Part shown: positions 1 to 64,000 of the stretch, piece after piece
Layout of the letters: every line of letters begins with the position of its first letter
How positions within the stretch are numbered: the first letter of the stretch is position 1
Assembly (NCBI GenBank): GCA_029557905.1
Contig: JAKQHR010000070.1
Location: 5,613 to 69,612, forward strand
Length of the DNA stretch: 64,000 bases
Direction: 5' to 3'
DNA from: Verrucomicrobiota bacterium
Lineage (GTDB): Bacteria > Verrucomicrobiota > Kiritimatiellia > JAKQHR01
Notes under the pieces: model-generated
What the model was told of the DNA's origin: nothing
The model's input: only the letters and a program-made list of their open reading frames with translations
The model's database searches: none
Position numbers and translations under genes: made by a program

Positions 1-375
1 TCGCGGAAGCGCTTCAAGATCCGAAAGCACGGAAGCCCCTGTGGTGGTGAAGCCCGAGATGGTCTCAAACACGGCGGATACCGGATGAAGGATCACCCCG
101 GAAAAAACATAGGGCAGCGCGCCGAACAGCGCCGCGGAAAGCCAGCCGATGGTCACCACCCCGAAACCGTCCCGCCGGGAAAGATTGATGTCGCCGTGTG
201 TGAGCACCCCGACAAGGCCCGACACCGCAATGGTGATAACCCCGGAGTGGATGAAGGCATTGATCACCGTGAAGGTGTCGCCATAGTACCAGGAAACGGC
301 CGCGCAGGCCGTGATGGCGAGACCGATAACAAGGGTCATATAGGCCACCAGATGGAATACAGCGCGTTTGTTCAT
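1..375 (-). CDS. trkH: Trk-type K+ uptake membrane subunit TrkH, N-terminal part; gene runs off window start
   Basis: ATG on minus strand at 373-375, 11 nt after trkA stop. Translation MNKRAVFHLVAY...ETISGFTTTGASVL contains the TrkH-like GFTTTGA motif. The plus-strand ORF 85..393 is antisense to it. Confidence 0.55.
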   Translation of the reverse strand, partial: MNKRAVFHLVAYMTLVIGLAITACAAVSWYYGDTFTVINAFIHSGVITIAVSGLVGVLTHGDINLSRRDGFGVVTIGWLSAALFGALPYVFSGVILHPVSAVFETISGFTTTGASVLSDLEALPR

Positions 376-385
376 GGAGTTCCCG

Positions 386-1738
386 TCACTTGATGAACAT
401 GGACTGGATTTTTTTCACGGCGGAGGAATCCGCGAACACCAGCAGCCGGTCATCCGCCATGATGGTGAGATCCCCGGTGGCCGGGAGAATTTCATTCCCC
501 CGCAGCGCGACCGCCAAGACGGCCTCACGCGGAAACTTGATGTCCTGCACGGCCTGTCCGATGTATTTGTTCCCCGGCATGACGATGATGTCAAGAAGTT
601 CGCCGGGAAGGTTGTGCAGGAGTGTGGCCGCCCGGACGTTCCGGCTTCGGAGATAGTGCAGGATGCCTCGCGTGGTGGATACAAACGGACTGATGATCCG
701 GTCCACCAGCCCGAGGCTTTCCACCACCGGAATGTAATCCGTGCGGGCAATCTGCGTAATGGTGTAGTCCGCGCCTTTTTTGCGGGCCATAAGACAGTTC
801 ATGACGTTGTTCTCGTCGTCGCCGGTCACACCGACAAATGCGGTGCGCGGCACGATGCCCGTTTCCTCGAGCGCGGATCCGGAAAGCGCGTCGGCGCGCA
901 GGACCAGCGTGTGCTTGAGTTCGCCGGAACAGAACAGCGCCCGGTCCTCATCCTGCTCCAGCATCACGATTTCGGCATCCGAATGTTCTTCCAGAGTCTG
1001 GGCAATGGTGAGTCCGATATCCCCGCCGCCTGCCACAATCACTTTCATGAACGGCGTCTGGCTGGGGTTCATCCAGATCGAGAAAGTGCGTATGTCATCC
1101 GGACTTCCAACCAGATAAATGGAATCCTGCGGGGCAAAAGATGTGTCCCCGCGCGGAATAATCAGTTTCTCCTTCCGGCGGACAGCCATGATCCGCAGCT
1201 TGCGGACCAGCGCCTGATCCGGCAGTGTGGCCGGTGTCAGACCAAGAATCGGGCTGTCGGCCGAAATATTGAACCCAGCCACCATCACGCGGCCCTCAAA
1301 CAGGTCGAAGGATTCGATGGCTCCGGGCAGAGCCAGCGCGCTGCAGATTTCCTCGGCGCAGGCCTGTTTCTGGTTGATCACGAGGTTGATGCCCATGTTC
1401 TTGAGATTGTATTTGGATGACGAGCGCAGGTACTGGGCGCTGCCTACCCGCGCCACCACACGCGGCACTCCGACGGAATGAGCCAGCAGGCAGGCTATAA
1501 TGTTGATTTCATCCCGGTCGGTTACAGCGATCAGAAGATCGGCCTTGTCGGTGCCCGCTCTTTCCAGCAGCACCGGATCTGAGCCGGAACCGCAAAGGGT
1601 CAGCACGTCCAGCGAAGCTTCCGCCTGCATCAGGACGTCCATGCGTTCATCAATCATCACCACGCTGTGACGCTCTTCGCAGAGACGTTCCGCAAGCTGT
1701 GTTCCGGCATTGCCGGCTCCAATTATTACGATTTTCAT
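386..1738 (-). CDS. trkA: Trk system K+ uptake NAD-binding protein TrkA
   Basis: Rossmann motif KIVIIGAGNAGTQLAERL at the N-terminus and a second NAD-binding half (KVIVAGGGDIGL). About 450 aa, as for TrkA. Start taken at the internal ATG (MKIVIIGAG). Confidence 0.8.
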   Translation of the reverse strand: MKIVIIGAGNAGTQLAERLCEERHSVVMIDERMDVLMQAEASLDVLTLCGSGSDPVLLERAGTDKADLLIAVTDRDEINIIACLLAHSVGVPRVVARVGSAQYLRSSSKYNLKNMGINLVINQKQACAEEICSALALPGAIESFDLFEGRVMVAGFNISADSPILGLTPATLPDQALVRKLRIMAVRRKEKLIIPRGDTSFAPQDSIYLVGSPDDIRTFSIWMNPSQTPFMKVIVAGGGDIGLTIAQTLEEHSDAEIVMLEQDEDRALFCSGELKHTLVLRADALSGSALEETGIVPRTAFVGVTGDDENNVMNCLMARKKGADYTITQIARTDYIPVVESLGLVDRIISPFVSTTRGILHYLRSRNVRAATLLHNLPGELLDIIVMPGNKYIGQAVQDIKFPREAVLAVALRGNEILPATGDLTIMADDRLLVFADSSAVKKIQSMFIK

Positions 1739-1807
1739 GGGATTCCGCTTTAAACGGCCCCCAATATTGAGCATTATGCGGGCCTAATCAACTAAAAAGG
1801 GCTTGAA

Positions 1808-2257
1808 ATGGAGTCGGACGGCATCAGAAGCAGATATTTGGAGGCGCTGAAGGCAAAACTGGGCGAAAAATCCGCCGATTTGGTTTATCCGCCGCCGGTT
1901 TATACGGCCATGAAGGGTGAAATGCTGGATTTCGATCTCGGCGCAGGTATACTAACCAACCGGTTTCCCGTCCTGAGGGAATATCTGAACCCCTATGGAA
2001 GTCTTCAGGGCGGAATCATTGCGACACTGCTGGATGACACGATCGGACCGCTCAGCCTGCTGGTTGCCCCGGCCAACGTCACGCGTAACCTGGAAGTGAA
2101 ATTCCGCCGGCCTGTGACCCCGGATCTGGGCGCGGTGACCGTCACAGCCCGGTTCACCGGACAGAATGACCGGCAGCTGTTCTTCGAAGCCGAAATGAAA
2201 AGCGGCGACGGAACGATCCGGGCGCAGGCCCGGGCTGTTCACTGGATTCTTGCCTAG
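1808..2257 (+). CDS. PaaI/YbgC-type hotdog-fold acyl-CoA thioesterase
   Basis: 149 aa. Hotdog thioesterase signature region GSLQGGIIATLLDDTIGP. Confidence 0.55.
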   Translation: MESDGIRSRYLEALKAKLGEKSADLVYPPPVYTAMKGEMLDFDLGAGILTNRFPVLREYLNPYGSLQGGIIATLLDDTIGPLSLLVAPANVTRNLEVKFRRPVTPDLGAVTVTARFTGQNDRQLFFEAEMKSGDGTIRAQARAVHWILA

Positions 2258-2278
2258 GCGGCGGGCTCCCTGCGGTTT

Positions 2279-4345
2279 TCAGAACTGGAAACCGGCCAGG
2301 ATCGGATCATGGTCGCTTTGTCCGCGCCGGGGATATTTTTCGCTGCCGGCAAAGTCGCTGTTGATGTGCACGGCGTTCACGTGCTTCAGCTTTTTGTGCA
2401 GGCTTTCCGTCACGAAGAGATGATCCAGCGTCTGGGCCTGTCCCTTGAAGACATAACTATAGGCATTCTCCGGCCGGGTTCTGAGCATTTCGTCATACAG
2501 GTTGACCATATCGGCCGCGTAGAGCCCGCCCAGCTGATCCGTCGGCAGCATCGGATCAGGCTCGTCCGGCCGGGGGAATGTGTTCAAGTCACCGCCCACT
2601 GCAGCCAGAACCTTTTTGTCATCTTTGCGCAGAGCGCGAACCAGATCGGCGCTGAATTGCGCCTGATTCTGGCGCTCGGGCACATAGTTCTGCGGCTGGC
2701 TCTTGAAGTGATTGTTCAGCAGATAAATGCGGCGGGCCTGCTCCCCGGCGCCGAAATCGAATGCGGCCATCTGCGGTCCGCGCTCATGCACCACGCCCAG
2801 GATGTCATGCAGAAGATTGAATGCCTTGGGATTTCCAGCCCGACCGCAGTAGGTCATGGTCCGCCCCGCAGACGGCACACACGGCATCACGCCCATCACG
2901 GGATGATCTTCGCTAATCTCCGCGAGCGCGACCCGATCGGGCCGATAAAGGAAGGCCGTGATGATTCCCCGGTCGTCGGCGGCGGCGCGATCGCTGACGG
3001 GTTCATAGGCCGGTCCGCCCAGCCTGCTGATTTCCAGCGCCAGTTCCTGCAGCACGTCGAGTTTCCCGTCGCGGTTGTTGATGTCCCCGACGACCAGTTT
3101 CCCCTCCTCCACCGCGCCGATATCCTGATCTTCCACCTCCTGCAGCATCAGAATGTCGGGCGCCTGAAGATCTTCAATGATTTGACCGGCCAGTCCGCTC
3201 AGCCTGGCCTTGTAGGCATCTTTGGAGGCGGGAACATAGTCATACAGTTTGAGGCCGGAGTAGCCCTGGAATTTACCGTCCGCATCCAGAATGGGCAGCG
3301 CATCCTTTCGGTCAAAATAGTCGCGGTCATCAAAGGGATCGTCACGGTGGTCATAGAGATTTTCAACATTGAAAGTCGCGATCCGCAGCACACTTTCATC
3401 TCCCGCATCAGCATCCGACCGGTTGGCGGAAGGATCTGTGCCGACCTCAAACACAGGCAGGCTGTCCACCTGCACCATGTACTGGCCCATGAAGCGCGCC
3501 ACCGCGCCCATCACCGGCTCTTTAAGAACTTCAAAGGTGCAGGTTTCGGGAAACAGCGGCATGGGGTCGCCGTCGGCACGATCGAGACCCAGCGGCCCGA
3601 GCCCGATGAGATAGCCGTTCTGGTTGTCGAAGATTTCCTCCCGGTCGTCCAGCGGGTGCGGATCGCGGAACGCGCGGCGGGCATAGTTGTTTTCACGGCG
3701 GAGCAGCGGATGCGAAGGATGGATCAGATAAACCATGGATCCCATGCTGTCGCGGTGCGCGCCGGACACCACCGCGCCCGCGGGAACTTTGCAGCGCATG
3801 CCTTCATGCCTGCGCCAGTAGATTTCCGCCTCGCCGGCGTCATCCGGGGGATTGGCCACAAAAGCCTTCAGTTCTGAATCAATGTTGAGCCTGCTCCGCA
3901 TCAGCTTCCTGAACTCGGCCTGCTGCAGCACGGTCTGGCCCGCGCTGGTTCCCATCACCCCTTTCAGGAGGACGTCATCGCCGACATGCGGACGATAAAT
4001 GCCGCCGGACGAGGTGCGCAGAAATCCGTTTGTATGCATATCCACATAAAGACCGTCGGACGTGGACGGATCGCGGTCAGCCGCATCGGCCGGATTCTGG
4101 ATCACAAAACCGTAATAAGAGGGTGTGCTCTTTGAGCTGAACACCAGGACCTGATGGACAATGCCCCGCACAGAAACCGCTTCGCCGGCCGGCGGCGTGG
4201 TTCCGCTCTCCATGCGGTGATGAATGTAACCGGCACTTTCGGTGCCCAGCCCTGCGCATCCGGCCAGAAGCATGGCTGCCAGAGGAATTGCGCATACCGC
4301 GGTTAGGGCTGCATTTGCTTTTTTATATGTCATGCGCATCCTCAT
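2279..4345 (-). CDS. Secreted lipoprotein, endonuclease/exonuclease/phosphatase (EEP) family nuclease-like
   Basis: Lipoprotein signal (AMLLAGCAG). EEP-type region IATFNVENLYD ... ILMLQEVED ... SDHDPILAGF. 688 aa. Confidence 0.5.
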   Translation of the reverse strand: MRMRMTYKKANAALTAVCAIPLAAMLLAGCAGLGTESAGYIHHRMESGTTPPAGEAVSVRGIVHQVLVFSSKSTPSYYGFVIQNPADAADRDPSTSDGLYVDMHTNGFLRTSSGGIYRPHVGDDVLLKGVMGTSAGQTVLQQAEFRKLMRSRLNIDSELKAFVANPPDDAGEAEIYWRRHEGMRCKVPAGAVVSGAHRDSMGSMVYLIHPSHPLLRRENNYARRAFRDPHPLDDREEIFDNQNGYLIGLGPLGLDRADGDPMPLFPETCTFEVLKEPVMGAVARFMGQYMVQVDSLPVFEVGTDPSANRSDADAGDESVLRIATFNVENLYDHRDDPFDDRDYFDRKDALPILDADGKFQGYSGLKLYDYVPASKDAYKARLSGLAGQIIEDLQAPDILMLQEVEDQDIGAVEEGKLVVGDINNRDGKLDVLQELALEISRLGGPAYEPVSDRAAADDRGIITAFLYRPDRVALAEISEDHPVMGVMPCVPSAGRTMTYCGRAGNPKAFNLLHDILGVVHERGPQMAAFDFGAGEQARRIYLLNNHFKSQPQNYVPERQNQAQFSADLVRALRKDDKKVLAAVGGDLNTFPRPDEPDPMLPTDQLGGLYAADMVNLYDEMLRTRPENAYSYVFKGQAQTLDHLFVTESLHKKLKHVNAVHINSDFAGSEKYPRRGQSDHDPILAGFQF

Positions 4346-4348
4346 TTC

Positions 4349-4969
4349 TCAGTTAAAAAAGTCCGCAAACCATGTGGCGGCCCGGTCCTCCGCAGACTGC
4401 ATGAACCGCATCTTACGCCTGCCGCAGATTTTTACAAGGCCATCCGCATCCATATCGGGCCAGTTGATCCGGCACCGCTCCAGAAGAATCTGAAAGACAT
4501 GCCCGCAGTAAAGCGCATCCTCCGCGGCCCGGTGGAACCGGCCGCAGGGCACCTGAAACACGCGCACCAGCGTGCCAAGCTGATAGTTTGGAAGTCCGGG
4601 CCACAGCTTCCGGCTCAGCGTCAGAGTGTCCAGCACCAGGCCCGTCGGAGCCGCGCAGGCCAGTCTCCGCACGGCCGCGTTGATGAATTTGAAGTCGAAT
4701 CGTGCATTGTGCGCCACCAGCGGGAGATCTCCGCAGAACTCCGCGAAACGCGGCAGCACTTCTCCAATCTGCGGACTGCTGCTCACCATCTCGTCCGTGA
4801 TCCCGTGTATTCTGGTCGCCCCTCGAGGAATGGGCCGGCCCGGATCAATCAGCTCGCTGAAAGATTCCCCCGGGATGCCGTCGCTGAACCGCACCGCGCC
4901 TATTTCAATGACGGCATCGCGGTGCGGAGATATCCCGGTTGTTTCGGTGTCGAATGCGACGAAATCCAT
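4349..4969 (-). CDS. DnaQ-like DEDDh 3'-5' exonuclease (DNA pol III epsilon family)
   Basis: Exo I motif FVAFDTETTG, Exo II VAHNARFDFKF, Exo III HRAAEDALYCGHV. Overlaps the upstream MazG-like gene by 1 nt. Confidence 0.75.
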   Translation of the reverse strand: MDFVAFDTETTGISPHRDAVIEIGAVRFSDGIPGESFSELIDPGRPIPRGATRIHGITDEMVSSSPQIGEVLPRFAEFCGDLPLVAHNARFDFKFINAAVRRLACAAPTGLVLDTLTLSRKLWPGLPNYQLGTLVRVFQVPCGRFHRAAEDALYCGHVFQILLERCRINWPDMDADGLVKICGRRKMRFMQSAEDRAATWFADFFN

Positions 4970-5319
4970 TATTCCACGCTCAGGTATTCCGTGTATTTCA
5001 GCGCCTTGCCCCGCACTTTGTCCGCCGGGTACTTTGCGCGGTTCTTTACCAGCTTCTGGCGGGCGGCTTCAATCGGATCAATGCCCATCTGATCGGCCAG
5101 GTGGGCCAGAAGGATCTGCACATCGCCGATCTCGTCCATGATCACGTTTTTTTTCTTTTCAGGCAGATTGCGGCTCTGCTCCCCCGTCAGCCACAGAAAA
5201 TGCTCCATCACTTCGGCCACCTCCACCGAAAGGGCCATGATGAGATTACGGGGCGAGTGATACTGTTCCCAGTCGCGCTCCTGCGCGAACTGCTTGATGT
5301 CTCTGATCAGCGCTTCCAT
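4969..5319 (-). CDS. MazG-like nucleotide pyrophosphohydrolase (small, single-domain)
   Basis: 116 aa with EVAEVMEHF ... DEIGDVQILL-type MazG motifs. Translationally coupled to the downstream exonuclease gene. Confidence 0.6.
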   Translation of the reverse strand: MEALIRDIKQFAQERDWEQYHSPRNLIMALSVEVAEVMEHFLWLTGEQSRNLPEKKKNVIMDEIGDVQILLAHLADQMGIDPIEAARQKLVKNRAKYPADKVRGKALKYTEYLSVE

Positions 5320-5366
5320 AGTTGATTCCTTTTTTTACCGGCGCATCATGAACGGAATGGAACACC

Positions 5367-5798
5367 GTGACAATAATGTTGTTTAAATATATGGCATCAC
5401 CTAGTCTTGGACTGATGAAATTTACAGCCCTTGCTGGCGGTCTGATGATCATGCTGGCCTCCGGTTGCGCCACACGGGGTCCCCGGAGCATACTCCCGCC
5501 GCCGCTGATCACCTATGACGGCCAGGGAAGGATTCTGCGTCAGGTGCAGTATAATCCCGACCACAGCGTGAACACCGTTAAAGCGTATCAGTATCCTGAC
5601 GGCGGGGTGACGCTTGAGACCGTCACTGTCTATGACAGCACCAACGGCTGGACCGTGACTGAAACCTACAACATGACGGACAGCGCCGTCGGGCTCAAAA
5701 ACGTCAAACAGTACGATGCCGGCGGCAACCTGCTCAGCGACCGGAATGCTCTCGTCAATCCCGGCAGCCGTTCCGTCAGAATCAACAATAGCCCGTGA
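5367..5798 (+). CDS. Small secreted lipoprotein, paralog A (unknown function)
   Basis: Signal peptide plus lipobox (MLASGCA). True start may be the ATG at 5415 (MKFTALAGG). Shares motifs with the ORF at 6009-6407 (YDGQGRILRQV..., GWTVTE..., NPGSRSVRI). Confidence 0.5.
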   Translation: MTIMLFKYMASPSLGLMKFTALAGGLMIMLASGCATRGPRSILPPPLITYDGQGRILRQVQYNPDHSVNTVKAYQYPDGGVTLETVTVYDSTNGWTVTETYNMTDSAVGLKNVKQYDAGGNLLSDRNALVNPGSRSVRINNSP

Positions 5799-6008
5799 AG
5801 CCTTGTTTCGCGGCGGGGGTGTAGGGATAGGCTCTGTCCCGTCCATTTCTGAACGCGCCCCCGGCGGGCTTCTCACGATAAATCCGGGATTTCTGCGCTC
5901 CGCGCATTATTCGGAAAGTTGATGTATATTTAGTGCTCGGACAGAGAGCGTGCAAGATGTGACGCGGGTCGCAATGAGCAGACCATCGTCATATCGGGAG
6001 GCGCTTTC

Positions 6009-6407
6009 ATGAAGATAAAGCGGTTATGGTGGTTATGGACGGCTCTGCTGACAGGCGCCGTTGCGGTCGGACAGGATATCATGCCGCCGGGCGGCGACGC
6101 ATCTCCACTTCCCCTTGTGACCCATGACGAACAGGGCCGCATGATCCGGCATGTCATCTTTGATCCCGACGGGAATGTGCTCCAGATGACAACCTATGAA
6201 TATATCGATAAAGACATCACACTGCAGACCATCACCGTGATTCATGGCGCCAGCGGCTGGACGGTCACGGAATCCTTAAGCATGGCAGACACGGGCGTGC
6301 GACTCAACAGTGTCAGAGAATACGATGCCGAGGGGGAATTGATGGACGAGAAACTGGTGGTTATCCATCCCGGCAGCCGGCCTTTCAGGATTCCTGAAGA
6401 CTTGTAA
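6009..6407 (+). CDS. Small secreted protein, paralog B of 5367-5798
   Basis: Signal peptide. Collinear similarity to the upstream paralog (HDEQGRMIRHV, GWTVTES, HPGSRPFRI). Confidence 0.5.
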   Translation: MKIKRLWWLWTALLTGAVAVGQDIMPPGGDASPLPLVTHDEQGRMIRHVIFDPDGNVLQMTTYEYIDKDITLQTITVIHGASGWTVTESLSMADTGVRLNSVREYDAEGELMDEKLVVIHPGSRPFRIPEDL

Positions 6408-6454
6408 CCCGGACTCAAGTGCGATAGCTTTGGTGCTTTACGGAAAAGGAATAC

Positions 6455-7522
6455 ATGAATCTAGGCATCATTGGACTGCCCCAGACGGGCAAAAAAACCG
6501 TTTTTGAGCTGCTGACCGGCATCCACGCGCAGAAGGCTGTCACGAAGGACGGCATCGCCTATGCCATGGCAGCCGTGCGCGACCCGCGCGTGGATAAACT
6601 TTCGGCCATGTACAAGCCCAAGCGCACGCGCTATGCGGAGTTCGAGATGGCGCTGCCTCCCGACATCCAGCCCGATGCCAGCCGCAATGCCGGCTGGATC
6701 GAGCCGCTCCGGCGCGTGGATGCCCTGCTCCATGTCGTCCGCGCCTTCGAAGCCCCGGAGGTTTTCCATATCAAAGGGGATGTGAACCCGGCGCGCGATT
6801 ATGATCTGGTCGAGACCGAACTGCTGCTGGCCGATCTGGGAACCGTCGAGACGCGCCTGACCCGCATGGCGAAGGAAATCAAGAAGAAGGGCGACACCAC
6901 CAGCGACCGCGAGGAGGCCGTTCTGAAACGGTGCCAGCAGCACCTCGAAACCGGCGCGCCGCTGCTGACCATGCAGTTCTCCGATGAGGAACTTAAACTT
7001 GTTGCCAGCCTGAAATTTCTAACTCTGAAGCCCGTCATCACCGTCTTCAATACCGGTGAAAACATTTCCAAAGCGCGCGAAGCATTGAAGGACACCGAAA
7101 CGCGGATCAAAAAGCATGGTGCGGAGCCCGTGTATCTGAGCGCATCCATTGAGAAGGAAATGCTTGAGCTTTCAGAAGAAGAACGCGCGATGTTCATGGC
7201 TGATCTTGGGATTGAAGAGCCGGCCGCTCACCGCCTGTCGCGCGCGGTGTACGCAAGTCTGGGCCTGATCAGTTTCTTCACCGTCGGACCGGATGAAGTC
7301 AAGGCGTGGCCGCTCCGCGCGGGCACAAGAGCCCCGCAGGCGGCCGGGAAAATTCACACCGATCTTGAGCGCGGATTCATTCGGGCCGTGACCATCTCCT
7401 ATGATCACCTCATCGAGGCCGGCTCCGAACACACCGCCAAAGAGAAGAATTACTATGTCCTGAACGGCAAGGATTATGTCGTCAAGGACGGCGACGTCAT
7501 CGAAATCAGATTCAATGTTTAG
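6455..7522 (+). CDS. ychF: Ribosome-binding ATPase YchF (Obg family GTPase)
   Basis: G1 motif GLPQTGKKT, 355 aa, conserved C-terminal TGS-like end KDYVVKDGDVIEIRFNV. Confidence 0.85.
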   Translation: MNLGIIGLPQTGKKTVFELLTGIHAQKAVTKDGIAYAMAAVRDPRVDKLSAMYKPKRTRYAEFEMALPPDIQPDASRNAGWIEPLRRVDALLHVVRAFEAPEVFHIKGDVNPARDYDLVETELLLADLGTVETRLTRMAKEIKKKGDTTSDREEAVLKRCQQHLETGAPLLTMQFSDEELKLVASLKFLTLKPVITVFNTGENISKAREALKDTETRIKKHGAEPVYLSASIEKEMLELSEEERAMFMADLGIEEPAAHRLSRAVYASLGLISFFTVGPDEVKAWPLRAGTRAPQAAGKIHTDLERGFIRAVTISYDHLIEAGSEHTAKEKNYYVLNGKDYVVKDGDVIEIRFNV

Positions 7523-7527
7523 TTATT

Positions 7528-7860
7528 ATGAAAAAAGCGCTGTGTTTTATCCTGCTGTCACTGTTTACCGGCTGTTCCTCCCTGATCACACAGTTTGGAA
7601 CGGATAAAGACGATATGTATGAATGCGGCCCGCCGGTAAAGGTCAAACAGATCTACAGCGGAACTGCGTGCAACATTCTTCATGCGAAAGCCGTCATCAA
7701 CGGGACCACAGGAATGGATGACCCGGGCCGGGCCATTGAAGTGTGCATATTCCCCTTCTACTATGTATTTGAATTCCCGCTTTCACTGGTCATGGACACC
7801 GTCCTGCTTCCCATGACGATTTGCAAACAGATTATCTACGGAGACTTGACCATAGACTGA
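7528..7860 (+). CDS. Small lipoprotein (unknown)
   Basis: Signal peptide with lipobox LFTGCSS. 110 aa. Confidence 0.4.
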   Translation: MKKALCFILLSLFTGCSSLITQFGTDKDDMYECGPPVKVKQIYSGTACNILHAKAVINGTTGMDDPGRAIEVCIFPFYYVFEFPLSLVMDTVLLPMTICKQIIYGDLTID

Positions 7861-7976
7861 TGAAGTGGATCGCCTATATTCTGGCCGTCTTCGTTGTCTG
7901 GCTGCACGTGTATTCCTATGTGCACACACATTCAGATAAGGTGACTTCTGAATCAACCATGTTTGAAGCCTTTTAG
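7860..7976 (+). CDS. Putative 38-aa single-TM His-rich micropeptide (MKWIAYILAVFVVWLHVYSYVHTHSDKVTSESTMFEAF)
   Basis: Not in the ORF track (under 60 aa). Its ATG overlaps the TGA of the upstream lipoprotein gene (ctgATGAag), suggesting translational coupling. Hydrophobic core followed by HxYxYxHxH. Confidence 0.25.
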   Translation: MKWIAYILAVFVVWLHVYSYVHTHSDKVTSESTMFEAF

Positions 7977-8008
7977 GGGGATATCATTGATTTGGCTGGA
8001 GGACTTCG

Positions 8009-9388
8009 ATGTCACGAAAATACCGATTAATGCATAAACTGCATGCAGCACTCGCATGTTTTCTCACACTGGCTTGCTGCGCAACGGCACAAACACAGGA
8101 TCTGCAGGCTGAACTCATGGCCGCCGCTCAAAAAGGGGAACTCGCGAAGATTGAAGAACTGATGGATGCGGGCGCTGATCCTCACGCCTGCAGCAAATAC
8201 AGTGAAAGTCCGTTCGGCAGAGCGGCACGGGCCGGTCATACTGAGGCCGCACACCTGATGCTGGATAAAGGCGGAGTCACTCAGAATCCGGAGAAACAGA
8301 ATTGCCCCACTCCTCTCATGATGGCGGCCATGACGGACTGCACGAACCTGATCGCACGACTTCTTGAAGCGGGGGCTGATGTCAACGAAAAGCGCATAGG
8401 CGGGCGGACGCCTCTCATTCTGGCCGCGCAGAATGGACACAATGAAGCCGTGCGCATGCTGCTCGATAACGGCGCCGACATGAACGTGACGGTGGGGCTG
8501 GATAACATGACGGTTGTGCAATGGGCCATATTCACGGGGAAAAAGGACACGGTGGAACTTCTGCTGGATCGAGGGGCGGATCCCGGCCCCACTCCGCTGA
8601 TGGGCCCAGCCTGCCAGGGGAATCTGGAAATGATGGAAGTACTGGTTTCCCGAGGAGCGGATGTCAATGCACGACGTTTGGCGGCGACTTCAGTGAGGAA
8701 TAATCAGGAATGGGAAGCCGCCCTTCATGCGGCCGCAACCTGCTGCCGGACAGACTCCATGGCATGGCTTCTGGAGCACGGGGCACCGGTGGATGATCCG
8801 GGCGCGTATGGCAAAACGCCTCTCATGTCTGCGATCACAGACCGCTGTCACGACGGGGCACTGCTTCTGATTGAGAAAGGAGCAAACGTCAATGCCGTTG
8901 ACCGGCTCAACCTGACGCCATTGATTTATGCTGCAAGGGGAGGTGATCCAAATGTCATCCAAATGCTTCTCAAACACGGGGCAGATGTAAACTTCAAGGG
9001 GAAATCCGGCATGACCGCCCTGGACGCAGCCTTGGAATGGGAACACGATCACATTGCAGTGCTGTTGATCAAATCCGGCGCAGATGTGACGGCCGACACG
9101 CTGCTGCGCGCGGCGCAGGAACGCAGCGCGGCATGGGATAATGGTGAACTCATGCAGAGCATTCTGGATCGGGGTGTTGATGTCAACAGCACAAGCGATC
9201 TGGGAGAAACCGCGCTTATGGCTGCAGTCCAGAAAGGCCTAACAGATAATGTTCAATGGCTTCTTTCTCGGGGCGCGGACGCGACACTTAAAGACAACAG
9301 CGGGAAAACAGCCGAGGATTATACAAAGGATCCAAAGATCCTTGAAGCACTGCGCCGGTCGCGGGAAGAAAATGTTTCCACAGAATGA
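8009..9388 (+). CDS. Secreted ankyrin-repeat protein (about 12 ANK repeats)
   Basis: Signal peptide. Repeated TPLMxAAxxGHxxxVxLLLxxGADVN ankyrin consensus throughout 459 aa. Confidence 0.8.
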   Translation: MSRKYRLMHKLHAALACFLTLACCATAQTQDLQAELMAAAQKGELAKIEELMDAGADPHACSKYSESPFGRAARAGHTEAAHLMLDKGGVTQNPEKQNCPTPLMMAAMTDCTNLIARLLEAGADVNEKRIGGRTPLILAAQNGHNEAVRMLLDNGADMNVTVGLDNMTVVQWAIFTGKKDTVELLLDRGADPGPTPLMGPACQGNLEMMEVLVSRGADVNARRLAATSVRNNQEWEAALHAAATCCRTDSMAWLLEHGAPVDDPGAYGKTPLMSAITDRCHDGALLLIEKGANVNAVDRLNLTPLIYAARGGDPNVIQMLLKHGADVNFKGKSGMTALDAALEWEHDHIAVLLIKSGADVTADTLLRAAQERSAAWDNGELMQSILDRGVDVNSTSDLGETALMAAVQKGLTDNVQWLLSRGADATLKDNSGKTAEDYTKDPKILEALRRSREENVSTE

Positions 9389-9465
9389 TTGCAGATTGCA
9401 CAAGCGGACTTGATATTCCCGCGCATTCAGTCAATATTTATCGAAAAGTTAACCAGGAGCAGAAT

Positions 9466-10368
9466 ATGCATATACCGCAAGCCATGTTGCAGGGAACGAT
9501 TTGTCCAGTGACGGCCGCCGCCAGCGCGGCCGGGATCGCCGGAGCAGCCTTTGCCGCTGTTAAGTCAAAGTTCAAACCGGTCGCCGGACGTTTCGCTGCG
9601 GTTACCGCGCTGATCTTCGCGGCGCAGATGATCAACTTCCCCATCTCCGGGGGCACATCCGGCCATCTGCTGGGCGGCGTGCTGGCCTCCTCGCTGCTGG
9701 GCACCCCGCTGGGCATGCTGAGCATCGCCCTCGTGGTGGCCGTGCAGGCCCTTGTCTTCTCCGATGGCGGGCTCACGGTGCTCGGAGCAAACATTTTCAA
9801 CATGTCTATCGTCGGCACGGGGCTGGGCGGACTGATTCACAGCACGCTGAGCGCAAAGAATAATACCAGAATCTTCACGGCTGCTTCCGCGGGCATTGCC
9901 GCATGGATATCCGTTGTGGCGGCCTCTTTTGCGGTTTCCGTTGAACTCAGCGTTGCCGGAACCATCCCCTTCTCCACGGTCATTGCGGCCATGATTTCGA
10001 CCCACGCGGTGATCGGCATCGGTGAAGGCCTGATCACTGCCGCCGCGGTTTATGCGCTGGCCTCCCGGCCCGCAGAAGAGAAAGTCCGCGGCAGCGTTGC
10101 CATCCCGCTCTCCGCGGCGGCAGTCCTCGGACTGATGATCAGTCCGTTTGCGTCCTCTCTGCCCGACGGGCTGGAATGGGTGGCGGAGAAGTACAGCTTC
10201 CTTCATGAGAGCGCCCCGGCCTTCGTGGCGGTCATGCCGGACTACACCATCCCGGTCATATCGTTTGAAATGCTTTCAACAGGCCTTGCGGGCCTTGCGG
10301 GCGTCGTGATCTGCTTCGGCATCGCATGGATCTCGGCTCAAACTCTGCTTGCCCGCGCCCGGAGATGA
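9466..10368 (+). CDS. cbiM: CbiM/NikM-like ECF-type cobalt/nickel transporter substrate-capture subunit (possibly CbiMN fusion)
   Basis: Begins MHIPQAML (CbiM-type MHIPDG N-terminus). Multi-TM. AGGAGC RBS 6-11 nt upstream. Longer than a typical CbiM, so may include a CbiN-like C-terminus. Confidence 0.6.
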   Translation: MHIPQAMLQGTICPVTAAASAAGIAGAAFAAVKSKFKPVAGRFAAVTALIFAAQMINFPISGGTSGHLLGGVLASSLLGTPLGMLSIALVVAVQALVFSDGGLTVLGANIFNMSIVGTGLGGLIHSTLSAKNNTRIFTAASAGIAAWISVVAASFAVSVELSVAGTIPFSTVIAAMISTHAVIGIGEGLITAAAVYALASRPAEEKVRGSVAIPLSAAAVLGLMISPFASSLPDGLEWVAEKYSFLHESAPAFVAVMPDYTIPVISFEMLSTGLAGLAGVVICFGIAWISAQTLLARARR

Positions 10369-10841
10369 AAATGAACCGTGTGTGGCTGTTTGTCGTGACA
10401 GCGCTGCTGGCCGGCTGCGGCGGGTCAAAGGACAAATCCATGCTTCTGAAGGACTGGGACAGCGTATTCGTTCCACTCGGCATCGAAACGCTGACCTCCA
10501 TGGATGACGCCCTGAAGGAAAAGGGCATCGGCAATGTAAAAAGTTCCGACATGAAGCTGGTCTTCACCTATATGGATTCCGAATTCAGCGACGGGATCGG
10601 CCCCGGAGCAATCGTGTATTCCGACATCTATGCCGTCCCCCCAAGAACCATGTTCATGGAAATGCGGGTCTGGCAGTGCTACGAGGCCATTTTGAATGAT
10701 CCGCGGGCGAAAGGCATCCATGTGAACCCCGACGCGCCCAACAAGAAACCCTACACGGTTTCCGCGACCGAAATGCGCGGGGCGCTGGATAAACTTCCAA
10801 GACAGCCGCGCATGCCGATGGATATCTCCATCAAGAATTAG
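10365..10841 (+). CDS. Lipoprotein of unknown function
   Basis: Start ATGAAAATG overlaps the cbiM stop. Signal peptide plus lipobox LLAGCGG. Confidence 0.4.
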   Translation: MKMNRVWLFVVTALLAGCGGSKDKSMLLKDWDSVFVPLGIETLTSMDDALKEKGIGNVKSSDMKLVFTYMDSEFSDGIGPGAIVYSDIYAVPPRTMFMEMRVWQCYEAILNDPRAKGIHVNPDAPNKKPYTVSATEMRGALDKLPRQPRMPMDISIKN

Positions 10842-10848
10842 GACCGGT

Positions 10849-11835
10849 TCAGCCGCGATTTTTCCGGAAGAGTTTTCTAAGTCCGGTTCCTCCCAGCCCG
10901 GCCAGAAGCAGCGTCAAGCCTGTCGCCGCAGTGCCCTTTGCGCTGCCGGCCTTGCGCCGGTTGTAGGTTTCGACCGATTCGGTGGTGATGATGCCAATGC
11001 GCGCGGGCACCGGGACGTCCAGCACCGTTGCGAAGTCGTCGTACAGATGCGAGGGATCAGGATCAAGAATGCCCGTCACGTCAAACGGCTCCGTGCCTGG
11101 AAGAACCTCGTGCGGGAGCATGACGAACAGCCGGCCGCCCATGCCCTCCGCCACGGGATAATAGCGGAGGGGCTTGAAATCCCATGAATAATCCGTGATC
11201 AGCAGCAGCGCATCCTCCGGGATCTCCTGCCCGTACTCCTTTTCCGCCACCGCAAGGATATCCTTCAGGTCGTGCTCCAGTTCAGGCCACGGCATGTTTT
11301 TCTTGAGTTCCGCCAGACGTGTCAGCGGTCCTTCATGCTCCTGTGCCCGGAGCCATGATTTTCCTGCCGCTTCATCTGCTTTGAAAACCGGCGACAAAGC
11401 CCAGAGCGAAAGACCGCTGCCTCGGACGGGCGCCAGCAGGCGCTCGCGCAGCACCTCATCTGCCTTCCCTTTCTTCCGGCTCAGAATCTGCAGCCGCAGA
11501 TACTCGGCTTCCAGCGGCTTGGTGATATGCACAACTGTACCCAGAAACGCCAACGCATCGGACGGCAGCCCCGCCGCGAGATCCAGCGGATAGCGCTGAT
11601 CGGTCGGCCGGCCGGTGTAAACCGGGCGAACAGACGCGGTGGGATAAATCACATGATCCGTATCAAGCTGAACGCTCATGCGGACATAATGGTTGTCATC
11701 CTCACTGAGCAGGATTTCCGCCTGCTGCACCGACAGCGTCTCCGGCGTCAACGGCAGCGGCGGATACTTGTGAAACATCATCGCGGCCAGCGCGAGCAGA
11801 ACACTTCCGGCAATCATCATCAACCATCTGAACAT
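10849..11835 (-). CDS. Membrane-anchored protein of unknown function with C-terminal TM plus basic tail
   Basis: N-terminal TM (MFRWLMMIAGSVLLALAAMM). C-terminus GTAATGLTLLLAGLGGTGLRKLFRKNRG resembles a C-terminal sorting-type anchor. Start could instead be at 11931. Confidence 0.35.
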   Translation of the reverse strand: MFRWLMMIAGSVLLALAAMMFHKYPPLPLTPETLSVQQAEILLSEDDNHYVRMSVQLDTDHVIYPTASVRPVYTGRPTDQRYPLDLAAGLPSDALAFLGTVVHITKPLEAEYLRLQILSRKKGKADEVLRERLLAPVRGSGLSLWALSPVFKADEAAGKSWLRAQEHEGPLTRLAELKKNMPWPELEHDLKDILAVAEKEYGQEIPEDALLLITDYSWDFKPLRYYPVAEGMGGRLFVMLPHEVLPGTEPFDVTGILDPDPSHLYDDFATVLDVPVPARIGIITTESVETYNRRKAGSAKGTAATGLTLLLAGLGGTGLRKLFRKNRG

Positions 11836-11952
11836 AAAATCCTCTTCATGGGCGCAGTCTATAAAAACAGCCCCGCGCGTCCAGCCTGATATTTGCCCCC
11901 GGAACAAAAACATTGGTCCCAATAGCCGCAATGGCTTCTTGGCGGATATTTC

Positions 11953-12065
11953 GAAAAATCAATGAAAAAAGGCTATTTTTCAGCATTTTAGGCCGTTTTG
12001 GGCACTTTTTGGTCGTTTTGTGGCATTTTTTCGTTGTTTTTTTAGACTTTTCGGCTGTTTTCTTC
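11953..12065. promoter_or_regulatory. Phased A/T-tract element (about 10-bp periodic T4-7 tracts): predicted intrinsically curved DNA upstream of arsR1
   Basis: ggctattttt/cagcatttta/ggccgttttg/ggcacttttt/ggtcgttttg/tggcatttttt/cgttgttttttt/agacttttc/ggctgtttt. 9-10 T-tracts at helical phasing. Similar element at 52590-52700. Followed by TTGACA at about 12088. Confidence 0.5.
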
Positions 12066-12109
12066 ACCGGCGGAATGCCGCCAGAAGTATTTGACATTTT
12101 CGCCAAATA

Positions 12110-12424
12110 GTGCATTTTATTTGCATGAACAATAAACGGAAAAGCAGACTGGACGGCCGCGCCAAAATCATGAAGGCCCTCGCCCACCCCGCGCGCCTGC
12201 TCATCGTTGAGGAACTCTCCGGAGGCGAGCGGTGCGTGTGTGAATTCGTGGATATGATCGGCGGCGATTTTTCCACCGTGTCCAAGCATCTCTCCGTGCT
12301 GAAGAAAGCCGGACTGGTCATGGACCGGAAAAGCGGTCTGCAGGTCTACTATTCTCTCCGCTGTCCATGCGTGCTGAAGTTTTTTGACTGCCTCGCCGAT
12401 GTGATTGCTGAACAGAAAGGCTGA
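12110..12424 (+). CDS. arsR: ArsR/SmtB-family metalloregulator
   Basis: HTH region with ELSGGERCVCEFVDMIG (ArsR ELCVC-type As(III) site) and FSTVSKHLSVLKKAGLV. Confidence 0.8.
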   Translation: MHFICMNNKRKSRLDGRAKIMKALAHPARLLIVEELSGGERCVCEFVDMIGGDFSTVSKHLSVLKKAGLVMDRKSGLQVYYSLRCPCVLKFFDCLADVIAEQKG

Positions 12425-12426
12425 CG

Positions 12427-13812
12427 ATGGACTGGAGAACTGAATCAAAGAAACTGGCGCTGATTCTGGGAGTGTTCCTGGCTATATTCTATCTTCCTGT
12501 CGGCTATGCGCGATTTGACGGCGCGGTGATGGAGGCGCTGCATCTTGTGAAATGGTACGCGCGCGAGCACGTGCTTTTGTGCCTGGTACCGGCTTTTTTC
12601 ATCGCCGGCGCCATCGGGGTTTTTGTAAGCCAGAATGCGGTGATGAAATATTTCGGGCCGAAGGCCCGCAAGCTTCTTTCCTACGGCGTGGCCTCGGTTT
12701 CCGGAACCATTCTAGCCGTTTGCTCCTGCACGGTCCTCCCCATCTTCGGCGGAATCTACATGCGCGGCGCGGGGCTTGGACCAGCCATTGCCTTTCTCTA
12801 TTCCGGCCCCGCGATCAACGTGCTGGCGATTGTGCTGACCGCGCGAGTGCTCGGCTGGCAGCTTGGCCTGGCGCGCGCTGTCGGCGCCGTAGCCTTCAGT
12901 ATTTTGATCGGGCTGCTGATGCATCTGATCTTCCTTAAAGAAGAACGCGCAAGGCATGCGGAACCGCAGGATGTCTTCATCGGCGATGATGACAAGCCGC
13001 CCCGCCCGCTTTGGCAGACCGCACTTTATTTTTTCAGCATGGCGGCCGTGCTCGTGTTTGCCAACTGGGCCAAACCGTCTGAAGCCACAGGCGTCTGGCA
13101 TGCGATTTTCGCTTCGAAGTGGATCATTACCGCTGTTTTTGGTCTCCTGCTGGTTTTCACGCTGTGGAAGTTCATGGGAGTCAAGCCGCGGCACCTGGCT
13201 GCCGGAATTGTCGCCGTGACAGCCGCTGTCCTCCTCGCTCCGGATCATCCTGTTGTTGCGTTCACCGCCGGATGCATCGCCCTTGCCGTAATCACATCGG
13301 TCAGCACACGGGAAATGAAGGACTGGCGCGACCAGACCTGGGGCTTCGCAAAACAGATCACGCCCCTTCTGCTGGGCGGCGTGCTGGCGGCGGGATTTTT
13401 CCTCGGCAGTCCGGAATCCAGCGATGCGGGCATCATCCCCAGCCGCTGGATTCAGGCGCTGGTCGGAGACAGCCCTTCTGTATTCTGGAGCTATGCGGCC
13501 GGATCCGATGCGGCGGTTCCCGGGTGGCTGTCATTCATCTGGCCGCTGTGGACCAGTTTCTTTGCGTCCATCACCGGGGCGCTGATGTATTTCGCAACAC
13601 TAACCGAAGTTCCGATCCTGCGCGGCCTGATGGACAGCGGCATGGGCCAGGGTCCCGCGCTTGCCCTGCTTCTGGCAGGGCCGGCGCTTTCGCTCCCCAA
13701 CATGCTGGTCATCAACTCCATCATCGGCCCAAAGAAAACGCTGGTGTATGTGGTGCTGGTTGTGGTGATGGCAACCGCAACAGGAATGCTGTTCGGAGCA
13801 GTGGCGGGATGA
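12427..13812 (+). CDS. arsP: ArsP-like (DUF318) permease, putative organoarsenical efflux
   Basis: Multi-TM permease with AVCSCTVLP, matching the ArsP TPFcSCSxxP motif. Lies between arsR and a redox-active disulfide protein 2 gene, a known arrangement. 461 aa suggests internal duplication. Confidence 0.6.
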   Translation: MDWRTESKKLALILGVFLAIFYLPVGYARFDGAVMEALHLVKWYAREHVLLCLVPAFFIAGAIGVFVSQNAVMKYFGPKARKLLSYGVASVSGTILAVCSCTVLPIFGGIYMRGAGLGPAIAFLYSGPAINVLAIVLTARVLGWQLGLARAVGAVAFSILIGLLMHLIFLKEERARHAEPQDVFIGDDDKPPRPLWQTALYFFSMAAVLVFANWAKPSEATGVWHAIFASKWIITAVFGLLLVFTLWKFMGVKPRHLAAGIVAVTAAVLLAPDHPVVAFTAGCIALAVITSVSTREMKDWRDQTWGFAKQITPLLLGGVLAAGFFLGSPESSDAGIIPSRWIQALVGDSPSVFWSYAAGSDAAVPGWLSFIWPLWTSFFASITGALMYFATLTEVPILRGLMDSGMGQGPALALLLAGPALSLPNMLVINSIIGPKKTLVYVVLVVVMATATGMLFGAVAG

Positions 13813-13848
13813 GGAATGGAATAATGGAATGATGGGAGAAAAGCGCAT

Positions 13849-14082
13849 ATGAAACTGATCCAGATTCTCGGGACGGGATGCCAAAAATGCAAACAGCTGT
13901 ACGCCAATACAGAAGCGGCAGTTAAGGCACTGGGCATTGAAGCGCGTATCGAAAAGGTCGAAAAGATTCCGGAAATCATGAAGTACGGCGTGATGACCAC
14001 TCCGGCCCTTGTGGTGGACGGGAAAGTAAAAAGCGCGGGGAAACTGCTTGCCCCGGAAGACATCCAGAAACTTTTGAACTGA
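13849..14082 (+). CDS. Thioredoxin-fold redox-active disulfide protein 2 (small CxxC protein)
   Basis: 77 aa, MKLIQILGTGCQKCKQL ... TTPALVVDGK. Family typically paired with DUF318/ArsP permeases. Confidence 0.7.
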   Translation: MKLIQILGTGCQKCKQLYANTEAAVKALGIEARIEKVEKIPEIMKYGVMTTPALVVDGKVKSAGKLLAPEDIQKLLN

Positions 14083-14085
14083 ACC

Positions 14086-14484
14086 ATGAAGACCTCTGCA
14101 AGAATTATCATTGTCGTCCTGCTGGCCGCGGCGGTCGCCGGGGTCATCATGGCCAGGCAGAACCGCACGGTGCCGGAGTCTGCTGATACAACGCCGCCCG
14201 TCTCCGCCCTGCCCCGTCTCGTGGATCTGGGCGCGGACAAGTGCATCCCGTGCAAAATGATGGCGCCCATTCTTGATGAGCTGAAGGAGACCTATGCCGG
14301 GAAACTGGAAGTGGAATTCATTGATGTCTGGAAAAATGAAACCGCGGGACAGGAATACGGAATTCAAATGATCCCCACGCAAATATTTTTCTCTCCTGAC
14401 GGTGAAGAGCTTTTCCGGCACGAAGGATTCTTCTCGCTCGACGAGATTCTGGCGAAGTGGAAAGAACTCGGGTATGCGCTGTGA
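14086..14484 (+). CDS. Membrane-anchored/periplasmic thioredoxin
   Basis: N-terminal TM anchor then thioredoxin CxxC: GADKCIPCKMMAPILDEL. Confidence 0.7.
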   Translation: MKTSARIIIVVLLAAAVAGVIMARQNRTVPESADTTPPVSALPRLVDLGADKCIPCKMMAPILDELKETYAGKLEVEFIDVWKNETAGQEYGIQMIPTQIFFSPDGEELFRHEGFFSLDEILAKWKELGYAL

Positions 14485-15179
14485 TTGAGCTTTTCACACA
14501 ACTCAGCCATGCCATCGAAGGGACCCCGCTCATTGCAGCAGGGGCATCCCTGCTCTGGGGCGTCCTGAGCATCCTGCTGAGCCCCTGCCACCTCGCCAGC
14601 ATCCCGCTGATCGTGGGGTTCATTGACGAACAGGGCAGCATATCAACCAAACGCGCCTTCCAGATTTCGCTGCTCTTTTCAGTCGGCATATTGATCACCA
14701 TTGCGCTGATCGGGGTGCTGACGGCGCTGGCGGGCCGCATGATGGGCGATGTTGGACGTTACGGGAACTGGTTTGTAGCCGCTGTCTTCTTTGTGGTCGG
14801 GCTGCATCTGATGGAAGTGATCCCGCTCAAGTTCACGGCGCCGGAACAGGTGAACATGAAGCGCAGGGGCTATCTGGCCGCCTTAATTCTGGGCCTTGTC
14901 TTCGGAGTGGCTCTGGGCCCCTGCACGTTTGCCTACATGGCGCCGATGCTGGCGATCACCTTCAAAATGTCGGCCACCCGCTGGCTCTATGGCGCATTCC
15001 TGCTGCTGATGTACGGCCTTGGCCATTGCGGAGTTATTGTGCTGGCGGGAACTTCTTATGAATGGATTGAGCATTATCTGAACTGGAACGAGAAATCGAA
15101 GGGAGCCGTCATCCTGAAAAAACTTTGCGGCCTGCTGGTCATTCTTGGCGGGCTCTGGCTGATTTGGAGTGCTCCATGA
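14481..15179 (+). CDS. ccdA: CcdA/DsbD-family transmembrane thiol-disulfide electron transporter
   Basis: Two conserved membrane cysteines (LLSPCHLASIPL, ALGPCTFAYMAP). GTG start overlaps the upstream Trx stop (GTGA). ORF track starts at 14457. Confidence 0.7.
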   Translation: MIELFTQLSHAIEGTPLIAAGASLLWGVLSILLSPCHLASIPLIVGFIDEQGSISTKRAFQISLLFSVGILITIALIGVLTALAGRMMGDVGRYGNWFVAAVFFVVGLHLMEVIPLKFTAPEQVNMKRRGYLAALILGLVFGVALGPCTFAYMAPMLAITFKMSATRWLYGAFLLLMYGLGHCGVIVLAGTSYEWIEHYLNWNEKSKGAVILKKLCGLLVILGGLWLIWSAP

Positions 15180-15616
15180 GAACAATGCTTGCCTTGCTCC
15201 TTGCCGTCGTTGCGGGAATGCTTCTTCCCTCCCCGGACAGCTGTGCGCAGTCTCCAACCAATGCACCGTCGGACAGCGGTCTCGTGATGTACTATTTCCA
15301 TCGCACCGGCCGCTGCCAGGGATGCCTGGAGATTGAGCGCCTGACCCGAAAAACGGCGGACGAATTCAAGGAGGAATATCCGCTGGATCTTTTCACTCTC
15401 GAAGTGAAGAACCTGGACGAGCCGGAGAATGAGCGCTTTGCAGATGATTTCAAGGTCACCTTCAACACGGTGGTCATTGCAAGCCGGAAAGACGGCGTTG
15501 TGGCCGGTTGGACCAATCTGAACGATCGGGTCTGGAATCTGTATTCCGACGAAGGCAGTTTTGTGGACTGCATCAAGGAAGAACTGCGAAAACGGCAGCC
15601 GGACCAGCCGGAGTAA
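15176..15616 (+). CDS. Secreted thioredoxin-like CxxC lipoprotein (TlpA-like?)
   Basis: ATG overlaps the ccdA stop (ATGA). Signal peptide MRTMLALLLAVVAG..SC. CxxC in YYFHRTGRCQGCLEIERL. Confidence 0.4.
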   Translation: MRTMLALLLAVVAGMLLPSPDSCAQSPTNAPSDSGLVMYYFHRTGRCQGCLEIERLTRKTADEFKEEYPLDLFTLEVKNLDEPENERFADDFKVTFNTVVIASRKDGVVAGWTNLNDRVWNLYSDEGSFVDCIKEELRKRQPDQPE

Positions 15617-15669
15617 TTTCTTCATTTTTCGCGTTGACGCACTGCGTCCCCTGTTCTATATTTCGTTAT

Positions 15670-16053
15670 ATGGCTAAATATAGAAATATGAATCTTCGCG
15701 GGGCGGAGGCTGTTTTTCAGGCCCTGTCGGACAAGGGCCGCCTTCGCATCCTGTGCGCGCTCCGCCACGGGGAACTGTGCATCTGCTGGATTGTCGAAAT
15801 GCTGGGCTTCGCCCCCTCCACCGTATCCAGGCACCTTTCGGTTCTCCGCAGCGCCGGACTGATCCAAACCCGCAAGCAGGAGCGCTGGGTTTACTGCTCG
15901 CTGCCCTCCATGCCCGTTTCTCCAATCATTGGAAAAATACTCCCGCAGATATTCCAATCACTGGAAAATTCACCGGAAGTCCGGGCGGATGCGCGGCTGA
16001 TTAAACGAATCCTTAAAAAAGAGGCATCGAAGTGCAAAATCCGGAAAAAATGA
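15670..16053 (+). CDS. arsR: ArsR-family As(III)-responsive repressor (second copy)
   Basis: HGELCICWIVEMLG (ELCVC-type site) and STVSRHLSVLRSAGLI HTH. Start at the internal ATG (MAKYRN). Confidence 0.75.
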   Translation: MAKYRNMNLRGAEAVFQALSDKGRLRILCALRHGELCICWIVEMLGFAPSTVSRHLSVLRSAGLIQTRKQERWVYCSLPSMPVSPIIGKILPQIFQSLENSPEVRADARLIKRILKKEASKCKIRKK

Positions 16054-16478
16054 AAATCCTGTTTCTCTGCACCGGAAACTCCTGCCGGAGCCAGATGGCC
16101 GAGGGCTGGGCTCGGCATCTGAAGGGCGATGTGATTGAGGCGTATTCCGCGGGCATTGAAACGCACGGGCTGAATCCGCTGGCCGTGAAGGTCATGAATG
16201 AGGCCGGAGTGGATATTGCCGGACACCACTCAAAGAACCTTTCTGATCTGGCCGACGTACAATTTGATTATGTGATCACCGTCTGCGACAACGCCCACGA
16301 GTCCTGCCCGATCTTTCCGGGAAAAACAAAAGTGGTGCATGCCGGATTCGACGATCCGCCGAGGCTGGCGAAGGACGCAATATCTGAGGCGGAAGCCCTC
16401 GCCCATTACCGGCGCGTGCGGGATGAAATCAGAGCGTTTGTCGAATCACTGCCGGAGAAACTGGAAATAATGGAATGA
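16050..16478 (+). CDS. arsC: Arsenate reductase, LMW-PTP/thioredoxin-coupled type
   Basis: P-loop MKILFLCTGNSCRSQMAEG (CX5R) and CDNAHESCP with downstream Cys. Alternative start at 16032. Confidence 0.8.
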   Translation: MKILFLCTGNSCRSQMAEGWARHLKGDVIEAYSAGIETHGLNPLAVKVMNEAGVDIAGHHSKNLSDLADVQFDYVITVCDNAHESCPIFPGKTKVVHAGFDDPPRLAKDAISEAEALAHYRRVRDEIRAFVESLPEKLEIME

Positions 16479-16557
16479 TGGAATATTGGAATAATGGAGA
16501 AGCCATGAAATCAGCCGGAAGCAGTTTATATCCTCGTCTTCCCACCATTCCAATATT
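16479..16557. promoter_or_regulatory. 14-bp inverted repeat (TGGAATATTGGAAT ... ATTCCAATATTCCA) between arsC and arsM: hairpin/attenuator or operator
   Basis: Perfect 14-nt arms at about 16489-16502 and about 16539-16552, separated by about 36 nt. The left flank shares the 17-mer AATAATGGAATGATGG with 13813-13840. Confidence 0.45.
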
Positions 16558-16574
16558 CCAACCCGACAGGAGCC

Positions 16575-17351
16575 TTGACCATGTCCTCAAGAAATAAAGA
16601 CAAGATCAGACAGAATGTACGCGGCCGCTATGCCGGCATTGCGGAAGGCAAGAGCTGTTCCTGCTGCTCCGCGCCGCAGGAATCGGCAAAGCTTGGCTAC
16701 ACGGAACAGGACCTTCGCGATGTTCCCGAAGGATCCGACATGGGACTTGGATGCGGAAATCCGCAGGCGATAGCGGCACTCAGGCCCGGCGAAACCGTGC
16801 TGGATCTCGGATGCGGCGGAGGATTCGACTGCTTTCTCGCTGCTCGGCAGGTTGGTGATTCCGGACTCGTGATCGGCATAGACATGACCGCCGAAATGAT
16901 TTCCAAGGCGCGCGCCAATGCCGAGAAATGCGGCGCAAGAAATGTTTCCTTCCGGCTGGGCGAGATCGAATATCTGCCCGTGGCGGATTCATCCGTGGAC
17001 GTCATCATATCCAACTGCGTGATCAATCTTTCGCCAGACAAGGAACAGGTTTTTGCGGAAGCATTTCGCGTGCTGAAGCCGGGGGGGCGGCTGGCCATTT
17101 CGGATGTAGTGGCCGTCAAACCCCTGCCCGAGAATACAATCCGCAACATGGATCAGTACTGCGGATGCGTATCGGGAGCCATGGCCATCGCTGAACAGGA
17201 GCGCATTCTAAGAAAAACCGGCTTCACAAGCGTCAAAGTCACACCCAAACCGGAGAGCCGGGAATTCATCCACACCTGGTTCCCGGGAACCGGAATTGAA
17301 GATTGCGTTTTATCGGCAGATATTACCGCTGTAAAATCAGGAGGCAAATGA
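16575..17351 (+). CDS. arsM: Arsenite S-adenosylmethionine methyltransferase ArsM
   Basis: SAM-MTase motif [10 protein letters not shown]. Conserved ArsM cysteines (N-terminal CSCCS, C-terminal YCGCVSGA). 258 aa. Confidence 0.8.
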
Positions 17352-18523
17352 TGCAGGACAGAAAAATGACAAGCATTTTTGAACGGTATCTGACCGTTTG
17401 GGTGCTGCTGTGCATAGCAGGCGGAATCATTCTTGGCAAGGTCGCCCCCCACCTGGCCAAAACTCTGGACGGAATGGCCATTTATGTCCAGGGCGCGCCG
17501 GTGGTGTCCATCCCGATTGCGATCTGCCTGTTCTTCATGATGTACCCCATCATGGTGAAGATTGACTTTGCGTCGGTGGTGAAGGCCGGCAAAAGCGGAA
17601 AACCCGTCTGGCTGACGCTGTTTGTGAACTGGGCCATCAAGCCGTTTACGATGTACGGCATCGCCCTGCTGTTTCTGGGAGTCCTGTTCCGCGGGTTCAT
17701 CGGTGCCGATGCCGTTGATCTGGTCAAAATGCCGTTCGGGCTTGACCTGCCGGTCGGGGCGGAGCATGGCGCGGGCGTGGTGATCCTTCAGGACGGGATT
17801 AAAATGCTCCAGGTTCCGCTCTGGCGAAGCTATCTGGCTGGATGCATTCTGCTGGGCATCGCGCCCTGCACGGCGATGGTGCTGGTGTGGGGCTATCTGG
17901 CCAAGGGCAATGACGGCCTGACGCTCGTTATGGTGGCCATCAATTCGCTGACGATGCTGGCGCTCTACGGGGTGCTGGGCGGCTTCCTGCTGGGCGTTGG
18001 ACGTCTTCCTGTGCCGTGGCAGGCGCTTGTTCTGTCCATTGGCATCTACGTTGCCCTGCCGCTGGTGGCGGGCTATTTCTCGCGCCGATGGATAATCGCC
18101 TCAAAAGGCGAAACATGGTTCAAGGAGAAGTTCCTGCATGTGCTGACCCCGGTCACCATCATCGCACTGCTGATCACGCTGGTGCTTTTGTTCAGCTTCA
18201 AGGGCGAAGTGATCCTGAACAATCCTCTGACCATTTTGTGGATAGCGATTCCTCTTTTCATCCAGACGAATCTGATCTTTGCACTGGGCTACTGGATGGC
18301 GCGGCTGCTGAAACTGTCCTATGAAGACGCCGCGCCGGCGGCCATGATCGGAGCCTCCAATCACTTCGAAGTTGCCATTGCCACCGCGACCATGCTTTTC
18401 GGACTGTCATCAGGTGCGGCGCTGGCCACGGTGGTTGGAGTGCTGATCGAAGTGCCGGTCATGCTGATGCTGGTGCGCATCTGCACATCCACTCAGAAGT
18501 GGTTTGCAAAAGAAACTTTGTGA
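17348..18523 (+). CDS. acr3: Arsenite efflux permease ACR3 family
   Basis: Multi-TM. ATGATG start overlaps the arsM stop, with AGGAGG RBS. ACR3-type length and conserved Cys in TM4 region (GIAPCTAMV). Confidence 0.75.
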
Positions 18524-18552
18524 GGCGGCACTCTTTATGCTAGGGATGCGTC

Positions 18553-19674
18553 ATGGATCAGATTCATGATTTCTTTGCGTCCTGCATCGCCGGCACGGAA
18601 AATGTGCTTTGCGATGAGCTGCGCGAGCTGAAAATCCCGAGTGTCCGCCTGAACCGGGGCGGCATACCTTTTCGGGGCGAATGGCGCGACGGCTGGCGGG
18701 CCTGCCTTGAGAGCCGCATCGCCCAGCGCATCCAGCTTCTTCTGGCGCGGTTCCCCTGCCCCGACGAGAACGCCCTCTACAGGGGCATCCGTGAAATCGC
18801 ATGGCAGGAGTATCTCACCCCGCAGAAATCCTTTGCCGTGAGCGCGGTGCTGCGGGCCAGCAAGTTGACGCACAGTGGATTCGCCGCGCTCAAGGTCAAG
18901 GACGCGATTGTGGACCACATCCGCGATCTTGAAAACAAGCGTCCGTCTGTAGACCGGGATGATCCTGATGTCCGCGTCTTTCTGTACATGGCCAATGACA
19001 AGGCCTCCGTTTATCTCGATATGTCGGGCGAATCGCTTCATATTCGCGGATATCGCACGGCTGCCGGCGAAGCGCCGCTGCGCGAGACTCTTGCAGCGGC
19101 TCTCCTGCGAATGTCCGGCTGGGACCGTAAAACAGCCCTTCTGGATCCCATGTGCGGTTCAGGAACCCTTGCCATTGAAGCGGCGCAGTGGGCGATCAAC
19201 AAGGCCCCGGGTCTGGAGCGCAGGCAGTTCGGGTTTGAACGGTGGGCAAATTTTACCTCTGAAATGGCTCATGCCCTTCGCGTTTTGAAGGGCGAACTGC
19301 GCGGCGCCATCTCAGGCACCAGCCCGAAAATTCAGGCCGCGGACATTGACTCCGCCATGGTTGAAATCGCCCGGAAAAATGCCCGCACAGCAGGCGTCAG
19401 GCTTTCCTTTAAGCAGCGGTCGCTGTTTGAAACCCAGTTTGACGGCGGACGGCAACTGGTCATTTTCAATCCGCCCTACGGCGAACGGCTGGAGGCGGAT
19501 CAGGAGTTCATCCGCAAAACAGCCGCGGCGGTCAGCCGGATGCACGGCTGGAGGGTCTGCATCCTTGCCGGAAGTCCTGAATACCAGCGCATGATTCCGG
19601 CCAAACCCGAGGCCGTAATCTCCCTGAAAAACGGGGATATTCCCTGCGATTTTCTTGTGTACGAAATTGATTGA
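18553..19674 (+). CDS. THUMP-domain class I SAM-dependent RNA methyltransferase (RlmL/RlmK N-terminal-type, NPPY family)
   Basis: Motif I DPMCGSGTLAIEAA. Motif IV IFNPPYGERL. Confidence 0.7.
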   Translation: MDQIHDFFASCIAGTENVLCDELRELKIPSVRLNRGGIPFRGEWRDGWRACLESRIAQRIQLLLARFPCPDENALYRGIREIAWQEYLTPQKSFAVSAVLRASKLTHSGFAALKVKDAIVDHIRDLENKRPSVDRDDPDVRVFLYMANDKASVYLDMSGESLHIRGYRTAAGEAPLRETLAAALLRMSGWDRKTALLDPMCGSGTLAIEAAQWAINKAPGLERRQFGFERWANFTSEMAHALRVLKGELRGAISGTSPKIQAADIDSAMVEIARKNARTAGVRLSFKQRSLFETQFDGGRQLVIFNPPYGERLEADQEFIRKTAAAVSRMHGWRVCILAGSPEYQRMIPAKPEAVISLKNGDIPCDFLVYEID

Positions 19675-19750
19675 CACAAAGCCCCGACGGGGAGAAACTG
19701 CAAATAGAGCGGGATGCAGTTTGGGGTGCGTTTCGCGGGGAGGTTGTGTC

Positions 19751-22402
19751 ATGAAAAGCAGTACTGTTCTTCTCTTTTCGGCATGTTTTCTGTACTCGGC
19801 GGTTTCAGCATTCGGGGGGCCTTCACTTCCAGTCACCAAGCCGCCCGTCGCGGATCAAAGTATACTGACCGGGCCTCCGGTTGATCCAGCGGCCACGAAC
19901 GGGCAGTGGTTCCTCGATTATGCCAGCGGTGTTGAACATTATCGCACACATGAGTTCCACGACAACCTGTTCGGCGGCCTGATGGGGGTCAATGCCATCA
20001 CGGGATTTGTAAGCAGCATTACCTATCTGGCCGGACCCGGTTCGCCGATCACGGCATTCAGCATTCAGGCAACGGTCTGGAATGACAACACCCCCGTCGG
20101 GGAATATATGGGCGGCACGAACAGCCATGGCGAATCACTTCTGTATATAGAAGCTCCTTACACGGACACACTGTACAACGTGAAGCTGACGGCCTCGTTT
20201 GCGGTCACAGACACGACCAACCTGCCTTCTCCGTCTCCCATCGGGCCGTATCCGCCGTATCTGGATCAGCAGCCGTACATTGAAGCCACGAATGAAGACC
20301 AGGCCGCATGGTACTGCTGGTCACCGGAAAGTGTTGAGTCTCCGACCGGCGGTTATTTCGTGCCGACCTGGGACTTTGGCGACATCCTCCCCGGACAGTC
20401 CTCGACCCGGCAGCTTGACTTTATTGTTCCCGCCACGATGTCCCCGATAGATTTCCGCTACAGCGTGCTTGTGCAGTCGCAGGCCACGCAGGCGGATATT
20501 CTGCTGAACCGGAGCACCTCGCTGAAAATCAGCACCTGGATGGATACCATATACTTCGATACTGGGGCCCCTTATCCGGAAGAACCCTTCCGCGGGAGCG
20601 ATGTGTCGGTGTTTCACAGCATCCCGGAAGAGGAGGAAGAGCCGGAACAGGATTTCGGCGATGCGCCGGATCCCAACTATCCGACACTGCTGGTTAATGA
20701 CGGCGCGCGGCACATCATCGTCCCGGGGATACAAATGGGATCCGCCATTGACGCTGAAGCCGATGGACAGCAGTCTCCCAATGCGGACGGCGATGACAAT
20801 GCGGGTATTGCCGACGAAGACGGGGTCAGCTTCATGGGGCTGAATTATGCTGGACAGATCAGCACCGTGGCGGTGAGCTGCTCCACATCAGGCTGGCTCT
20901 ACATCTGGGTGGACTTTGACGCCAACGGCAGCTGGGGTGATTTCGGCGAACATCAGAACCAGTGGGCCACACAGGGTCTGAATTATGCTCAAATCGCCTT
21001 CCCCACCAACGCCGCCATCGGAAACACCTGTGCCCGCTTCCGTTTCACCACCGACACCAATTCATTGAACAACACCGGCCAGGCCCGCGACGGAGAAGTG
21101 GAAGACTATCTCATCACGATTAAAAAAGAGGAAGAAGAGCAGCTCGATTTCGGCGACGCGATGGACAATGCGCTGATGCCTGTCTATCCGACGCTCGCAG
21201 CGAACGCCGGCGCGTGTCACACCATTGTGCCGGGGGTGATGCTCGGAACCGCTGTGGACGGGGAGCCGGACGGGCAGCCAGCGCCAAACGCCGACGGAGA
21301 CGACAACAACCCGCCTCCTCCGGGGGGCATTGATGACGAGGACGGCGTGACGCTGCCGTCGGTTTTTGTTGCTGGTGCCAGTCCGGTCATTTCCGTTGTG
21401 GCTTCCACCGGAGGTTTTCTTGACGCGTGGATTGACTGGAACTGCGACAACGACTGGGCCGATCCGGGGGAGCAAGTGTTCACAAGCACACCGCTCAGCG
21501 CAGGACTCAACGTCCTGACCCTGCTTGTGCCGCAGCCCCCCGTGCTGGCTGCCGGCGGCCCGCATTCCCGATGGCGGTTCACCACGAACGCGACCGCCTC
21601 GGTTTCGTACACGGGATGGATTGACCATGGCGAAGTGGAAGACTATGAAGTTCGTCTCGAAGTCCTCGATTTCGGCGACGCGCCGGACCCGTCCTATCCC
21701 ACTCTTCTCGCAAGCGACGGGGCGCGCCATCGGGTTCCTTCGGTCTATTACCTGGGGGCGACGGCGCCCGACAGCGATCCGGACGGACTCCCCGCCCCCA
21801 GCGCAGACGGGGATGATCTGTCCAATCTGCCGGACGAAGACGGGGTTTCTCTCGGGTCGGCCCTGTTTCGCGGGCAGACAACCATGTCCACTGTTTCCGC
21901 GTCGATTGGCGGCCTGCTGGATGCATGGATGGACTTCAATGCGGACGGAGACTGGTCCGACGCCGGTGAAAACATAGCGGCATCCCATCCGCTGTCCGCG
22001 GGCGCAAATCCCTTCAACATCACCGTCCCCGCATCCGCTGCGCTGGGCCCGACCTATGCGCGTTTCCGCTTCAGCAGCGGCGGCGGCCTCAGTTATACCG
22101 GGCTGGCTTCAGACGGAGAGGTGGAGGATTACATGTTTACCATCCACCAGCAGTCACCAGACACCAACACCTTCGCCGTCACCAGCATGGTGCTTTCGGC
22201 GGGCAGCGTTTTCACCATCCAATGGGCGGGCGAAAGCAACGTGACCTATGAAACACAGACGCTGGGCGATCTGCTGACGACGGCCGCGCCGCCCTGGACG
22301 GCATGGGGGCCCCGCATCACCGGCGGACCCTATACGCTGACGTTCACCAATATTCTGGAAACGACCCGGTTCTTCCGCGTCGTGGCGCCCTTCGCCCAGT
22401 AG
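19751..22402 (+). CDS. Large secreted protein with 3-4 repeated GEVED-type modules
   Basis: Signal peptide MKSSTVLLFSACFLYSAVSAFG. Module repeated: DFGDAPDPxYPTL..DGARH ... DGxPxxNADGDD ... DEDGV ... RFRF(T/S) ... GEVEDY. Found at about aa 330, 490 and 660. Confidence 0.6.
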   Translation: MKSSTVLLFSACFLYSAVSAFGGPSLPVTKPPVADQSILTGPPVDPAATNGQWFLDYASGVEHYRTHEFHDNLFGGLMGVNAITGFVSSITYLAGPGSPITAFSIQATVWNDNTPVGEYMGGTNSHGESLLYIEAPYTDTLYNVKLTASFAVTDTTNLPSPSPIGPYPPYLDQQPYIEATNEDQAAWYCWSPESVESPTGGYFVPTWDFGDILPGQSSTRQLDFIVPATMSPIDFRYSVLVQSQATQADILLNRSTSLKISTWMDTIYFDTGAPYPEEPFRGSDVSVFHSIPEEEEEPEQDFGDAPDPNYPTLLVNDGARHIIVPGIQMGSAIDAEADGQQSPNADGDDNAGIADEDGVSFMGLNYAGQISTVAVSCSTSGWLYIWVDFDANGSWGDFGEHQNQWATQGLNYAQIAFPTNAAIGNTCARFRFTTDTNSLNNTGQARDGEVEDYLITIKKEEEEQLDFGDAMDNALMPVYPTLAANAGACHTIVPGVMLGTAVDGEPDGQPAPNADGDDNNPPPPGGIDDEDGVTLPSVFVAGASPVISVVASTGGFLDAWIDWNCDNDWADPGEQVFTSTPLSAGLNVLTLLVPQPPVLAAGGPHSRWRFTTNATASVSYTGWIDHGEVEDYEVRLEVLDFGDAPDPSYPTLLASDGARHRVPSVYYLGATAPDSDPDGLPAPSADGDDLSNLPDEDGVSLGSALFRGQTTMSTVSASIGGLLDAWMDFNADGDWSDAGENIAASHPLSAGANPFNITVPASAALGPTYARFRFSSGGGLSYTGLASDGEVEDYMFTIHQQSPDTNTFAVTSMVLSAGSVFTIQWAGESNVTYETQTLGDLLTTAAPPWTAWGPRITGGPYTLTFTNILETTRFFRVVAPFAQ

Positions 22403-22463
22403 GCTTAATCAAGCTTCCTGCTCGACTTGCGCGGCCGCTTCGCTTAATTTGGCGGCATGGTAT

Positions 22464-22556
22464 TTCAAAAGTTCCAATCATTGGAAGTTTCTGCGCGAAA
22501 AGTTCCAATGATTGGAAGTTTTTTTGCAAAAAGTTCCAGCCATTGGAAGTTTTGAA
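22464..22556. repeat. Array of 3 near-palindromic units (AAAGTTCCAAT-SA-TTGGAAGTTTTT), 31-bp period, ending 13 nt before the glycogen synthase ATG
   Basis: GTTCC cores at 22471, 22502 and 22533. Inverted repeat TTCCAAT/ATTGGAA around each core. Second, similar array at 43941-44030. Confidence 0.8.
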
Positions 22557-22568
22557 AGGGGTCGAGAC

Positions 22569-24395
22569 ATGAGTGCGAAAGCGCCACACGACAAGAATTC
22601 GTCATCGGTTGCGGAAAATCTGCGGCCGCTTCTTTTTGAGGCGGCATGGGAAGTCTGCCAGAAAATCGGGGGCATTTATACCGTGATTCGAAGCAAGGTC
22701 CCGGAGATCATGTCCACCTGGGGGCAGCGTTACTGCCTGCTGGGCCCCTATAATCCCGAGGTATCGCCGCTGGAATTCGAGGAAACAGAACTGGACGGCC
22801 CTCTCGCCCCGGTGATCGCCAAAATGCGCGAAAAGGGGTTCGTGGTGCATACCGGCTACTGGCTGGTGACCGGCCGGCCGCGAGTGATCCTGTTTGAATA
22901 CAAGCAGTTTGAATCGCGCCTGCCGGAAATCCGCAAGATGATGCAGGACCATCACGGCATTCCCGTGGCGCCGGAGGACAGCCTCACCAGCGAGGTTGCG
23001 CTGTTCGGCTGGGTGCTGACGGAGTTCTACACGATGCTGAACGACCTCAAGTCGCTCAAGAATCCTGTTATTGCGCATTTCCATGAGTGGATGTCGGCCA
23101 CGGCCATTCCCGAGCTGCGCCGCCGCGGCAACCGCGCAGGCATTGTTTTCACCACGCACGCGACGATGCTCGGACGCTACCTTGCGATGAACAACCCTGA
23201 GTTCTACACCCACATGACCGGCATCGACTGGCAGGCGCAGTCCCATCATTTCAACATCATGGGCCCTGTCATGATCGAGCGTGCCGCCGCGCACGGGGCG
23301 CATGTCTTCACGACGGTCAGCAAGGTGACCGGCCGCGAGTGCGAGGCGCTGCTGGACCGCGCGCCGGACGTGCTGCTCCCGAACGGCCTGAACCTGCGCC
23401 GCTTCGTGGCGATGCACGAATTCCAGAACCTTCACCGCAGCTACAAGGAGAAGATCCACCAGTTCGTTATGGCGCACTTCTTCCCCAGCTACACGTTCGA
23501 TCTCGACAACACGCTGTATTTCTTCACCGCCGGCCGCTACGAATACCGCAACAAGGGCTTCGACATGACCCTCGAGGCGATGGCCCGCCTGAATTACCGC
23601 ATCAAGCTCAGCGGCCTCAACCGCACCGTCGTGTTTTTCCTGATCACGCGGCAGGCCTACAAGTCGGCCAGCGCCGAAGTGTTCCGCCGCCAGGCGATGC
23701 TCGAGGAAATGCACGGCGCGTGCGAATCCATCAAGGATTCGCTGGGAAGCAGGCTTCTGATGGCGGCGGCAAAGGGACATATTCCCGAATACGAAACACT
23801 GGTGGACGAGACATCCCGCATGAGGCTGCGCCGCATCATGCACGCGTGGCCGTCCAGCGTCCTGCCCCCGTTTGTGACCCATGACCTTGTGAACGATGAC
23901 GAGGTGCTGCAGAAAATCCGGGCCTGCAAACTGATTAACCGGCCCGATGATCCCGTGAAGGTGATCTACTACCCTGAATTTGTTTCCACCAGCGACGGCC
24001 TCCTCGGCATTGAATACGACAACTTCGTGCGCGGCTGCCATCTGGGAATATTCCCGAGCTATTATGAGCCGTGGGGTTATACCCCGCTCGAGTGCGTGGC
24101 CTGCGGTGTGCCCGCCGTCACCAGCGACCTGAGCGGCTTTGGAAGCTATCTCAACCGCTGCATGCCGGACTGGGCCGAGCGCGGGCTTTATGTGGCCCCG
24201 CGCCGCGATAAAACCGAAGATGAATCCGTCAACGAGCTTACGGGCTGGCTCTACAATTTCGCACAGATGGACCGCCGTGAACGCATATCTCTCCGCAACA
24301 AGGTGGAGCGCTCCTCGGATGAGTTCGACTGGCACAATCTGGGCAGGAACTACACCGAGGCCTATGAAACAGTCTGCCGGCGAGCGGGGTTTTGA
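22569..24395 (+). CDS. Glycogen synthase, eukaryotic-type (GT3 family)
   Basis: N-terminus LFEAAWEVCQKIGGIYTVIRSK (GT3 hallmark). Length about 610 aa. C-terminal EPWGYTPLEC. The six-frame start at 22512 lies inside the repeat array, so the start was moved to the ATG at 22569. Confidence 0.65.
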   Translation: MSAKAPHDKNSSSVAENLRPLLFEAAWEVCQKIGGIYTVIRSKVPEIMSTWGQRYCLLGPYNPEVSPLEFEETELDGPLAPVIAKMREKGFVVHTGYWLVTGRPRVILFEYKQFESRLPEIRKMMQDHHGIPVAPEDSLTSEVALFGWVLTEFYTMLNDLKSLKNPVIAHFHEWMSATAIPELRRRGNRAGIVFTTHATMLGRYLAMNNPEFYTHMTGIDWQAQSHHFNIMGPVMIERAAAHGAHVFTTVSKVTGRECEALLDRAPDVLLPNGLNLRRFVAMHEFQNLHRSYKEKIHQFVMAHFFPSYTFDLDNTLYFFTAGRYEYRNKGFDMTLEAMARLNYRIKLSGLNRTVVFFLITRQAYKSASAEVFRRQAMLEEMHGACESIKDSLGSRLLMAAAKGHIPEYETLVDETSRMRLRRIMHAWPSSVLPPFVTHDLVNDDEVLQKIRACKLINRPDDPVKVIYYPEFVSTSDGLLGIEYDNFVRGCHLGIFPSYYEPWGYTPLECVACGVPAVTSDLSGFGSYLNRCMPDWAERGLYVAPRRDKTEDESVNELTGWLYNFAQMDRRERISLRNKVERSSDEFDWHNLGRNYTEAYETVCRRAGF

Positions 24396-24447
24396 CAAAT
24401 TCGCGCGGGGCGGCTATGTTGACCGGATTAAAACAGGAGAAACGTGA

Positions 24448-25623
24448 ATGAAAGCGATTGTGATTGTTCTGGATTCAGTGGGTATCGGCGAAGCGCCTGA
24501 CGCGGCGGATTTCGGTGATGCCGGCGCCGCCACCCTTCCCCATCTGGCCAAGGCTGTCGGCGGCATAAAGGCTCCCACGCTTGAGGCCATGGGTCTGGGC
24601 AACATCCAGAAACTTTTTCCCGGGGGCAAGCCCATTGCCGGAGTTAATGCCGTTGAGAAGCCCATCGCATCCTTTGCCGCCATGGAAGAAGTCTCGGTCG
24701 GCAAGGACACGATCACGGGCCACTGGGAGTTTGCGGGTCTGGAAATCAATCCGGGATTCACCAATTTCCCACTGGAATACCCATCCTTCCCCGACGACCT
24801 GCTGAAGGCCTTTGAGAAGCAGACCGGCCGCGGAACCATCGGGAACAAGGGAGCGAGCGGAACCGCCATTCTTGACGAACTGGGCGAAGAGCACATGAAG
24901 ACGGGGAAGTGGATTGTGTACACCAGTGCCGACTCCGTCTTCCAGATTGCCGCGCACAATGACGTTGTTCCGCTGAAGGAGCTTTACAAAGCCTGCGAGA
25001 TCGCCCGCAAGCTCTGCGATCCGCTGCGCGTCGGCCGCATCATCGCGCGGCCGTTCATCGGGAAGCCGGGGGCATTTGAACGCACGCATGACCGCAAGGA
25101 TTATGCCTTCGAGCCCACCGAGCCCACCATTCTTGAGCGGCTGAAGGACGCAGGGGTTCCGGTTTACGCCGTGGGCAAGATCGAGGACATTTACGTCCAT
25201 CGCGGCATCACCGAGTCAGTTCACACCGGCAACAACGTGACGTCGCAGGCACAGGTTGAGAAATTCACAAAGGAGAAGAAGGATGGCCTGATCTTCGCGA
25301 ACTACATTGACTTCGACATGGTATACGGCCACCGGCGCGACTCGGAGGGCTACGCCAAATCCATAGAGCAGACCGACGAGTGGCTGGCGGGCTATCTGCC
25401 GATGCTCACGGAAGACGACATGCTGATCGTCACCGCCGACCACGGAAACGATCCGACCTTCAAGGGAACGGACCACACGCGCGAATATGTGCCGCTGCTG
25501 GTGTATCGCAAAGGACAGCCGGGACGGTCGCTGGGAATTCGCAAAGGCTTCTACGACATTGCGCAGACGCTGGCGGACTTTTTCAAGATCAGCCCGATGC
25601 CCCGCGGAAAAAGCTGGCTGTGA
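24448..25623 (+). CDS. deoB: Phosphopentomutase
   Basis: N-terminus MKAIVIVLDSVGIGEAPDAADFGD and TADHGNDPT metal-binding motif. 391 aa. Confidence 0.85.
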   Translation: MKAIVIVLDSVGIGEAPDAADFGDAGAATLPHLAKAVGGIKAPTLEAMGLGNIQKLFPGGKPIAGVNAVEKPIASFAAMEEVSVGKDTITGHWEFAGLEINPGFTNFPLEYPSFPDDLLKAFEKQTGRGTIGNKGASGTAILDELGEEHMKTGKWIVYTSADSVFQIAAHNDVVPLKELYKACEIARKLCDPLRVGRIIARPFIGKPGAFERTHDRKDYAFEPTEPTILERLKDAGVPVYAVGKIEDIYVHRGITESVHTGNNVTSQAQVEKFTKEKKDGLIFANYIDFDMVYGHRRDSEGYAKSIEQTDEWLAGYLPMLTEDDMLIVTADHGNDPTFKGTDHTREYVPLLVYRKGQPGRSLGIRKGFYDIAQTLADFFKISPMPRGKSWL

Positions 25624-25667
25624 TACTCCATTGACACCCGCGCGGGAAACGGCTACTCTGCGCGCAT

Positions 25668-26981
25668 ATGGTACCTCAATGGATTATTGAAAAGAAACGA
25701 GACGGCGAGGCCCTTTCACGCGAGGAAATAGAATTCTTCATCAACGGCTTCACCGACGGAAGCATCCCCGACTATCAGATGGCCGCCATGGCCATGGCGA
25801 TTTATCTCAAGGGAATGACTTTCGACGAGGTCGCGGTCCTGACCGAGACCATGATGAACTCCGGCGATATTGTCGACACCTCGGCCATCGAACGCCCGAA
25901 AGTGGACAAGCACTCCACGGGCGGCATAGGCGACAAGGTGTCTCTGATCCTGGCCCCTCTTGTGGCATGCTGCGGCGGCGGTGTCCCCATGATTTCCGGA
26001 CGCGGACTGGGCATCACCGGCGGAACACTGGACAAGTTCGAGGCCATTCCGGGCTATCGCACCGATTTGAGCGTCGAGGAGTTCATTGGCGTCGTCAACA
26101 AGTGCGGATGTTCCATCATTGGCCAGACCGGCCGGCTTGCTCCGGCCGACAAGAAGCTCTATGCGCTTCGCGATGTCACTGGGACCGTTCCCTCCATCCC
26201 TCTCATCACGGCCAGCATCATGAGCAAGAAGATGGCCGCCGGGCTGGACGCGCTCGTGCTGGATGTGAAATGGGGCAAGGGCGCATTCATGAAGACCCGC
26301 GAAAATGCCAAGGCACTCGCCCTGAGCATGGTGGAAGTGGGCACCCGCATGGGCAAGGGAATGGCAGCCCTCATCACCGACATGAACCAGCCTCTCGGAC
26401 GCACGGCCGGAAACACGGTTGAAATCATAGAAACGGTCAAAGCGCTCTCGGGCGAAGGGGCAGAGGATCTGATGATTGTGACCATGGCCCTGTCGGCGCA
26501 AATGCTGACGCTGACCGGCCTGGCGCCGGGTGAAAATGCCGCCATGCTGATGCTGGAGGAAAAGATCCGGTCCGGCGAGGCACTGGAAAAGTTCAAGGAA
26601 ATGGTTCAACTGCATGGCGGGGACGTTTCTTCGCTGGAAGACTTCAGAAAGCTGCCGACAGCCAAAACCATTCAGCCCATGCTGTCGCCGAAAAACGGTT
26701 ATATCGCCGCCGTGGATGCCGAGAAGATCGGCAAGGCGGTTCTGCTGCTCGGCGCGGGCCGCATGAAAACCACCGATACGGTGGACCATGCGGTCGGAGC
26801 CACGGACCTGCTTAAGATCGGCGAGCAGGTTTCGAAGGGCGATCCCCTGCTTACAATGCACATCAACAGCACAAACCGGCTGGCGGAAGCAGAAAAGCTT
26901 TTCATGGATGCCTTTATATTTTCTGATGCGCCTGTGTCCCCGCCCCCTTTTATTAACGAACTCATACTGCCGGAGGAATAG
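25668..26981 (+). CDS. deoA: Thymidine/pyrimidine-nucleoside phosphorylase
   Basis: IIEKKRDGEALSREEIEFFINGF ... DKHSTGGIGDKVSLILAP ... classic TP/PyNP motifs. 437 aa. Confidence 0.85.
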   Translation: MVPQWIIEKKRDGEALSREEIEFFINGFTDGSIPDYQMAAMAMAIYLKGMTFDEVAVLTETMMNSGDIVDTSAIERPKVDKHSTGGIGDKVSLILAPLVACCGGGVPMISGRGLGITGGTLDKFEAIPGYRTDLSVEEFIGVVNKCGCSIIGQTGRLAPADKKLYALRDVTGTVPSIPLITASIMSKKMAAGLDALVLDVKWGKGAFMKTRENAKALALSMVEVGTRMGKGMAALITDMNQPLGRTAGNTVEIIETVKALSGEGAEDLMIVTMALSAQMLTLTGLAPGENAAMLMLEEKIRSGEALEKFKEMVQLHGGDVSSLEDFRKLPTAKTIQPMLSPKNGYIAAVDAEKIGKAVLLLGAGRMKTTDTVDHAVGATDLLKIGEQVSKGDPLLTMHINSTNRLAEAEKLFMDAFIFSDAPVSPPPFINELILPEE

Positions 26982-26984
26982 ACC

Positions 26985-27827
26985 ATGACCATCAGCTACG
27001 ACGTACTGGAACGGGCGCTTCAGAGCATCAAACAGGCATGGCCTGAAGCCAAGCCATCCTGCGGGCTGATTCTGGGATCCGGCTGGAGTGACGTGGCAGA
27101 GGCCTTTACCGTGAAATCCACCATTGCCTATGAAGACATTCCAGGCCTTGGCGCGCCTGGCGTGGTCGGGCATTCCGGCCGGCTCATCTGGGCTGAACAC
27201 GCCGGACTGGAGACGTTCGTGTTCCAGGGCCGCCGTCACTGGTATGAAGGCGAGGGATGGACTCCGGTTTCCCTGCCCATCTATGTCCTGAAAAAGCTGG
27301 GATGCACCCGCCTGATGGTTACCAATGCCGCGGGCGGCATCAATTCCGATTTCCAGGTCGGGGATCTGATGGTCATCACGGATCACATTAATGCCATGTG
27401 CGCGCACCCGCTCATCGGGAAGGCCAACTCAATCTGGGGGCCGCGGTTTCCCGATCAGACGTATCTCTATAACGCTAAACTGCGCGACCAGCTGGCGCTG
27501 GCCGCGCGCAAGTGCAATATCCGCCTCAAGCAGGGTGTTTATCTGGCTGCATCCGGACCGACCTATGAAACCCCCGCCGAAATACGCTCCTATAAGACGT
27601 GGGGCGCGGATGCGGTGGGCATGTCCACCGTGCCGGAAGCCATGCTGGCAAACGCCGCGGGCATCAAGGTCGTGGGGCTGTCCTGCATTACTAATTTTGC
27701 AGCCGGAATCCTGGATCAGCCGCTTTCGCACAAAGAAGTCACTGAGGCCACGCGGGTCGCCATGCCTAAAATGACATCCCTCGTACTGCAGTTCTGGGGC
27801 GAGATGGCGGAAGCCGGCCTCGACTGA
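26985..27827 (+). CDS. punA: Purine nucleoside phosphorylase (PunA/MTAP trimeric family)
   Basis: 280 aa. VGMSTVPEA and GLSCITNFAAG conserved PNP-I motifs. Confidence 0.8.
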   Translation: MTISYDVLERALQSIKQAWPEAKPSCGLILGSGWSDVAEAFTVKSTIAYEDIPGLGAPGVVGHSGRLIWAEHAGLETFVFQGRRHWYEGEGWTPVSLPIYVLKKLGCTRLMVTNAAGGINSDFQVGDLMVITDHINAMCAHPLIGKANSIWGPRFPDQTYLYNAKLRDQLALAARKCNIRLKQGVYLAASGPTYETPAEIRSYKTWGADAVGMSTVPEAMLANAAGIKVVGLSCITNFAAGILDQPLSHKEVTEATRVAMPKMTSLVLQFWGEMAEAGLD

Positions 27828-27870
27828 TCCATGTCTTTTGAGGCTGCGGGAGGCTGTTTTTGCGGAGTTT

Positions 27871-28287
27871 CTAATCTCCCGTCACCGTCACGACAATCCT
27901 GCGGCTTCTGGATTTGACGTCGCATTCCAGATGGAAAATCTGCTGCCATGTCCCCAGCACGAGCCCGCCGTTCTCCACCGGGACTATAAGCGACGGGCCC
28001 ATCAGGGCCGCCTGAAGATGTGAATGTCCGTTGCCGTCATGCCAGGTCTGCTCATGCCCATATTCGCAGGATGGCGGAATCAGGCGATCCAGCATTTCAG
28101 GCAGATCCCGCTCCAAGCCCGGTTCGAATTCAATCGTGCCTATCACCGCCGTGCTGCCCACATTGAACACATTCACAAGACCGGTCCGAATGCCGGATTC
28201 TGCCACAGCATCCGCAACCTGTGACGTGATGTCATGTATGTCGCGATGACCGTTTGTCGGGACGGTTATATTTTTCCGGTACACCAT
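27871..28287 (-). CDS. yjbQ: YjbQ/UPF0047 family protein (secondary thiamine-phosphate synthase-like)
   Basis: 138 aa starting MVYRKNITVPTNG..DITSQV..ESGIRTGLVNVF. The ORF-track start at 28446 overlaps the tRNA, so the start was moved to the internal ATG at 28287. Confidence 0.65.
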   Translation of the reverse strand: MVYRKNITVPTNGHRDIHDITSQVADAVAESGIRTGLVNVFNVGSTAVIGTIEFEPGLERDLPEMLDRLIPPSCEYGHEQTWHDGNGHSHLQAALMGPSLIVPVENGGLVLGTWQQIFHLECDVKSRSRRIVVTVTGD

Positions 28288-28335
28288 GACCTGAAGCCTA
28301 TGCGGCAACTCCTTTGAGAAACAAGAGCAAAATGA

Positions 28336-28360
28336 AAAGACCCGCTTCCGCGGGCCTTCA
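28336..28360 (-). terminator. Rho-independent terminator downstream of tRNA-Met
   Basis: Minus-strand GGCCCGCGGAAGCGGGTC hairpin followed by TTTTCATTTT. Confidence 0.55.
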
Positions 28361-28364
28361 AAAT

Positions 28365-28441
<77 letters not shown>

Positions 28442-28509
28442 ATCAAATATCACGGGAGAACATAATGCACACACGCTGAGATGCAAGCGAAAAAATATTT
28501 ATTCCTCGG

Positions 28510-29010
28510 CTATTTCTTCATCAAGATGCGAAGTGCGCGGATCTGCAGACGGATGAAGTCTCTTTCCATGCCGTCCATATCATGTTCCGCGAAGGCGGTT
28601 TCCAGCACCGGACTGTTTTCCCCTTGCGAGGTCCTTAAAAGCTCGTTGCGAACAACTTTCCCGTCCAGCCCGCAGCCGGTGAAGAACTCATGCAGCCGCC
28701 CGAAAATAGTACGGCACTTGTCTCCGCTGGGAGAGTGATCGCGCCTGGTCTCAAACGCCACCATCAGCGTGGATCCGCAAGCACAGTTCCGCAACAGGTC
28801 CACAACGCTCCCACTGGCATAGTCTTCATCAATAAAAAGCCCGCGGCCATCTTCCACGCTTTGGGTCCCCGCGATAAATTCATCCAGATTCGCATAGCTC
28901 CTGCCGCAGGAGCATTGCTTGGGAAAAGACTCTTTCGCAATGGTGATCAGGTCCCTCTGAATCGCCGAGATGATCGCCTGACGCTCCTGTCTGTTCAAAT
29001 TCTTCCCCAT
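28510..29010 (-). CDS. Hypothetical protein with paired CxCG motifs (QCSCGRS / NCACGST)
   Basis: About 166 aa from the internal ATG at 29010. The upstream part of the six-frame ORF overlaps the protease gene. No recognisable family. Confidence 0.3.
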   Translation of the reverse strand: MGKNLNRQERQAIISAIQRDLITIAKESFPKQCSCGRSYANLDEFIAGTQSVEDGRGLFIDEDYASGSVVDLLRNCACGSTLMVAFETRRDHSPSGDKCRTIFGRLHEFFTGCGLDGKVVRNELLRTSQGENSPVLETAFAEHDMDGMERDFIRLQIRALRILMKK

Positions 29011-29060
29011 AAGAATCCATTTCCCCCAATCGCGCTTCCCTTGCCGGTTCCTCTTCCGCT

Positions 29061-30590
29061 TCAATCCGGATCTACGAATGCCTTGTAATAACGATATATA
29101 AGATTCGTGGCTTTTGCATCCACAAAGGTCCACAGGCTGGTCGACGGGATCTGCGTGGCCAGATTGGTCCAGGATGATCCGTCCATCAGGTTGGTGGTGG
29201 CTTGAATCCCGTAAAAGACATTCGGCGACGTGCTGACTTTGATTACAAACCCCGTGTTGGAATGATAAGAAGTTTCAGTAAATTCCGGTATGGCGGCCGG
29301 GGCCTTGTGCCAGGCGAGACCGTATTCCGCTTCGGCATCCGATGTGACTTTCAGGGCGTAGCGGCCGGGCGGAAGGGCTCCCTGAAAAATGTGCTCCACA
29401 TTGTCCACCTGGCTGGTGCTCATATCCACCAGATCATTCGTGGCGAATCCGTCTGCCTCGTACAAATAAAGGTTGAGATTGGCTAAAAATGCCTGCGGGT
29501 TGAATCCGCCGCCGGGGGGATCGGAGATCTTTCGATGCCACGTCAGCACGACAGAAAACCGCGAGGGGGCATGGCTGTCCGGCGAGTCAAAGAAATACCA
29601 GTTGGTTCCCGCAGCGGGAAGTTCGCTGTAATCCCATCCTATATGATTCACCAGCGAGGTGGCACTGGCGTTCTGTTCTCCGTTGGTGAGAATATGCCAG
29701 CTGTTGTAAATGTTGATCTCTCCCGCTCCATAGTGTTCATCCAGCGGGCGAGAAGCAGTTCGATTCCAGTTCGTCCCGAATTCGGTCTTGGTCGCGCCGG
29801 CCAGCAGAAGAGCCTTGATGGTTTGCGGCATGGTCGCACTGGTCAAGGCATGCTTGTCTGCCGTTTCCATCAGGAGCGCGGCGCAGCTGCCAACCGCCGG
29901 TGTGGCATAGCTGGTGAATGTGAACGGGGCCACAATATCCGGTTTCACCCGCCCGGCCTCATCGAACAGCGTGGGGCCCGCGCTGTGACTGCCATCTGTC
30001 CTCCCGACAACGATTCCGTTATAGGTATGTCCCAGAAGGCCGGGGATCGCATCATTGGTGTTGTTGAGTCCCGCCACACAGGTGAAACCATCCCGGTCAA
30101 TGGCGTAATCCAGGCGCCGGACATAGTTGGAGTCACTGCCGGAATTTCCGATCCAGCTGTGATTTTGAATCCGGTTGGTCTCTACTGCCGGGCCGCCGCC
30201 ATCTCCCCCGGAAAGGAACCCGGCATCTCGCCAGTCCTCCTCCCAGTAGCAGTCCACATGATTGATGTTCGGCGAAATGCTGCTGCTGCGCCCGTAGAAA
30301 TATTTCCCGACCATTGTGGCATGCAGGGAGGAGCCTGTTGCCATAGCCGTCTTGTCGACGAAAGTTTTTCCCGAAAATTCATTGGTGTAGATGTCCGGAT
30401 AGTAATTGCCCAGGTAAGATCCCTCAATCTGTGAAACCGTGATATTCGTCCCGGTGGGTTTTGAGGCGCCCAGCTCAGCAAACAGGGAAACGGCGCCAAT
30501 ATCATGGGTCCAGGCCGCTTTGACTTTTGCCGTGCCCGTAAACAGCGCCAGAATCAGCGCCATCGTCATTCGAGTGCACAACTGCTTCAT
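29061..30590 (-). CDS. Secreted subtilisin-like (S8) serine peptidase-like protein
   Basis: Signal peptide. S8-like regions (DGxGHGTxxAG-like GLLGHTYNGIVVG, ...TSYATPAVGSCAALL). Catalytic Ser context is atypical. Confidence 0.45.
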   Translation of the reverse strand: MKQLCTRMTMALILALFTGTAKVKAAWTHDIGAVSLFAELGASKPTGTNITVSQIEGSYLGNYYPDIYTNEFSGKTFVDKTAMATGSSLHATMVGKYFYGRSSSISPNINHVDCYWEEDWRDAGFLSGGDGGGPAVETNRIQNHSWIGNSGSDSNYVRRLDYAIDRDGFTCVAGLNNTNDAIPGLLGHTYNGIVVGRTDGSHSAGPTLFDEAGRVKPDIVAPFTFTSYATPAVGSCAALLMETADKHALTSATMPQTIKALLLAGATKTEFGTNWNRTASRPLDEHYGAGEINIYNSWHILTNGEQNASATSLVNHIGWDYSELPAAGTNWYFFDSPDSHAPSRFSVVLTWHRKISDPPGGGFNPQAFLANLNLYLYEADGFATNDLVDMSTSQVDNVEHIFQGALPPGRYALKVTSDAEAEYGLAWHKAPAAIPEFTETSYHSNTGFVIKVSTSPNVFYGIQATTNLMDGSSWTNLATQIPSTSLWTFVDAKATNLIYRYYKAFVDPD

Positions 30591-30690
30591 ATTTCCTCTA
30601 TATCCTTAATTATGATCCCGATATCACGGCAGTTCAAGGCCGGAAGAGGATTATTGCATGAGTGGGATATTTTATATTCCCCCCTTGATA

Positions 30691-30706
30691 TTGAACTATA
30701 GTTCAA
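30691..30706. promoter_or_regulatory. SOS box, Cheo-type (GAAC-N4-GTTC): perfect 16-bp palindrome TTGAACTATAGTTCAA
   Basis: Seen directly in sequence, 30 nt upstream of the lexA-like ATG (30736), in the divergent promoter region shared with the S8 peptidase gene. Confidence 0.7.
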
Positions 30707-30735
30707 TTATATTCCGGACAGAAAAGGAATCGGTC

Positions 30736-31323
30736 ATGCCCAGAAAACTTAATCTTGAGAATATACTGAAAAAATTGCGGGTGTTCATCCGCGTGGAAAG
30801 ACGGATGCCGGGTTATGCCGAGATGCTGGAACTGTTCGGCTATCGCTCCAAGAATGCCGTTCACAACCTGCTCTGCAGACTGGAGCGGCTCGGCTATATC
30901 ACCAAAAACAGCAGAGGCAAACCCGCATGGACCGACAAGCTGATCGGATCCATTCGGCTGCTGGGCGCCGTGCAGGCGGGATTCCCCTCCCCGGCCGAAG
31001 AGGAACTGGTGGACACACTCAGCCTGGACGAATTCCTGGTGCGCCAGCCGGAGGCCACGTTTATGCTGACCGTATCCGGCGATTCTATGATTGAGGCAGG
31101 GATTCATCCCGGTGACCTCGTGCTGGTTGAACGCGGAACCGCCCCGAAAAAGAATGACATCGTGGTCGCGCAGGTGGACGGCGAGTGGACCCTCAAGTAT
31201 TTTGGACGCGACCGGCATGGCATCTATCTGGACCCCGCCAACAGCCGATATCAGCGGATTCGGCCCCGGAACTCCCTGACCGTTGGAGGGGTGGTCAGGG
31301 CCGTGGTCCGGAAATATCATTGA
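30736..31323 (+). CDS. lexA: LexA-like repressor / UmuD-like S24 peptidase with N-terminal wHTH
   Basis: N-terminal wHTH (LELFGYRSKNAVHNLLCRLERLGYI). Cleavage-site-like GAVQAG. S24 catalytic Ser in TVSGDSMIEAGI and Lys in LKYFGR. The six-frame start at 30658 would read through the SOS box, so the start was moved to the ATG at 30736. Confidence 0.7.
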   Translation: MPRKLNLENILKKLRVFIRVERRMPGYAEMLELFGYRSKNAVHNLLCRLERLGYITKNSRGKPAWTDKLIGSIRLLGAVQAGFPSPAEEELVDTLSLDEFLVRQPEATFMLTVSGDSMIEAGIHPGDLVLVERGTAPKKNDIVVAQVDGEWTLKYFGRDRHGIYLDPANSRYQRIRPRNSLTVGGVVRAVVRKYH

Positions 31324-31335
31324 GAGGCCGAGCCT

Positions 31336-32652
31336 ATGTCCCCGCAGGATCAGATACTGGTTTTCGGGACTTTCCCCGGGGCCATTGTTCATTTCGATGG
31401 CGACGCGTTCTTTGCCTCCGTGGAACAGGCCGCCGATCCTTCACTGAAGGGCCGGCCGGTGGTGACCGGCCGGGAGCGCGGCATCATCGCCTGCGCCAGC
31501 TACGAGGCCAAAGCCCTTGGGGTCAGGCGCGGCATTTCACTCCGGGATGCCCGAAAGATCTGCCCGCAGCTTGTGGTGCTTCCCAGCGACTATGAGACCT
31601 ACAGTCTCTATTCCCGCCGCATGTTTGACATTGCACGCCGGTTTACCCCCATCGTCGAAGAATATTCCATTGACGAGGGCTTTGCGGACATTGGGGGGCT
31701 GCGGCGTGTTTTTCACGTTTCTTATCAGGACATTGCAAAGCAAATCCAGAATACCGTGAGGGAAGAGTTGAACCTGACCGTTTCGATCGGCCTGAGTCTC
31801 ACCAAAAGCCTTGCCAAGCTGGCCTCCGATTTCAGGAAACCGGCAGGGTTTACCGCCGTGGCCGGCATGCATCTGCATCTGTTTCTCCAGCGCATACCGC
31901 TCGATAACGTCTGGGGCTTCGGCGCCAATACCGTTCAGCTGCTCAGGAAGCACGGACTGAAAACCGCATATGATTTTATCCTGAAGCCGGAAGCATGGGC
32001 TCAGAAAATGCTGGGGAAGCCCGGCCATGAGATATGGAGGGAACTTCGGGGACAAACGGTCTGGCCTGTCACCACGGAGGAGAAGTCCAGCTATGCCAGT
32101 ATCAGCAAATGCAAAACTTTCAGCGAGCCTTCAGCGGATCGTGATTACATCTGTGCCCGGCTGGTGCGCAATCTGGAATCCGCCTTTATCAAAGTCCGCC
32201 GGCATAAACTCAGGGTGAGGGAAATCACCGTTGCACTGCGTAAAGACGATTATTGTCAGGAGGGACTGAGGACGGCGCTGAACCGCCCCACGTCTTCCAC
32301 TCAGGAGGCACTCCCCCTGGTGCTGGATCTGTTCGGCTGGCTGTTCCGGCCGGATTGGAAATATCGCAGCACCATGGTGGTGCTCGGCAGGCTCGAAGAG
32401 GATCGCGAAGAGCAGTACGATCTTTTTGAAGACCGCATTCGGATTGAAAAACTTCACAAGGCTTCAGCAGTCATGGATGAAGTGAACGGGCAGTTCGGCA
32501 AGCACAGACTGCATATCGGGACAGGACAGTTCCTTGAAATGCCGCGTCCCTCACGGGATCGCGATATTCTGCCCTGGCGGAAAACGGATCTCCTGAAAGG
32601 CGAAACAGACCGCCGGCGACTGGCACTCCCCCGACTGAAAATAACAGTTTGA
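31336..32652 (+). CDS. umuC: Y-family translesion DNA polymerase, UmuC-like
   Basis: N-terminus HFDGDAFFASVEQ..., GIIACASYEAKALGV (UmuC-like) and SIDEGFADIGG. 438 aa. Immediately follows the S24-peptidase gene. Confidence 0.7.
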   Translation: MSPQDQILVFGTFPGAIVHFDGDAFFASVEQAADPSLKGRPVVTGRERGIIACASYEAKALGVRRGISLRDARKICPQLVVLPSDYETYSLYSRRMFDIARRFTPIVEEYSIDEGFADIGGLRRVFHVSYQDIAKQIQNTVREELNLTVSIGLSLTKSLAKLASDFRKPAGFTAVAGMHLHLFLQRIPLDNVWGFGANTVQLLRKHGLKTAYDFILKPEAWAQKMLGKPGHEIWRELRGQTVWPVTTEEKSSYASISKCKTFSEPSADRDYICARLVRNLESAFIKVRRHKLRVREITVALRKDDYCQEGLRTALNRPTSSTQEALPLVLDLFGWLFRPDWKYRSTMVVLGRLEEDREEQYDLFEDRIRIEKLHKASAVMDEVNGQFGKHRLHIGTGQFLEMPRPSRDRDILPWRKTDLLKGETDRRRLALPRLKITV

Positions 32653-32671
32653 CCGCCTGAGCATAAAAACA

Positions 32672-32697
32672 GCAAAGCCGGCCGGAGCCGGCTTTGC
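32672..32697 (-). terminator. Intrinsic terminator of rpsT (11-bp stem GCAAAGCCGGC/GCCGGCTTTGC, loop CGGA)
   Basis: Perfect hairpin. On the minus strand it is followed by TGTTTTTATGC. Lies between convergent umuC-like and rpsT. Confidence 0.6.
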
Positions 32698-32718
32698 CCA
32701 TTAAAGCTGAAAGAATCT

Positions 32719-32988
32719 TCAGGAGGCTTTTTTCACGCGGATGCGGTTTGCCGCGCGGGTTTTACGGCGCTGGGCCGTATTCCGGGAAATCACGCCCTTC
32801 TTGGCGGCCTTGTCCAGCTCTGAACAGTACTTCTTGTAAACAGCCTGAGGATCAGCGCCCTCGGCAACTTCAAATGACTCAAAAAACTTGCGGCGGGTGT
32901 TTTTCACCCGGGTTTTCACGCTCTGGTTGCGCTGGCGCGCCTCAACGGACTGCCGCAAACGCTTTTCTGCACTCTTATTGTTCGGCAT
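32719..32988 (-). CDS. rpsT: 30S ribosomal protein S20
   Basis: MPNNKSAEKRLRQS...RNQSVKTRVKN. 89 aa, basic. Confidence 0.9.
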   Translation of the reverse strand: MPNNKSAEKRLRQSVEARQRNQSVKTRVKNTRRKFFESFEVAEGADPQAVYKKYCSELDKAAKKGVISRNTAQRRKTRAANRIRVKKAS

Positions 32989-33113
32989 CTGACAAATCTC
33001 CTAACTGATCTCACGCAGCGGCCATAGAGGCCGCCCTTCCCTTTGAAAACTGTGTCATACTATCCATAAGAGGATCGAAGTCAACCGCATTTGCAAAAAA
33101 ATACTCATTCCAG

Positions 33114-34049
33114 ATGTTGCAAGCCGAAGCCGCCTTGTGCAGAATCCGTGCCATGGAAACAGGCAGAAGCCAGAATGATTATCAGCCCCCGGCCCGCGAA
33201 ACCTGCAGGCGGGCACGGGCTCTTTATCGCACCGCCCTTCAAACCGCAGCGCTGAAAATCCACACGGACGGGAAAACCCTCTCCGGCTGCTGGACCGACC
33301 GCCCGGACATGGCCCCTTCAGAACTGCTCATGCTGGTCCGAGAGGCGGTGACCCGGCCGGATTCCCGCATCATCAAGCAGACCGGGCGCATTACCGTCAC
33401 TCGCGCACACCTGGAGGGCCGGGAAGTCATCATCAAACGCTATGATCTTGACGGACCGCTGGAACGGATCAGATATCTTTTCCATCCTTCGCGCGCGCGC
33501 CGTTTCTGGGCTGCCGCCAGCACACTCCGGAAACTTGGAATCCCCACGCCGCAGCCACTGGGCTTTCTTGAACGCTGGGAGAGAGGCATTCCTGCTTCCA
33601 GCTGTATGATCACCGCCTTTGTGCCCGGCACCGACGATGCCAGCCACTGGCTGGGATGGACTTCGGGCACGAGGCCGGACGATATCAAGCGGGCGCTGGC
33701 GAAGGATCTGGCCCGAGCCATTGTAACCCTCTACCGGAGCGGAATTTATCACCGCGACACAAAAACCTCCAACCTCCTGCTCGAACATCCGCTGGATCCC
33801 GAGCGGCGAAATTATCTCTGGCTGGACCTCGAATGTGCCGTCTGCGGTGTCCGGCCCGGCCGTCACCAGATCATCCGCAATGTCGTGCAGGTTGCAGGAT
33901 CGCTTGGTAAAGAAGCCACCTGCGCCGAGCGTGAGCTGATCATTCGTGAATTTGCCGCCTGGTTCCCCTGGCTGATGGACCGGCAGGCGCTTCGGCACAT
34001 TCACTGCTGGACTGACCGGCGGATGCACAAGGAACGGAGATGCTGCTGA
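33114..34049 (+). CDS. Lipopolysaccharide kinase (Kdo/WaaP)-family protein-kinase-like protein
   Basis: Catalytic-loop-like YHRDTKTSNLLL and Lys-containing EVIIKRY. Kdo/RIO-like size. Confidence 0.45.
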   Translation: MLQAEAALCRIRAMETGRSQNDYQPPARETCRRARALYRTALQTAALKIHTDGKTLSGCWTDRPDMAPSELLMLVREAVTRPDSRIIKQTGRITVTRAHLEGREVIIKRYDLDGPLERIRYLFHPSRARRFWAAASTLRKLGIPTPQPLGFLERWERGIPASSCMITAFVPGTDDASHWLGWTSGTRPDDIKRALAKDLARAIVTLYRSGIYHRDTKTSNLLLEHPLDPERRNYLWLDLECAVCGVRPGRHQIIRNVVQVAGSLGKEATCAERELIIREFAAWFPWLMDRQALRHIHCWTDRRMHKERRCC

Positions 34050-34726
34050 AGTTTCTGAAGTTTTGCATTGCGGTTCTGCTTCTTCCCGCCTGCGCCGTTG
34101 TCTGTCTCAGCCTCTTTCATCTCATCCTCGCGCTTCAGCCGGAGTCATCCCGTCAGATTCCTCCTTCTTTCTGGGGGCTCGCCATCGGCTTCTTCCTGTG
34201 GCTTTTTCTCTTCATCGTCTGCCAGAAGCCCGTCCGGACCTATGTCCTTGGCCATGAACTGACCCATGCCCTCTGGGCTGCGGTTACCGGCGCGCGTGTT
34301 TCCCGTCTGCGGGTGAGCGGGAAAGGAGGATCCGTCCAGGTCAGCAAAAGCACCTTTCTGATCACTCTCGCGCCCTATTTTTTCCCCTTCTACACTTTCT
34401 GTGTTTTGCTCCTCTACGCAGTTATCTCCGCCTTTCACAATCAGCGCATATATGAGCCTTTCTGGCTGGGACTGGTCGGCCTGACCTGGGCTTTCCATCT
34501 GACGTTCACCGTCCACATGCTCCTGCAGCACCAGCCGGATATTCACGAGAACGGGAGGCTCTTTTCCTGCGTCATCATCCTGCTCTTTAATGCAGCCGGC
34601 CTGTGCGTATGGATTGTGTGCATGTCCTCTGTCACCTTCGATCAGCTTCTGGCAATTATAACAGCCGACAGCCGGACCATGCTGAATGCGGGGCTCCGCC
34701 TGCTGCAGACCGCTTATTCAGGATAG
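34040..34726 (+). CDS. Polytopic membrane protein with HExxH motif (putative zinc metallopeptidase-like)
   Basis: GHELTHALW within/adjacent to TM segments. 10-nt overlap with the upstream kinase-like gene. Confidence 0.35.
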   Translation: MLLKFLKFCIAVLLLPACAVVCLSLFHLILALQPESSRQIPPSFWGLAIGFFLWLFLFIVCQKPVRTYVLGHELTHALWAAVTGARVSRLRVSGKGGSVQVSKSTFLITLAPYFFPFYTFCVLLLYAVISAFHNQRIYEPFWLGLVGLTWAFHLTFTVHMLLQHQPDIHENGRLFSCVIILLFNAAGLCVWIVCMSSVTFDQLLAIITADSRTMLNAGLRLLQTAYSG

Positions 34727-35961
34727 CGCTTCCGGATGGCCGCAAGGATATCGCGGATTGAAAGGAAGATATCAACCAGTTCCGGATCGAAGTGTTTTCC
34801 AGACTCTTCCCGGATAACCTTTAAAGCATCATCTTCAGACCAGGCCTCCTTGTAGACCCGGCGTGAAACCAGGGCATCATAGACATCTGCCAGCCCGACG
34901 ATGCGTCCGAAAAGCGGTATTTCCGTTCCACGCCGAGGTCGCGCCTCGCTGGTTTGATCATCCACAAAGGATGGATATCCGGTTCCATCCCATTTCTGGT
35001 GATGATTGATAGCCACCTCCTGAGCTGCACGATCGTAAGCGGTCATATGACCAATGAAAATATCCGCCCCCTGCTCCGCATGGGTCTTCATCACATCGAA
35101 CTCCTCCGGCGTGAGCCTTCCGGGCTTCTTCAGAATCAGATCCGAAATGGCCACCTTGCCGACATCGTGCAGCATGGCGGCAATGCGCAGGACATCCTTT
35201 TCCTCCTCAATCCTGCTTTCCGGAAGCCCGTGCTTTATCGCCCAGCGCTCATAGAGTTCCACTGCATAGGCCGCCACGCGGTTCACATGCGCTCCCGTTT
35301 CACGCGGATCGCGCAGTTCGGACATTTTGACCATGCGGAGAATAATCGAGCGCGTCATCACCGCGCGCTCCAGCGCAGCAGCGGCCAGGCCCGCAAACAT
35401 CTCCATCTGACGCTGGATTTCCGGGGAGAAAGGGATGGTTCTGCCCTCCCGGTCCACCGCATTGATCAGTTGAAGCACTCCAAGCACCTGCTGCTCTGCC
35501 GCCAGGAGCGGCAGGGCAAGGATAGATTTCGTGCGGTAACCGGACGACACATCAAAACCCTGTTCAAACCGATAGGGCGCTTCCGGATCAATTGCATAGG
35601 CATCAGGGATGTTGATCGTCTCCTTCGTGCAGGCGGAATAGCCGGCAATGGAGGTTCTGTCAACGGGAAGTGAAAAACAATCATAGATCAGTTTTGCATC
35701 AGGCTGGAGTTTACTTTCCAGCGTTGAGTTCTGAGTGTAACTGAAATGCAGGCGATGGTTGTCCAGCAGATAAATTGATCCGGCATCGGCTCCGGCAAAA
35801 GCGCGGGCGCTGCGCAGTATGCGCTCCATGAGGAGGTCCATATCCTTTACCCGGTTAAAGTCCGTCCCGAGTTTTTCCAGCATCGCGATTTTTTCTTCCG
35901 GCGTCATCTTCCCTCCGGCTTCCCCCACAATATAACCATCCCGCTTAAAAAGATAATGCAA
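34714..35961 (-). CDS. GAF-domain HD-GYP phosphodiesterase (c-di-GMP signalling)
   Basis: HD motif AAMLHDVGK and GYP motif HHQKWDGTGYP. N-terminal GAF-like region. Confidence 0.7.
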   Translation of the reverse strand: MHYLFKRDGYIVGEAGGKMTPEEKIAMLEKLGTDFNRVKDMDLLMERILRSARAFAGADAGSIYLLDNHRLHFSYTQNSTLESKLQPDAKLIYDCFSLPVDRTSIAGYSACTKETINIPDAYAIDPEAPYRFEQGFDVSSGYRTKSILALPLLAAEQQVLGVLQLINAVDREGRTIPFSPEIQRQMEMFAGLAAAALERAVMTRSIILRMVKMSELRDPRETGAHVNRVAAYAVELYERWAIKHGLPESRIEEEKDVLRIAAMLHDVGKVAISDLILKKPGRLTPEEFDVMKTHAEQGADIFIGHMTAYDRAAQEVAINHHQKWDGTGYPSFVDDQTSEARPRRGTEIPLFGRIVGLADVYDALVSRRVYKEAWSEDDALKVIREESGKHFDPELVDIFLSIRDILAAIRKRYPE

Positions 35962-35991
35962 ACTTTGCCAGATTTTCTTCCGAATTTCCGG

Positions 35992-37188
35992 TCATCCCTT
36001 CAGCACTCCAAGCGGGCGGAGGTGGACAGCTGTTTCCACAAGATCGGACTGGGACTCCATGACCTCATGGATATCCTTGTAGGCGGCAGGGGCTTCGCCC
36101 AGGTCATATTCTCCGGCGCTGCGGTTCCGGCCGCTAATGCGGCTCCAGCCGTCAAACTCGATGCCGCGCATGGCCCGGTCGCAGGCATCCTTGTCCAGTT
36201 TCCGGCAGGCTTCTTTTCTTCCAAGGCGACGGCCGGCGCCATGCGAGCACGACTGAAACGAGTCCGCATTTCCGAGGCCCCGGACAATGCACGAACTCGA
36301 GCCCATGCTCCCGGGAATGATTCCCCATTCTCCTTCGCGAGCAGACGTGGCCCCCTTGCGGTGCACCCACACCATGCGGCCGAAATGGTCTTCCTGCGCT
36401 GCATAGTTGTGATGGATATTGATCTCCAGGGTAAAACCAGGAGACAAATGCTCCTGCACGGCATCCTTGAAGCGCTTCATCATCCGTGCACGGTTTTCGC
36501 GGGCGTAGGCCAGCGCAAAGTTCATGTCCCGGATGTAGTTCTGTCCTTCCTGCGAGGCCGCCGGAAGCGAAGCCAAATCCATTGTCGGCAATTCGATTTT
36601 CCTGTCTGCAGCATAACTTCTGGCAATGCCGTGATGCCATTCAGCAATCCGGTAGCCCAGATTGCGCGAGCCGGAATGAAGCATCATCCACAGGAATCCA
36701 TCGTCTCCAGCCTGCAGTTCAATAAAATGATTGCCCCCTCCCAGTGTGCCCAGGTTCCGCCAGGCCAGTTCCCGCGCGCGGGCGTCCATCCAGTTCCCCG
36801 AGGCCTCGAATTCGTCCAGCTCAGTCCATTCCTGAGGCACCCTGTGGCCGTGGCCCTCGCCCAGCGGGATCATCCGTTTGAGGCTTTCCAGTATGTCGCG
36901 GATGGTTCCCTTTGTGACCCCTGCCGCTTCGCAGTCAGTCCGGACAGCGCCCATTCCGCATCCGATGTCCACTCCCACCGCATTGGGAATCACATGATCC
37001 GGGCAGGCAATCACCCCGCCGATCGGCATGCCGTAGCCGGGATGGCAGTCCGGCATCAGGGCTATGTGATGAAAGACATGCGGATGGCGCGCGAGATCAC
37101 GCGCCTGACTCATCGCTTTGTCATCCACGTGCCGGCACCAGGATAGAATCGGCACGCGATACGATTCATCTGTGTCCCGCCATTCCAT
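35992..37188 (-). CDS. rtcB: RNA-splicing ligase RtcB
   Basis: 398 aa. RtcB metal/GMP-His region GHGMPIGGV..., HNYAA, HRKGAT, CSHGAGR. Confidence 0.8.
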   Translation of the reverse strand: MEWRDTDESYRVPILSWCRHVDDKAMSQARDLARHPHVFHHIALMPDCHPGYGMPIGGVIACPDHVIPNAVGVDIGCGMGAVRTDCEAAGVTKGTIRDILESLKRMIPLGEGHGHRVPQEWTELDEFEASGNWMDARARELAWRNLGTLGGGNHFIELQAGDDGFLWMMLHSGSRNLGYRIAEWHHGIARSYAADRKIELPTMDLASLPAASQEGQNYIRDMNFALAYARENRARMMKRFKDAVQEHLSPGFTLEINIHHNYAAQEDHFGRMVWVHRKGATSAREGEWGIIPGSMGSSSCIVRGLGNADSFQSCSHGAGRRLGRKEACRKLDKDACDRAMRGIEFDGWSRISGRNRSAGEYDLGEAPAAYKDIHEVMESQSDLVETAVHLRPLGVLKG

Positions 37189-37191
37189 GGC

Positions 37192-38154
37192 TCAATAGTA
37201 CGTTGTTCGGAACACCGGCTGGAAGAGTTTTGTGCTCCTGGCGCAAATATGGCGCACAGGGCATGCCGCGCATTGCGGTTCTGTCATCTCCGGACAGCCT
37301 GTTCGGTTTTTGAAGAAAAACCAGTCCACGGCCGCCACAGAGAGCCCGGACAAGCGCACCAGCGCAACTATTGACTCATACACCACTGAGCGGATAAGAG
37401 CCTCCTCTCCTGCAGTCGCCTCTTCGCGGGCTTCGAGTCTGGCACGCAGCGCCGGATCTTCAACAACCACGAGCCCCGTCCTCAGCGCGCTTCGTTGCAG
37501 GTGATAATCAATAATGGGACGGGCCGAATCGGGGTCGGTGACATTCAGGAAATGCTCCGGCCGGTTTTCGAGAACAATTGCAAGCAGCATGGCTTTTTTC
37601 TGGAGAGGATCCTCGGCATAACCGGGCACTTCAGCAAGCAAATCCAGAAGCATCTGCAGGGGCCTGCGGGCCGCGGCGGCGCGGTGCAGAATATCTGCGG
37701 GCTGCAGTTTTCTGGTTGTAAACCAATCCGCATACTGCCGAGTAAGCTCCAAATGTTCCGGCCACATCGGCAGAGGATTCGCCGCGCCGTCATCCAGAAA
37801 CAGATCATTCAGTTCATTGCCGTTCAAGTTCGCGAGCGCATGGGGACTGAAGATATCCGGGTTTTTCCGTAGTGCGCGCGTCGCGGCCGTCCAGACATAA
37901 TCTGATCCCTTCAGATCCCGGCCGTCAAGCCGGGCGATCATTGGCGAGATCCACCGGCCATTCTGAAGGTTCCAGAATCCAAACTGATGCGCGCAGCAGA
38001 AAAAGAAATATTCAAGCACGCCGTCAAGTCCCGGCGCCGGATAGGTGATGCCCGCATTCAGGCTGCAGAAATCAAACGGCGCGGGGCGACCCTCTGCGGA
38101 AAGGTATTCCGCAAACGCCCTGATCCTGTCTGCGTCAGTCCGAACTTTTTTCAT
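37192..38154 (-). CDS. Queuosine salvage protein (DUF2419/Qng1-like)
   Basis: YFFFCCAHQFGFW-type N-terminal region and length about 320 aa consistent with the DUF2419 family. Assignment from memory of family features. Confidence 0.45.
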   Translation of the reverse strand: MKKVRTDADRIRAFAEYLSAEGRPAPFDFCSLNAGITYPAPGLDGVLEYFFFCCAHQFGFWNLQNGRWISPMIARLDGRDLKGSDYVWTAATRALRKNPDIFSPHALANLNGNELNDLFLDDGAANPLPMWPEHLELTRQYADWFTTRKLQPADILHRAAAARRPLQMLLDLLAEVPGYAEDPLQKKAMLLAIVLENRPEHFLNVTDPDSARPIIDYHLQRSALRTGLVVVEDPALRARLEAREEATAGEEALIRSVVYESIVALVRLSGLSVAAVDWFFFKNRTGCPEMTEPQCAACPVRHICARSTKLFQPVFRTTYY

Positions 38155-39031
38155 CCGCGGCCGCCGGTCCTGGTTTTGTGCGCCAGCGTCTGTGAATCCA
38201 TATCCACTGTTCAGGGCGCTCCCGAATCATCTCCTCAAGAATGGTGGTGTACTGCTGCGTGGCTGCCCGGATGGTCTCAGGCTCGCGGTCCAAAGGCGGT
38301 TCAATGACCGGCTGCACATGAATTTCGTGATGACCGGCTCCGGTGCGATATATGCTGACCGGGACAACGGGCGCGCCCGATTGAGCGGCCATGAAGGCCA
38401 GCCCGGGCGTCGTGCAGGCAGGCCGGCCGAAGAATTCCACAAATACACCCTCCCGGGCGATCATGTTCTGATCAAGAATAAATCCGACCATTTCATTGTT
38501 TTTCAGGGCTGCGCGGCAGGCCCGGTAGGAATTGTGCGCAGGCACGATGCGCAGGCCGTATTCCTTGCGCATGCCCATCCAGAAGTCGTTAAGCGGCCTG
38601 TTTTTCACATCCTTTGAAATGATGGTCAGCGGCGGAAGTTTTGCAATCAGCGACATAATGCTCAGCAGATCCCAGTTCCCCAGATGCGCCGTGAGCAGCA
38701 GTACCCCCCTTCCCCGCGCCAGCGCCTGATCAATGTGTTCCTTCCCGCTGACGGAGATCATGCCCTCCACCTGCTCCCGTCGTCCTCCGGCCAGCCGAAG
38801 CGACTCGATGAGGTTCATGCCGAGATGGGCATACATCGAAGCGATGATGGCAGCAATTTCAGCGGCTGGCTTCTCCGGGAAAGCGCGGCGCAGCGCATCA
38901 GCCGCATCTGCGCGATGATAGCGCAGCACCGAACCGATGAACCATCCCAGCCCCCTGCCGAAGCGAAGCGCCGACTCCAGCCGGAGCCATGAGACAAAAC
39001 GGCTTATGGTCTTCAGTAAAAACAACAGCAT
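38135..39031 (-). CDS. lpxL: Lipid A biosynthesis late acyltransferase (LpxL/HtrB family)
   Basis: N-terminal TM. Acyltransferase HX4D-type region LLTAHLGNWD. 298 aa. Confidence 0.6.
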   Translation of the reverse strand: MLLFLLKTISRFVSWLRLESALRFGRGLGWFIGSVLRYHRADAADALRRAFPEKPAAEIAAIIASMYAHLGMNLIESLRLAGGRREQVEGMISVSGKEHIDQALARGRGVLLLTAHLGNWDLLSIMSLIAKLPPLTIISKDVKNRPLNDFWMGMRKEYGLRIVPAHNSYRACRAALKNNEMVGFILDQNMIAREGVFVEFFGRPACTTPGLAFMAAQSGAPVVPVSIYRTGAGHHEIHVQPVIEPPLDREPETIRAATQQYTTILEEMIRERPEQWIWIHRRWRTKPGPAAADEKSSD

Positions 39032-39054
39032 GATAATGAAATCCTGCTGTCACC

Positions 39055-41247
39055 CTACTTCAATTGGACGCAGATATCCACCGATTTATTGGCCGAGGAA
39101 ACGGCGACTTCGCAGAACCGGCGGCCCGAATTCACGGTTCCGGCCAGGTTCTGACGTACAATCCTGTGTTTAATGTCTGCACAGGCCCCTTTGCCTGTTT
39201 TTGCGCAAACACCCCTTATCGCATCACCGTCATTGAGCAGGAAGCGGACCACATATTTCCGCTTCTTCGGCATGCCCCGATAGGTGCCGGCCGGAGCCGA
39301 TATGGAAAAGCAGATGCAGTCTTCCTTCCGGCAGCCCTTCAGAGTCAGACGGGCACAGCGGCCCTCCTGATAATCCAGGGTCTCGCCGTCATCCTCGTAC
39401 AGCACATAGCTGGAGGGATTCAGTGAATCCGGATAGTAGTCGAAATGGATTTCTTCCGGGACACGGCAGCCGAGCGCCTCACCCACGGGCTGACACGGAA
39501 TGATGGCGCCCTCGCGCACATAGGTCGGGATGCAGTCCACGGGGATATTGATCCAGCGGTCCTGCGTGCCCTGCACCACTTCATCTGATTCCAGCGCATG
39601 CCAGCGGCCTTTCGGGAAATAGACCCGCTTGCGGAGCATGCCGGTTTTTCTATCCACCGGCTCATCGGCGGGCACCACCAGCAGATCGCCGCCCAGCATG
39701 TACTGGTGCTTCCGCCAAAGCGCGCCGCCATCGTTGTGACTGTGATCAAGATAGAGCGGGCGTGCAATCGGGAGCCCCTCGTCGTGAGCCTCGCGCGCCA
39801 GCGTGTAAAAATACGGGGCCAGCGCATAGCGGATGTGCACCTGTTTGCGGAATAGCTTCATGACGCGGCTGCTGTACTTCCACGGCTCACGGTCGCCGTG
39901 GTCGCTGTGTGTGCGCAGGATCGGGCTCATTGCGCCGAACTGCATCCACCGGATCAGGAGCTCCTCATCCACCTGCCGCCCGAAGAATCCACCGATATCA
40001 TGCGACCAGTAGGCCGCGCCCAAATTGCCGGACCGGGCTGTGAATTCGATCTGGTGCTTCAGAACGCCCCATTCGGAGGCCGTGTCGCCAGAGAACTGCA
40101 CCGGATAGCGGTGAGACCCGACGCCGCCCCAGCGGGCCAGAATCATGCCGCGTTTTCCGAGCCGCTCCTCCGCCAGTTCGAAATAGACCCGGTTGGCCCA
40201 GTACTGGCTGTCGGTGGAACCAAAGGGGCCTTTGATCCAGCCGTCAATCCACCAGAAATCCATGCCCTGGTCAAAGAACGGACCCAGAATGTCATCCTTC
40301 CAGACCTGAACGGCCTTCTTGCTGGACCAGTCGCAGGCCCACTGGCCCTGATGCGGAAGGGCGCCAAGTTTCTTCTCGATCACCGCGATATGACTGTCAT
40401 TTTCCGGCAGCGCATCGTAGTTGCCATAACCCGGATGGTCATTCAGGCTGGAATGCACATTCATGCTGTGCAGTTTCTTCAAGAGCTTCTCGGGGTTCGG
40501 GAAATACTTTTTCGACCAGTCATAACCGCCCCAGCCGTCGCGCCAGTCTGTGTCGATGATCATAACATCTATGGGAATTTTGTTTTTACGATACTTCTCC
40601 ACGAGGCCGACAATTTCTTTGTCTGTATATGCGTACCAGCGGGAATACCAAAAGCCAAAGGTCCAGCGGGGAACCATGGGGATGCGCCCGAAGACCGTCA
40701 CGAAATCCTTGAGGGCCTGTTTGTACTTGTCACCATAGGCAAAGAAATAGCCATCGAACCACACAATGCTGCTGAGGCATTCCGGCCATTCATGCCTGGT
40801 GTTCCAGTACACCCGCGGCTCATCAAAAACCAGATGTCCTCCGTCCGTGCTGAGAATGCCTTCGACCGGATAATGCTCCGGTCCGCCGCACCACTGCCAC
40901 TGATCAAGGCAGCGGCGCACCGACCCGAGATTGCCGCGGTCCTGCTTTCCGGGCTGCCAGATTTCACGGCCGCCGTTGCTGTTTTTGTGTTCGATCTTCA
41001 GATTCTCCGCCGAAAAGTTCTGGCCGTTGTCCTCGTAGTGCAGAACGAAATCTTCGGTGCGGATGATTACTTTCCCGCCCTTGATGTCCACATCAGCCTT
41101 CGCAGGCTTTGCAGGCCTGCGGCCCGTGAGAAGGGACGGATACGGACTGAAACGACCGTCCTTTGCATATTCCAGACGGACGCAACCGCTGGAATATACA
41201 GTGAAGCGCGCATTGCCGAGGACGACGGGAGTCTTTACATTTGCCAT
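39055..41247 (-). CDS. Glycoside hydrolase family 31 (alpha-glucosidase/xylosidase-like)
   Basis: 730 aa. GH31-type catalytic regions (DFWWIDGW..., VQFSGDTASEW). Confidence 0.6.
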   Translation of the reverse strand: MANVKTPVVLGNARFTVYSSGCVRLEYAKDGRFSPYPSLLTGRRPAKPAKADVDIKGGKVIIRTEDFVLHYEDNGQNFSAENLKIEHKNSNGGREIWQPGKQDRGNLGSVRRCLDQWQWCGGPEHYPVEGILSTDGGHLVFDEPRVYWNTRHEWPECLSSIVWFDGYFFAYGDKYKQALKDFVTVFGRIPMVPRWTFGFWYSRWYAYTDKEIVGLVEKYRKNKIPIDVMIIDTDWRDGWGGYDWSKKYFPNPEKLLKKLHSMNVHSSLNDHPGYGNYDALPENDSHIAVIEKKLGALPHQGQWACDWSSKKAVQVWKDDILGPFFDQGMDFWWIDGWIKGPFGSTDSQYWANRVYFELAEERLGKRGMILARWGGVGSHRYPVQFSGDTASEWGVLKHQIEFTARSGNLGAAYWSHDIGGFFGRQVDEELLIRWMQFGAMSPILRTHSDHGDREPWKYSSRVMKLFRKQVHIRYALAPYFYTLAREAHDEGLPIARPLYLDHSHNDGGALWRKHQYMLGGDLLVVPADEPVDRKTGMLRKRVYFPKGRWHALESDEVVQGTQDRWINIPVDCIPTYVREGAIIPCQPVGEALGCRVPEEIHFDYYPDSLNPSSYVLYEDDGETLDYQEGRCARLTLKGCRKEDCICFSISAPAGTYRGMPKKRKYVVRFLLNDGDAIRGVCAKTGKGACADIKHRIVRQNLAGTVNSGRRFCEVAVSSANKSVDICVQLK

Positions 41248-41346
41248 ATCATTTTCTCCATAAAATCATTCAAGTAAAACGCTCTAACTGTCTGGGCGGA
41301 ATTTCTAGTATGTTGTTTGAAAGGAAGCAAAAACAAAATGCGAAAA

Positions 41347-42147
41347 TCAGCAGGAAACCAGGCCGGCTCTGCGGAGGGCTTCCTCCGCGCGCGGGACATC
41401 TTCCGGGGTGTCCACCCCCGGGCCCGGGCTCTCTGCCTGCAGCACTTTCATCCGCGCCCCGATATGCAGCGCCCGGAGCTGCTCCAGCCTTTCCGCTGTT
41501 TCGAGATCACAGGGCGGCGTTTTGACCAGCCGCTCCAGAAACAGCCGCTGATAGCCGTAGATGCCGATATGTCTCCAGTAACGGCCAGCCCCTGCGCAGA
41601 CGCTTGCCCTGGCGTCACGCATGAAAGGGATAACCGCCCGCGAAAAATACAGCGCCCGGCCGTCTTCGCAGAATACGGCCTTCACCACCGAGGGGTCATG
41701 GAGCATGTCGTCATTTTCCATGGGAGTCACGGCGGTCGCCATGTCCCAGTCCGCGCCGTCGAGAAGTACTTCCGCCACACGATCAATCAGCGCAGGATCC
41801 ACGAGCGGTTCATCACCCTGCACATTCACAACCACATCGGCTTTTGTGCCCCGGACGGCCTCTGCAATCCGGTCTGTTCCTGACGGATGGTTCTGCTTTG
41901 TCATGATCACGCGCCCGCCGAACTGTTCAACCGCGGCAGCAATGCGCCTGTCATCGGTTGCAACCATCAAATCGGTGAGATTCTTTGCGAGGCTTGCGCG
42001 CTCCCAGACCCACTGAATGAGCGGCCGGCCCGCAATGTTCACCAGCGCCTTGCCCGGAAGCCGGGTGGAGCCCCAGCGTGCGGGTATTACGCCGACGGCA
42101 TTCACGTGCCCGCCCTCACGCTCTTCAGTAGTTCTGACGCCGAGCAC
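41347..42147 (-). CDS. kdsB: 3-deoxy-manno-octulosonate cytidylyltransferase (CMP-KDO synthetase)
   Basis: VIPARWGSTRLPGK N-terminus. VNVQGDEP. About 260 aa. Confidence 0.85.
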   Translation of the reverse strand: MLGVRTTEEREGGHVNAVGVIPARWGSTRLPGKALVNIAGRPLIQWVWERASLAKNLTDLMVATDDRRIAAAVEQFGGRVIMTKQNHPSGTDRIAEAVRGTKADVVVNVQGDEPLVDPALIDRVAEVLLDGADWDMATAVTPMENDDMLHDPSVVKAVFCEDGRALYFSRAVIPFMRDARASVCAGAGRYWRHIGIYGYQRLFLERLVKTPPCDLETAERLEQLRALHIGARMKVLQAESPGPGVDTPEDVPRAEEALRRAGLVSC

Positions 42148-43112
42148 GTGGCGGTGCCGAGCTTGCCCACTACAACACCCGCGGCAAAATTGGCCAGTTC
42201 GGCGGCTTCGCGATGAGTAGCGCCTGCCGCCAGTGCCAGCACTGTGGCGGCAACCACAGTATCGCCTGCGCCGCTCACGTCGAACACTTCCTGTGCGCGC
42301 GTGGGAATATGAACGGTTCTGCCCTTTTTCGGCATCATCAGCATTCCGAGACTCCCCAGCGTGATCACAAGAAATTCCGGCGACCAGGACTTGAGCAGGC
42401 GCTGGCCGGCCTGCAGCAGGTTGGCGTCCTTCAGCGGACTTCCGGATACGGGGGTTTCCTTCATGCCCGCGCCCATAAACGCCTCGCGGTGATTCGGCAT
42501 GGCCACGGTGATGCCGTGGACATTCAGGTCGCAGTTGTCTTTTGGATCAAAACCGACGGGAATGCCCTTTTTCCCCGCCGCCTCCAGCACCACATCAACC
42601 ACGGCCTGCCGGACCACGCCTTTGCCATAGTCCTCGATAATGACGCCCGTGGAGCGACGGATTTCTCTGCGGAGCTTTTCCGCAAACAAGTCGAAATCAG
42701 CATTTTTGTAGTCGGGTTCAGCGTCCCAGTCCACGCGGCACACCTGCTGATGTTCGGCAATGATGCGGGTTTTGACCGTTGTACAGCTGCCGGGCACGGC
42801 GAGCACGCCGTCCACTCCAACGCGGCCTTTCGAAAGCACCCCTCGCAGTTCCGCGGCCGCCGGGTCGTCGCCTGCAAACCCGCTCACGGCGCTGCGGCCC
42901 CCCAGCGACTGAATATTCCAGGCCACGTTGCTGGCGCCGCCCGGCATATTGCTTTCGCTCACGACGCGCACCACGGGAACCGGGGCTTCCGGGGAGATTC
43001 GACTCACCGATCCATAAATGAAGCGGTCGAGCATCAAATCCCCGACCACAAGAATCCGCTGTTTTCCAAATGAAGCAATCAGCTTCCTGGCCCTACTGAC
43101 TGAGAGCGACAT
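42102..43112 (-). CDS. rfaE: PfkB-family sugar kinase, RfaE/HldE domain-I-like (heptose 7-phosphate kinase)
   Basis: ILVVGDLMLDRF ... DVSGAGDTVVA PfkB motifs. Adjacent to kdsB. Confidence 0.6.
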   Translation of the reverse strand: MSLSVSRARKLIASFGKQRILVVGDLMLDRFIYGSVSRISPEAPVPVVRVVSESNMPGGASNVAWNIQSLGGRSAVSGFAGDDPAAAELRGVLSKGRVGVDGVLAVPGSCTTVKTRIIAEHQQVCRVDWDAEPDYKNADFDLFAEKLRREIRRSTGVIIEDYGKGVVRQAVVDVVLEAAGKKGIPVGFDPKDNCDLNVHGITVAMPNHREAFMGAGMKETPVSGSPLKDANLLQAGQRLLKSWSPEFLVITLGSLGMLMMPKKGRTVHIPTRAQEVFDVSGAGDTVVAATVLALAAGATHREAAELANFAAGVVVGKLGTATCSASELLKSVRAGT

Positions 43113-43926
43113 CCTGCGCCTCCTCTTCCTCACGTTCTTTCGCATCCGGGATTCGTATAATCATGTTCTCGCCCGAGCTTCGCACCTCGGCCAGCAGCAG
43201 ATGAACGCTGGCCACGGGCACTTTTGCCTGCATCTTCGTCATCAGGCGGCTGTCATCATCCGATATCCACATCCACATCCGGCCTTTTCGGACAAACAGC
43301 CCATCGAACTTGGCGACCGGCTCAAGCCGGATGCTGCGGATGCGGCTGTCATCGGCGATTTTCACGTCTTCAATCTTCTGGACATCCAGCTGCAGTTCGT
43401 AAAGCTTTTCGTCCGAAATCACCTCAAACCGGCTTGTGCTTCCCGGGACGAAATCCAGCGCGCGGGAGAAATACATGAATGAAATCACATCGCGGCTGTC
43501 CGGGCCGATCTCAAAAACTTTTTTACTGTCGCGGCCCGCCCGCTGCATGACGGCCTGCCCTTTTTCGTGATCGTAGTCGGTGACCTCATTGGCGTGGTAC
43601 CGGCCTTCGTTGACCTGCTTGGAGTACCGCACCGGGAGAAAGGTTTGCGGATCAATGAAGCACTCATGGATGTCATTCACCGGGTAAATTTTGCTGAGCA
43701 CTTTTCCGGTTACCACGCGGAAACGAACGCTGAGAAGCCGGCGGCCGTCCAATTCGGCCCATTCCGTGCGCACCCGGGCCTCGCCGACGGGGATCTTTCC
43801 CCAGTAAATGTTGTAGACCAGGTACTCTCCCAGCGGGAAATTGAATTCGACGGCCGGAACGCCCTGCGGCAGCATCAGAACCAGACCGCCCATAAGCAGG
43901 AACCACCTTTTCCAAAAAGAAGTCAT
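43093..43926 (-). CDS. DUF3108-family secreted protein
   Basis: Signal peptide MTSFWKRWFLLMGGLVLMLP. The six-frame start at 44001 runs into the repeat array, so the internal ATG at 43926 is preferred. Confidence 0.45.
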   Translation of the reverse strand: MTSFWKRWFLLMGGLVLMLPQGVPAVEFNFPLGEYLVYNIYWGKIPVGEARVRTEWAELDGRRLLSVRFRVVTGKVLSKIYPVNDIHECFIDPQTFLPVRYSKQVNEGRYHANEVTDYDHEKGQAVMQRAGRDSKKVFEIGPDSRDVISFMYFSRALDFVPGSTSRFEVISDEKLYELQLDVQKIEDVKIADDSRIRSIRLEPVAKFDGLFVRKGRMWMWISDDDSRLMTKMQAKVPVASVHLLLAEVRSSGENMIIRIPDAKEREEEEAQDVALSQ

Positions 43927-43940
43927 GCGGCAGAATCTAG

Positions 43941-44030
43941 CGTTTTTTCCAATGATTGGAAGTTTTTTCGGGAAAAGTTCCAATGATTGGAAGTTTTTCA
44001 AGCGAAAGTTCCAATGGTTGGAACTTTTTA
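43941..44030. repeat. Second array of 3 near-palindromic TTCCAAT-N2-ATTGGAA units, 31-bp period, 15-18 nt upstream of the DUF3108/rfaE/kdsB operon start
   Basis: TTCC cores at 43947, 43978 and 44009. Unit is about 85-90% identical to the array at 22464-22556. Confidence 0.8.
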
Positions 44031-45170
44031 CGGCCGGACCAGCCGGCCCATGAAGAGAATCGCGCCGGTCTGCCGGTCACGAATGATGTAAATGAACGGA
44101 TGGTCGGCGCGAAAGACCGGCTGGCGTCTTGCTGCGGTTTTGACCATGACAACCGCCGTGGCCGCGGCCGCTTCGGTGCCCTCCTCATTCACCTCGACCA
44201 GCGCGGAATGGATCACATCCGAGATGAAGAGTTCCGGCTCGCCGGTGATGCCGCTGAAATCGGCCCGGGCTGAGAACGCGATACCCATGCCCATTTCAGA
44301 GAGGACTTCCTTCAGGCCGGCGTTCTGCTGCGCGGTGAAGCGAGGGATGCTGACGTCCACTTGTGTTTTTTTCAGGTTGTCAATGCACTGCTTCAGCAAA
44401 GTCTCGTCCAGCTTCTGTTCCAGATCGCTGATCCCGTCCCGTTCGCGCGGGAGCAGAAGCAGCATGGCGACGCGCTCGCCGATGTACGGCATTTCCAGCG
44501 CCTGGAAACTGGCGGCATCGGCATAAAGAAACTCGCCGTTCTGCTTCATCATCGGGACTTTCACCGGCGCTGATCCTGAATGAAAAAGTTCTTCGCGCGT
44601 GTCAGTCTCAGCAAAAGCCTTCGCCCATTTCCCCTTGAACCAGATTGTGTTGGTGAGAACCAGCCGCGCAAGAGCATTGAGCGCCCCGGCCGGGAGAAGC
44701 TCCCTGATCCGGCCGGCCGTGGCCAGGCCGATCCAGCTGTTGATTGTCTGCCGGGCCGCTTCGGCATCCGCCTTGAAGTCCACGGGCTGGATGTCGGCAT
44801 CGAACACCTGCTGCAGCGCATTTTCATAGACCTCCCGAATATAGAAACCCTCCTGCGGCCACATGCGGTTGGATATCTGCATCCGCGGGCCGCCGAACGA
44901 TGATATTTCGCGCAGAGACCTGATCCGGGCTGTCATCTGCGCATCGTACTCCGCGGGATCGGCCGGGACACCGAGGGTGGCGGCCATGACCGAGGCGGTT
45001 TCGGCGCGCGCACCCTTGAAGGCCATGCCCAGGGCGGTGCTAATACTGTGGGGCGAGCACGCCACATTTCCCTCCGTTGCGGCGAGCCGGTGATAGAGCT
45101 TGAGCGCGAAAGCGCTATCGTCCCCTCGGACAGAGATGGCAAACAAAAGAAGTAGAATCAGTTTTTTCAT
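44028..45170 (-). CDS. Serpin (serine protease inhibitor), secreted
   Basis: Signal peptide. Reactive-centre-loop hinge GTEAAAATAVV and C-terminal FRADHPFIYIIRD. Confidence 0.85.
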   Translation of the reverse strand: MKKLILLLLFAISVRGDDSAFALKLYHRLAATEGNVACSPHSISTALGMAFKGARAETASVMAATLGVPADPAEYDAQMTARIRSLREISSFGGPRMQISNRMWPQEGFYIREVYENALQQVFDADIQPVDFKADAEAARQTINSWIGLATAGRIRELLPAGALNALARLVLTNTIWFKGKWAKAFAETDTREELFHSGSAPVKVPMMKQNGEFLYADAASFQALEMPYIGERVAMLLLLPRERDGISDLEQKLDETLLKQCIDNLKKTQVDVSIPRFTAQQNAGLKEVLSEMGMGIAFSARADFSGITGEPELFISDVIHSALVEVNEEGTEAAAATAVVMVKTAARRQPVFRADHPFIYIIRDRQTGAILFMGRLVRP

Positions 45171-45177
45171 AATCACC

Positions 45178-45498
45178 TCAATAATAAACGGCCAGCCAGA
45201 TGGTATGCTGAGACTCATCGGTGCGCGCCACACGGTGCCGGCAGCGGGCAGGAATGTTAACATAGTCCCCCGGCCGGAGTTCGACCGGTTCAGTCCGTCC
45301 TTCTACTTCCAGCGTGGCGGAGCCCTGAATCAGGATCACCCATTCAGGCTGGTCCTGGTCGTACCAGAAATCCTCCGGGGAGTTGTGTCCCTCGGAAACA
45401 ATGCGCTCGATCCGCACGGGTCCGGAATGCACAAGCGTGTTGATGATCTCCATTTCCAGGCCGGAAGTGATGTTGTCAAAGATGCTGCGCCGGTTCAT
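45178..45498 (-). CDS. Cupin-domain protein
   Basis: Cupin_2-like GSATLEVEG...LRPGDYVNIPARCRHRV. About 106 aa from the internal ATG. Confidence 0.5.
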   Translation of the reverse strand: MNRRSIFDNITSGLEMEIINTLVHSGPVRIERIVSEGHNSPEDFWYDQDQPEWVILIQGSATLEVEGRTEPVELRPGDYVNIPARCRHRVARTDESQHTIWLAVYY

Positions 45499-45593
45499 TC
45501 CGCAATAATAACCCGGGCCCGGCCCAGTACAACTCGAAAACTTCCGGATACTGGGGATAGACAGAATCAGCGAAGGAAGGTAGTTTATGCCGC

Positions 45594-46337
45594 ATGGTTG
45601 CAAAGAAACAGATTGCTGTGCTCACGGCCGTGTATATCGGGCTGATCGGACTCTTTTTCCTGTACTGGGGGATTCACAGAATCTCGCCGGAGTTTCACAT
45701 GAATTACATGCAGGGAGAAGACCGTGCCGCGGAATGGCTGACATTCATCGGTTTTGCCGGGGCCGCGGCGATGAGCTGGGCGACCCTCCGTTTCCGGGCG
45801 GTGATGGGGAGAAAGACCATTGCGTTTTTTGCGCTGCTGGGGCTCTTCATGTTTGTTTGCGCCGGAGAGGAAATCAGCTGGGGTCAGCGGATATTCGGGT
45901 TCGGCACGCCGGAGGCCATGGTGGAGGTCAACGAGCAGAACGAATTCAACCTGCATAATCTTTCCTTTGAACACCTTCACCCGAAGGATATTGTCTCGTG
46001 GTTCATGAAGATATACGGGATCATTCTCCCGCTGGTGTTTCTCCGGCGCTATATTCGCGGGGAAAATGAGATATTCAAGTTCATCCCGGCGCCTGTCTGC
46101 ACCCCGGCCTTTGTGATTCCTGAACTGATTAACGTGTTTGAGGATCAGCTTGCGGCTTTCGTTGCGCGGTATTTCGGCCCGTTCACGCTGCCGCCGGTCT
46201 GTCCGTCTGTTTCCGTCCTGATCAAGCGCCAGTGCGAAGAACTGATCGAGATGTACTGGGGTCTCGCCATATTCATGGCCCTGCTGATGATCTGGGCCGC
46301 ATGGAAACAAAGCGTCAGACCGGCTTCGGCGCAATAA
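45594..46337 (+). CDS. Polytopic membrane protein, unknown function
   Basis: 247 aa, about 5-6 hydrophobic segments. No recognisable motif. Confidence 0.35.
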   Translation: MVAKKQIAVLTAVYIGLIGLFFLYWGIHRISPEFHMNYMQGEDRAAEWLTFIGFAGAAAMSWATLRFRAVMGRKTIAFFALLGLFMFVCAGEEISWGQRIFGFGTPEAMVEVNEQNEFNLHNLSFEHLHPKDIVSWFMKIYGIILPLVFLRRYIRGENEIFKFIPAPVCTPAFVIPELINVFEDQLAAFVARYFGPFTLPPVCPSVSVLIKRQCEELIEMYWGLAIFMALLMIWAAWKQSVRPASAQ

Positions 46338-46833
46338 CCCCAAAAGACGAACGGGCCTGAAGATGGCAGACCGCCAGCGCCAGCGCATCGGCCTCGTCAT
46401 CTGTCGGATCGGTCCCTTTGATTCCCAGCAAACTGACAATCATGCGGATGATCTGCTCCTTGGAGGCTGTTCCGGAACCGGTCAGGGCCTGCTTGACCCG
46501 GCGCGGCGCATATTCGTAGACCGCAAGATGCTTCTGCGCGGCGGCCGCCATCACAACCCCGCGGGCCTGACCCAGCGTCATGGCTGTGGCCGCATTGCGG
46601 AAGTAGAATGAGCCCTCAATGGCCACGGCATCCGGAGAGCAGCGGCCAATCCATTCCATTACGGACTGATGCAAAAAAGCGAGAGATTCGGAGTGAATCC
46701 GGCTCTGGGGATTCTTAATGGTGCCGAATTCAATGATCCTGAAGGTGTTTCCCCGGGCCTCGACCACTCCAATGCCGGTGGAACGCAGGGAGGTGTCCAC
46801 CCCCATAATGCGCACTCCGGCAGGGGCCGGCAT
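46315..46833 (-). CDS. ruvC: Holliday junction resolvase RuvC
   Basis: IMGVDTSLRSTGIGVV and DPTDDEADALALAV catalytic acidic residues. Start may be at the internal ATG at 46806. Confidence 0.85.
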   Translation of the reverse strand: MPAPAGVRIMGVDTSLRSTGIGVVEARGNTFRIIEFGTIKNPQSRIHSESLAFLHQSVMEWIGRCSPDAVAIEGSFYFRNAATAMTLGQARGVVMAAAAQKHLAVYEYAPRRVKQALTGSGTASKEQIIRMIVSLLGIKGTDPTDDEADALALAVCHLQARSSFGVIAPKPV

Positions 46834-47585
46834 CAGCCTTCAATCTCCGTCATCATTTCGTCACTGATGTCGGCATTGTGCCATACATTCTGCACGTCAT
46901 CCAGGTCATCGAGCGCCTCGACAAACTTGAGAAGCGAGGCCGCCTGCCCTTTGTCGGACACGGGCGTCCAGTTCAGCGGGAGCATCGTCAGTTCGGAACT
47001 GGCCATCGCGATCCCGGCCTTGTTCAAGGCATCGGCCACATTCATGAACGAAGCCGGCGAGGTCAGGATTTCAAAATGATCGCCCTCGTTGGTCATGTCG
47101 TCGGCGCCGGCATCCAGGGCCAGTTCCATGAGCTGGTCTTCGGTCGCCGCATCCCCGCTCACAATGATTTGCCCGCGGCGCTCAAACAGCCGGCTGACGC
47201 TTCCCGTCGCCGAGAGATTCCCGTTATAGCGGGTGAAGAGATGACGAACTTCGGCGGCACTGCGGTTTTTATTGTCGGTCAGAACTCCCACCAGGATTGC
47301 CACGCCGCCGGGCGCATAACCCTCATAAGTCAGCTCTTCAAGAGCCGCCCCGCCGAGGTCCCCGGTCCCCTTCTTGATGGCCCGCTCGATATTGTCGCTG
47401 GGCATGTTGGCCGAACGGGCCTTCTGCAGCAAAGCGCGGAGCGTGACATTGGCATTGGGGTCGCCGCCGCCGGACCGGGCCGCCACCATGATTTCGCGGG
47501 CGATCTTGCTGAACACCTTGCCCCGCTTGGCATCGGAGGCCGCCTTCTTATGCTTGATGGTTGACCATTTGCTGTGACCGCTCAT
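46833..47585 (-). CDS. yebC: YebC/PmpR-family transcriptional regulator
   Basis: MSGHSKWSTIKHKKAASDAKRGKVFSKIAREI N-terminus. 250 aa. Confidence 0.9.
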   Translation of the reverse strand: MSGHSKWSTIKHKKAASDAKRGKVFSKIAREIMVAARSGGGDPNANVTLRALLQKARSANMPSDNIERAIKKGTGDLGGAALEELTYEGYAPGGVAILVGVLTDNKNRSAAEVRHLFTRYNGNLSATGSVSRLFERRGQIIVSGDAATEDQLMELALDAGADDMTNEGDHFEILTSPASFMNVADALNKAGIAMASSELTMLPLNWTPVSDKGQAASLLKFVEALDDLDDVQNVWHNADISDEMMTEIEG

Positions 47586-47599
47586 ACATCAAACCCCTT

Positions 47600-49630
47600 T
47601 TATTCTTCATCTTCCTTGAGCTTCTCTGCCGCCGCAATAACTTTCTGGGCAATGTTGGCGGGAACGACATCGTAGCGAGAGAATTCCATTTCAAACGATC
47701 CGCGGCCGCCGGTCATGCTGCGAAGCTGCGGGCAGTACTGGAAAAATTCGGCCTGCGGCACCTCCGCGGTGATCACCTGCATGCCGTCTTCAGAACCCAT
47801 GCCGAGAATGCGTCCGCGCTTGTGGTTCAGATCGCCGGTGACGTCGCCCATATACTGGTCGGGCACCATGACCTTCAGTTTCATGATGGGCTCCAGCAGA
47901 ACAGGCTTTGCATTGGCCATGCCTTCGCGGAACGCGCGCTGGGCTGCGATTTTGAAGGCGATTTCGGAGGAGTCCACGTCATGGAAGGAGCCGTCATAGA
48001 CCGTAACCTTCACATTGGTCACGGGATAGCCGGCCACTGCGCCCTTGTTCATGCCCTCGACGAGGCCTTTCTCGATGGCGGGAATGAAGTTGCCGGGGAT
48101 GGCTCCACCGACGATGGCATTCACAAACCATTCTTCTTCCGAGGGGTCGCGGCGCTCGATGCGCAGATACACCTCGCCATACTGCCCGCGGCCGCCGGAC
48201 TGCTTTTTGTGCTTGTAGTGCCCCTCGCCGCGCCCCGTCACCGTTTCCTTGTAGGAAACTTTCGGGGTCTGCAGCAGGACATCCACGTTGCTGCGCTCTT
48301 TCAGGCGTTTCACGGCGGCATCCAGATGCACGTCGCCGAGGCCGGAAAGGATCAGCTCATGCGTGTCCGAAGTCCGTTCGACCTTGAGCGTCGGGTCATC
48401 TTCACAGATGCGATGAAGCCCCGAGCCCAGCTTGTCTTCATCGCCCTGTGTCTTGGCGACCACGGCGTAGGACATGACGGGATGCGGGAATACAATGACG
48501 GGCAGCTTGCGGGTGGTTCCCGGCGCGCCAAGGGTGTCGTTCAGGGCCGTGTGCTTCAGCTTGGCAATGGCCACGATGTCGCCGGCCTGCACTTCGGGCA
48601 CGGTTTCCTGCTTCTTCCCGCGTGAAAGATAGAGGGCGCCCACGCGCTCCTTTTCACCGCGAGTCACATTGAACAGCTCGCGATCGGCGCTGATGGTGCC
48701 GCCATAGACGCGCACGTAGGTGAGCTGCCCCACGAAGGGATCGTTGACCGAGCGCCACACCAGGCCTATCGCAGGAGCCCCCGCTGAAGCATCCACCACT
48801 TTGTCTTCAATGTCTTTCGCCGGACGGACGGAGGGATCCGGAAACAGGCGCCTGATGCCGTCCAGCAGCTCAACGAGTCCCACGCCTTTTTTGGCATCTG
48901 TCACAAAGACGGGAATCAGTTTGCCGGAAGCCACGGCTCCGCGCAGACCGGCTGATATCTCATCCGGCGTGAGTTCGGCGCCGCCAAGATACTTCTCAAT
49001 CAGCGCGTCATCGGTTTCCGCGGCGGCCTCCACCAGACTGCCCTTGATGGCGGAGACCTGATCGGCGATTTCCGCCGGCACAGATTTGGATGCCAGCACA
49101 TCCACGACCTGCGCGCCGCCAGAGGGAATCACAACCGGGACACAGCGGGCGCCCCAGACTTCCTGAATGGCGGCCAGGGCCCTGTCAAAATTCGCGTTTT
49201 CCTTGTCCATTCCAGTGATGACGACTCCGCGCGGGAGCTGCAGGTCCTCGCAGCGGCGCCACACGCGGGCGGTTCCGACCTGAATGCCGCTGTTGACATC
49301 CACGGCCACCAGAGCGGCGTCTGCGACCGATGTGGCCGCGACGACCTGGCCGTAGAAATCGGCATAGCCCGGGGTGTCCATGAACACCATGCGCGTAATC
49401 CGTCCTGCCGCATCCTTGTAAGATCCGTCAAAAGGCTTGGCTGAAGTCGAAATCTTGCGGGTCTTCTCCTCTTCAGTCCAGTCCGCCATGCTGGACCCGT
49501 CATCAACGGAACCCAGGCGGTCATTGATTCCCATCTTGTAGAGCAGAGCATCCACCAGGGTCGTTTTGCCGCTTCCGGTATGCCCCAGCAGCACAAAATT
49601 CCTCATATCGGCAATGGCTATGTTCTTCAT
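47600..49630 (-). CDS. fusA: Elongation factor G-like translational GTPase (EF-G paralog)
   Basis: G1 VLLGHTGSGKTTL, G3 DTPGYADF. 676 aa with EF-G domains II-V. GHTGSGKT instead of AHIDAGKT suggests an EF-G2-type paralog. Confidence 0.7.
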   Translation of the reverse strand: MKNIAIADMRNFVLLGHTGSGKTTLVDALLYKMGINDRLGSVDDGSSMADWTEEEKTRKISTSAKPFDGSYKDAAGRITRMVFMDTPGYADFYGQVVAATSVADAALVAVDVNSGIQVGTARVWRRCEDLQLPRGVVITGMDKENANFDRALAAIQEVWGARCVPVVIPSGGAQVVDVLASKSVPAEIADQVSAIKGSLVEAAAETDDALIEKYLGGAELTPDEISAGLRGAVASGKLIPVFVTDAKKGVGLVELLDGIRRLFPDPSVRPAKDIEDKVVDASAGAPAIGLVWRSVNDPFVGQLTYVRVYGGTISADRELFNVTRGEKERVGALYLSRGKKQETVPEVQAGDIVAIAKLKHTALNDTLGAPGTTRKLPVIVFPHPVMSYAVVAKTQGDEDKLGSGLHRICEDDPTLKVERTSDTHELILSGLGDVHLDAAVKRLKERSNVDVLLQTPKVSYKETVTGRGEGHYKHKKQSGGRGQYGEVYLRIERRDPSEEEWFVNAIVGGAIPGNFIPAIEKGLVEGMNKGAVAGYPVTNVKVTVYDGSFHDVDSSEIAFKIAAQRAFREGMANAKPVLLEPIMKLKVMVPDQYMGDVTGDLNHKRGRILGMGSEDGMQVITAEVPQAEFFQYCPQLRSMTGGRGSFEMEFSRYDVVPANIAQKVIAAAEKLKEDEE

Positions 49631-49796
49631 ACTCTCATCCTCGCATTCATTACAGGGATAATCCCGGTTCACAATAAACAAGTCTGATATAGATACACAA
49701 AGCTTCCCTGCGGGGCAACCGTTTTCGGCATTTTTCAGGGTTTCAGAGTGTCTGCGCTTCTCCGGGCGGAAAGGTTTTCCTCACTGCGCATTTGCG

Positions 49797-50870
49797 TTAT
49801 GAGCGCCGAATGAAGTTGCGGCTGTCACGGCGCTGCTTGAGCTTGACGCCGGCATACGCCAGCGCCCCGACTCCAAGCCCCGCCAGCAGGCCTGTCCAGA
49901 ATCCGCCGCATCCGCCGCCTGCGGGCGGAAGATCCTGCGGCTCGTTTTCCAGCTCCAGGTCATCCGCTTCTTCCGGCACAGCAGGAAGCTGGCTTGCCGC
50001 GACGGGCGCGGCAGGCGGGATCACGGGCTGCGGCGTGGAAAGGGCATTCGCGAGACCAATGGAGAGCAGTTCGCGGGCCTTTGCGTCGCGAACCTGTTTT
50101 GAGACACTGCCCAGCACCACCGCAATCACCCGCCGGCCTTCACGTTCGGCGGTGGCGGCAATGGAATAGCCCCCGGCGCGGAAATAGCCGGTCTTGAAAC
50201 CGTCGCAGCCGGGGAAAACGCCCAGCAGGTTGTTGTGGTTGCGCATAATGAAGGTGCCGTCACGGAAGTCCCTTTCACGCGCAGACGTAAAACGGAAGAT
50301 ATCGGGATGCCTGCATAGCTCCCGGCAGAGTTTGGCAAAATCGCGCGCGGTGGTGACATCCGGACTCTGGCCTTCCCCCGGCGGCAGGCCGTGAGGCGAG
50401 AAGAAACGCGTCGAATCCATGCCGAGTTCCTGCGCTTTCTGATTCATTAAATGAACAAAACCGTCCTTGGCGCCCGCGAAATGCTCGGCCAGCGCCAGCG
50501 CGGCGTCATTGGCCGACTGGATCATCAGGGCATAGAGCATGTCTTCCAGAGAGAAGACTTCATGCTCCTTCAGATACACCTGCGAACCGCCCATCCGCGA
50601 TGCCGCCGCCGAAGTCGTCACCCGGGCATCATAGCCGACCAAACCCGATTGCACGCGCTCAAGAATGATGAGCATATCCATCAGTTTGAGCATGCTGGCG
50701 GGATATCCCGTGCGGTCCGCATTGTCCTCAAAGAGAGTTTCGCCGGTGGCGGCATCAATCACAATGGCGCCGATATACGGATCACGGGCGATCACGGGAA
50801 GCGCGGCAGATGTGGTGAACACGCTCAGCCCGAAAACGGCCGCCGCGCACAGGGACAGTGATTTCTTCAT
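49797..50870 (-). CDS. dacA: D-alanyl-D-alanine carboxypeptidase (S11, PBP5/6-like)
   Basis: Signal peptide. SxxK (PASMLK), SxN (QSANDAA), KTG (FKTGYF) motifs. Confidence 0.8.
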   Translation of the reverse strand: MKKSLSLCAAAVFGLSVFTTSAALPVIARDPYIGAIVIDAATGETLFEDNADRTGYPASMLKLMDMLIILERVQSGLVGYDARVTTSAAASRMGGSQVYLKEHEVFSLEDMLYALMIQSANDAALALAEHFAGAKDGFVHLMNQKAQELGMDSTRFFSPHGLPPGEGQSPDVTTARDFAKLCRELCRHPDIFRFTSARERDFRDGTFIMRNHNNLLGVFPGCDGFKTGYFRAGGYSIAATAEREGRRVIAVVLGSVSKQVRDAKARELLSIGLANALSTPQPVIPPAAPVAASQLPAVPEEADDLELENEPQDLPPAGGGCGGFWTGLLAGLGVGALAYAGVKLKQRRDSRNFIRRS

Positions 50871-51154
50871 GCATCTCCTTGCCCGCGAGGGGGAAAATCG
50901 AAGTGATATTCAAACAGTTTGACCAGTTTGTCGCAATACGCTTCATCATCGGGGCCCTCCACATTGATGAAGACGGTGGTTCCTCTGGACAGACACAGCG
51001 CCATCAGGTCGAGAACAGAGTCCAGGGGGCTTTCGCCGTTGTCGCATTCCACAAGCACTTTGCCCGGATATGACGCCACCTCCTTGAGAATCACGGCGGC
51101 GGGCCGGCAGTGAATCCCCTGCTCATTCTGAATGACCGCCTTCTTTCTCGCCAT
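50867..51154 (-). CDS. ptsH: HPr-like phosphocarrier protein
   Basis: 95 aa. Active-site region NEQGIHCRPAAV (His15 context). Confidence 0.6.
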   Translation of the reverse strand: MARKKAVIQNEQGIHCRPAAVILKEVASYPGKVLVECDNGESPLDSVLDLMALCLSRGTTVFINVEGPDDEAYCDKLVKLFEYHFDFPPRGQGDA

Positions 51155-51159
51155 GATAC

Positions 51160-52275
51160 TTAGGCTCCCCCGGGCTGCACGAAGTCATCCGGCTTTTCCA
51201 GGCTGTAGCGGATCACCACCGGGATCTGCTCCGGCGCGATTCCGCGCCAGAAGACGCGCCAGCGCCCGGACCGTTGAAAACCGTCGGCCTGCTTTTCGTA
51301 CCAGTGGTTGATGGGATTGTCCTCCCGCGCGCGCCAGAACAGGGCGGGATGGTCCCGGGTGACGTCCTGCCACAGTTCATTGGCCAGCCCCTCCCCGCGC
51401 GCTTCCGTGCCCACGGCAAATTTGGAAAGGTAGCGGCCCGCGGGATGGGTTTCCAGCAGCGCGGCCCCGGTGTAATTTTCCTCAACGTAGATCCCGGTGA
51501 CCCGTCCGGCGAAAGTGGCCGGACTGGCCAGTTTTTTGCCAAAGCTGTTTTCCATCAGGGCGCCAAGCCGGACGGTGTCGCATTCGCTGATACTCCCGAA
51601 GCGCAGGATGCGGCTTCCCCGGCGAAAAACACAGCCCGCGCCCTTGACGGTGAAAAGCTCCTGCAGAAGCCGCCAGGGGGATGCCACGGAGATATGCACT
51701 CCGGGGCGGGCCTCCAGCAGTGTGGCCGCGAGGCGAACCAGTTCCGCATCCTCCGGGGCAATTTCGACGGGATTCTCCTTCTGGGTGTAATAGTAGAATA
51801 TCTCCCGCCCCGCAGTGTCCCGCAGAATGCCCTGAAGGCGTATCAAATGAACGCGCGAAGAGATAAACGGCACAAGGCTCAGCAGCGCGTCGGTGCGGGT
51901 TTCTTTTGGATAGCACAGAACCGGAATCCGGCCGGCGCGACGGCTGACCTCCAGCAGTTTGGTGATGTCCTCTTCACGATGGCTGATTTCGCAGAAATTG
52001 TAGCACGGCTGGCTCTCCTCGAGGATCCGCTTGAGCGCCATCCCATCCTCGCCGGCCAGCAGGATAACCGGGAGAAGTTCCAGTCGCAGGAGGAAGTCCA
52101 GGTCAAAGGTGAAAACGGACGCCACCTCTTCAAACCCCGCGCGGTCCGGGCAGAGTATGGCAAACGCCTGCGACTGCCCTGACTGGAACTTGTTGAGATA
52201 GAATTCGTATTCATCCCTCCGGCCGATGCTGTCCAGAAACAAACGCAGTGTTTTATTGAGTAAAATAGTCATCAA
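51160..52275 (-). CDS. Amino-acid N-acetyltransferase-like protein (AAK-like N-domain plus C-terminal GNAT)
   Basis: 371 aa. C-terminal GNAT-like region (VGTEARGEGLANELW). Overall N-acetylglutamate-synthase-like architecture. Weak. Confidence 0.3.
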   Translation of the reverse strand: MMTILLNKTLRLFLDSIGRRDEYEFYLNKFQSGQSQAFAILCPDRAGFEEVASVFTFDLDFLLRLELLPVILLAGEDGMALKRILEESQPCYNFCEISHREEDITKLLEVSRRAGRIPVLCYPKETRTDALLSLVPFISSRVHLIRLQGILRDTAGREIFYYYTQKENPVEIAPEDAELVRLAATLLEARPGVHISVASPWRLLQELFTVKGAGCVFRRGSRILRFGSISECDTVRLGALMENSFGKKLASPATFAGRVTGIYVEENYTGAALLETHPAGRYLSKFAVGTEARGEGLANELWQDVTRDHPALFWRAREDNPINHWYEKQADGFQRSGRWRVFWRGIAPEQIPVVIRYSLEKPDDFVQPGGA

Positions 52276-52390
52276 TAGTCCTGTTCCGGCAGAAGATTTA
52301 CACTCCGCAGCAAAAAAGTCAATTTGCCGTAAACGGAATCTTGCCCGGCAGGCATCAAGACTGTAGATTGAGGGGTGAAATCAGGAAATC

Positions 52391-52582
52391 ATGGAGATAC
52401 ATATGAAGGATCATAAACTGGTATGCGCGGGGGATCACAAGGGGCATATCTGTCTGCTGGCCAGCCAGAACAAATTTGACCAGATCATGGAAATCACAAA
52501 GAAACCCGCCTTCATCTGCTTCAACTGCGGCCGGGTGGCGGACAATGCCTGCAATTTGTGCAATCCGATGCCCTTGAAGTAA
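52391..52582 (+). CDS. Small Cys/His-rich zinc-ribbon-like protein
   Basis: 63 aa with CAGDHKGHIC and CFNC...CNLC pairs. RBS-like GAGG upstream of the alternative ATG at 52403. Confidence 0.35.
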   Translation: MEIHMKDHKLVCAGDHKGHICLLASQNKFDQIMEITKKPAFICFNCGRVADNACNLCNPMPLK

Positions 52583-52589
52583 TCTGCAT

Positions 52590-52700
52590 AAAAAAGCTGT
52601 TTTTTAGTCATTTTTAAGCGTTTTTTGTTGATTTTACGGCATTTTTTGCCTTTTTAGGCCATTTTTTCGCGTTTTTAGGCCATTTTTGGAACTTTTTAGC
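52590..52700. promoter_or_regulatory. Phased T-tract element (10 T5-6 tracts at about 10.3-bp period): predicted curved DNA immediately upstream of nadA
   Basis: gctgtttttt/agtcattttt/aagcgtttttt/gttgatttt/acggcatttttt/gcctttttag/gccatttttt/cgcgttttt/aggccattttt/ggaacttttt. Shares the GGC(C)ATTTTT decamer with 11953-12065. Confidence 0.5.
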
Positions 52701-52717
52701 AAAGAAAGGCTGTTCCA

Positions 52718-53752
52718 ATGTCTGCAGGCAGAATGTATGAAATACTGAAGGCTAAACTCGCGCGCGTGGTGCCGGATATCGAACTGCGCTACAAAGCCGA
52801 AATCGCCGAAGAAATTGTCGAACTCAAAAAGAAGCGCAATGCCGTCATCCTTGCGCACAACTACATGGAGCCGGCTCTGTTCTACAGCATCGCCGATTTC
52901 ACAGGCGATTCGCTTGATCTGAGCCGCAAGGCCGCCACCACGGACAAGGATATCATTGTTTTCTGCGGAGTCCGCTTCATGGCAGAGACCGCCAAGATTC
53001 TGAGCCCGGACAAGACCGTTCTTCTTCCGGCTGAAAAAGCGGGCTGCTCCCTGGCTGAAAGCATTACCGCCGATGATGTGCGGGAAATACGCCGCCAGTT
53101 TCCCGACGCGCCGGTGGTGACGTATGTAAACACCTATGCCGATGTGAAGGCGGAAACGGACATTTGCTGCACTTCCGGCAACGCCCGCGCCGTCATTGAA
53201 TCTTTGAACAGCAAGCGGATCATTTTCATTCCTGACCGCTACCTGGCGGCCAACACCGCGCGCACGATGGGGAAAAATATTGTATTCCCAAAGCGCACCG
53301 AGAAAGGATTCTCTTTTGACCCGATTGATTCCGGCTTTATCGGCTGGGACGGTTCCTGCGAAGTGCACGAGCGCTTTACGGTGGCGGATGTCAGCAATGC
53401 GCGCCGGCAGTTTCCCGATGTGCTGGTACTCGCCCACCCCGAATGTCCCGAATCTGTCTGCCAGGCTTCCGATTACTCGGGCGGGACGAATGGAATGATT
53501 AAATTTATCCAGAATTCCAAGGCAAACCACATTCTACTCCTGACAGAATGCTCCATGGCTGACAACGTCGCGGCGGCCAATCCGGACAAGGACTTGATCA
53601 GGATTTGCTCCATCCGCTGTCCGCACATGAATCTGATCACCCTCGAGGACACCCTTGCCGCGCTGCAGCAGAACCGTTTCGAAATCACCGTTCCGGAAGA
53701 CATCAGCCGGCGGGCCCGCAAGGCGGTCGAGCGCATGATCGCCATCGGATAG
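52718..53752 (+). CDS. nadA: Quinolinate synthase A
   Basis: VILAHNYMEPALFY ... conserved Cys (CGVRFMAETAKIL, CTSGNARAV, CSIRCPHM). 344 aa. Confidence 0.85.
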   Translation: MSAGRMYEILKAKLARVVPDIELRYKAEIAEEIVELKKKRNAVILAHNYMEPALFYSIADFTGDSLDLSRKAATTDKDIIVFCGVRFMAETAKILSPDKTVLLPAEKAGCSLAESITADDVREIRRQFPDAPVVTYVNTYADVKAETDICCTSGNARAVIESLNSKRIIFIPDRYLAANTARTMGKNIVFPKRTEKGFSFDPIDSGFIGWDGSCEVHERFTVADVSNARRQFPDVLVLAHPECPESVCQASDYSGGTNGMIKFIQNSKANHILLLTECSMADNVAAANPDKDLIRICSIRCPHMNLITLEDTLAALQQNRFEITVPEDISRRARKAVERMIAIG

Positions 53753-53761
53753 GAGTTTATT

Positions 53762-55180
53762 ATGGCAGACAATCTCAAGGTGCAGCTTGCCGTGGTCGGC
53801 GCCGGCCCGGCTGGATATCCCGCCGCGTTCCGTGCGGCGGACCTGGGCATGAGCGTTGCCCTGATTGACCAGAGATCCGCTCTCGGGGGAACCTGCCTGC
53901 ATGAAGGCTGTATTCCCTCCAAAGCCCTTCTGCATGCGGCCCTGATCAAGAATGAGGCCAAAAGCGCATCGGCATTCGGGCTTTATTTCACGGAACCCCG
54001 GCTGGACATTGATGCCCTTCGCATATGGAAAAATGGACTCGTCGGCCAGCTTTCCGGGGGGCTCGGCATGCTCTGCAAACAGCGGGCCGTGCAGTTCATT
54101 CAGGGCCGCGCGCGCTTCACTGGTCCAAATTCAATCCTTGTGGAACAGGCCGGCGAAGAGCGGTCAGTTGAATTCGACAGGGCGATCATCGCCACCGGCT
54201 CGCGGCCTCTTGAAATTCCCGGACTAAAGACGGAATCCGACCGTATTATGACGGCGCGCGGCGCGCTGGAGCTCAATCGCGTTCCGGAATCCATGCTGGT
54301 CATCGGCGGCGGATACATCGGCCTTGAACTGGGGTCCGTTTACGCCTCGCTGGGCGCGCGTGTCAGCGTGGCAGAAATGACGGATGGACTCCTTCCCGGA
54401 GCCGACCGCGACCTTGTGCGCATCCTCAGCCGCAGCCTGGAACCCCGATTTGAGGCCCTCATGCTTCAAACGCGCGTGGCAGGCCTAACTGAAGATAACG
54501 CAGGCCTGCGCGCAAAACTCATTTCTGCGCAGGGTGACACTGTTGAAAAAAGCTTCAACAGTATCCTTGTGGCCGCCGGACGAAGGCCGGCCACAGAGGA
54601 TCTCGGCCTGGAAAACACAAAGGTTAAACTGGATGACAAGGGCTTCATCATAACCGATGAACGCCGCCAAACCGGGGAGCCCTCCATTTTTGCGGCCGGA
54701 GACGCGGCCGGCCAGCCCATGCTGGCGCACAAGGCCATGCATGAGGCCCTCGCGACAGCCGAGTACATTGCGACCGGCAAGGGCGGCCCGTTTACGCCCC
54801 GCGCCATTCCTGCCGTGGTGTTCACCGATCCCGAAATTGCATGGTGCGGCCTGACCGAAGATCAGGCCCGCGCGGAGAATCAGAACATCAAAGTCGGCCG
54901 CTTCCCCTGGAGCGCCTCGGGCCGGGCCAAGACGCTTCATCGGGCTGACGGTATGACCAAAGTCATCGCGAATGCTGAAAGCGGAGCGATCCTGGGCCTT
55001 GCCATCGCGGGGCCCGGAGCAGGCGATCTTATTGCCGAGGGTGTGCTGGCCGTTGAATCAGGTGTCACCGTCGAAACGCTCAGTCGGGTCATTCACCCCC
55101 ACCCCACGTTGTCAGAAACCGTTATGGAAGCCGCGGAAGCCCTGCTGGGCCGAAGTGTTCATGCCGCCCGGCCGCGATAA
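53762..55180 (+). CDS. lpdA: Dihydrolipoyl dehydrogenase
   Basis: FAD motif VVGAGPAGY. Redox disulfide GGTCLHEGCIPSK. NAD motif VIGGGYIGLE. C-terminal HPHPTLSE. Confidence 0.9.
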   Translation: MADNLKVQLAVVGAGPAGYPAAFRAADLGMSVALIDQRSALGGTCLHEGCIPSKALLHAALIKNEAKSASAFGLYFTEPRLDIDALRIWKNGLVGQLSGGLGMLCKQRAVQFIQGRARFTGPNSILVEQAGEERSVEFDRAIIATGSRPLEIPGLKTESDRIMTARGALELNRVPESMLVIGGGYIGLELGSVYASLGARVSVAEMTDGLLPGADRDLVRILSRSLEPRFEALMLQTRVAGLTEDNAGLRAKLISAQGDTVEKSFNSILVAAGRRPATEDLGLENTKVKLDDKGFIITDERRQTGEPSIFAAGDAAGQPMLAHKAMHEALATAEYIATGKGGPFTPRAIPAVVFTDPEIAWCGLTEDQARAENQNIKVGRFPWSASGRAKTLHRADGMTKVIANAESGAILGLAIAGPGAGDLIAEGVLAVESGVTVETLSRVIHPHPTLSETVMEAAEALLGRSVHAARPR

Positions 55181-55185
55181 AGAAA

Positions 55186-55216
55186 AAGCCGGCCGCGTGA
55201 CACGGCCGGCCTTTCC
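55186..55216. terminator. Bidirectional intrinsic terminator between convergent lpdA and the 1525-aa coiled-coil gene
   Basis: AAAAAGCCGGCCGcgtgacaCGGCCGGCCTTTCC: 8-bp GC stem with an A-tract on one side and T-rich on the other. Confidence 0.6.
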
Positions 55217-55229
55217 GGAAAGAAATCCG

Positions 55230-58200
55230 CTATTCCCTGTCGGCATCCTGAAGGATGGTTTCCAGGCGTGAGTTCAACTGCATAATGCGCTGCTTGAGTT
55301 CCTCCGATGTAACCTCATCAACCCCCTGCCCGGCGCGCTCCAGCTTGCGAAGCTCGCGGCTCATTCTTACGCTTTCACGGGAGAGTTCATCCACCTGATT
55401 GCGGACTTCTCCCAGACGGGTAATGGTCTGTTCCGACTCTTCCAGCCTCTTCTGCAGCTTCTCGTTTTCCTTCTGGAGCACACCGATACGGTCCGAGGCC
55501 CGTGCGGCCTGACCGTTGAGATCCGAAATCTTCGCTTCAGACTGGCTCAGCAGAGTCTGCAGTTCAGCGGCGCGATCCGCCACCTTCTCCGCATTTTCAA
55601 GGGCATTGGATGTTTCGAGCAGCCTTGCCTGGAGGGTTCGCGCTTCAGCTCTAGCCGTCTCAGCCGCACCGGAAGCGGCCTGTTCAGACTCACGAAGCGC
55701 GGCAATCTCCGCATCACGCCGGCCCAGTTCCGACTGCAGCGATGTGTTGCTGCGGCGCAGATCATCGGCCGCCGCATTGGCTTCCGTGGCGGCGGCCTGC
55801 CACTGCGCGGCATCCCGGGTCAGTCCAGTCATCTGCTCTCTCAGACTGTCAATCCGGGCACGCAGTTCGCCGGCTTCCTCAACCTCGCGCGACAGCTCCC
55901 AAAGCTCGCTTTTCAGCTCCTTGATGCGCGCCTCCTGCTGCGCGCTGTTGTCCGCTGCGGTCTTCAGGGCATTGTTGGCCTCCGTAAGGTTCGCCACAGT
56001 GGCATTTGCGGCATCCAAAGACTCCGCGGATTCGGCCAGGCGGCTTCTCAGTTCTCCGGTCTGGGCCGTCAGCCGGTCGCGTTCCGCCGACAGGGCCGTA
56101 TTCAGCTCATTGAGCCTGGCCATGCGGTCTTCAAACGCGCTCCTGTTCTGCTGAAGAGACGCAATCTCTGCAACCGCTTCCGCATGTTTTCCGCGGGTCT
56201 CTGCCAGCTCAGTATTTGCCCTGTCCAGCGCTGCCTTGAATTTCTGCATTTCGGCGGCGAGGCTGTCTTTCTTTCCGGCGGCGGCGGCTTCCGCCTTCTC
56301 AAGCAGCGCAATCCGTGTATTGGCCGCGCGCAGCGCCTCATTGGCCTGTTTCAGAGAGGCTTCAAGCTGTCCTGCGCGAGACTCGAGATTCTTCACTGTT
56401 TCTTCAGCCCGGTCCGTCTGCGCCGCCCTGCGCTCCGCATCCAGAAGCCGGCTCTTAACCTCCTGCACCTCTTTTTTCACCGCGGCATAATCTTCCAGGG
56501 ACGCCTGCAGTTCAACCATCCGGGAAGCCAGTCCGGAGCGCTCGATGGACAGCTGGCGCACCTGCTCCTCCAGCTTCTTCACATTGTCGGCAGCAAGCTT
56601 CTCCGCCTCGATCAGAGTGGCCTTCTCCGCTTCATAAGCCGCCAGTTTCTCCCGGAGGCCTGCGCAGTCCTTCTCCAGAAGATCCTTTGATTTCGCGAGT
56701 TCATTCAGCTGATCCCGAAGCGGGAGAAGTTCCGCCTCGCGGGCAGCGGCATCGGCCAGGCTTTTTTCCAGTTTCGCTTTTTCACTGTCCATGGACATCA
56801 GCCGGGCATCCTTCTGTTTGACAACCTCCTGCACGGCCTCGATTTCCTTCGAACAGCGGCGAATTTCCTTCTCGGCATCCATCACCTGCGCAAAGAGTTC
56901 TTCTTTCTTGACCAGCAGGGCATCCCGCTCCGTCAGCAGAGAGGCCATCTCTTTTTCCCTGTCTGCCAGCCGGCGAGTCGCATCCTTTAAGGCGGATTCC
57001 AGATCCTGTTTAGTTTTCGAGAGATCCGTCTGCGCGCTCTGGAGCGCGGCAAGCTCCACGCTCAGCTTGTCCCTTTCCTGCCGGAGCGCTTCAAGCGATT
57101 TGGTCGCATTCGACGCTTCAGAACGGATCGCCAGCAGGGCCTTTGAACTTTCCGCAAGCTGCACCCCCAGACCGGCGGCATCGGCCGTCACGCGGTTTTT
57201 CTCTTCGGTCAGCCGCGTGACCGCAGCGGTCAGATTCCGGACATCGGCAGAGAGACTATCCTTTTCCTTCTGCGCCTGAACCAGATCATCCTGTGTCGCC
57301 TTAATCTGATCCCGGGCAGCCTTCAAATCCCGCTGGGATTTGCTGAAATCCGCCTGCAGTTTGCTCATGGCGGCTTCCTTTGCCTCCGACTGCTTCTTAA
57401 TTCCCGCCAGTTCGCGGGTCAGCGCATCGTTGCGGCTCTTTTCAGACTTCAGCGCATCCGCAGCAGCGGATGCTTCAGCCTGAAGCGCAGACAGAGCGGT
57501 TTCCATTTCCGCTTTGGCTCCGGCAAGCTGTGTCGCGTTCTTTTCCAGATCGGAGGAAAGACTGCGGACCTGCGCCAGATCTTTCTGGGTCTGCGTGAGT
57601 TCGGCTGCCAGTGTGTCCCTGCTCTGCTTCAGCGCATCCAGTTCGCCCGCCAGCGCATCTCTTTTGGCGGCTGTTTCGGCCTGTGCCTTCTGCAGGGCAT
57701 CCAGCGCGTTCTGCGACACCTTCAAATCTTTCGCCAGTGCCTCAGCCTTCTGGCGTGCCGGCTTGATGGCGCCCTCTGCCTCAACCAGCTTCTTCTCGGT
57801 TTTTTCAAGGGCCGAGGAAAGGCTCGATTTCTCCTTCCCGAGCGCGGCAATTTCTTTGCGCGCGGCCTTCAAATCATCCTGAGCGACGGCAAGTTCAGCC
57901 AGCCGGGCGTCCATGTCAGCCAGTTTGGCCGCAAGGGCTGTCTTTTCCTTTTCAAGTTCCGACGCGCGGGCCTCTTCGGACTTCAACCGGGATACCGTCT
58001 GCTCGAGCTCAGAGGCACGAGTTCCAGCCTCCGCGCGAGCCGCCGAAACCTGTTCCCCCAGCTGTTCGATCTGCCCTTCCAGCGAACTTTTTGAATCAGC
58101 AAGGCTCTTGACCTGCGATATGACCATATCCCGTTCGGCCGTCAGTGCGGCAACCGTATCTGCAAGCGCCTTGTTTGCATTCTCCAGTTCATTTGCGCGC

Positions 58201-59807
58201 TCGCCCTTCTTTTCTGCCGCGGAGAGATCTTTTGCAAGTTTCTGATTCTGCTGTCCCAGAGCCCTGATTTCCTGCTGCAGCCCGGACATGGCGGCAGACT
58301 GATCCTGTGTGAGCTTTTCCAGTTCGGCGGCCTGAATCCCAAGCTCTTTTGCATCCGCGAGCTGCTTTGAAAGGTCTTTGTTGGCGGATTTCAGCCCGGC
58401 AATCTGATCTTCCAGCGCCTTGAGGCTTTCCACTTTTTTCTGCAAAGAAGCAATCTGTCCGGTCAGAGACTTGTTCGTCTTCAGCGCCGCATCCAGTTCC
58501 TTTCTGACAGCGGCAATCCGGTCATCCATTTCCTTCACAGAGGCTTCTGCTGCGGCTTTGGCTGCATCAATTGCGGCTTTTTCGGCCGCCGTTTTCTCCA
58601 AAGCGGAGTTCAGTTCCGCCTTGTCCTTTTCCAGCTGCTCACGGGCTTTTACCAGCCCCGAAAGTTCCTGCTGGCGGGACAGCAATTCCTCCTTAAGCGC
58701 CGCCGCCTGCGCAGACAGCTCTCCAGCGGTCTTTTCCAGCGCGGTTCGGGCATCGGTCAGCGTTTTCACCTCCGCCCGGGAAGAAGACAGCTGCGCATTC
58801 AGGTCCTTGTTCGAGGACTTCAGCCCCGAAATTTCATCCTTCAGTTCCGGAAGGGTCGTCAGCTTCTTTTCCAGCGCGGCCCGGGCATCAGCCAGATCCT
58901 TTGACTCCGCCTTCGATGCAGAGAGCTGCGCGTTCAGATCCTTGTTGGAAGATTTCAGCTTCTCGATTTCCTCCTTAAGGCCCGGGACTGCGGCAAGCTG
59001 CTTATCCAAATCAGCCACCTGTTCTGCAAGCGCCAGCTTCTCCTTTGCCGCGCGCTGGATTTCGCCGTCGCGGTCCTTCACGTTCGAAGCCAGGACCCCC
59101 AGCTGTTCTTTCAGAGAATCCATTTCCCCCTGCATTCCTGCCATCGCCTGATCCCGCTGCGCCAGGGCGGCCTGGGATTTTTCCACGTCCTGCGCCAGCG
59201 CCTTCAACGACTTCTCCAGCAAGGACTTTTCCTTCCCCACAGCCTTGACCTGGTCCTCAAGGGCATCCACCGTATTCAACCGGGCCTGCATTTTTTCAAC
59301 ACTGGCCTGCAGCGTGTCTCTTTCTTTGGAGAGCACCGATATGCTTTTAGTTTTCTGCTTGAGGTCTTCCGACATATCCGACAGCTTTTTGTCCAGCGCC
59401 TGATTCTGTCCGGTCATATCCGCAATTTTCTTTTCTGACGCCTCAATCTGAGCCTGCAGATCCTTCAGGCGGCCCGAAGCCGCCTTTGCCGCGTCCCTCA
59501 TGCTTGCGCGCCGCTCACGGGCCGCCTGTTCCTCGCGGGCCACGGCCGCCTGCTTTTCCTTTTCAAGGCGGTCGAGGGCGGCCTGCATATCCGCCGCCTG
59601 TGCTTTCAGGGAGGCATGCTCCGCCGACAGGTTTTGAAGCTTAGTCCTCGCATCGGAAAGCTCCTGCTGGAGCTGCTGAACCTTGCGCACCGCCGCACTG
59701 GCCACCTCTCCCACCTGCGGGAAAGATTCTTCGGCCGCGCGCAGAAAACCCGGGCATGCCAGCAGCATCGCGGCGATCAGATATACATGTGTCTTAAGCA
59801 TCTTCAT
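55230..59807 (-). CDS. Giant secreted coiled-coil protein (1525 aa), no ATPase motifs
   Basis: Signal peptide MKMLKTHVYLIAAMLLACPGFLRAAEE. The rest is A/E/K/L/Q-rich heptad-like sequence with internal repeats. No Walker A seen, so not SMC. Confidence 0.7.
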   Translation of the reverse strand: MKMLKTHVYLIAAMLLACPGFLRAAEESFPQVGEVASAAVRKVQQLQQELSDARTKLQNLSAEHASLKAQAADMQAALDRLEKEKQAAVAREEQAARERRASMRDAAKAASGRLKDLQAQIEASEKKIADMTGQNQALDKKLSDMSEDLKQKTKSISVLSKERDTLQASVEKMQARLNTVDALEDQVKAVGKEKSLLEKSLKALAQDVEKSQAALAQRDQAMAGMQGEMDSLKEQLGVLASNVKDRDGEIQRAAKEKLALAEQVADLDKQLAAVPGLKEEIEKLKSSNKDLNAQLSASKAESKDLADARAALEKKLTTLPELKDEISGLKSSNKDLNAQLSSSRAEVKTLTDARTALEKTAGELSAQAAALKEELLSRQQELSGLVKAREQLEKDKAELNSALEKTAAEKAAIDAAKAAAEASVKEMDDRIAAVRKELDAALKTNKSLTGQIASLQKKVESLKALEDQIAGLKSANKDLSKQLADAKELGIQAAELEKLTQDQSAAMSGLQQEIRALGQQNQKLAKDLSAAEKKGERANELENANKALADTVAALTAERDMVISQVKSLADSKSSLEGQIEQLGEQVSAARAEAGTRASELEQTVSRLKSEEARASELEKEKTALAAKLADMDARLAELAVAQDDLKAARKEIAALGKEKSSLSSALEKTEKKLVEAEGAIKPARQKAEALAKDLKVSQNALDALQKAQAETAAKRDALAGELDALKQSRDTLAAELTQTQKDLAQVRSLSSDLEKNATQLAGAKAEMETALSALQAEASAAADALKSEKSRNDALTRELAGIKKQSEAKEAAMSKLQADFSKSQRDLKAARDQIKATQDDLVQAQKEKDSLSADVRNLTAAVTRLTEEKNRVTADAAGLGVQLAESSKALLAIRSEASNATKSLEALRQERDKLSVELAALQSAQTDLSKTKQDLESALKDATRRLADREKEMASLLTERDALLVKKEELFAQVMDAEKEIRRCSKEIEAVQEVVKQKDARLMSMDSEKAKLEKSLADAAAREAELLPLRDQLNELAKSKDLLEKDCAGLREKLAAYEAEKATLIEAEKLAADNVKKLEEQVRQLSIERSGLASRMVELQASLEDYAAVKKEVQEVKSRLLDAERRAAQTDRAEETVKNLESRAGQLEASLKQANEALRAANTRIALLEKAEAAAAGKKDSLAAEMQKFKAALDRANTELAETRGKHAEAVAEIASLQQNRSAFEDRMARLNELNTALSAERDRLTAQTGELRSRLAESAESLDAANATVANLTEANNALKTAADNSAQQEARIKELKSELWELSREVEEAGELRARIDSLREQMTGLTRDAAQWQAAATEANAAADDLRRSNTSLQSELGRRDAEIAALRESEQAASGAAETARAEARTLQARLLETSNALENAEKVADRAAELQTLLSQSEAKISDLNGQAARASDRIGVLQKENEKLQKRLEESEQTITRLGEVRNQVDELSRESVRMSRELRKLERAGQGVDEVTSEELKQRIMQLNSRLETILQDADRE

Positions 59808-59837
59808 AATAAACCTCTCAACATCTTTCCTGCGCGG

Positions 59838-62800
59838 CTAGTTGGCCAGTTCCTGCAGGACTTTTGTGGCCTCGCGAAGTTCCGCTTCCAGGAGTTTGAC
59901 TTTTTCAACCAGCTCGGTGCGTTCGGATGCTGTCTTTTCCAGCTTCCCGGCGGTTTCTGCCAGTTGTTTCTGCAGCGCCGCATTCTCTTCTCCGGCCTTC
60001 TTCTGAAGTTTCTCTCCGGCGGCGGCCGCTTTCTTCAGCGCGGCGATTTCAGCGGACAGGGCTTTTGTTTCGTCACTCAGCGCGGCAGCCTGCCTGGCGG
60101 CGTCCGCATGGCGCTGCTGGGCAATTTTCAGCTCGTCCGCCATGGCCCTGGATTTTGCCACGGCTTCTTCGCCGCGCTTGACGGAGCCTTCCGATTTCTT
60201 GAGCGCTTTGCCAAGCTCATCCACCTGGCTCTGCATGTCTGCAATCTGCTGGCGGAGAATCCCCGCCGTTTTATCTCCATCGGCCTTTGCAGCGGCGAGG
60301 GCGTCTGCGGCGGCGGCCGCAGAAGCCTTGACTGCCGCAATTTCATCGGACAGGCTCTTGTTTTGAGCCTCCAATTTATTCCGTTCACCGGAAACAGCCT
60401 TGTTTTCTGCCATCAGGCTGTTGAGGCGCGATTCAAGCTCCTTGACCGCACCGGCCGAAGAGGCGGCGGCTTCCTGCATGGAGGTCTGTTCATTCAGCAG
60501 CGAGGCAATGCGCTTCTCCATTTGGGACGCGGCCTTCTGAAGTTCGCCCGCCTGTTTCTCAAGAACCTTGTTTCGGTCGCGCAGAGGGGCTGTGGCCTGA
60601 TACTGCTCTTCCAGTTTGGCCAGCTGCGACTGCAGTGCGGCCTTTTCATCCGAAACCGTTTTCAGCTGAGAACCAAGTTTTGTCGCCTCGGCTTTCAGGC
60701 GTTCTGCATCAGAAGCAGCGTCCTGCGAAGCTTTCACCGACGCGGCGGTTTCAGCCTGCAGAGCCTCAACAGTCTTCCGGAGGGCTTTGGCTTCCGCCTC
60801 CGCCTTTTCTATCTTCCCGGAGAGTCCCTTCTGGAGCGCATCGCGGGCACGGGCATTGCCTTCGGCCCGCAGTTCGGCGCTCTGCACGCGATCCTGCATT
60901 TCTTTGATTCGAGGCTCCACCGAATTCAAATCTTTGGTCAGCTTTTCAATCTGCGCGTTTCTGCCTTCAAGGTCCTTTGTGAGCGCGGTGATCTTCTGCT
61001 CAGCCTCGGCGGCCTGCCGGCCCGCCGTGTCTTCGCGGGCCTTGATTTCCTGCTGGAGAGCCTCCACGCGCTTGCGGTCGCCCTCACCCGCCTTGCGGAT
61101 ATCCTGCACCGACTTCTCAAAGCCGGCGGACCGGGCCTTTTCCTGGTCCAGTTTTGCGCGCAAATCACTGATTTGGGCTGTCAGTTCCGTATCCAGCGCG
61201 GCACGCTCCTGCTTCACCTGCTTGAGTTCCGCCGTCAGGCTTGCCGCCATATCCGAATTTTCGCGGGCATTGCGCTCTGCCTCCGCGGTCTTTGCCTGCA
61301 GATCGGCGGCCTTTTTCAGCTCGGCCTGATACTGTTTCTCCACATCGGCCTTTTCTGACTGCACCTGTTTGAGCTGCTCTTCAAGCGCAGAAGATGCCGC
61401 GGCCTTCCGCTCGGCCTCGGTGTATTTTTCCTGGAGAGAATCCCTCTCCATGCGGGCAGCTTCCAGGTCGGCCGCAAGCTTCTTTGCGGACTCGGCCTGT
61501 GGGAGCAGCGTCACCACCTGGGCTTTCAGCCGGTCGCGCTCCTGTTCCGCCTGGGCCAGCGCATCAGCCGCCTTTTTCAAATCAGATTTGACTGCCGCAG
61601 TTTCAGCCGCAGTATCAGCGGAACCCTGGGCCATTTTCAGATAGTCGCTCTTAACTTCTTCCAGCTGGCGGCGCATATCATCACGCTGGCTCAGCAGCGC
61701 CTTGCGTTCGGTTTCCGCCGCGGACAGCCGCTTGTCCATCGCATTGGAAGCCATGATCAGCCCGGTCATCTCATCATTCAGCCGGGCTTCCTTGTCCTCA
61801 GCCGCTTTCACGCGGGCCAGCAGATCCTTTTCCTTCCTCGCGTATTCAGACTGCGCGGATGCCTCGAATTTTTTCTGCCGCATACTCAAGTCTTCTGCCT
61901 GTTTCTGAAGTTCCTTGTCCTTTTTGGCAAGCTGTGCAGTCAAATCGGAAATCTGCGACTTCAACTCATCCGCTTTTTTCTGCTCTTCGCTCAGTGCCCT
62001 GGCGCTGCGCGACAGGGCTTCTTTTTCACGCTTTTCCGCATCGGCAAGCGCCTGAGCGCTTCGGGCCTGGGCCTCTTTTTCAACTCTCTCCATATCGGCC
62101 AGCCGGGCGGAAAGCTGATCTTTTTCCGTCACGAGCTTTTTGATGTCGGCATCGGCCTTGCGCAGAAGATCTTCGGCCACCGCCACCTTGGATTCCAGAG
62201 CCGGAATCGCCGTCGCGGCCTGCTGGGCCTGATTCAGCTGGTCCTCAGCCGCTCTGGCACGGGCCTCCGTTTTCCGCAGTTCCACTTCAAGCATCCCGGC
62301 ATCGCCCCGGACTTTCTTAAGCTCGTTGGCCACCTTGGTCAGATTGGCCCGCCATTTGGCGTTCACTTCCTCAATTTGTCCGGCAAGACCGTCCCGTTCG
62401 CTCTGGACAGCAGCCAGATCATTGCGGATCATCTGATTTTCCTGCTTCAGCGCATCCACGTCGCGTCCCCTCGCCTGCAGCTGCGCGTCCAGATCAGTGA
62501 CCTTCATGTTCAGCTGTTCTTCGCCGAGCATGGACCCCCGCAGGGCGCTCATTTCCGCATGGGCTTCGGCCAGCTTCTCCTGAATTTTCTGGTTGTCATC
62601 GGTCAGGGCCAGGATCTTCTGCCTCAACTGCTGGTCGCCGCCGGCCGAAACGCTGCTCTTCGCGCGAACGTCCTGCTCCAGCTGGGCGATCCGCTTCTGA
62701 AGCTCTTTGTTCTGGGCCGAGACGGCCTCATGCTGCGCGCGCCACTTCGCGCCATCATCCGCGACGGGAACAGGTGCGCTGTTGATCTGAGCCTGCAGAG

Positions 62801-63281
62801 AATCAATCTGCTCGCGCAGGTCCTCATTCTGCTCCAGCAGTTCTGAATACTTGGTCCGATAGAAATCCACGGACTGTGCGGAGGGAGCCGCCGCCGCACG
62901 GGCGGCCGGAGCCGGGGCTTTTGCAGGCGCCTTTTCTGCCGGGGCAGGAGCAGGTTTCGCCGCCGAAGCCGGCGCCGAGGCAATCTGCGGGCGCAGGGCA
63001 TCCATCTGGTCACGACAGTACGTCAGCCGGTACTGGACGATGTCCTTCTGCCAGTCGGGATGCGATTCGCTCAGCTCCTTATACAGGTTGTACGAGCGCT
63101 CATAGGCCTCGAACGCCGCGACCAGATCGTTGTTGCCCTTTGCCCTGTCGCCCGCCACGGTGGCGGAATAGGCGTTCAGCTGAAGCTGCTGTGCGGACTG
63201 TGCAGGCTGCGCCTGTGCAGGCACGCCGGCCGCAAGCAGGGCCAGCAGCAGTCCAAATGCGATAAATGTGTTTCTGTTCAT
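59838..63281 (-). CDS. Giant secreted coiled-coil protein (1147 aa), paralog-like partner of 55230-59807
   Basis: Signal peptide MNRNTFIAFGLLLALLAAGVPAQA. ATG at 63281 chosen over the six-frame start at 63548, which overlaps the TPR gene. Nearly continuous coiled-coil. 30-nt gap to the downstream gene. Confidence 0.65.
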   Translation of the reverse strand: MNRNTFIAFGLLLALLAAGVPAQAQPAQSAQQLQLNAYSATVAGDRAKGNNDLVAAFEAYERSYNLYKELSESHPDWQKDIVQYRLTYCRDQMDALRPQIASAPASAAKPAPAPAEKAPAKAPAPAARAAAAPSAQSVDFYRTKYSELLEQNEDLREQIDSLQAQINSAPVPVADDGAKWRAQHEAVSAQNKELQKRIAQLEQDVRAKSSVSAGGDQQLRQKILALTDDNQKIQEKLAEAHAEMSALRGSMLGEEQLNMKVTDLDAQLQARGRDVDALKQENQMIRNDLAAVQSERDGLAGQIEEVNAKWRANLTKVANELKKVRGDAGMLEVELRKTEARARAAEDQLNQAQQAATAIPALESKVAVAEDLLRKADADIKKLVTEKDQLSARLADMERVEKEAQARSAQALADAEKREKEALSRSARALSEEQKKADELKSQISDLTAQLAKKDKELQKQAEDLSMRQKKFEASAQSEYARKEKDLLARVKAAEDKEARLNDEMTGLIMASNAMDKRLSAAETERKALLSQRDDMRRQLEEVKSDYLKMAQGSADTAAETAAVKSDLKKAADALAQAEQERDRLKAQVVTLLPQAESAKKLAADLEAARMERDSLQEKYTEAERKAAASSALEEQLKQVQSEKADVEKQYQAELKKAADLQAKTAEAERNARENSDMAASLTAELKQVKQERAALDTELTAQISDLRAKLDQEKARSAGFEKSVQDIRKAGEGDRKRVEALQQEIKAREDTAGRQAAEAEQKITALTKDLEGRNAQIEKLTKDLNSVEPRIKEMQDRVQSAELRAEGNARARDALQKGLSGKIEKAEAEAKALRKTVEALQAETAASVKASQDAASDAERLKAEATKLGSQLKTVSDEKAALQSQLAKLEEQYQATAPLRDRNKVLEKQAGELQKAASQMEKRIASLLNEQTSMQEAAASSAGAVKELESRLNSLMAENKAVSGERNKLEAQNKSLSDEIAAVKASAAAAADALAAAKADGDKTAGILRQQIADMQSQVDELGKALKKSEGSVKRGEEAVAKSRAMADELKIAQQRHADAARQAAALSDETKALSAEIAALKKAAAAGEKLQKKAGEENAALQKQLAETAGKLEKTASERTELVEKVKLLEAELREATKVLQELAN

Positions 63282-63294
63282 TGGTTCGACTCCT

Positions 63295-64000
63295 CTATGG
63301 ATAGAGTATTTTTTCAAGATCCTGATTTCTTTCGCTGCCCAGACTGATTGCACTCTCATAATATTTTCGGGCGGACGTGATGTCCGAAGGACTCGATGTG
63401 GCCAGCACAACGGCCAGATTGAACTGTGCCTCCGCATGCCGGGGATCGAGCTCCACGGCCTGCCTGAATTCCTTTGCGGCCTCCTGGAGTTTCTGGCGGG
63501 AATGATGAACGATTCCCATGTAATTATGAAGCTGCGCGCTCTTTGCATCCAGCAGAAGCCCGCGGGACAGATACCGGTCCGCCTTCTCCAGATCGTTGTT
63601 GCGCCAGCTGATCATCCCCTTGAGGCCCATCGCTTCGGCATAGGTCGGATGGATATCCAGCAGCTGGTTCAGAATGCTTTCGGCATTTTTGAAATCCCAG
63701 ATGTTGTAGTAGCAGGAAGCCAGCCCCATCATTGCGCGCGCGTTGGAGGGATTCTGTTCCAGCAGAACTGAAAACACGGCCAGCGCCTCTTCCACACGAC
63801 CTTCCCCCAGAAGCTTCTCGCCATTGGCCATGAGCGCATCCTCATCGCGCGCCGCCTCCGCCTTCTCCTCGACAGGTACCGGCTGGATTTTCTCCTCTCT
63901 CACAGCCGGGGCCGGGAACGGTTCGGCGGCCGCCGTGCGAACAACCGTGGAGGGTTTCTCCGCGGGGGGCTCTTTCCGCGAGGGCTTCACCGCCTCTGGA
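63295..64000 (-). CDS. TPR-repeat protein; 5' end lies beyond the window
   Basis: Multiple TPR units (AEAQFNLAVVL, YAEAMGLKGMISW, ALAVFSVLLEQNPSNARAMMGLA). Ends 13 nt upstream of the coiled-coil gene start. Confidence 0.6.
   Translation of the reverse strand, partial: PEAVKPSRKEPPAEKPSTVVRTAAAEPFPAPAVREEKIQPVPVEEKAEAARDEDALMANGEKLLGEGRVEEALAVFSVLLEQNPSNARAMMGLASCYYNIWDFKNAESILNQLLDIHPTYAEAMGLKGMISWRNNDLEKADRYLSRGLLLDAKSAQLHNYMGIVHHSRQKLQEAAKEFRQAVELDPRHAEAQFNLAVVLATSSPSDITSARKYYESAISLGSERNQDLEKILYP

Follow-up and report, generated by a model that had tools for sequence, protein, structure and literature searches.

Helically Phased T-Tract Arrays Upstream of arsR, nadA and Other Genes of an Uncultured Kiritimatiellia Bacterium: Conserved Tracts, Drifting Spacers and a Predicted DNA Bend

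Introduction

Forty years after phased A-tract DNA became known, its function in bacteria continues to be debated. In bacterial genomes, phased A-tracts are found above all in intergenic DNA and in promoters (PMC516772, PMC9825172); an intergenic AA/TT periodicity has been reported (PMC516772), and E. coli has clusters of A-tracts, each about 100 bp long (Tolstorukov et al. 2005, as cited in PMC9825172). These clusters consist of A/T runs without TpA steps, spaced at the helical repeat and mainly intergenic; the roles proposed for them lie in transcription and in nucleoid-protein binding and, as for REP/BIME elements, in nucleoid folding or supercoiling (Tolstorukov 2005, as cited in PMC9825172; PMC3940949).

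Phased A/T tracts are also found 5′ of individual genes, in curved promoter activators and UP elements, such as those of rrnB P1, phage SP82 Alu156, Clostridium perfringens plc and cyanobacterial psbA (PMC9825172). In the RpoD promoters of Campylobacter jejuni, T-stretches of the non-template strand recur every 10–11 bp upstream of genes, and this periodic T-rich signal replaces the −35 box (Petersen et al. 2003, as cited in PMC9825172). The curved DNA regulated by H-NS at proU and rcsA flanks the promoter or lies downstream of it, and it is there that the protein nucleates (PMC6070653). Two eukaryotic systems are also close in their build: the bent region of kinetoplast minicircles (Leishmania/Crithidia), in which a series of A5–6 tracts on one strand, separated by G/C spacers (e.g., GGCAAAAAATGCC), gives a near-circular curvature; and the periodic An/Tn clusters (PATCs) of C. 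elegans, dispersed clusters of A/T tracts with a 10-bp period, which have been proposed to act through DNA mechanics as insulators (bioRxiv 10.64898/2026.08.08.743475).

We describe here two arrays found in a 64-kb stretch of DNA from an uncultured Kiritimatiellia bacterium (the whole stretch is called “the window” below): element 1, upstream of arsR, and element 2, upstream of nadA. They are a particularly regular, lineage-expanded example of the long-known helically phased A/T-tract curved DNA. Sharing the build of the E. coli clusters, they and their sister arrays are longer and much more regular (9–14 tracts, GGCC-type spacers), with a period of 10.2–10.3 bp instead of about 11 bp; they occur in a 58% G+C genome and are kept at orthologous sites even though their spacers drift. 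They resemble upstream activators in that the arsR and cvpA arrays precede a TTGACA; UP elements, however, span about 20 bp at −40 to −60, whereas the present arrays span 90–140 bp and begin 16–29 bp upstream of a −35-like hexamer, and some of them, unlike UP elements, lie downstream of promoter-like sites, those of nadA and malQ reaching the ribosome-binding site. The arrays differ from the Campylobacter promoters in lacking a conserved extended −10 on their 3′ side, in belonging to a G+C-rich genome and in being limited to some of the genes. The kinetoplast bent region, for its part, belongs to a eukaryotic organelle, occurs once per minicircle and is not gene-proximal; PATCs belong to eukaryotic chromatin, extend over kilobases and come from Helitron minisatellites. 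As to proU and rcsA, their curved DNA depends on a protein of the H-NS type and on an acquired, AT-rich setting, and an island context was looked for at the ars operon and not found.

Two Strongly Phased T-Tract Arrays in the Window

A preliminary description of the window had singled out about ten consecutive T4–7 tracts, some 10 bp apart, upstream of an ars island, and had noticed the same kind of sequence near 52590–52700, upstream of nadA. The second array is indeed there, and the gene context (arsR, followed by an ArsP permease gene, and nadA) was rightly given in both cases (Table 1); tract length and spacing also hold for the first array, except that it has nine tracts. Those of element 1 start at 11976, 11986, 11996, 12006, 12016, 12026, 12037, 12048 and 12058 (spacings of 10, 10, 10, 10, 10, 11, 11 and 10; mean 10.25 bp), and those of element 2 follow each other at 11, 10, 11, 10, 9, 11, 10, 11 and 10 (mean 10.33 bp). 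Two corrections concern composition: the G+C content of the window is 57.8% and not above 60%, and the ggcNNttttt decamer is only a loose description of the unit, the spacers of both elements being G/C-rich (GGCC, GGC, GCG and similar, often with GGC/GGCC) and variable.

Table 1. Coordinates (window numbering) of the two arrays and their surroundings, and accessions of proteins encoded beside other arrays of the species.
Feature	Position	Strand	Basis or remark
Divergent gene, lineage-specific hypothetical membrane protein	10849–11835	−	ATG 141 bp from element 1
Two A-tracts at 5′ edge of element 1 (A5 11954–58, A6 11965–70)	11954–11970	+	Sequence
Element 1: nine phased T4–7 tracts, G/C-rich spacers	11976–12061	+	Sequence
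TTGACA, −35-like hexamer	12091–12096	+	29 bp 3′ of element 1
arsR (HTH_5), first gene of arsR-ArsP-thioredoxin-DsbD operon	12125–12424	+	Pfam
Promoter-like TTGCCC-N17-TAGATT	52341–52369	+	Upstream of 59-aa ORF, in 89%-conserved region
Small ORF, 59 aa, Cys-rich	52403–52582	+	Conserved; stop codon 17 bp 5′ of element 2
A6 tract at 5′ edge of element 2	52591–52596	+	Sequence
Element 2: ten phased T4–6 tracts	52600–52697	+	Sequence
GAAAGG, Shine-Dalgarno-like motif of nadA	52707–52712	+	Conserved (alignment); 9 nt past last T-tract
nadA (quinolinate synthase)	52718–53752	+	Pfam; protein HNS80824.1, uncultured Kiritimatiellia bacterium MAG GCA_035341175.1
Array neighbour MalQ			HNS80436.1
Array neighbour DUF6785 protein			HNS80070.1
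Array neighbour CvpA			HNS81199.1
Array neighbour [FeFe] hydrogenase			HNS80953.1; array at hydrogenase 3′ end
Exonuclease beside hydrogenase			HNS80951.1
Array neighbour Type-ISP-like methylase			HNS81709.1; arrays on both sides

The tracts had also been called highly non-random, and they are: none of the local composition-preserving shuffles (0/20000) was as periodic or gave as long a chain, and in shuffles of the whole window the longest chain had 3 tracts. A density of 9–10 T-tracts per 120 bp is reached only at elements 1 and 2, the next best place in the window having 5. The periodogram of T peaks at 10.2 bp in both elements, with a power in the 10–11 bp range of 3.9 and 6.4, respectively, compared with a 99.9th percentile of 4.1 and a median of 0.27 for the window; Tandem Repeats Finder (TRF) describes the arrays as units of 10/21 bp.

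Strong intrinsic bending, which the preliminary description had expected, is what the curvature prediction returns. We computed the helix path per 126 bp under the Bolshoy-Trifonov dinucleotide wedge model and under one with an AA wedge only, absolute values being approximate: 164–171 degrees for element 1 and 132–161 degrees for element 2, against a window median of 24–28 and a 99th percentile of 72–78 degrees, and 33–41 degrees for shuffles of the same bases. Elements 1 and 2 are thus the top two places of the window for tract density, T periodicity and wedge-model curvature. With 9 and 10 uninterrupted tracts of at least 4 nt devoid of internal TpA steps, helical-repeat spacing and high predicted curvature, they belong to phased A/T-tract curved DNA. 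Bending models such as that of Goodsell et al. in 1993 reportedly favour GGCC-type spacers between A-tracts.

The third and fourth most curved places of the window (99–117 degrees) are of another kind, namely 31-bp tandem arrays of 2.8 copies each, at 22467–22553, just 5′ of a glycogen synthase gene (ATG at about 22570), and at 43947–44034, between serpin and DUF3108 genes. They have in common a 20-bp palindrome, AAGTTCCAATSATTGGAACTT, flanked by A/T runs, and look like triple operator sites three helical turns apart.

Genomic Setting of the Two Arrays

Element 1 sits within the 289-bp divergent intergenic region between the membrane-protein gene and arsR, which is followed by genes for the ArsP permease, thioredoxins and DsbD. 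The TTGACA downstream of the array is conserved, reading TTGACT in the closest relative (L207); no convincing −10 follows it, and the consensus scan returned no full promoter. The arsR ATG lies 28 nt 3′ of this hexamer (12091–12127) and no Shine-Dalgarno sequence is present 5′ of it, so the arsR mRNA may be leaderless. An inverted repeat, CAAATA-N8-TATTTG (12105–12124), overlaps the TTGACA-to-ATG stretch and could be a putative ArsR operator. Further along the ars operon (15508–17351), a second ArsR-family gene and an ArsM-like SAM methyltransferase gene are missing from the otherwise syntenic operon of L207.

Element 2 occupies the 135-bp gap between the small ORF and nadA, and the 20 nt from its last tract to the nadA ATG hold just the Shine-Dalgarno sequence. 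The protein of the small ORF is 83–97% identical in three relatives and matched no Pfam family; its cysteines follow the pattern CxxxxxxxxC ... CxxC ... CxxC, and this small protein may bind metal and act as a partner or regulator of quinolinate synthase. Upstream of it, the divergent intergenic region shared with a gene for an N-acetylglutamate-synthase-like protein (NAT; 52276–52402) is 89% identical across species of which 4-fold sites are only 48–63% identical, and appears to be a densely constrained regulatory region.

One near-identical strain (L002 2960–3010, corresponding to 52677–52727) differs by six clustered substitutions and one deletion, all of which fall within the two final units of the nadA array and the opening codons of nadA, the preceding 127 columns being identical; this cluster may mark a recombination breakpoint. 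Past nadA, two adjacent giant ORFs on the minus strand (55230–59807, 1525 aa; 59838–63548, 1236 aa) were considered as rpoB/rpoC and rejected, Pfam pointing to coiled-coil proteins with weak filament/crescentin-like matches; a word-indexed search found no relative of the 1525-aa protein at E ≤ 1e-100.

Tracts Are Conserved while Spacers Drift

The arrangement small ORF-array-nadA is also present in three relatives (L084, L086 and L085, in this order below), of which the nadA 4-fold sites are 0.63, 0.61 and 0.48 identical to those of the window. In the alignment of element 2, the T-tract columns are 0.91, 0.87 and 0.79 identical, as against 0.60, 0.58 and 0.42 for the spacer columns, which are indistinguishable from 4-fold sites. 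In each relative, 9–10 T-tracts of 4 nt or more are retained and the periodogram peaks at 10.0–10.2 bp; the A-run 5′ of the array is found in the orthologues as well. The same holds for the malQ array in two genomes of the lineage (tracts 0.92, spacers 0.47, 4-fold sites 0.63). Element 1, compared with the less diverged closest relative (L207-L216), follows this trend, as 39/43 tract columns and 35/43 spacer columns are identical, with 4-fold sites at 0.81. Conserved tract columns next to spacers that drift like 4-fold sites argue that it is the tracts, and not the sequence, on which selection acts.

The insertions and deletions are also informative. The array-bearing intergenic region is 145 bp long in L085, where a single 10-bp unit has been inserted in the nadA array, as against 135, 134 and 136 bp in the other three species; element 1 of L207 has +1 and −1 indels after which the register is restored. 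As one indel is a whole 10-bp unit and the others restore the register, the phase of the tracts is probably selected too, on evidence limited to two or three such indels. The nadA and malQ arrays, moreover, hold their exact position by the Shine-Dalgarno sequence/ATG across species. One has to keep in mind that conservation of T alone does not separate a constraint on DNA from a constraint on RNA.

A Dispersed Family of Arrays

In metagenome contigs from JGI, we looked for runs of five phased T-tracts in which one (flexible) spacer contains GGC, masks with fixed G/C positions having failed to fit all known arrays, and obtained at least 120 loci. Six contigs of the species of the window were among the matches listed; they were assigned on the basis of flanking proteins from the same MAG accession series and of their tetranucleotide signature (correlation with the window of 0.92–0.97, versus at most 0.91 for unrelated loci). 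This single Kiritimatiellia species thus has at least 10 arrays at 8 loci (arsR, nadA, malQ, cvpA, DUF6785, the hydrogenase 3′ end and both sides of the methylase gene; Table 1), each of 90–140 bp with 9–14 consecutive tracts.

No array of at least 4 tracts was found in 105 kb of more distant Kiritimatiellia-like relatives (NAT protein 54–57% identical), and the nadA loci of other phyla (NadA at most 68% identical), 1.2 Mb in all, contained none of at least 5 tracts. Arrays of T4–6 tracts with GGCC-like spacers are, on the other hand, common in phage contigs and in metagenomes whatever their G+C content, so the architecture is a general solution and not an invention of this lineage; with a generic 10-bp lattice pattern, the matches listed for viral contigs include AT-rich giant-virus DNA. 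Some metagenome contigs consist almost wholly of T-tracts phased at 10–11 bp, up to 16–22 units, in the manner of satellite-like curved DNA; they carry TTTTYGGCCA repeats (L295, L315, L280, L291) or TTTTGGGGCG repeats (L252, L316, L296, L334).

A dispersed repeat was among the possibilities first raised for element 1, and the arrays do form a genome-wide class; they are not, however, a sequence repeat with defined ends. In an all-against-all BLAST of the arrays, similarity is confined to the low-complexity tract region, without any common flanks, terminal repeats or target duplications, and the spacers differ from locus to locus and drift from species to species. A mobile element was rejected because common flanks and terminal repeats are lacking, and of the features of REP/BIME- or MITE-like families, the arrays have the many copies without the shared consensus with defined ends. 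A 65-nt stretch, 95% identical, is common to the two methylase-flanking arrays, and 45 nt are common to two others (L244b and L310a), which suggests occasional duplication or gene conversion.

The methylase-flanking arrays (L310 6131–6228 and 10034–10160, equal to L347 1939–2036 and 5842–5968) are direct repeats 3.9 kb apart on either side of a Type-ISP-like N6 methylase/restriction gene, and may be a recombination-prone cassette boundary. A palindrome, ATAGTACTA-N3-TAGTACTAT, adjoins arrays at L310 ~10165–10190 and L244 ~7465–7495, and a variant, ATATAGGACT-N5-AGTCCTATAT, adjoins a third array of the same species at L322 ~4690–4715 (minus-strand reading); the first form was not found in the 64-kb window.

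Arrays Relative to Promoters, Genes and Transcripts

All arrays are intergenic and 7/10 lie immediately 5′ of a start codon, with a distance and side to promoter or start codon that vary widely (0–460 bp). The T-tracts are on the sense strand in 7 arrays and the A-tracts in 2, the last array being between convergent genes, past a canonical intrinsic terminator; a rule of T on the sense strand fails for the two methylase-flanking arrays, and the 7:2 bias is not significant. At cvpA and arsR, a TTGACA stands 16 and 29 bp 3′ of the array, which is the classical place for upstream curved DNA. The malQ array, by contrast with these, extends to the ATG, with a GGAG Shine-Dalgarno sequence inside its last spacer and a TTGACA, conserved in two genomes, 45–60 bp 5′ of the array; the DUF6785 gene has TTGACT-16-TATTCT 46 bp 5′ of its array. 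Promoter placement is suggestive only, since a lenient hexamer scan gave about as many matches as expected by chance; scans found no sigma-70 consensus promoter and no terminator at elements 1 and 2, and no TAnnnT hexamer at the 3′ end of the nadA array, where none is conserved across the four species.

UP-like promoter DNA, one of the roles first considered, agrees poorly with these positions. The nadA and malQ arrays reach the Shine-Dalgarno sequence/ATG, so that a promoter could not fit 3′ of them; several arrays have promoter-like hexamers on their 5′ side, and one array sits behind a terminator. Judging from where they lie, the arrays are probably not a strict UP element, since their position relative to promoters varies. 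Several of them are probably transcribed, given the Shine-Dalgarno sequence within the malQ array, the TTGACA upstream of it and the short gap between the nadA array and its ATG.

At the RNA level, Rfam gave no match at either element, at gathering score or at E ≤ 1, and a structured cis-regulatory RNA such as the nadA-motif NAD+ riboswitch was rejected for want of an Rfam match and of a conserved structure. In element 1, the A-arm (11953–75) and the T-arm (12021–43) fold with z = −2.9; a hairpin or cruciform was nevertheless rejected, as the substitutions of L207 are not compensatory.

Possible Roles of the Arrays

Alongside the observed phasing, predicted curvature, conservation pattern, dispersal and intergenic placement, we put forward a reading that stands about an even chance of being right: the arrays would be architectural cis-elements of regulatory intergenic DNA that influence the transcription of their neighbours through the trajectory of the DNA. 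With T-tracts once per helical turn and G/C-rich spacers, small bends would add up in one plane, to about half a circle over about 100 bp; this bend would fix the local trajectory, the region being held at the apex of a supercoiled (plectoneme) loop. Alternatively, it would offer a pre-bent surface to RNA polymerase, for wrapping, or to a curvature-sensing nucleoid protein that may bind the arrays. Either route would set the transcription of the adjacent gene (the arsR operon, nadA), and such trajectory-based routes have been proposed before (PMC9825172; PMC516772; PMC3940949; Tolstorukov 2005, as cited in PMC9825172). Four observations speak for a property of the double helix, i.e., intrinsic bending: the period equals the helical repeat at all loci and in all lineages, the indels leave the register intact, the GGCC spacers are those optimal for curvature, and arrays occur in both orientations. 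We infer from there that the bend itself is selected and that its effect is on transcription.

The main live rival, which we hold to be unlikely, is a transcribed U-tract leader: a 5′ UTR or intercistronic RNA would serve as an unstructured U-rich platform for ribosomal protein S1, ribosome standby or translation enhancement, or as an Hfq- or Rho-type site, and the 10-nt period would be a by-product of 10/21-nt tandem duplication. The nadA array, which ends close to the Shine-Dalgarno sequence and has its only promoter-like site in front of the small ORF, suits such a leader, as do the malQ array and the DUF6785 array with their upstream hexamers and the preference for T on the sense strand; the RNA of element 2 is, furthermore, predicted to be unstructured, folding no better than shuffles (z = −0.58), and TRF does find 21-nt units. 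This leader would account neither for the two arrays with A on the sense strand nor for the one past a terminator, and at arsR and cvpA the TTGACA stands between array and gene. Nor would it explain why the period is that of the DNA helix at each locus and in each lineage, phages included, or why the whole-unit insertion and the +1/−1 compensation keep the register; the orientation bias falls short of significance and no Rfam family matches at E ≤ 1. As both orientations occur, a property of the duplex fits better than one of the RNA.

Somewhat more doubtful are generic chromosome-architecture sites, without any specific effect on arsR or nadA: the arrays would manage nucleoid folding or supercoiling by plectoneme pinning or by wrapping of gyrase or a nucleoid protein, and would be intergenic since coding sequence cannot hold them. 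Proposals of this kind exist in the literature (Tolstorukov 2005, as cited in PMC9825172; PMC3940949), and the variable distance and side to promoters and start codons, the two orientations, the convergent array and the tens of copies per genome implied by 2 arrays in the 64-kb window and 6 among the matches listed (JGI) are in keeping with them. Such sites should not be placed for the most part immediately 5′ of start codons, however, nor be held at a fixed place by the nadA and malQ Shine-Dalgarno sequence/ATG across species, and a universal packaging need is unlikely since the more distant Kiritimatiellia-like relatives sampled do without arrays.

A platform for xenogeneic silencing, nucleated by an H-NS/Lsr2-like protein at the border of an acquired ars island, had been suggested from the position of element 1 at the edge of an accessory island, and seems to us very improbable; we know of no silencer gene in this lineage. 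Curved AT-rich DNA is the preferred nucleation site of H-NS-type proteins (PMC1550270, PMC6070653), and nowhere near the ars operon is the G+C content lower than at element 1. The reading fails, all the same, on synteny and flat composition: the ars operon is found with the same genes on both flanks in the nearest relative and the G+C profile stays at 0.55–0.60 on either side without a step, while sister arrays stand at core metabolic genes (nadA, malQ, cvpA, hydrogenase). A functionless repeat, i.e., a neutral or selfish minisatellite grown by replication slippage, to which the TRF units and the 65-nt and 45-nt shared stretches could be referred, is just as hard to credit in the face of tract-versus-spacer conservation at orthologous sites, seen at two independent loci, where the arrays persist although synonymous sites are 37–52% changed and where 9–10 tracts are kept per species against a T4 tract survival of about 0.05–0.16 at neutral rates.

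Conclusions

The finding by itself leaves existing knowledge unchanged. Evidence from single loci for selection on tracts and phase rather than on sequence has, however, rarely been shown, and these arrays offer a clean natural example of it, with conserved tracts, neutrally drifting spacers and indels that keep the register, at several orthologous loci of an uncultured G+C-rich bacterium of the PVC group that is seemingly unusually rich in arrays.

A bolder and rather improbable extension is that this lineage has expanded tens of “super-curved” modules of 90–140 bp, absent from more distant relatives, to which a specific protein that recognises curvature, or supercoiling, would respond and which would constitute a lineage-specific layer of control or insulation; some of them would double as U-tract leaders with the ribosome-binding site in the last repeat, and the whole would be a bacterial counterpart of PATC-like mechanical insulators. 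Whichever way they act, the arrays would suit testing whether curvature as such controls expression, and they would provide a marker set for finding curvature-reading proteins.

Follow-up and report, generated by a model that had tools for sequence, protein, structure and literature searches.

What a set of thiol-disulfide proteins does inside an arsenic cluster is the question raised by a 64,000-nucleotide stretch of Verrucomicrobiota DNA, the whole of which we call the window. At 12110 to 18523, ten open reading frames follow one another on the forward strand in the order arsR1, PF03773 permease gene, arsE, anchored thioredoxin gene (trx), ccdA, arsF, arsR2, arsC, arsM, and acr3, which bears out an earlier note on this DNA that had placed the redox genes between two arsR copies. 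The overlaps that the note had given for the redox genes are likewise present: read directly from the letters, four nucleotides join trx to ccdA (GTGA, 14481 to 14484) and ccdA to arsF (ATGA, 15176 to 15179), and a further ATGA joins arsR2 to arsC (16050 to 16053). We do not retain the term “island” for this cluster: marks of a mobile element were not found, its GC content (0.55 to 0.58) is in line with that of its surroundings (0.57 to 0.60), and its flanking genes (scanned at 6455 to 11931 and 18553 to 26981) are housekeeping genes. The same cbiM gene adjoins the cluster in the closest relative, L082. The locus is best explained as an ArsR-controlled arsenic detoxification operon set with arsR1-permease-arsE-trx-ccdA-arsF as its first unit, the genes of which are probably cotranscribed and induced by arsenic.

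The repressor gene that opens the cluster, arsR1 (12125 to 12424), lies in a frame opening at GTG 12110 and starts at ATG 12125; its 99-residue product is of the ArsR/SmtB type (HTH_5), has a CVC motif within the DNA-binding region, and is 91% identical to a 99-residue ArsR of L082. Starting 2 nucleotides past its stop is the gene for the PF03773 (ArsP_1) permease (12427 to 13812; 229 bits in Pfam), a protein of 461 residues with about 11 hydrophobic segments and a Cys99-Ser-Cys101 motif kept in 77 of 78 orthologues. It reaches no curated NCBIfam equivalog, the best matches, SaoE and SO_0444, being far under their cut-offs. ArsP of Campylobacter jejuni, reportedly identified as a methylarsenite efflux permease by Chen et al. 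in 2015, is a putative counterpart that shares with it the Pfam family, the ars context, and the conserved Cys pair, but is only about 315 residues long.

Beyond the redox genes, family profiles identify a further ArsR/SmtB repressor that bears a CIC motif (arsR2, 15670 to 16053, starting at ATG 15670 or at ATG 15688, to which the gene call in L001 corresponds) and an ArsC of the LMW-PTP type (16050 to 16478, starting at the overlapping ATG 16050 or at GTG 16032), which belongs to the thioredoxin-coupled class and carries CTGNSCRS plus a later Cys pair. The arsenite S-adenosylmethionine methyltransferase ArsM (16581 to 17351, 256 residues; NF008823, 333 bits against a cut-off of 263) and the arsenite efflux transporter Acr3 (about 17348 to 18523; TIGR00832, 378 bits against a cut-off of 283) complete the cluster. 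A repeat scan found GGAATNNT octamers in the spacer between the permease gene and arsE (13812 to 13835), kept at the equivalent position in L082. It also recovered the inverted repeat previously noticed between arsC and arsM, where four tandem GGAATNNT octamers and an inverted copy (16464 to 16560) make up a hairpin with 19-nucleotide arms (16479 to 16497 and 16542 to 16560; 89% complementary) that is kept in L082 and has a folding z-score of only -1.66. Ahead of arsR2 lies a sigma-70-like candidate promoter, TTGACG-17-TATATT (15634 to 15662), recognized by its match to the consensus only.

[quoted passage not shown] It has a CQKC motif, the GxGCxxC signature of redox proteins, and TPA as its cis-Pro context, as is usual for thioredoxins; since it lacks a hydrophobic segment or leader, it is predicted to be cytoplasmic. 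Next comes a thioredoxin of 132 residues (14086 to 14484; thioredoxin family profiles), anchored by a single N-terminal hydrophobic helix (residues 5 to 23), with an IPT cis-Pro motif and a CIPC motif that is the commonest version among its orthologues. The charges flanking this helix are ambiguous as to topology (30 N-in, 17 N-out, and 26 ties), and some orthologues (L013, L028, and L036) have textbook cleavable signal peptides. Further thioredoxin proteins with signal peptides occur inside the clusters of relatives. CcdA (14481 to 15179, 232 residues), a member of the DsbD_TM family (50 bits against a Pfam cut-off of 27), has six hydrophobic helices, with Cys36 in an SPC motif in helix 1 and Cys148 in a GPC motif in helix 4, each kept in 79 of 84 orthologues; its GTG start, overlapping the trx stop, agrees with those of the orthologues. 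Its best NCBIfam match is ArsG (NF040495), at 47.8 bits, far under the cut-off of 200.

The fourth gene (15176 to 15616) encodes a 146-residue protein of the ArsF family (NF040494, 77 bits against a cut-off of 60) whose identity to the other members found does not exceed about 44%. An N-terminal hydrophobic leader precedes a thioredoxin-fold domain with a CxxC motif (CQGC), both cysteines of which are invariant across 57 sequences. The earlier note had called the protein a TlpA-like lipoprotein. The thioredoxin fold stands, the structure model (pLDDT 89) matching thioredoxins, but ArsF has no Pfam match and no cis-proline; “lipoprotein” is unsupported, because the P-D-S ahead of Cys23 does not make a lipobox and this Cys is not conserved among homologues. 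A cis-proline is normal in redox-active thioredoxin-fold enzymes, and 0 of the 57 ArsF sequences have one across residues 90 to 101, the stretch spanning that position; hence, to judge from sequence, ArsF may bind arsenic instead of transferring electrons. Nor is it an obligate part of the system, as it is missing from L082 and from 15 of 22 CcdA-type loci.

These 22 loci, in relatives with CcdA 69 to 89% identical and no less than 3 kb of flanking sequence on each side, bear on whether the set belongs to arsenic at all. The Pfam family name might suggest an ordinary CcdA/ResA-type pair for cytochrome c maturation that came to lie in an ars cluster by chance, and the earlier note had named such a context in relatives as the outcome that would speak against its proposal. 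This explanation is close to refuted: CcdA is accompanied by ArsE and an anchored thioredoxin at all 22 loci, and most also have ars genes (PF03773 permease at 17, ArsR at 17, and Acr3 at 14); there are no cytochrome c maturation genes in the scanned flanks of the window, and translational coupling ties the overlapping genes into a unit headed by arsR. The data support a module dedicated to the ars operon. Relatives were confirmed by tblastn in 541 metagenomic stretches. Among ArsF homologues in 79 genomes, a permease, Acr3, ArsC, or ArsM gene lies within 5 kb at 70 loci and a DsbD-superfamily membrane gene at 69; PF03773 permease genes are near 63, arsC near 22, and arsM near 11. The proposed link of the module to ArsM in particular is weak, with ArsM at 11 of the 22 CcdA loci as well. 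The hosts are mostly uncultured anaerobes of sediments and sludge.

The NCBIfam families ArsE, ArsF, and ArsG presumably derive from work by Chen, Zhang, and Rosen, who in 2019 are said to have named ArsEFG of Shewanella putrefaciens 200. The ArsE-ArsF-ArsG triad is conserved widely and in many genomes follows an arsR-permease pair as in the window, and ArsE adjoins the permease at most loci. ArsG-type membrane proteins near ArsF score 251 to 286 bits against the cut-off of 200, and at 28 of 31 loci occur without an anchored thioredoxin, whereas CcdA is paired with one at 34 of 37; no ArsF locus has both ArsG and CcdA (Fisher p = 1.7e-12 for the split, ignoring the shared ancestry of loci). 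ArsG corresponds to Pfam DsbD_2, and a profile alignment with CcdA (99% probability) brings the two helix-1 Cys into register but leaves the helix-4 Cys two residues apart. Both are DsbD-superfamily proteins in which Cys adjoins Pro in helices 1 and 4. The module in the window is best read as a variant or counterpart of ArsEFG in which CcdA and the anchored thioredoxin take the place of ArsG.

Taking these findings together, we propose, as the probable function, an arsenic-dedicated pathway that carries reducing equivalents across the membrane from ArsE through CcdA to the periplasmic thioredoxin and ArsF. A trans-membrane thiol relay, as previously suggested, is the natural reading of a leaderless ArsE, a six-helix CcdA, and two CxxC proteins with hydrophobic leaders. 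ArsE, presumably reduced by the thioredoxin reductase of the cell, would reduce through its CQKC the Cys pair of CcdA, which in turn would reduce the CIPC of a periplasm-facing thioredoxin; the latter, or CcdA directly, would keep the CxxC of ArsF reduced. The targets of the periplasmic dithiols would be arsenicals that the adjacent permease and Acr3 handle. The dithiols might reduce these arsenicals or bind and release them, or they might shield or restore thiols that come under attack by As(III) or MAs(III), both in the periplasm and on the permease.

A different, unlikely role would be that of putative arsenic-binding chaperones or sinks, with ArsE and/or ArsF passing As(III) or MAs(III) through CxxC to or from the permease, in the manner of ArsD, a thioredoxin-fold protein that works for ArsA; all that would then be left to CcdA and the thioredoxin is to maintain the periplasmic Cys pair in reduced form. 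The invariant CxxC of an ArsF family without cis-proline, the adjacency of ArsE to the permease, and the conserved CSC motif of the latter fit this role, but the TPA context and GxGCxxC of ArsE are those of a redox protein, and the idea overlaps with the relay rather than excluding it. We consider it quite improbable that the mechanism reported for ArsEFG applies here: a joint action of ArsE and ArsF on trivalent roxarsone or nitarsone, whose nitro group they reduce, and efflux of the aromatic amine product through the DsbD-like protein, which would be a permease and carry no electrons. The family names and scores of ArsE and ArsF, ArsG as the best match of CcdA, and the wide conservation of the triad point that way. 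Against it, the score of CcdA falls far short of ArsG, and it is difficult to imagine ArsE and ArsF as one soluble enzyme, because only ArsF of the two has a leader. Moreover, ArsG and CcdA share the superfamily and the Cys-Pro neighbours, the replacement of ArsG by CcdA plus thioredoxin fits electron transfer and not efflux, a permease is already encoded nearby at most ArsF loci, and sediment and sludge anaerobes do not inhabit obvious sites of synthetic nitro-aromatic arsenicals.

Sections 3.9 and 4 of Castillo and Saier (2010; PMC2963123) suggest that the redox genes feed electrons to the cytoplasmic ArsC, and the thioredoxin-coupled type of the ArsC in the window agrees with this. We nevertheless regard it as very unlikely, since arsC is near just 8 of the 22 CcdA-type loci and 22 of the 79 ArsF loci, and in the window arsC is preceded by another arsR and a promoter-like sequence. 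A cytoplasmic reaction needs neither a membrane CcdA nor leader-bearing proteins, a tension remarked on by those authors themselves in the same part of the paper (PMC2963123).

A redox set, probably a relay, is really present in this ars cluster, but it varies a system already known, and the earlier claim of an undescribed module has to be given up. [quoted passage not shown] Their triad equals the arsE-trx-ccdA core of the window, with the same three families (PMC2963123). To it the present data add hundreds of metagenomic relatives, ArsF, and a context arguing for a periplasmic role. The window module has in common with its sister ArsEFG the ArsE and ArsF families, both over curated cut-offs, the ars operon, and a third partner that is a membrane protein of the DsbD superfamily. 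It differs in that this protein is a CcdA (DsbD_TM) and not the ArsG equivalog, in its extra anchored thioredoxin, which ArsG-type loci lack, and in the order E-trx-ccdA-F as opposed to E-F-G. In terms of DsbD, CcdA and the thioredoxin are the equivalents of its beta and gamma domains. With DsbD and the CcdA-ResA systems (CcdA-CcmG and CcdA-StoA), the module shares the logic of a cytoplasmic thioredoxin-like donor, a two-Cys membrane protein, and an anchored periplasmic acceptor; those systems serve cytochrome c maturation, sporulation, or disulfide isomerisation, whereas the one in the window is dedicated to an ars operon, with its own candidate cytoplasmic donor in ArsE and an extra acceptor, ArsF, without cis-proline.

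Ten open reading frames, all on the plus strand and assigned to families by profile searches against Pfam and NCBIfam, occupy positions 12110 to 18523, and, save for the label given to the last redox gene, their identities and order are those proposed in the earlier note. The two ArsR proteins, encoded by arsR1 (from the ATG at 12125 to 12424) and arsR2 (start at 15670 or 15688, end at 16053), match the Pfam HTH_5 domain with 52 and 60 bits, respectively, and carry a CxC motif in the region of the DNA-binding helix (RCVCEF and LCICWI), on the basis of which both are predicted to respond to As(III). The 461-residue permease (12427 to 13812) contains the PF03773/ArsP_1 domain (229.4 bits against a cut-off of 32.3) and hence belongs to the ArsP family by Pfam; its best NCBIfam matches, SaoE and SO_0444, both lie under their cut-offs, and orthology to the characterized ArsP of Campylobacter and transport of organoarsenicals are putative. 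Its CSC motif (Cys99-Ser-Cys101) is kept in 77 of 78 orthologues. The arsC product (start at 16032 or 16050, end at 16478) is of the LMW-PTP type (LMWPc, 72 bits against 23.2), with a CX5R loop (CTGNSCRS) and a later cysteine pair (VCDNAHESCP); by fold and motifs it is a member of the thioredoxin-coupled family, yet it scores 146.4 bits on the corresponding equivalog model, TIGR02691, under the cut-off of 174.3. At the downstream end lie arsM (16581 to 17351; NF008823, 332.6 bits against 263) and acr3 (about 17348 to 18523; TIGR00832, 377.6 bits against 282.8).

The redox genes lie between the permease gene and arsR2. A 77-residue thioredoxin-like protein of the MTH895/ArsE family (13849 to 14082; TIGR00412, 110.1 bits against 62) has its CxxC near the N-terminus (GTGCQKC at residues 8 to 14), and it is followed by a 132-residue thioredoxin with a single N-terminal hydrophobic helix and a CIPC motif (14086 to 14484), referred to here as the anchored thioredoxin. 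The next product (14481 to 15179) is a CcdA/DsbD_TM protein (PF02683, 50.1 bits against a Pfam gathering score of 27.1) with six hydropathy peaks and cysteines in helix 1 (Cys36, in SPC) and helix 4 (Cys148, in GPC), both motifs being present in 79 of 84 orthologues; it is predicted to carry reducing equivalents between a cytoplasmic thioredoxin and a thioredoxin-like protein of the periplasm. Its best NCBIfam match is ArsG (NF040495), on which it scores 47.8 bits, far below the equivalog cut-off of 200, and a phmmer search with it against PDB sequences returned no match.

The last redox gene (15176 to 15616) encodes a 146-residue ArsF-family protein whose match to NF040494, named in NCBIfam “nitrophenyl compound nitroreductase subunit ArsF family,” spans profile positions 2 to 105 of 106 and exceeds the subfamily cut-off (77 bits against 60). 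It has an N-terminal hydrophobic leader (residues 1 to 19), a CQGC motif and the family signature YYFH..RCxxC, with Y40, F41, R46, C47, C50 and W120 invariant in 57 sequences. This product had been described as a TlpA-like lipoprotein. The thioredoxin fold is borne out by AlphaFold modeling with 57 homologues (pLDDT 89.2), the best-scoring PDB entries being thioredoxins (E-values from 2e-5 to 5e-4); the narrower affiliation is not, since the protein has no Pfam match, including to the Redoxin, AhpC-TSA and Thioredoxin profiles, and none of the 57 sequences has a proline over residues 90 to 101, the stretch spanning the expected position of the cis-proline. Nor does its sequence support a lipoprotein: P-D-S precedes Cys23, there is no lipobox ([LVI][ASTVI][GAS]C), and the leader of its homologues lacks a conserved cysteine.

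The overlaps noted previously can be read directly from the sequence (GTGA at 14481 to 14484, ATGA at 15176 to 15179 and ATGA at 16050 to 16053). A scan for sigma-70 promoters gave a single site, TTGACG-17-TATATT, directly upstream of arsR2, because of which two transcription units are plausible; terminator-like matches in the cluster fall within genes and are not informative. The inverted repeat reported between arsC and arsM is present, with arms of 19 nt and 89% complementarity, its hairpin is not unusually stable on folding (z = -1.66), and an Rfam search of the cluster gave no match. Two intergenic spacers of the cluster contain tandem GGAATNNT octamers, one at 13812 to 13835 and the other, together with an inverted copy, at 16464 to 16560. 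The octamer turns up 9 times in the window, where 1.4 occurrences would be expected, and L082, an activated-sludge contig carrying the closest relative found for the cluster, keeps the repeats in both of these spacers.

The flanking genes code for YchF, an ankyrin-repeat protein, CbiM, a THUMP methyltransferase, a GEVED-domain protein and glycogen synthase. The label “island,” taken to mean a foreign insert, finds no support, and we reject horizontal acquisition on this evidence: the GC content of the cluster (0.55 to 0.58) shows no break from that nearby (0.57 to 0.60), the flanks are housekeeping genes, and cbiM lies upstream in L082 too. Two of the flanking products, both unrelated to the ars cluster, are worth recording: a 459-residue protein with ankyrin repeats and a hydrophobic N-terminal leader, unusual for bacteria (8009 to 9388), and a secreted protein of 915 residues and three GEVED domains, whose gene immediately follows that of the THUMP methyltransferase (19655 to 22402). 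Farther away, the region from 55000 to 64000 has a strongly negative AT skew (-0.2 to -0.33) and a negative GC skew, and it harbors two very long minus-strand ORFs (55230 to 59807, 1525 aa; 59838 to 63548, 1236 aa).

Scanning metagenomes with the window CcdA yielded 541 confirmed relatives, with identities of 69 to 89% for the best 79. At the 22 loci among these best 79 of 541 that extend 3 kb or more to either side of CcdA, ArsE and the anchored thioredoxin are always present, alongside the permease (17), ArsR (17), Acr3 (14), ArsM (11), ArsC (8) and ArsF (7). L082 shares 75 to 95% identity per protein, and its cluster lies downstream of the same cbiM gene in the order arsR-permease-arsE-trx-ccdA-arsC-arsM-acr3. 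It is devoid of arsF and arsR2, with ccdA running straight to arsC (8675 to 8699 of L082), such that the window has an extra arsF-arsR2 segment (15176 to 16053), found also on L001, a contig 99.9% identical to it. The window ArsF is unusually divergent, with at most about 44% identity to any other member found; a word-indexed homologue search with it recovered only the identical protein, on a 1.3-kb contig, and a tblastn search against plasmids gave no match.

The family as a whole is large, with 2074 cluster representatives in a full HMMER scan at E-values up to 1e-3. A genome scan with the motif YYFHRTxRC, taken from an alignment of a 16-sequence subset of ArsF, gave 80 loci, of which 79 were counted, in Planctomycetota, Ignavibacteria, Hydrogenedentota, Verrucomicrobiota, Desulfobacterota, Zixibacteria and others. 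Neighbors within 5 kb of arsF were counted with profiles iterated from the window proteins (for ArsE, with a length filter or single-sequence phmmer). A DsbD-superfamily gene is found at 69 of the 79 loci, the PF03773 permease at 63, ArsE and ArsR at 60 each, the anchored thioredoxin at 41, Acr3 at 35, ArsC at 22 and ArsM at 11; at least one of permease, Acr3, ArsC and ArsM is present at 70.

The DsbD-like genes beside arsF fall into two classes, namely, an ArsG type, which scores 251 to 286 bits on the ArsG equivalog model (cut-off 200) and matches Pfam DsbD_2, and a type resembling the window CcdA. For 28 of 31 ArsG-type genes there is no anchored thioredoxin nearby, 34 of 37 CcdA-type genes have one, and no ArsF locus has both types; the association has p = 1.7e-12 by Fisher's exact test, a statistic that ignores shared ancestry. 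Profile-profile comparison relates ArsG and CcdA with 99% probability over 210 columns, with the helix-1 cysteine aligned and the helix-4 cysteine displaced by two residues (GPC versus FCP). The simplest reading is that ArsG alone may do the job of CcdA and the anchored thioredoxin together. Such an exchange suits a thiol-disulfide carrier more readily than it does an efflux pump, and this is the chief point that the analysis adds. In several phyla the two solutions interchange beside the same set of ArsE, ArsF and permease genes, a testable pattern; the prediction is that ArsG carries thiol-disulfide equivalents across the membrane and that many anaerobes have a periplasmic, thiol-dependent step in their arsenic detoxification.

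In mechanistic terms, the relay previously proposed for the thioredoxin, CcdA and CxxC genes appears reasonable, given the Cys-Pro helices of CcdA and the CxxC proteins with leaders. ArsE, probably cytoplasmic since it lacks any hydrophobic segment, would reduce CcdA, whose six helices, with Cys36 and Cys148 each adjoining a proline, would accept the electrons and pass them to the anchored thioredoxin and ArsF at the outer face. The outer location of these two proteins is indicated indirectly: each has an N-terminal hydrophobic leader, some orthologues of the anchored thioredoxin have classic cleavable signal peptides, related clusters code for additional thioredoxin proteins whose signal peptides are clear, and the known partners of CcdA are extracytoplasmic. 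Charge counting around the thioredoxin anchor helix by the positive-inside rule is ambiguous. The periplasmic dithiols might protect or regenerate thiols hit by As(III) or MAs(III), serve the CSC-bearing permease, or reduce organoarsenicals; alternatively, ArsF might bind arsenic, the absent cis-proline being unusual for an oxidoreductase.

Other roles have to be weighed against this relay. The only experimental account of ArsEFG known to us gives the membrane protein a transport role: the arsEFG genes of Shewanella putrefaciens 200 were reportedly found by Chen, Zhang and Rosen to confer resistance to trivalent roxarsone and nitarsone, and ArsEF is said to reduce the nitro group and ArsG to export the resulting amine. 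A nitroreductase ArsEF coupled to a permease ArsG is the less probable reading here, as it fits poorly with the prediction of ArsE and ArsF in different compartments, with the membership of the membrane protein in the DsbD superfamily and with the exchange of ArsG for CcdA and thioredoxin. A supply of electrons to ArsC has a precedent in the 8 instances of CcdA/thioredoxin determinants described in ars operons of 7 organisms, for which a role with ArsC was suggested, with the authors' own caveat that a trans-membrane function is at odds with a cytoplasmic ArsC (Castillo and Saier 2010; PMC2963123). It is weakened by low co-occurrence, with ArsC at just 22 of the 79 ArsF loci and 8 of the 22 CcdA loci. 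CcdA and thioredoxin are also at home in housekeeping cytochrome c maturation, a role that is close to excluded here by a gene context that points to ars operons. The earlier note had posed this choice of neighborhood, and it falls on the arsenic side: since ArsE and thioredoxin are at all 22 CcdA loci and ars genes at most of them, the trx-ccdA block belongs to ars operons and not to cytochrome c maturation.

Some of the relatives possess additional domains. In L081 (8320 to 9783), L062 (3857 to 5170) and five further related loci (L060, L079, L131, L135 and L136), the anchored thioredoxin is 437 to 495 residues long and has a cysteine-rich C-terminal part that matches the alkylmercury lyase family MerB of Pfam with 59 bits (cut-off 27), with a weak match to NosL as well. 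A carbon-metal lyase domain within ars operons of anaerobes is intriguing; the 132-residue window thioredoxin is without this MerB-like domain. In L020 (8907 to 9881), another related locus, and in L081 (9827 to 10798), a protein of about 320 residues is encoded between the anchored thioredoxin and ccdA. Its signal peptide is clear, its N-terminal part is long and helical, and it ends in a thioredoxin domain (STGCxxC).

A more sweeping proposal, which we consider improbable, is that the set of ArsE, DsbD-like protein and periplasmic CxxC protein, in both its forms, constitutes a widespread, mis-assigned periplasmic arsenical-processing system of anaerobes, in which ArsG would be a thiol-disulfide transporter rather than an efflux pump and reducing power would drive periplasmic arsenical chemistry. 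With the thioredoxins fused to an organomercurial lyase-like domain, this chemistry could include oxygen-independent cleavage of the carbon-arsenic bond, for which we know of no enzyme. Few resistance systems have been studied as much as the ars operons, yet the role of thioredoxin and CcdA in them has been open since 2010; if the carrier and the periplasmic step are real, widely annotated genes would be renamed and models of arsenic handling would gain a compartment. The interest is moderate, given that no mechanism has been settled for the class as a whole and that the either/or pattern lends itself to a clear experiment.

For the window alone, the outcome is a modest, well-conserved variant built of known parts. 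The designation “undescribed module” has to be given up: NCBIfam has curated models for ArsE, ArsF and ArsG, names that go back to the 2019 work of Chen, Zhang and Rosen in Environ Sci Technol. Set against the ArsEFG system, the window has an ArsE and an ArsF that both pass these curated cut-offs and, in place of ArsG, CcdA and an anchored thioredoxin with ArsF retained, which makes it an ArsEFG-like set that is new as a variant only.

Follow-up and report, generated by a model that had tools for sequence, protein, structure and literature searches.

What does a tandem array of palindromes do in the gap between a gene for a GEVED-domain protein and a gene for glycogen synthase? An earlier note on this DNA had taken the array for a cooperative operator, bound by a dimeric regulator of carbohydrate-storage and envelope genes, or alternatively for a small dispersed repeat that had landed in 5' untranslated regions. 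Much of the description that came with these proposals could be reproduced in the window, i.e., the whole stretch of 64,000 nucleotides that was analyzed. The three units are there at exactly 31-bp spacing, the array ends 13 nt before the start codon, the downstream gene does encode a glycogen synthase, and a second array with the same period is found 21 kb away. The coordinates of these and other features are collected in Table 1.

Array 1 is 93 bp long (3 × 31 bp). Its first core lies 69 nt behind the stop codon of the GEVED gene, and 20 nt separate its last core from the start codon of the glycogen synthase gene. The units as read in the region 22300–22700 are AAAAGTTCCAATCATTGGAAGTTTC, AAAAGTTCCAATGATTGGAAGTTTTT, and AAAAGTTCCAGCCATTGGAAGTTTTG, which corresponds to the layout AAAAG-TTCCAAT-S-ATTGGAA-GTTTT, with a non-complementary G/G position in the flanks. 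The palindrome is 15 bp long and can be written as TTCCAAT-N1-ATTGGAA or equally as a 6-3-6 motif, TTCCAA-NNN-TTGGAA. The two-base centre proposed earlier has to be replaced by a single base, as the N2 pattern has no match in the window even when two mismatches are allowed.

Table 1. Positions of the arrays, their cores and the neighboring features in the window (strand "." for symmetric elements).
Feature	Position	Strand	Description
Array 1	22464..22556	.	Three 25–26-bp units, 31-bp period, in the co-directional GEVED/glycogen synthase gap
Array 1, unit 1 core	22472..22486	.	TTCCAATCATTGGAA; perfect
Array 1, unit 2 core	22503..22517	.	TTCCAATGATTGGAA; perfect, invariant in three species
Array 1, unit 3 core	22534..22548	.	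TTCCAGCCATTGGAA; two mismatches, arms kept, central bases differ between species
Conserved upstream block	22421..22458	+	CTCGACTTGCGCGGC (22421–22435) invariant in three species
Shine-Dalgarno-like stretch	22554..22561	+	GAAAGGGG; 7 nt before the ATG, right behind the last unit, as read from the sequence
GEVED-domain protein gene	19751..22402	+	Upstream of array 1
Glycogen synthase gene	22569..24395	+	GT3 type, 608 aa, PF05693 (E = 1e-193); downstream of array 1
Array 2	43941..44030	.	Cores at 43947–43961, 43978–43992, and 44009–44023; 31-bp period
-10-like hexamer	43934..43939	-	TAGATT, 7 nt upstream of the DUF3108 ATG, in a nearly invariant leader
DUF3108 gene	43093..43926	-	277 aa, signal-peptide-like N-terminus; downstream of array 2
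Serpin gene	44028..45263	-	Upstream of array 2
Degenerate core pair	15920..15966	.	CTCCAATCATTGGAA (15920) and TTCCAATCACTGGAA (15952), 32 bp apart

The arrays in the window are beyond chance. Perfect 15-mers occur four times, against 0.00 in 100 dinucleotide shuffles, and sites that match in the arms alone occur eight times against 0.01 expected. The sequence of array 1 is the same in seven assemblies, and its host lineage is an uncultured Kiritimatiellia-type bacterium present in many metagenomes. The degenerate core pair lies inside the 3' part of an ArsR-family open reading frame that overlaps the start of the next gene, and its cores translate as SPIIGK and FQSLEN.

Both neighbors of array 1 have features of their own. 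The glycogen synthase is of the eukaryote-like GT3 type (PF05693) rather than the usual bacterial GT5 type (GlgA). It has about 8000 homologs below E = 1e-50, and the sources of the top matches include Kiritimatiellia, Planctomycetota/Phycisphaerae, and Sedimentisphaerales. The GEVED protein is a secreted protein of 883 aa whose three GEVED domains are encoded by internal repeats of roughly 500 bp.

The Shine-Dalgarno-like stretch behind the last unit has a counterpart in two relatives, GAGAGAGG. The block CTCGACTTGCGCGGC upstream of array 1 may be a promoter or another signal of the glycogen synthase gene, to judge from its sequence conservation. A sigma-70 consensus scan of 22421..22458 called no match. 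If the block is a promoter, array 1 would lie within the 5' leader and be transcribed. Promoters inside the array itself were also considered. A sigma-70 promoter formed by two units (TTGGAA-N16/17-TCCAAT) would be without the A at position 2 of the -10 element, and the scan calls nothing there; the sigma-54 (TGG-N9-TGC, unit 2) and ECF (GGAACTT) look-alikes are restricted to single units and inconsistent.

Array 2 occupies the entire 101-bp gap between the serpin stop codon (44028) and the DUF3108 start codon (43926) on the minus strand, with the serpin stop codon only 4 nt from the first core. Like array 1, it lies between co-directional genes. If TAGATT acted as a -10 element, the last unit of array 2 would cover the -35 and spacer region of a leaderless promoter.

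Both arrays of the window have been retained at orthologous positions in relatives with 77–90% protein identity. Among the homologs of the glycogen synthase, the two closest share 90% and 89% identity, after which the identity drops to 59% or less. The loci of the two closest, L032 (JBFXGK01) and L121, keep the order GEVED gene, array, synthase gene, with three units at 31 bp. Array 1 of the window and that of L032 have units that are identical except for 2 of about 75 positions, and spacers that have largely diverged. Three relatives with a DUF3108 identity of 77–85% have retained array 2. In these, too, the array directly follows the stop codon, its last core lies at a distance of 20 nt from the start codon, and the TAGATT leader is nearly invariant.

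Further away the arrays are not retained at a given place. Two loci with 56%-identity synthase homologs, one of which belongs to a named Kiritimatiellae MAG with 45% GC, have other neighbors and no array, and the locus of a DUF3108 relative at 50% identity has none either. For PurD, a relative at 85% carries a pair of TTCCAA-N3-CTGGAA units 32 bp apart behind the PurD stop codon, with a different downstream gene, and no array was found in 6 kb around a relative at 77%. The arrays are thus stable within a genus and are gained and lost over longer times.

Copies elsewhere were searched for with one unit plus its T-flank as the query and one genome per species. The unit is present in at least 114 stretches, with Kiritimatiellia-type MAGs dominating among the matches listed. 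Arrays of 2–5 units with a strict 31- or 32-bp period were found in at least 15 Kiritimatiellia-type genomes. Nearly all of the multi-unit matches listed come from Kiritimatiellia or from Verrucomicrobiota/Lentisphaeria MAGs, and the unrelated low-GC genomes among the matches listed have single sites only, in numbers close to the chance estimate (∼17). One of the array-rich genomes, CAIVKH01, is assigned to Kiritimatiellia by PurD homology, being closest to named Kiritimatiellia. It contributed 158 arrays in 67 loci (489 kb), among them 118 pairs, 26 triplets, and 4 quadruplets. Its neighboring units are 32 bp apart in 160 of 182 intervals and 33 bp apart in 19, and in JBFXGK01, the nearest sequenced relative of the window, all 18 intervals are 31 bp. 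The IMG/VR collection yields just one viral contig with a phased array (L125, IMGVR_UViG_3300035698_006241, positions 3429–3505; three units, 31 bp), and phage carriage of the arrays was dismissed on this count. That contig may derive from a phage of Kiritimatiellia, or it may be a piece of host DNA that was binned wrongly.

The density of arrays varies more than tenfold between genomes. The CAIVKH01 loci have about one array per 3 kb, which is an upper bound because these loci were fetched for matching the motif. The window has three in 64 kb. Of two 21-kb stretches that were not selected by motif, one (L132) contains two pairs and the other (L133) none. The literature searched contains no paper with the 15-mer, the matches to shorter strings being unrelated, and nothing on repeats in Kiritimatiellia. 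The arrays are an undescribed interspersed family of intergenic palindromes whose geometry is that of a cooperative operator array.

The position of the arrays relative to genes was examined in CAIVKH01 with our own simple codon-model gene caller, of whose calls a sample only was checked against Pfam, so the following fractions are to be read with these calls in mind. Around the glycogen synthase gene, the caller gives the same genes as the database, and in the sampled gaps Pfam confirms real, functionally unrelated genes on both sides. By these calls, non-coding DNA makes up 12% of the sequence and contains 293 of 323 cores (91%). Arrays are present in 24 of 26 convergent gaps of at least 60 bp, in 24 of 33 divergent gaps of at least 120 bp, and in 59 of 94 co-directional gaps of at least 120 bp. 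Occupancy is similar in gaps without the query pattern (10/12 convergent, 17/26 divergent, and 29/64 co-directional). Counted by gap type, 79 arrays are co-directional, 24 convergent, and 22 divergent. As convergent gaps hold no promoter, their occupation excludes a pure promoter or operator role, and the occupation of divergent gaps excludes a pure terminator role.

Within co-directional gaps the arrays lie nearer to the upstream stop codon in 59 of 79 cases and nearer to the start codon in 20 (p = 1e-5); the median separation is about 20 nt from the stop and about 90 nt from the start. Of the 14 co-directional arrays in the low-copy lineage, nine start 1–7 nt behind a stop codon. The distances from array to start in this lineage are broad (20–152 nt). 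The arrays may simply avoid the zone of promoter and leader, which could account for the bias toward stops.

The genes beside the arrays form no functional group. Convergent pairs include Wzy/MurJ, UxaE/oxidoreductase, MntP/beta-CASP, catalase-peroxidase/PMT, and PurD/hydrolase; divergent neighbors include AsnC/IF-2B, FolP, AroE/cytochrome c, LpxR/PL8 lyase, and a coiled-coil protein/aminotransferase; CoaBC, MetH, an M48 peptidase, a cNMP/rhodanese protein, and PurD were found as well. This bears directly on the idea of a gene-specific cooperative operator array that controls a regulon of carbohydrate-storage and envelope genes. The low number of arrays in the window lineage would fit such a regulon, as would the two that end 20 nt before start codons and are kept in relatives, and several of the genes downstream of arrays in the nearest relative encode envelope-associated proteins (SH3 twice, OmpA, and DUF3108). 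Yet the neighbors are unrelated, nearly all convergent gaps are filled, arrays stand right behind stop codons, start distances are broad, and the two 56%-identity glycogen synthase homologs that were examined have no array. We therefore regard a dedicated regulon as very unlikely, and this part of the earlier proposal has to be given up. The earlier note had itself allowed that hundreds of sites without bias toward start codons would speak for a repeat rather than an operator. At the level of the family, this is the distribution seen: hundreds of intergenic sites in the related genome and no preference for start codons, the arrays being nearer to stops (59 vs. 20).

Could the arrays then be a repeat that is selfish or domesticated, similar to REP/BIME elements, spread by, e.g., a RAYT-type Y1 transposase and tolerated in non-coding DNA? 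Any function would in that case be that of an mRNA 3'-end stabilizer or of a site for gyrase or a nucleoid-associated protein. The arrays share with the REP/BIME elements of enterobacteria and pseudomonads that they are short, extragenic, numerous, clustered, variable in copy number, and often close behind stop codons, at the median distance and the 1–7 nt given above. Each unit is palindromic, very many copies are present in one genome and few or none in others, and presence at a given gene boundary is not kept beyond the genus. The uneven density between genomes looks like repeat expansion and counts against a protein-bound array, which is the reading we prefer below.

The sequences of the copies point the other way. 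The cores of 142 CAIVKH01 pairs are 96–100% conserved per position. Box positions 7 and 9 are T and A, and the central base is C or G in all, with A or T in 0 of 142 first units. Outside the cores there is only a weak symmetric consensus in the CAIVKH01 flanks (CGCAAAY-core-RTTTGCG), with no preference in the remainder of the 17-bp spacer; units of the window lineage are flanked by A4-S and S-T4-7. The spacers, 16–17 bp long, have unrelated sequences between arrays. In a comparison of 101 strict two-unit arrays, no two share more than 50 of 97 non-core positions, and those shared by the best pair are all core-adjacent. In the distant genomes L013, L104, L105, and L130 the arms TTCCAA/TTGGAA persist and the three central bases vary. 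Old copies thus keep perfect cores while their surroundings are randomized, which argues for purifying selection and not for decay. Two variant arrays in L130 (2956–3002 and 1573–1620) have TTCCAA-N3-CTGGAA in both units at a 32-bp period and may mark a lineage with an altered half-site preference.

REPs are imperfect palindromes that form hairpins; they alternate in orientation, are joined by conserved linkers, and are tied to RAYT transposases. The arrays here are instead phased in direct order at 31/32 bp with unrelated spacers, their stems show no covariation, the core hairpin reaches only about -4 kcal/mol, and divergent gaps are occupied as often as convergent ones. Recent copies are lacking, with spacers and outer flanks unrelated throughout. 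A tblastn search with the Y1_Tnp protein of L129 found no other homolog in the 1.06 Mb of fetched DNA, which covers fractions of the genomes, and the L129 gene is not flanked by the motif. Overall, we consider an element of this kind unlikely. L129 comes from a Kiritimatiellia genome without arrays; the Y1_Tnp gene (331 aa) has a 99%-identical partial duplicate directly downstream, and a reverse-transcriptase gene is located nearby (4242–5900 and 7429–8598 for these features together).

Other forms of mobility were rejected. A MITE needs a conserved interior, terminal inverted repeats, and target-site duplications, and the spacers and outer flanks here are unrelated. Recent transposition would leave similar spacers or flanks among arrays, of which there are none. 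A REPIN-like long hairpin between neighboring units does not fit, as the centres are non-complementary. The alternative in the earlier note, a MITE-like dispersed repeat in 5' untranslated regions, was hence right about a dispersed family; it went wrong in placing the family specifically in 5' untranslated regions and in the likeness to MITEs, given the unrelated spacers and flanks and the stable orthologous sites.

Near-perfect identity at hundreds of sites is unusual for transcription-factor sites and more typical of amplified repeats or uptake sequences, which counts against the protein-bound reading preferred below. The arrays might consist of motifs resembling DNA uptake sequences (DUS/USS), which would be kept perfect through biased uptake and recombination and have no function at the individual site. 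Hundreds of identical short sites with unrelated surroundings, a lineage-wide distribution, and A/T-rich helically phased flanks would suit this idea, and such a drive would account for cores this perfect. Known uptake sequences are in many cases located within genes, though, whereas 91% of the cores here are non-coding, and obligate pairs and triplets at a fixed phase would be left unexplained. We hold this explanation to be extremely unlikely. The dRS3/NIME elements and the DUS of Neisseria are likewise short, perfectly conserved palindromic or paired motifs repeated at hundreds of intergenic sites across a lineage. The spacers of NIMEs are repeat units of 50–150 bp and DUS have no fixed phase, in contrast to the 16–17 bp and the strict period found here.

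A palindrome by itself cannot separate a function at the DNA level from one at the RNA level. On an RNA reading, each unit would form a small hairpin, preceded by an A-tract and followed by a U-tract. The array would then be a series of intrinsic terminators or attenuators that work in both directions, or it would be recognized by an RNA-binding protein; for the glycogen synthase gene, array 1 would serve as a leader attenuator. The units of the window lineage do have the form A4-stem-T4-7 and lie right behind stop codons, and with the conserved upstream block as a promoter, transcription would run through the array. The predicted unit hairpins have energies of -6.4 to -10.7 kcal/mol; single units otherwise reach only a weak -4 to -7 kcal/mol, the value of -10.7 being that of the one perfect extension. 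The whole array folds with z = -5.3, but such a strong fold is expected because repeated palindromes fold trivially.

The stems are nevertheless weak and AT-rich, with only two G-C pairs each, in a genome of 58% GC. Ordinary terminators of this genome are GC-rich, e.g., the one after the tRNA near 28340, and the terminator scan does not call the units. The CAIVKH01 units have no following T-run, and divergent gaps are filled (24/33), at odds with terminators placed at 3' ends only. Array 2 lies in an operon-like gap whose downstream gene needs transcription. Rfam gives no match for the arrays in the window, where only one tRNA reaches the gathering threshold.

What is conserved is the sequence and not the pairing. 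Compensatory changes in the arms were looked for among variant units and none were found. Complementarity between left and right unit flanks is not above independence and is significantly below it at ±1 (z = -3.8), i.e., the flanks do not covary. The centres of neighboring units are complementary in 69 cases and not in 72. The A6>G variant is common and is found on both strands with respect to transcription, which rules out a wobble signature of RNA, and the central base of the sense strand is G in 81 and C in 80 units, so that the units have no polarity relative to the flanking genes. Finally, the strict helical period has no rationale in RNA. An RNA element is in our judgment distinctly unlikely.

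Among described systems, the closest architecture is that of Lrp/AsnC operator arrays. Ss-LrpB of Sulfolobus solfataricus binds three regularly spaced 15-bp palindromic boxes cooperatively with one dimer each (PMC1802622, PMC2995911). Lrp-family boxes are palindromes of 13–17 bp (PMC2995911) that lie on the same side of the DNA at distances of two or three helical turns, and three dimers wrap ∼100 bp (PMC1802622, PMC2995911). The Ss-LrpB box needs a weak, A+T-rich centre of 5 bp for minor-groove contact and bending (PMC1802622). The present arrays resemble this plan in the 15-bp palindrome with 6-bp arms and in the regular 31/32-bp spacing of three turns, as an analogy. They differ in their C:G centre, where Lrp boxes are A+T-rich, and in that Lrp boxes are degenerate and lie in target promoters, whereas the boxes here are near-perfect and number in the hundreds, including in convergent gaps. 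Lrp/AsnC arrays also usually include the promoter of the regulator itself, and no Lrp-family protein could be tied to the arrays here from the 1.06 Mb of fetched DNA. This DNA contains one AsnC-family gene, which adjoins an array (L015); the adjacency is compatible with chance because array occupancy is high. A homolog probe with this AsnC protein recovered only the query's own gene in the same 1.06 Mb. The genes flanking the longest arrays, which were inspected for autoregulation, include no recurring DNA-binding protein.

A similar spacing is known from NrdR boxes, which are tandem palindromes about 31–32 bp apart, i.e., three helical turns. These likewise come as tandem boxes, upstream of ribonucleotide reductase genes. 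Their sequence is different, and they are few per genome and restricted to positions upstream of nrd genes, while the arrays here are genome-wide and blind to gene orientation.

The reading we prefer, tentatively and at somewhat below an even chance, is that a predicted dimeric protein binds the arrays cooperatively on one face of the helix, and that the arrays serve as an intergenic mark throughout the genome, with local operator-like effects near start codons. Perfect cores in randomized surroundings, the strict period, symmetric but independent flanks, and the lack of polarity and covariation together point to a symmetric dimer on double-stranded DNA. Each 15-bp box, consisting of the arms TTCCAA/TTGGAA, a 3-bp centre, and A/T-rich flanks, would be read by one predicted dimer. 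With boxes three helical turns apart, the dimers would come to lie on the same face of the helix, which would favor cooperative binding, and they would probably bend or wrap about 60–150 bp in the way Lrp/AsnC-type oligomers do on operator arrays. What the data show directly is where the arrays lie, how they are phased, that their cores are selectively conserved, that hairpin and RNA signatures are absent, and that the arrays are stable at orthologous places. Protein binding, cooperativity and wrapping are what we infer from the anatomy of the arrays, as is any effect on expression. Of the cooperative dimeric operator first proposed for this locus, the anatomy is retained (the palindrome, the independent half-site flanks, the strict 31/32-bp period, and the lack of RNA or hairpin signatures), and its assignment to a set of genes is not.

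Genome-wide placement irrespective of gene orientation suggests that the general role of the protein-bound arrays is architectural, as a mark or boundary between transcription units or as a topological or nucleoid site. Since the last box lies so close to the start codons of the glycogen synthase and DUF3108 genes (about 20 nt), occupancy by the predicted protein should affect expression there, acting on initiation in an operator-like manner. A more far-reaching version would be that Kiritimatiellia mark the borders of transcription units across the genome by means of a sequence-specific architectural DNA-binding system, in which high-affinity boxes nucleate wrapped particles and the array in front of the glycogen synthase gene has secondarily become an operator. 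Phased boxes in most inter-operon gaps would then be a counterpart of insulators or boundary elements, or a barrier to the diffusion of supercoils. We think this extended version unlikely.

If a protein does bind, it would be a rare case of a bacterial factor of high specificity with hundreds to thousands of phased sites, located between transcription units and not at promoters, and it would bear on how bacterial chromosomes are partitioned and neighboring operons insulated from each other. The 15-mer is in any case a sharp genomic signature for Kiritimatiellia, which are poorly studied and abundant in anaerobic digesters and sediments, and it is a ready-made bait for finding the binding protein. 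For genome annotation, arrays of this kind should not be read as gene-specific operators.

The window contains some further repetitive features. Runs of 8–10 T-tracts in a 10-bp phase (TTTT-N6 repeats) are found at 11976–12052 and 52602–52697, upstream of an ArsR-family gene (12125) and of nadA (52733), respectively, in both cases in divergent gaps. They look like intrinsically curved DNA upstream of promoters. At 16470–16565, between a gene for an LMW phosphatase/ArsC-like protein and the next gene, there is a GGAAT-rich tandem (GGAATAATGGAATGATGGAATATTGGAATAATGG) and its inverted complement about 50 nt apart, with ATTGGAA/TTCCAAT half-sites facing outward. Finally, two adjacent giant open reading frames (about 1525 and at least 1148 aa) occupy 55230–63281 on the minus strand; both have many internal repeats and are coiled-coil-like.

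Follow-up and report, generated by a model that had tools for sequence, protein, structure and literature searches.

A predicted self-repressed lexA gene coupled to a DinB/PolY1-type translesion polymerase in a Kiritimatiellota-type bacterium

The 64-kb stretch of DNA analyzed here (the window) probably carries the canonical, self-repressed lexA of a Kiritimatiellota-type bacterium of the PVC group, in one transcription unit with the gene for a DinB/PolY1-type translesion polymerase, polY. The initial annotation described a self-contained SOS mutagenesis cassette set apart from a canonical lexA. This description is not supported: hundreds of Kiritimatiellota and Lentisphaerota species have this protein as their LexA orthologue, half of the orthologues occur without a polymerase, and the lexA-polY arrangement occurs widely and belongs to a known type rather than being a special new cassette. 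The coordinates of all features are collected in Table 1.

Table 1. Features of the lexA-polY locus and its surroundings, in window coordinates.
Feature	Coordinates	Strand	Basis
S8 peptidase, divergent from lexA	29061-30590	-	domain scan
lexA promoter -35 hexamer, TTGATA	30685..30690	+	promoter scan; 10/12 sigma-70 match, 17-bp spacer
SOS box, predicted LexA operator, 18-bp perfect palindrome ATTGAACTATAGTTCAAT	30690..30707	.	sequence and conservation
Inner 16-bp perfect palindrome TTGAACTATAGTTCAA	30691-30706		
Operator core TGAAC-N4-GTTCA	30692-30705		
lexA promoter -10 hexamer, TATATT	30708..30713	+	promoter scan
Shine-Dalgarno-like AAGGA, 7 nt 5' of the lexA ATG	30724..30728	+	direct reading of the sequence
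lexA, 195 aa	30736..31323	+	Pfam S24, TIGR00498, alignments
Predicted LexA cleavage site, Ala81-Gly82	30976-30981		
LexA catalytic Ser117	31084-31086		
LexA catalytic Lys154	31195-31197		
Weak promoter-like site (9/12) within the lexA 3' end	31292-31320		
polY, Y-family translesion polymerase, 438 aa	31336..32652	+	IMS/IMS_C, Pol IV models, fold matches
Predicted beta-clamp motif QYDLF, PolY residues 360-364	32413-32427		
RecA-N-terminus-like helix, PolY residues ~367-392	32434-32511		
Family-specific conserved PolY tail, residues ~405-438	32548-32649		
GC-rich hairpin, 12-bp stem, between polY and rpsT	32671..32698	.	terminator scan; T-run confined to the rpsT (minus) side
rpsT, convergent with polY	32719-32988	-	domain scan

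The assignment of the first gene as lexA relies on profile scores and on alignment of the functional residues. As first annotated, the protein combines a predicted winged helix-turn-helix with an S24 domain. The S24 domain spans residues 75-187 (Pfam S24, 98.4 bits), and residues 9-194 exceed the TIGR00498 lexA equivalog cut-off by a narrow margin (114.9 bits against 110.95). The winged helix-turn-helix, at approximately residues 9-58, scores 22.0 bits with LexA_DNA_bind (PF01726), slightly below the cut-off of 23.7, and the N-terminal domain aligns with the helix 2-3 region of the E. coli and Bacillaceae LexA proteins. The same model gives 28.7 bits for a paralogue at the related locus L080. 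The predicted cleavage site and the catalytic serine and lysine correspond to A84-G85, S119, and K156 of E. coli LexA and are invariant across 81 orthologues. The species-representative genomes contain 521 relatives of the protein, which their sources call 'transcriptional repressor LexA'. A mechanical open reading frame start at 30658 was rejected, as it lies upstream of the promoter and the homologues all begin with MPRK or MPRT.

The perfect 16-bp palindrome of the GAAC-N4-GTTC class noted earlier upstream of lexA is present and grows to a perfect 18-mer. The 16-bp palindrome ends 29 nt, rather than 30 nt, before the lexA ATG, and the gap between lexA and polY is 12 nt, rather than 13 nt. 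The -35 and -10 hexamers are 17 bp apart, and the palindrome takes up this spacer. Counts within the 64-kb window are not significant for either the GAAC-N4-GTTC dyad (one observed, 0.76 expected) or 16-bp perfect palindromes (two observed, ∼1.1 expected), and cross-species conservation and position were therefore used as evidence. Upstream of 48 out of 81 orthologous lexA genes, TGAAC-N4-GTTCA occurs in perfect form, and a further 20 upstream regions match it at nine out of ten bases; among 1620 shuffled controls, none reached ten out of ten and 12 reached nine. The position of the box within the promoter spacer is fixed across the box-bearing orthologous loci. In nearly all 81 orthologous loci, and likewise in six loci of other phyla, a TTGaaa or TTGaca -35 element keeps the same spacing to the box, and a TATnnT -10 element is kept 2 nt 3' of the box in related loci. 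The same layout of box and promoter is found in the lexA promoters of Dictyoglomus, Thermodesulfovibrionales (Nitrospirota), and CPR bacteria, including a Nitrospirota MAG in which it occurs without polY. From this conservation we infer that the predicted LexA operator lies in the promoter of its own gene and mediates autoregulation, in agreement with the initial annotation of an SOS box ahead of an autoregulated LexA.

The initial annotation also called for a search for further GAAC-N4-GTTC boxes, which yielded none beyond chance. The 64-kb window contains 25 matches with at most two mismatches against 22 expected, neither a second SOS box nor a further SOS gene was found within it, and 800 kb of flanking DNA from related loci gave only two further matches. 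Within a single clade, GTAC half-sites co-vary with the recognition helix AVYGPV (13/18 against 1/55), an association that is only suggestive.

The GAAC-N4-GTTC motif class has been described (PMC4951493), and the dyad and the autoregulation of lexA are shared with the LexA (DinR) of Firmicutes and Actinobacteria, which recognizes the Cheo box CGAAC-N4-GTTCG. The recognition helix pattern V-H...L.RLE is common to the window LexA and a Bacillaceae LexA, with an identity of 35%, and a CPR member of the window LexA subfamily even carries CGAACGTACGTTCG. In contrast with the C/G flanks of the Bacillus consensus, the window box has T/A flanks (TGAAC...GTTCA). The window lexA has one operator, which coincides exactly with the promoter spacer; several boxes are present in the single Bacillaceae lexA upstream region that was read. 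The window LexA has a UmuD-like C-terminal domain (AGFPSPAEEE), unlike the Bacillaceae LexA compared. The operator of Geobacter is reportedly GGTT-N2-C-N4-G-N3-ACC and differs from that of the window.

No terminator-like site was found between lexA and polY, consistent with co-transcription, although the weak promoter-like site within the 3' end of lexA could allow some LexA-independent transcription of polY. The two genes are linked in 42 out of 81 loci, and about half of the orthologues have no attached polymerase. Linkage extends to the isolate Pontiella desulfatans F1, to Planctomycetia and Omnitrophica outgroups, to Dictyoglomus (PolY 46% identical), to a CPR bacterium, and to another metagenomic relative, and it looks ancestral. 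The mixture of linked and unlinked copies bears on the possibility that the window gene is a dedicated paralogue that controls only itself and the polymerase, with a canonical lexA elsewhere, similar to the lexA2-imuA-imuB-dnaE2 cassettes. Two related MAGs each contain a pair of lexA loci (L055/L080 and L053/L062), of which only one is linked to polY; at L080, the polY-linked copy differs in its operator (GTAC-N4-GTAC) and in its recognition helix; and only one box is present within the window. The two-copy MAGs may, however, be mixed bins, and in the LexA tree the copies with and without polY mingle even at shallow nodes instead of separating into two paralogue clades. The window LexA, which passes the lexA equivalog cut-off, belongs to the main clade and has the same box as the unlinked copies, and a close relative of the polY-linked copies (L029) heads a lexA-ligT-recA cluster behind one box. 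A dedicated paralogue is hence improbable, and the canonical LexA of the lineage is the preferred identity.

The surroundings of the locus provide information on its origin. The S8 peptidase gene reported earlier as divergent from the cassette is real, but neither it nor the 'CxCG' open reading frame reported with it is syntenic with lexA in 80 related loci. The same holds for rpsT and the kinase, and the neighbors are consequently not considered part of the lexA-polY unit. The hairpin between polY and rpsT probably ends both transcripts. The lack of synteny could also be expected of a module from a phage, ICE, or plasmid, comprising a repressor and a polymerase, in the manner of umuDC, rumAB, and mucAB on mobile elements; pairs of an S24 protein and a PolY are very common on conjugative plasmids, and small selfish genes sit between lexA and polY in some relatives. 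Such an origin is very improbable for the window locus. Its GC content equals that of the flanks, with no anomaly in a composition test for horizontal origin, and the five open reading frames scanned on each side contain no mobile-element domains. In addition to rpsT, the neighbors include tRNA-Met, a UPF0047 protein, and a Kdo-type kinase. The N-terminal domain is of the LexA rather than the cI/Cro type, and the LexA tree displays deep, clade-structured diversity within the lineage. The locus looks native, given the GC match and the rpsT neighbor. Some relatives have open reading frames between lexA and polY; these were considered as a third subunit and rejected, since they are unconserved insertions or relics of the four-helix-bundle (23S IVP-like) or GxxExxY type.

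The second gene encodes a Y-family polymerase, as initially annotated, and its position points to co-transcription with lexA; the label UmuC-like, on the other hand, does not apply to its core. The protein contains IMS (159.2 bits) and IMS_C (48.1 bits) domains, and 64 homologues all retain its catalytic residues D21, D113, and E114. Several Pol IV models score 213-231 bits, compared with 129.8 bits for the UmuC model NF002955, which has a cut-off of 431. The scores remain below the curated Pol IV equivalog cut-offs (at best 230.7 against 367 and 222 against 256), and polY is therefore placed in a PolY subfamily of its own, closest to Pol IV/PolY1; the sources name its homologues 'DNA polymerase IV'. 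In BLASTP alignments with E. coli DinB and UmuC, polY has a Phe steric gate within DGDAFFASVE and a GRERGI segment, whereas UmuC has Tyr and SNNDGC. By fold, it is closest to B. subtilis PolY1, MsDpo4, and DinB, the top structural match being B. subtilis DPO41. An AF2 model built on the 64-sequence alignment reached a pLDDT of 83.7 (32.6 in a single-sequence run) and displays a helix at residues 367-387 followed by a low-confidence tail. By these comparisons, the polymerase core is DinB/PolY1-like.

The polymerase aligns end to end with E. coli UmuC, and QYDLF and VMDEVNGQFGKHRLHIG of polY align with QLNLF and VMDTLNAKEGRGTLYF of UmuC, which correspond to the clamp motif and the RecA-N-terminus-like helix. 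The DUF4113 model, however, is matched only at positions 4-26 of 51 (13.8 bits against a cut-off of 24). All six polY family members examined match its first half, and one of these exceeds the cut-off, while its second half (SPxYTTRWxELP), the UmuD'-binding region, is unmatched in polY. A genuine UmuC at the related locus L071 matches positions 3-50 with 80.7 bits and has its own UmuD-like partner. Identification of polY as UmuC was rejected on account of the higher Pol IV scores, the half match to DUF4113, and the absence of the UmuC tail. A pairwise comparison of the polY helix with the real RecA N-terminus was not significant (59 out of 500 shuffles reach the score), and the helix is labeled on the basis of homology to UmuC/DUF4113 and of published analysis, which describes a RecA-N-terminus-like motif in PolYs (PMC6511836, PMC12926913). 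The Y-family core, clamp motif, and RecA-N-terminus-like motif are shared with the putative PolY-RecA mutasomes and the B. subtilis PolY1 (YqjH) group (PMC6511836, PMC12926913). The tails of YqjH homologues are stated in that work to be usually variable or missing, whereas the window polY family has a strongly conserved 35-residue tail with the consensus RDxxPWRKxxLLPGETxRQRLxxPRLxIKV.

The C-terminal domain of LexA really is, in its sequence, more similar to UmuD than to E. coli LexA. Residues 80-191 exceed the cut-off of the UmuD subfamily model NF007621 (112.7 against 110 bits), and the best PDB match is E. coli UmuD with 76 bits, compared with 47-50 bits for the C-terminal domain of E. coli LexA. 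The 81 PVC LexA proteins have a median identity of 41% with E. coli UmuD against 33% with E. coli LexA; for the window S24 domain, the identity to UmuD is 43% over 97 aa, and plasmid UmuDs reach ∼50% over the domain. Cleavage at the predicted site would expose GFPSPA as the N-terminus, exactly as in UmuD'. These similarities raise the possibility of the dual LexA/UmuD role suggested in the initial annotation, in which the cleaved fragment Gly82-His195, which begins with GFPSPAEEE, acts as a UmuD'-like subunit and forms a Pol V-like mutasome with PolY, perhaps through its tail, and RecA. The order of clamp motif, RecA-N-terminus-like helix, and strongly conserved tail in polY is UmuC-like, the low AF2 confidence of the tail is as expected of a partner-binding segment, and the tightly coupled genes follow the order seen in umuDC. 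We nevertheless consider such a dual role unlikely. The polY tail differs from that of UmuC, with the UmuD'-binding half of DUF4113 unmatched, and the same lineage has the true UmuC at L071 with that tail and a partner of its own. AGFPSPAEEE and the entire C-terminal domain are equally invariant in 30 orthologues that have no adjacent polymerase, and the UmuD-like domain is shared across a broad LexA subfamily, some of whose members lack a linked polY. The core of polY is DinB/PolY1-like, and polymerases of this type function as single chains. An extended version, a little less likely again, proposes that LexA is the pro-form of a polymerase subunit: RecA-triggered cleavage would both open the promoter and free a UmuD' equivalent that assembles with RecA on the C-terminal extension of PolY, and lexA-polY, as found in PVC bacteria, Dictyoglomota, and CPR, would be ancestral to umuDC. 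If this were true, umuDC would have arisen from lexA-polY by loss of the DNA-binding domain.

E. coli umuDC has the same order as the window locus, with an SOS box in control of an S24 gene and, directly 3' of it, the gene for a Y-family polymerase. UmuD, however, consists of ∼140 aa without a DNA-binding domain, while the 195-aa window protein has a LexA-type N-terminal domain and is itself the predicted repressor, and its partner, unlike UmuC, combines a DinB/PolY1-like core with the lack of a UmuD'-binding tail. Acinetobacter UmuDAb also contains a UmuD-like S24 domain together with an N-terminal DNA-binding region; it self-cleaves and represses error-prone polymerase genes, an example of a UmuD/LexA-related protein able to repress (PMC11332147, PMC8565304). 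UmuDAb stands in for an absent LexA, depends on DdrR as co-repressor, and recognizes a large, atypical site (PMC11332147, PMC8565304), whereas the window LexA has a predicted regular LexA winged helix-turn-helix and a standard short dyad as predicted operator, and is the LexA orthologue of its lineage.

With the window protein taken as this canonical LexA, conservation and motifs suggest the following mode of action. A LexA dimer would bind TGAAC-N4-GTTCA and thereby block RNA polymerase, the palindrome taking up the promoter spacer. Upon DNA damage, RecA filaments would stimulate self-cleavage of LexA at Ala81-Gly82 by the Ser117/Lys154 dyad, in which the residues are assigned by alignment and the reaction follows knowledge of the family. 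The freed promoter would then allow LexA and the polymerase to be produced together, in keeping with the short gap and the lack of an intervening terminator-like site. The polymerase, in which the catalytic residues are intact, probably reaches stalled forks through the QYDLF beta-clamp motif and may bind RecA through the RecA-N-terminus-like helix, and fresh LexA would shut the loop again. A precedent for the polymerase is dinB, which belongs to the core SOS genes (PMC8565304). A related arrangement is the operon lexA-(imuB-C)-polY ('lexA-dinB') of Geobacter sulfurreducens, which is damage-induced and expressed as one transcript (Jara 2003, as cited in PMC6511836). As far as that citation describes it, the operon likewise has lexA as its first gene and an active Y-family polymerase as its last, but an ImuB-C gene separates lexA from polY and Geobacter has two such operons, whereas the window type has no conserved third gene.

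In 2016, the SOS response was regarded as undocumented in the PVC superphylum, with only the Verrucomicrobia motif TGTTC-N4-GAACA described (PMC4951493), and no description of an SOS system in Kiritimatiellota and Lentisphaerota was found in the literature searched. The Verrucomicrobia system, exemplified by lexA-imuA-imuB-dnaE2 in Opitutus (PMC4951493), resembles that of the window in belonging to the PVC superphylum, in having lexA at the head of a mutagenesis operon, and in using a 14-bp dyad with a 4-nt spacer. The two differ in that the half-sites are reversed relative to TGAAC-N4-GTTCA and the partner is imuA-imuB-dnaE2 rather than a single active PolY. Evolution of the LexA motif through tandem sites has been proposed (PMC4951493), and the window operator is relevant to this proposal because sister phyla use oppositely oriented half-sites. 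The locus leaves the accepted view of how the SOS response works unchanged. Together with its relatives, it supplies a well-supported operator, a fixed architecture with the operator in the promoter spacer, and a conserved lexA-polY unit, and TGAAC-N4-GTTCA provides a ready motif for regulon prediction in Kiritimatiellota and Lentisphaerota.

The 17-bp spacer of the sigma-70 promoter of lexA, the gene for a 195-aa S24 protein, is occupied by a perfect palindrome, TGAAC-N4-GTTCA. The initial annotation had noted this palindrome, but its frequency in the window does not depart significantly from expectation: GAAC-N4-GTTC occurs once (0.76 expected), 16-bp perfect palindromes twice (~1.1 expected) and the 14-mer with up to two mismatches 25 times (22 expected). 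The operator is judged to be more than chance because it is conserved among relatives. When a single genome was scanned for each species, 521 relatives emerged, and the best 80 loci were used with the window; these 80 come from Kiritimatiellia, Pontiella, Lentisphaerota, Victivallales, and single Planctomycetia and Omnitrophica MAGs. The perfect box is found in 48 of the 81 lexA upstream regions and a 9/10 match in 20 more, as opposed to 0 and 12, respectively, of 1620 shuffled upstream regions. Its position is fixed in the relatives, directly 3' of a TTGaaa/TTGaca hexamer and two bases 5' of TATnnT, despite a distance to the start codon of 27 to >200 nt. Outside lexA promoters, the relaxed form TGWAC-N4-GTWCA appears only twice in 800 kb of related loci.

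The same layout is present in members of the LexA subfamily from a Dictyoglomus MAG (TTGACA-G-TGAACAAACGTTCA-CC-TATAAT), a Thermodesulfovibrionales MAG, a CPR (Taylorbacteria-like) contig, and three unassigned contigs; in these six loci (L088-L093) it reads TTGACA-x-(T/C)GAAC-N4-GTTC(A/G)-xx-TATAAT. On this conservation, the operator is both real and old. Pontiellaceae loci (e.g. L011, L012, L020, L034, L039) carry GTAC in place of GAAC half-sites. GTAC half-sites occur at 13 of the 18 loci with AVYGPV as the LexA recognition helix and at 1 of 55 others; the pattern is limited to one clade and may reflect protein-DNA co-variation.

Features of the window and of related loci (L-numbers, each in its own coordinates)
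Feature	Locus	Position	Strand	Remarks
lexA promoter + operator	window	30685-30713	+	TTGATA-ATTGAACTATAGTTCAAT-TATATT; sigma-70 match 10/12
Operator palindrome	window	30691-30706; 30690-30707		16 bp; 18 bp; perfect
Ribosome-binding site	window			AAGGA; between promoter and lexA ATG at 30736
lexA	window	30736-31323	+	195 aa
Weak sigma-70-like site	window	31292-31320	+	TGGTCA-17-TATCAT, 9/12; in lexA 3' end just 5' of polY
polY	window	31336-32652	+	438 aa; 12 nt after lexA
GC-rich hairpin	window	32671-32698		between polY and convergent rpsT
UPF0047-family ORF	window	27871-28446		mechanical ORF
tRNA-Met (CAT)	window	28365-28441	-	
'CxCG' ORF	window	28510-29133		
GAF + HD-GYP-like protein	window	34714-35961	-	putative
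RtcB-type RNA ligase	window	35992-37188	-	putative
lexA, LigT-family gene, recA	L029	6001-8248		
umuD-like + umuC	L071	8961-10855		~2.3 kb 3' of lexA
lexA-polY insert	L008	6653-7066		
lexA-polY insert	L051	3544-3960		
lexA-polY insert	L013	6931-7410		
lexA-polY insert	L025	6932-7330		
lexA-polY insert	L084	5594-5815		
lexA-polY insert	L027	6610-6825		

Several lines of evidence identify the first protein. It scores 98 bits for Pfam Peptidase_S24, falls slightly below the cut-off for LexA_DNA_bind (22.0 vs 23.7), and passes the NCBIfam LexA equivalog (114.9 vs 110.95 bits). The Ala81-Gly82 cleavage site, Ser117, and Lys154 align to their E. coli counterparts and do not vary across the 81 orthologues, and homologues are labelled 'transcriptional repressor LexA' in public sources. 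At L029, a LigT-family gene and then recA (RecA 445 bits) come immediately after lexA. The GC content of the lexA-polY locus equals that of its flanks, a tRNA-Met gene lies nearby, and no mobile-element domains were detected with Pfam in five flanking ORFs, so acquisition of the pair on a mobile element is very improbable. The model match, catalytic residues, homologue names, recA linkage, and native composition and neighbours point to the canonical SOS repressor rather than an accessory copy; the self-contained cassette originally proposed, read as separate from the canonical lexA, is not supported in view of the equivalog match and the ligT-recA linkage. A lexA ATG at 30658 in the mechanical ORF list was rejected, as it lies 5' of the promoter and all homologues begin MPRK or MPRT. 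In the unusual L029 cluster, one SOS box (9/10) precedes the lexA, LigT/2',5'-RNA-ligase-family, and recA genes, which are arranged tightly head to tail.

That the window gene is a dedicated second lexA paralogue is unlikely given the LexA tree and the recA linkage, although two MAGs hold two lexA loci each (L055 and L080 in JAMLJG01, Kiritimatiellia ACE_NR_VERR3; L053 and L062 in CAZHRU01). In JAMLJG01, L055, which lacks polY, has the operator TGAACGGGTGTTCA; in the deep-branching, polY-linked L080, AGTACAAACGTACT occupies that position in the spacer and the recognition helix differs (SIASVQFALKRL). This could mean a second, orthogonal LexA/operator pair, or else that the bin is mixed.

The gene directly 3' of lexA does encode a Y-family polymerase (Pfam IMS and IMS_C), but its description as umuC-like is not upheld. 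PolY reaches 213-231 bits with several Pol IV models and 130 bits with that for UmuC. As no score attains the curated cut-off of its model, PolY constitutes a separate subfamily. BLASTP identity to E. coli DinB is 33% (core). To UmuC it is 28%, in an alignment that extends from end to end and pairs QYDLF with QLNLF, the clamp motif of UmuC, as well as VMDEVNGQFGKHRLHIG with VMDTLNAKEGRGTLYF. Like DinB, PolY has a Phe steric gate, and none of D21, D113, and E114 varies among 64 homologues. In an AF2 model from the 64-sequence alignment, the Y-family core is predicted with confidence, residues 367-387 form a helix, and the tail is of low confidence; the top fold matches are B. subtilis DPO41 (PolY1), MsDpo4, DinB, and T. 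tengcongensis Dbh. Of DUF4113, the UmuC C-terminal domain, only the first half is detected, weakly, in all six PolY family members tested. PMC6511836 relates this half by homology to the oligomerisation motif at the RecA N-terminus, and PolYs that carry such a RecA-NT-like motif are widespread (PMC6511836, PMC12926913); taken alone, the pairwise match between the PolY helix and a real RecA N-terminus falls short of significance. In place of the second half, which is the UmuD'-binding tail, PolY carries a different, strongly conserved tail, RDxxPWRKxxLLPGETxRQRLxxPRLxIKV. By these comparisons, PolY is DinB/PolY1-like rather than UmuC. In contrast, L071 has a genuine umuD-like and umuC pair with a full DUF4113 (80.7 bits). 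Its 198-aa S24 protein, whose gene overlaps umuC, has no wHTH of the LexA type; it contains AGFPSPADD and is extended at the N-terminus by a basic segment. The UmuC tail is SPAYTTRWDELP. No TGAAC-N4-GTTCA box is present in the 110 nt 5' of this pair.

An unusual, real property of the window LexA is an S24 domain closer to UmuD than to E. coli LexA. It passes the NCBIfam UmuD subfamily (112.7 bits vs cut-off 110), and the best PDB match is UmuD (76 bits vs 47-50 for the isolated E. coli LexA C-terminal domain). E. coli UmuD has a median identity of 41% to the 81 LexAs, compared with 33% to E. coli LexA, and identity reaches ~50% for plasmid UmuDs; GFPSPA follows the cleavage site in both the window LexA and UmuD'. 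An exhaustive representative search returned many full-length, ~190-aa LexA-like clusters of the same subfamily; ten were looked up, and the three named among them come from a Dictyoglomus MAG, a CPR bacterium, and Nitrospirota MAGs. As a repressor that bears a UmuD-like domain, UmuDAb sets the precedent (PMC11332147). However, PolY lacks a UmuC-type tail, and the S24 domain is equally conserved in LexAs unlinked to polY, with AGFPSPAEEE equally invariant there. A LexA that represses and also serves as UmuD' is thus doubtful, with a small residual chance at the window locus.

Of the 81 loci, 42 have PolY 3' of lexA and in the same orientation, 30 lack it in the sequence at hand, and two have a remnant or an unrelated polymerase; seven are too short to judge. 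Linked and unlinked copies are intermixed in the LexA tree. As the two genes are linked on the deepest branches (Planctomycetia, Omnitrophica, L080), the linkage looks ancestral with repeated loss. The pair also occurs in the Dictyoglomus MAG (4-nt gap; PolY 46% identical to that of the window), one CPR contig, and another metagenomic relative; polY is kept in three of L088-L093. The isolate Pontiella desulfatans F1 has a 73-aa relic ORF between lexA and polY, and the CPR contig a PemK-type toxin gene. In several relatives, small genes or relics of the 23S-rRNA-intervening-sequence (four-helix-bundle) or GxxExxY type sit exactly between the two genes, and ORFs in the wider gaps were rejected as conserved partners on this basis. 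In L027, polY has shrunk to a 36-residue remnant. The weak sigma-70-like site in the window could permit some LexA-independent polY transcription. Among the neighbours, the UPF0047 ORF reads through tRNA-Met in its N-terminal part, and its true start therefore lies further downstream. The first 85 codons of the 'CxCG' ORF overlap the S8 peptidase ORF 3' end (29061-29133), and the two putative 3' neighbours were assigned by eye.

The locus is an ordinary canonical lexA-polY SOS operon. Its sequence features, their conservation, and the orthology of its genes are observed, and a standard SOS loop is the best-supported reading. LexA would bind the spacer operator and occlude its own promoter; RecA filaments would trigger cleavage at Ala81-Gly82, after which LexA and PolY would be expressed together. 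PolY would be recruited via its clamp motif and possibly also via RecA, and fresh LexA would restore repression. Of the earlier interpretation, the SOS box and a LexA with a linked Y-family polymerase stand; the UmuC-like polymerase and the self-contained cassette do not find support.

The window operator falls in the GAAC-N4-GTTC class known in Firmicutes and Actinobacteria (PMC4951493). Across phyla, dinB belongs to the core of SOS genes (PMC8565304), and a lexA-led polY operon of Geobacter has been shown to be damage-induced (Jara 2003, as cited in PMC6511836). In Opitutus (Verrucomicrobium), lexA-imuA-imuB-dnaE2 is a predicted, putative operon (PMC4951493); the half-site orientation in Verrucomicrobia is opposite to that of the Kiritimatiellota/Lentisphaerota operator. 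No prior account of the LexA motif and promoter layout of Kiritimatiellota and Lentisphaerota was found in the literature searched. The novelty is modest: the operator motif and promoter layout are now defined for these two groups, and the operator-in-spacer layout, often with a lexA-polY unit, is conserved across distant phyla.
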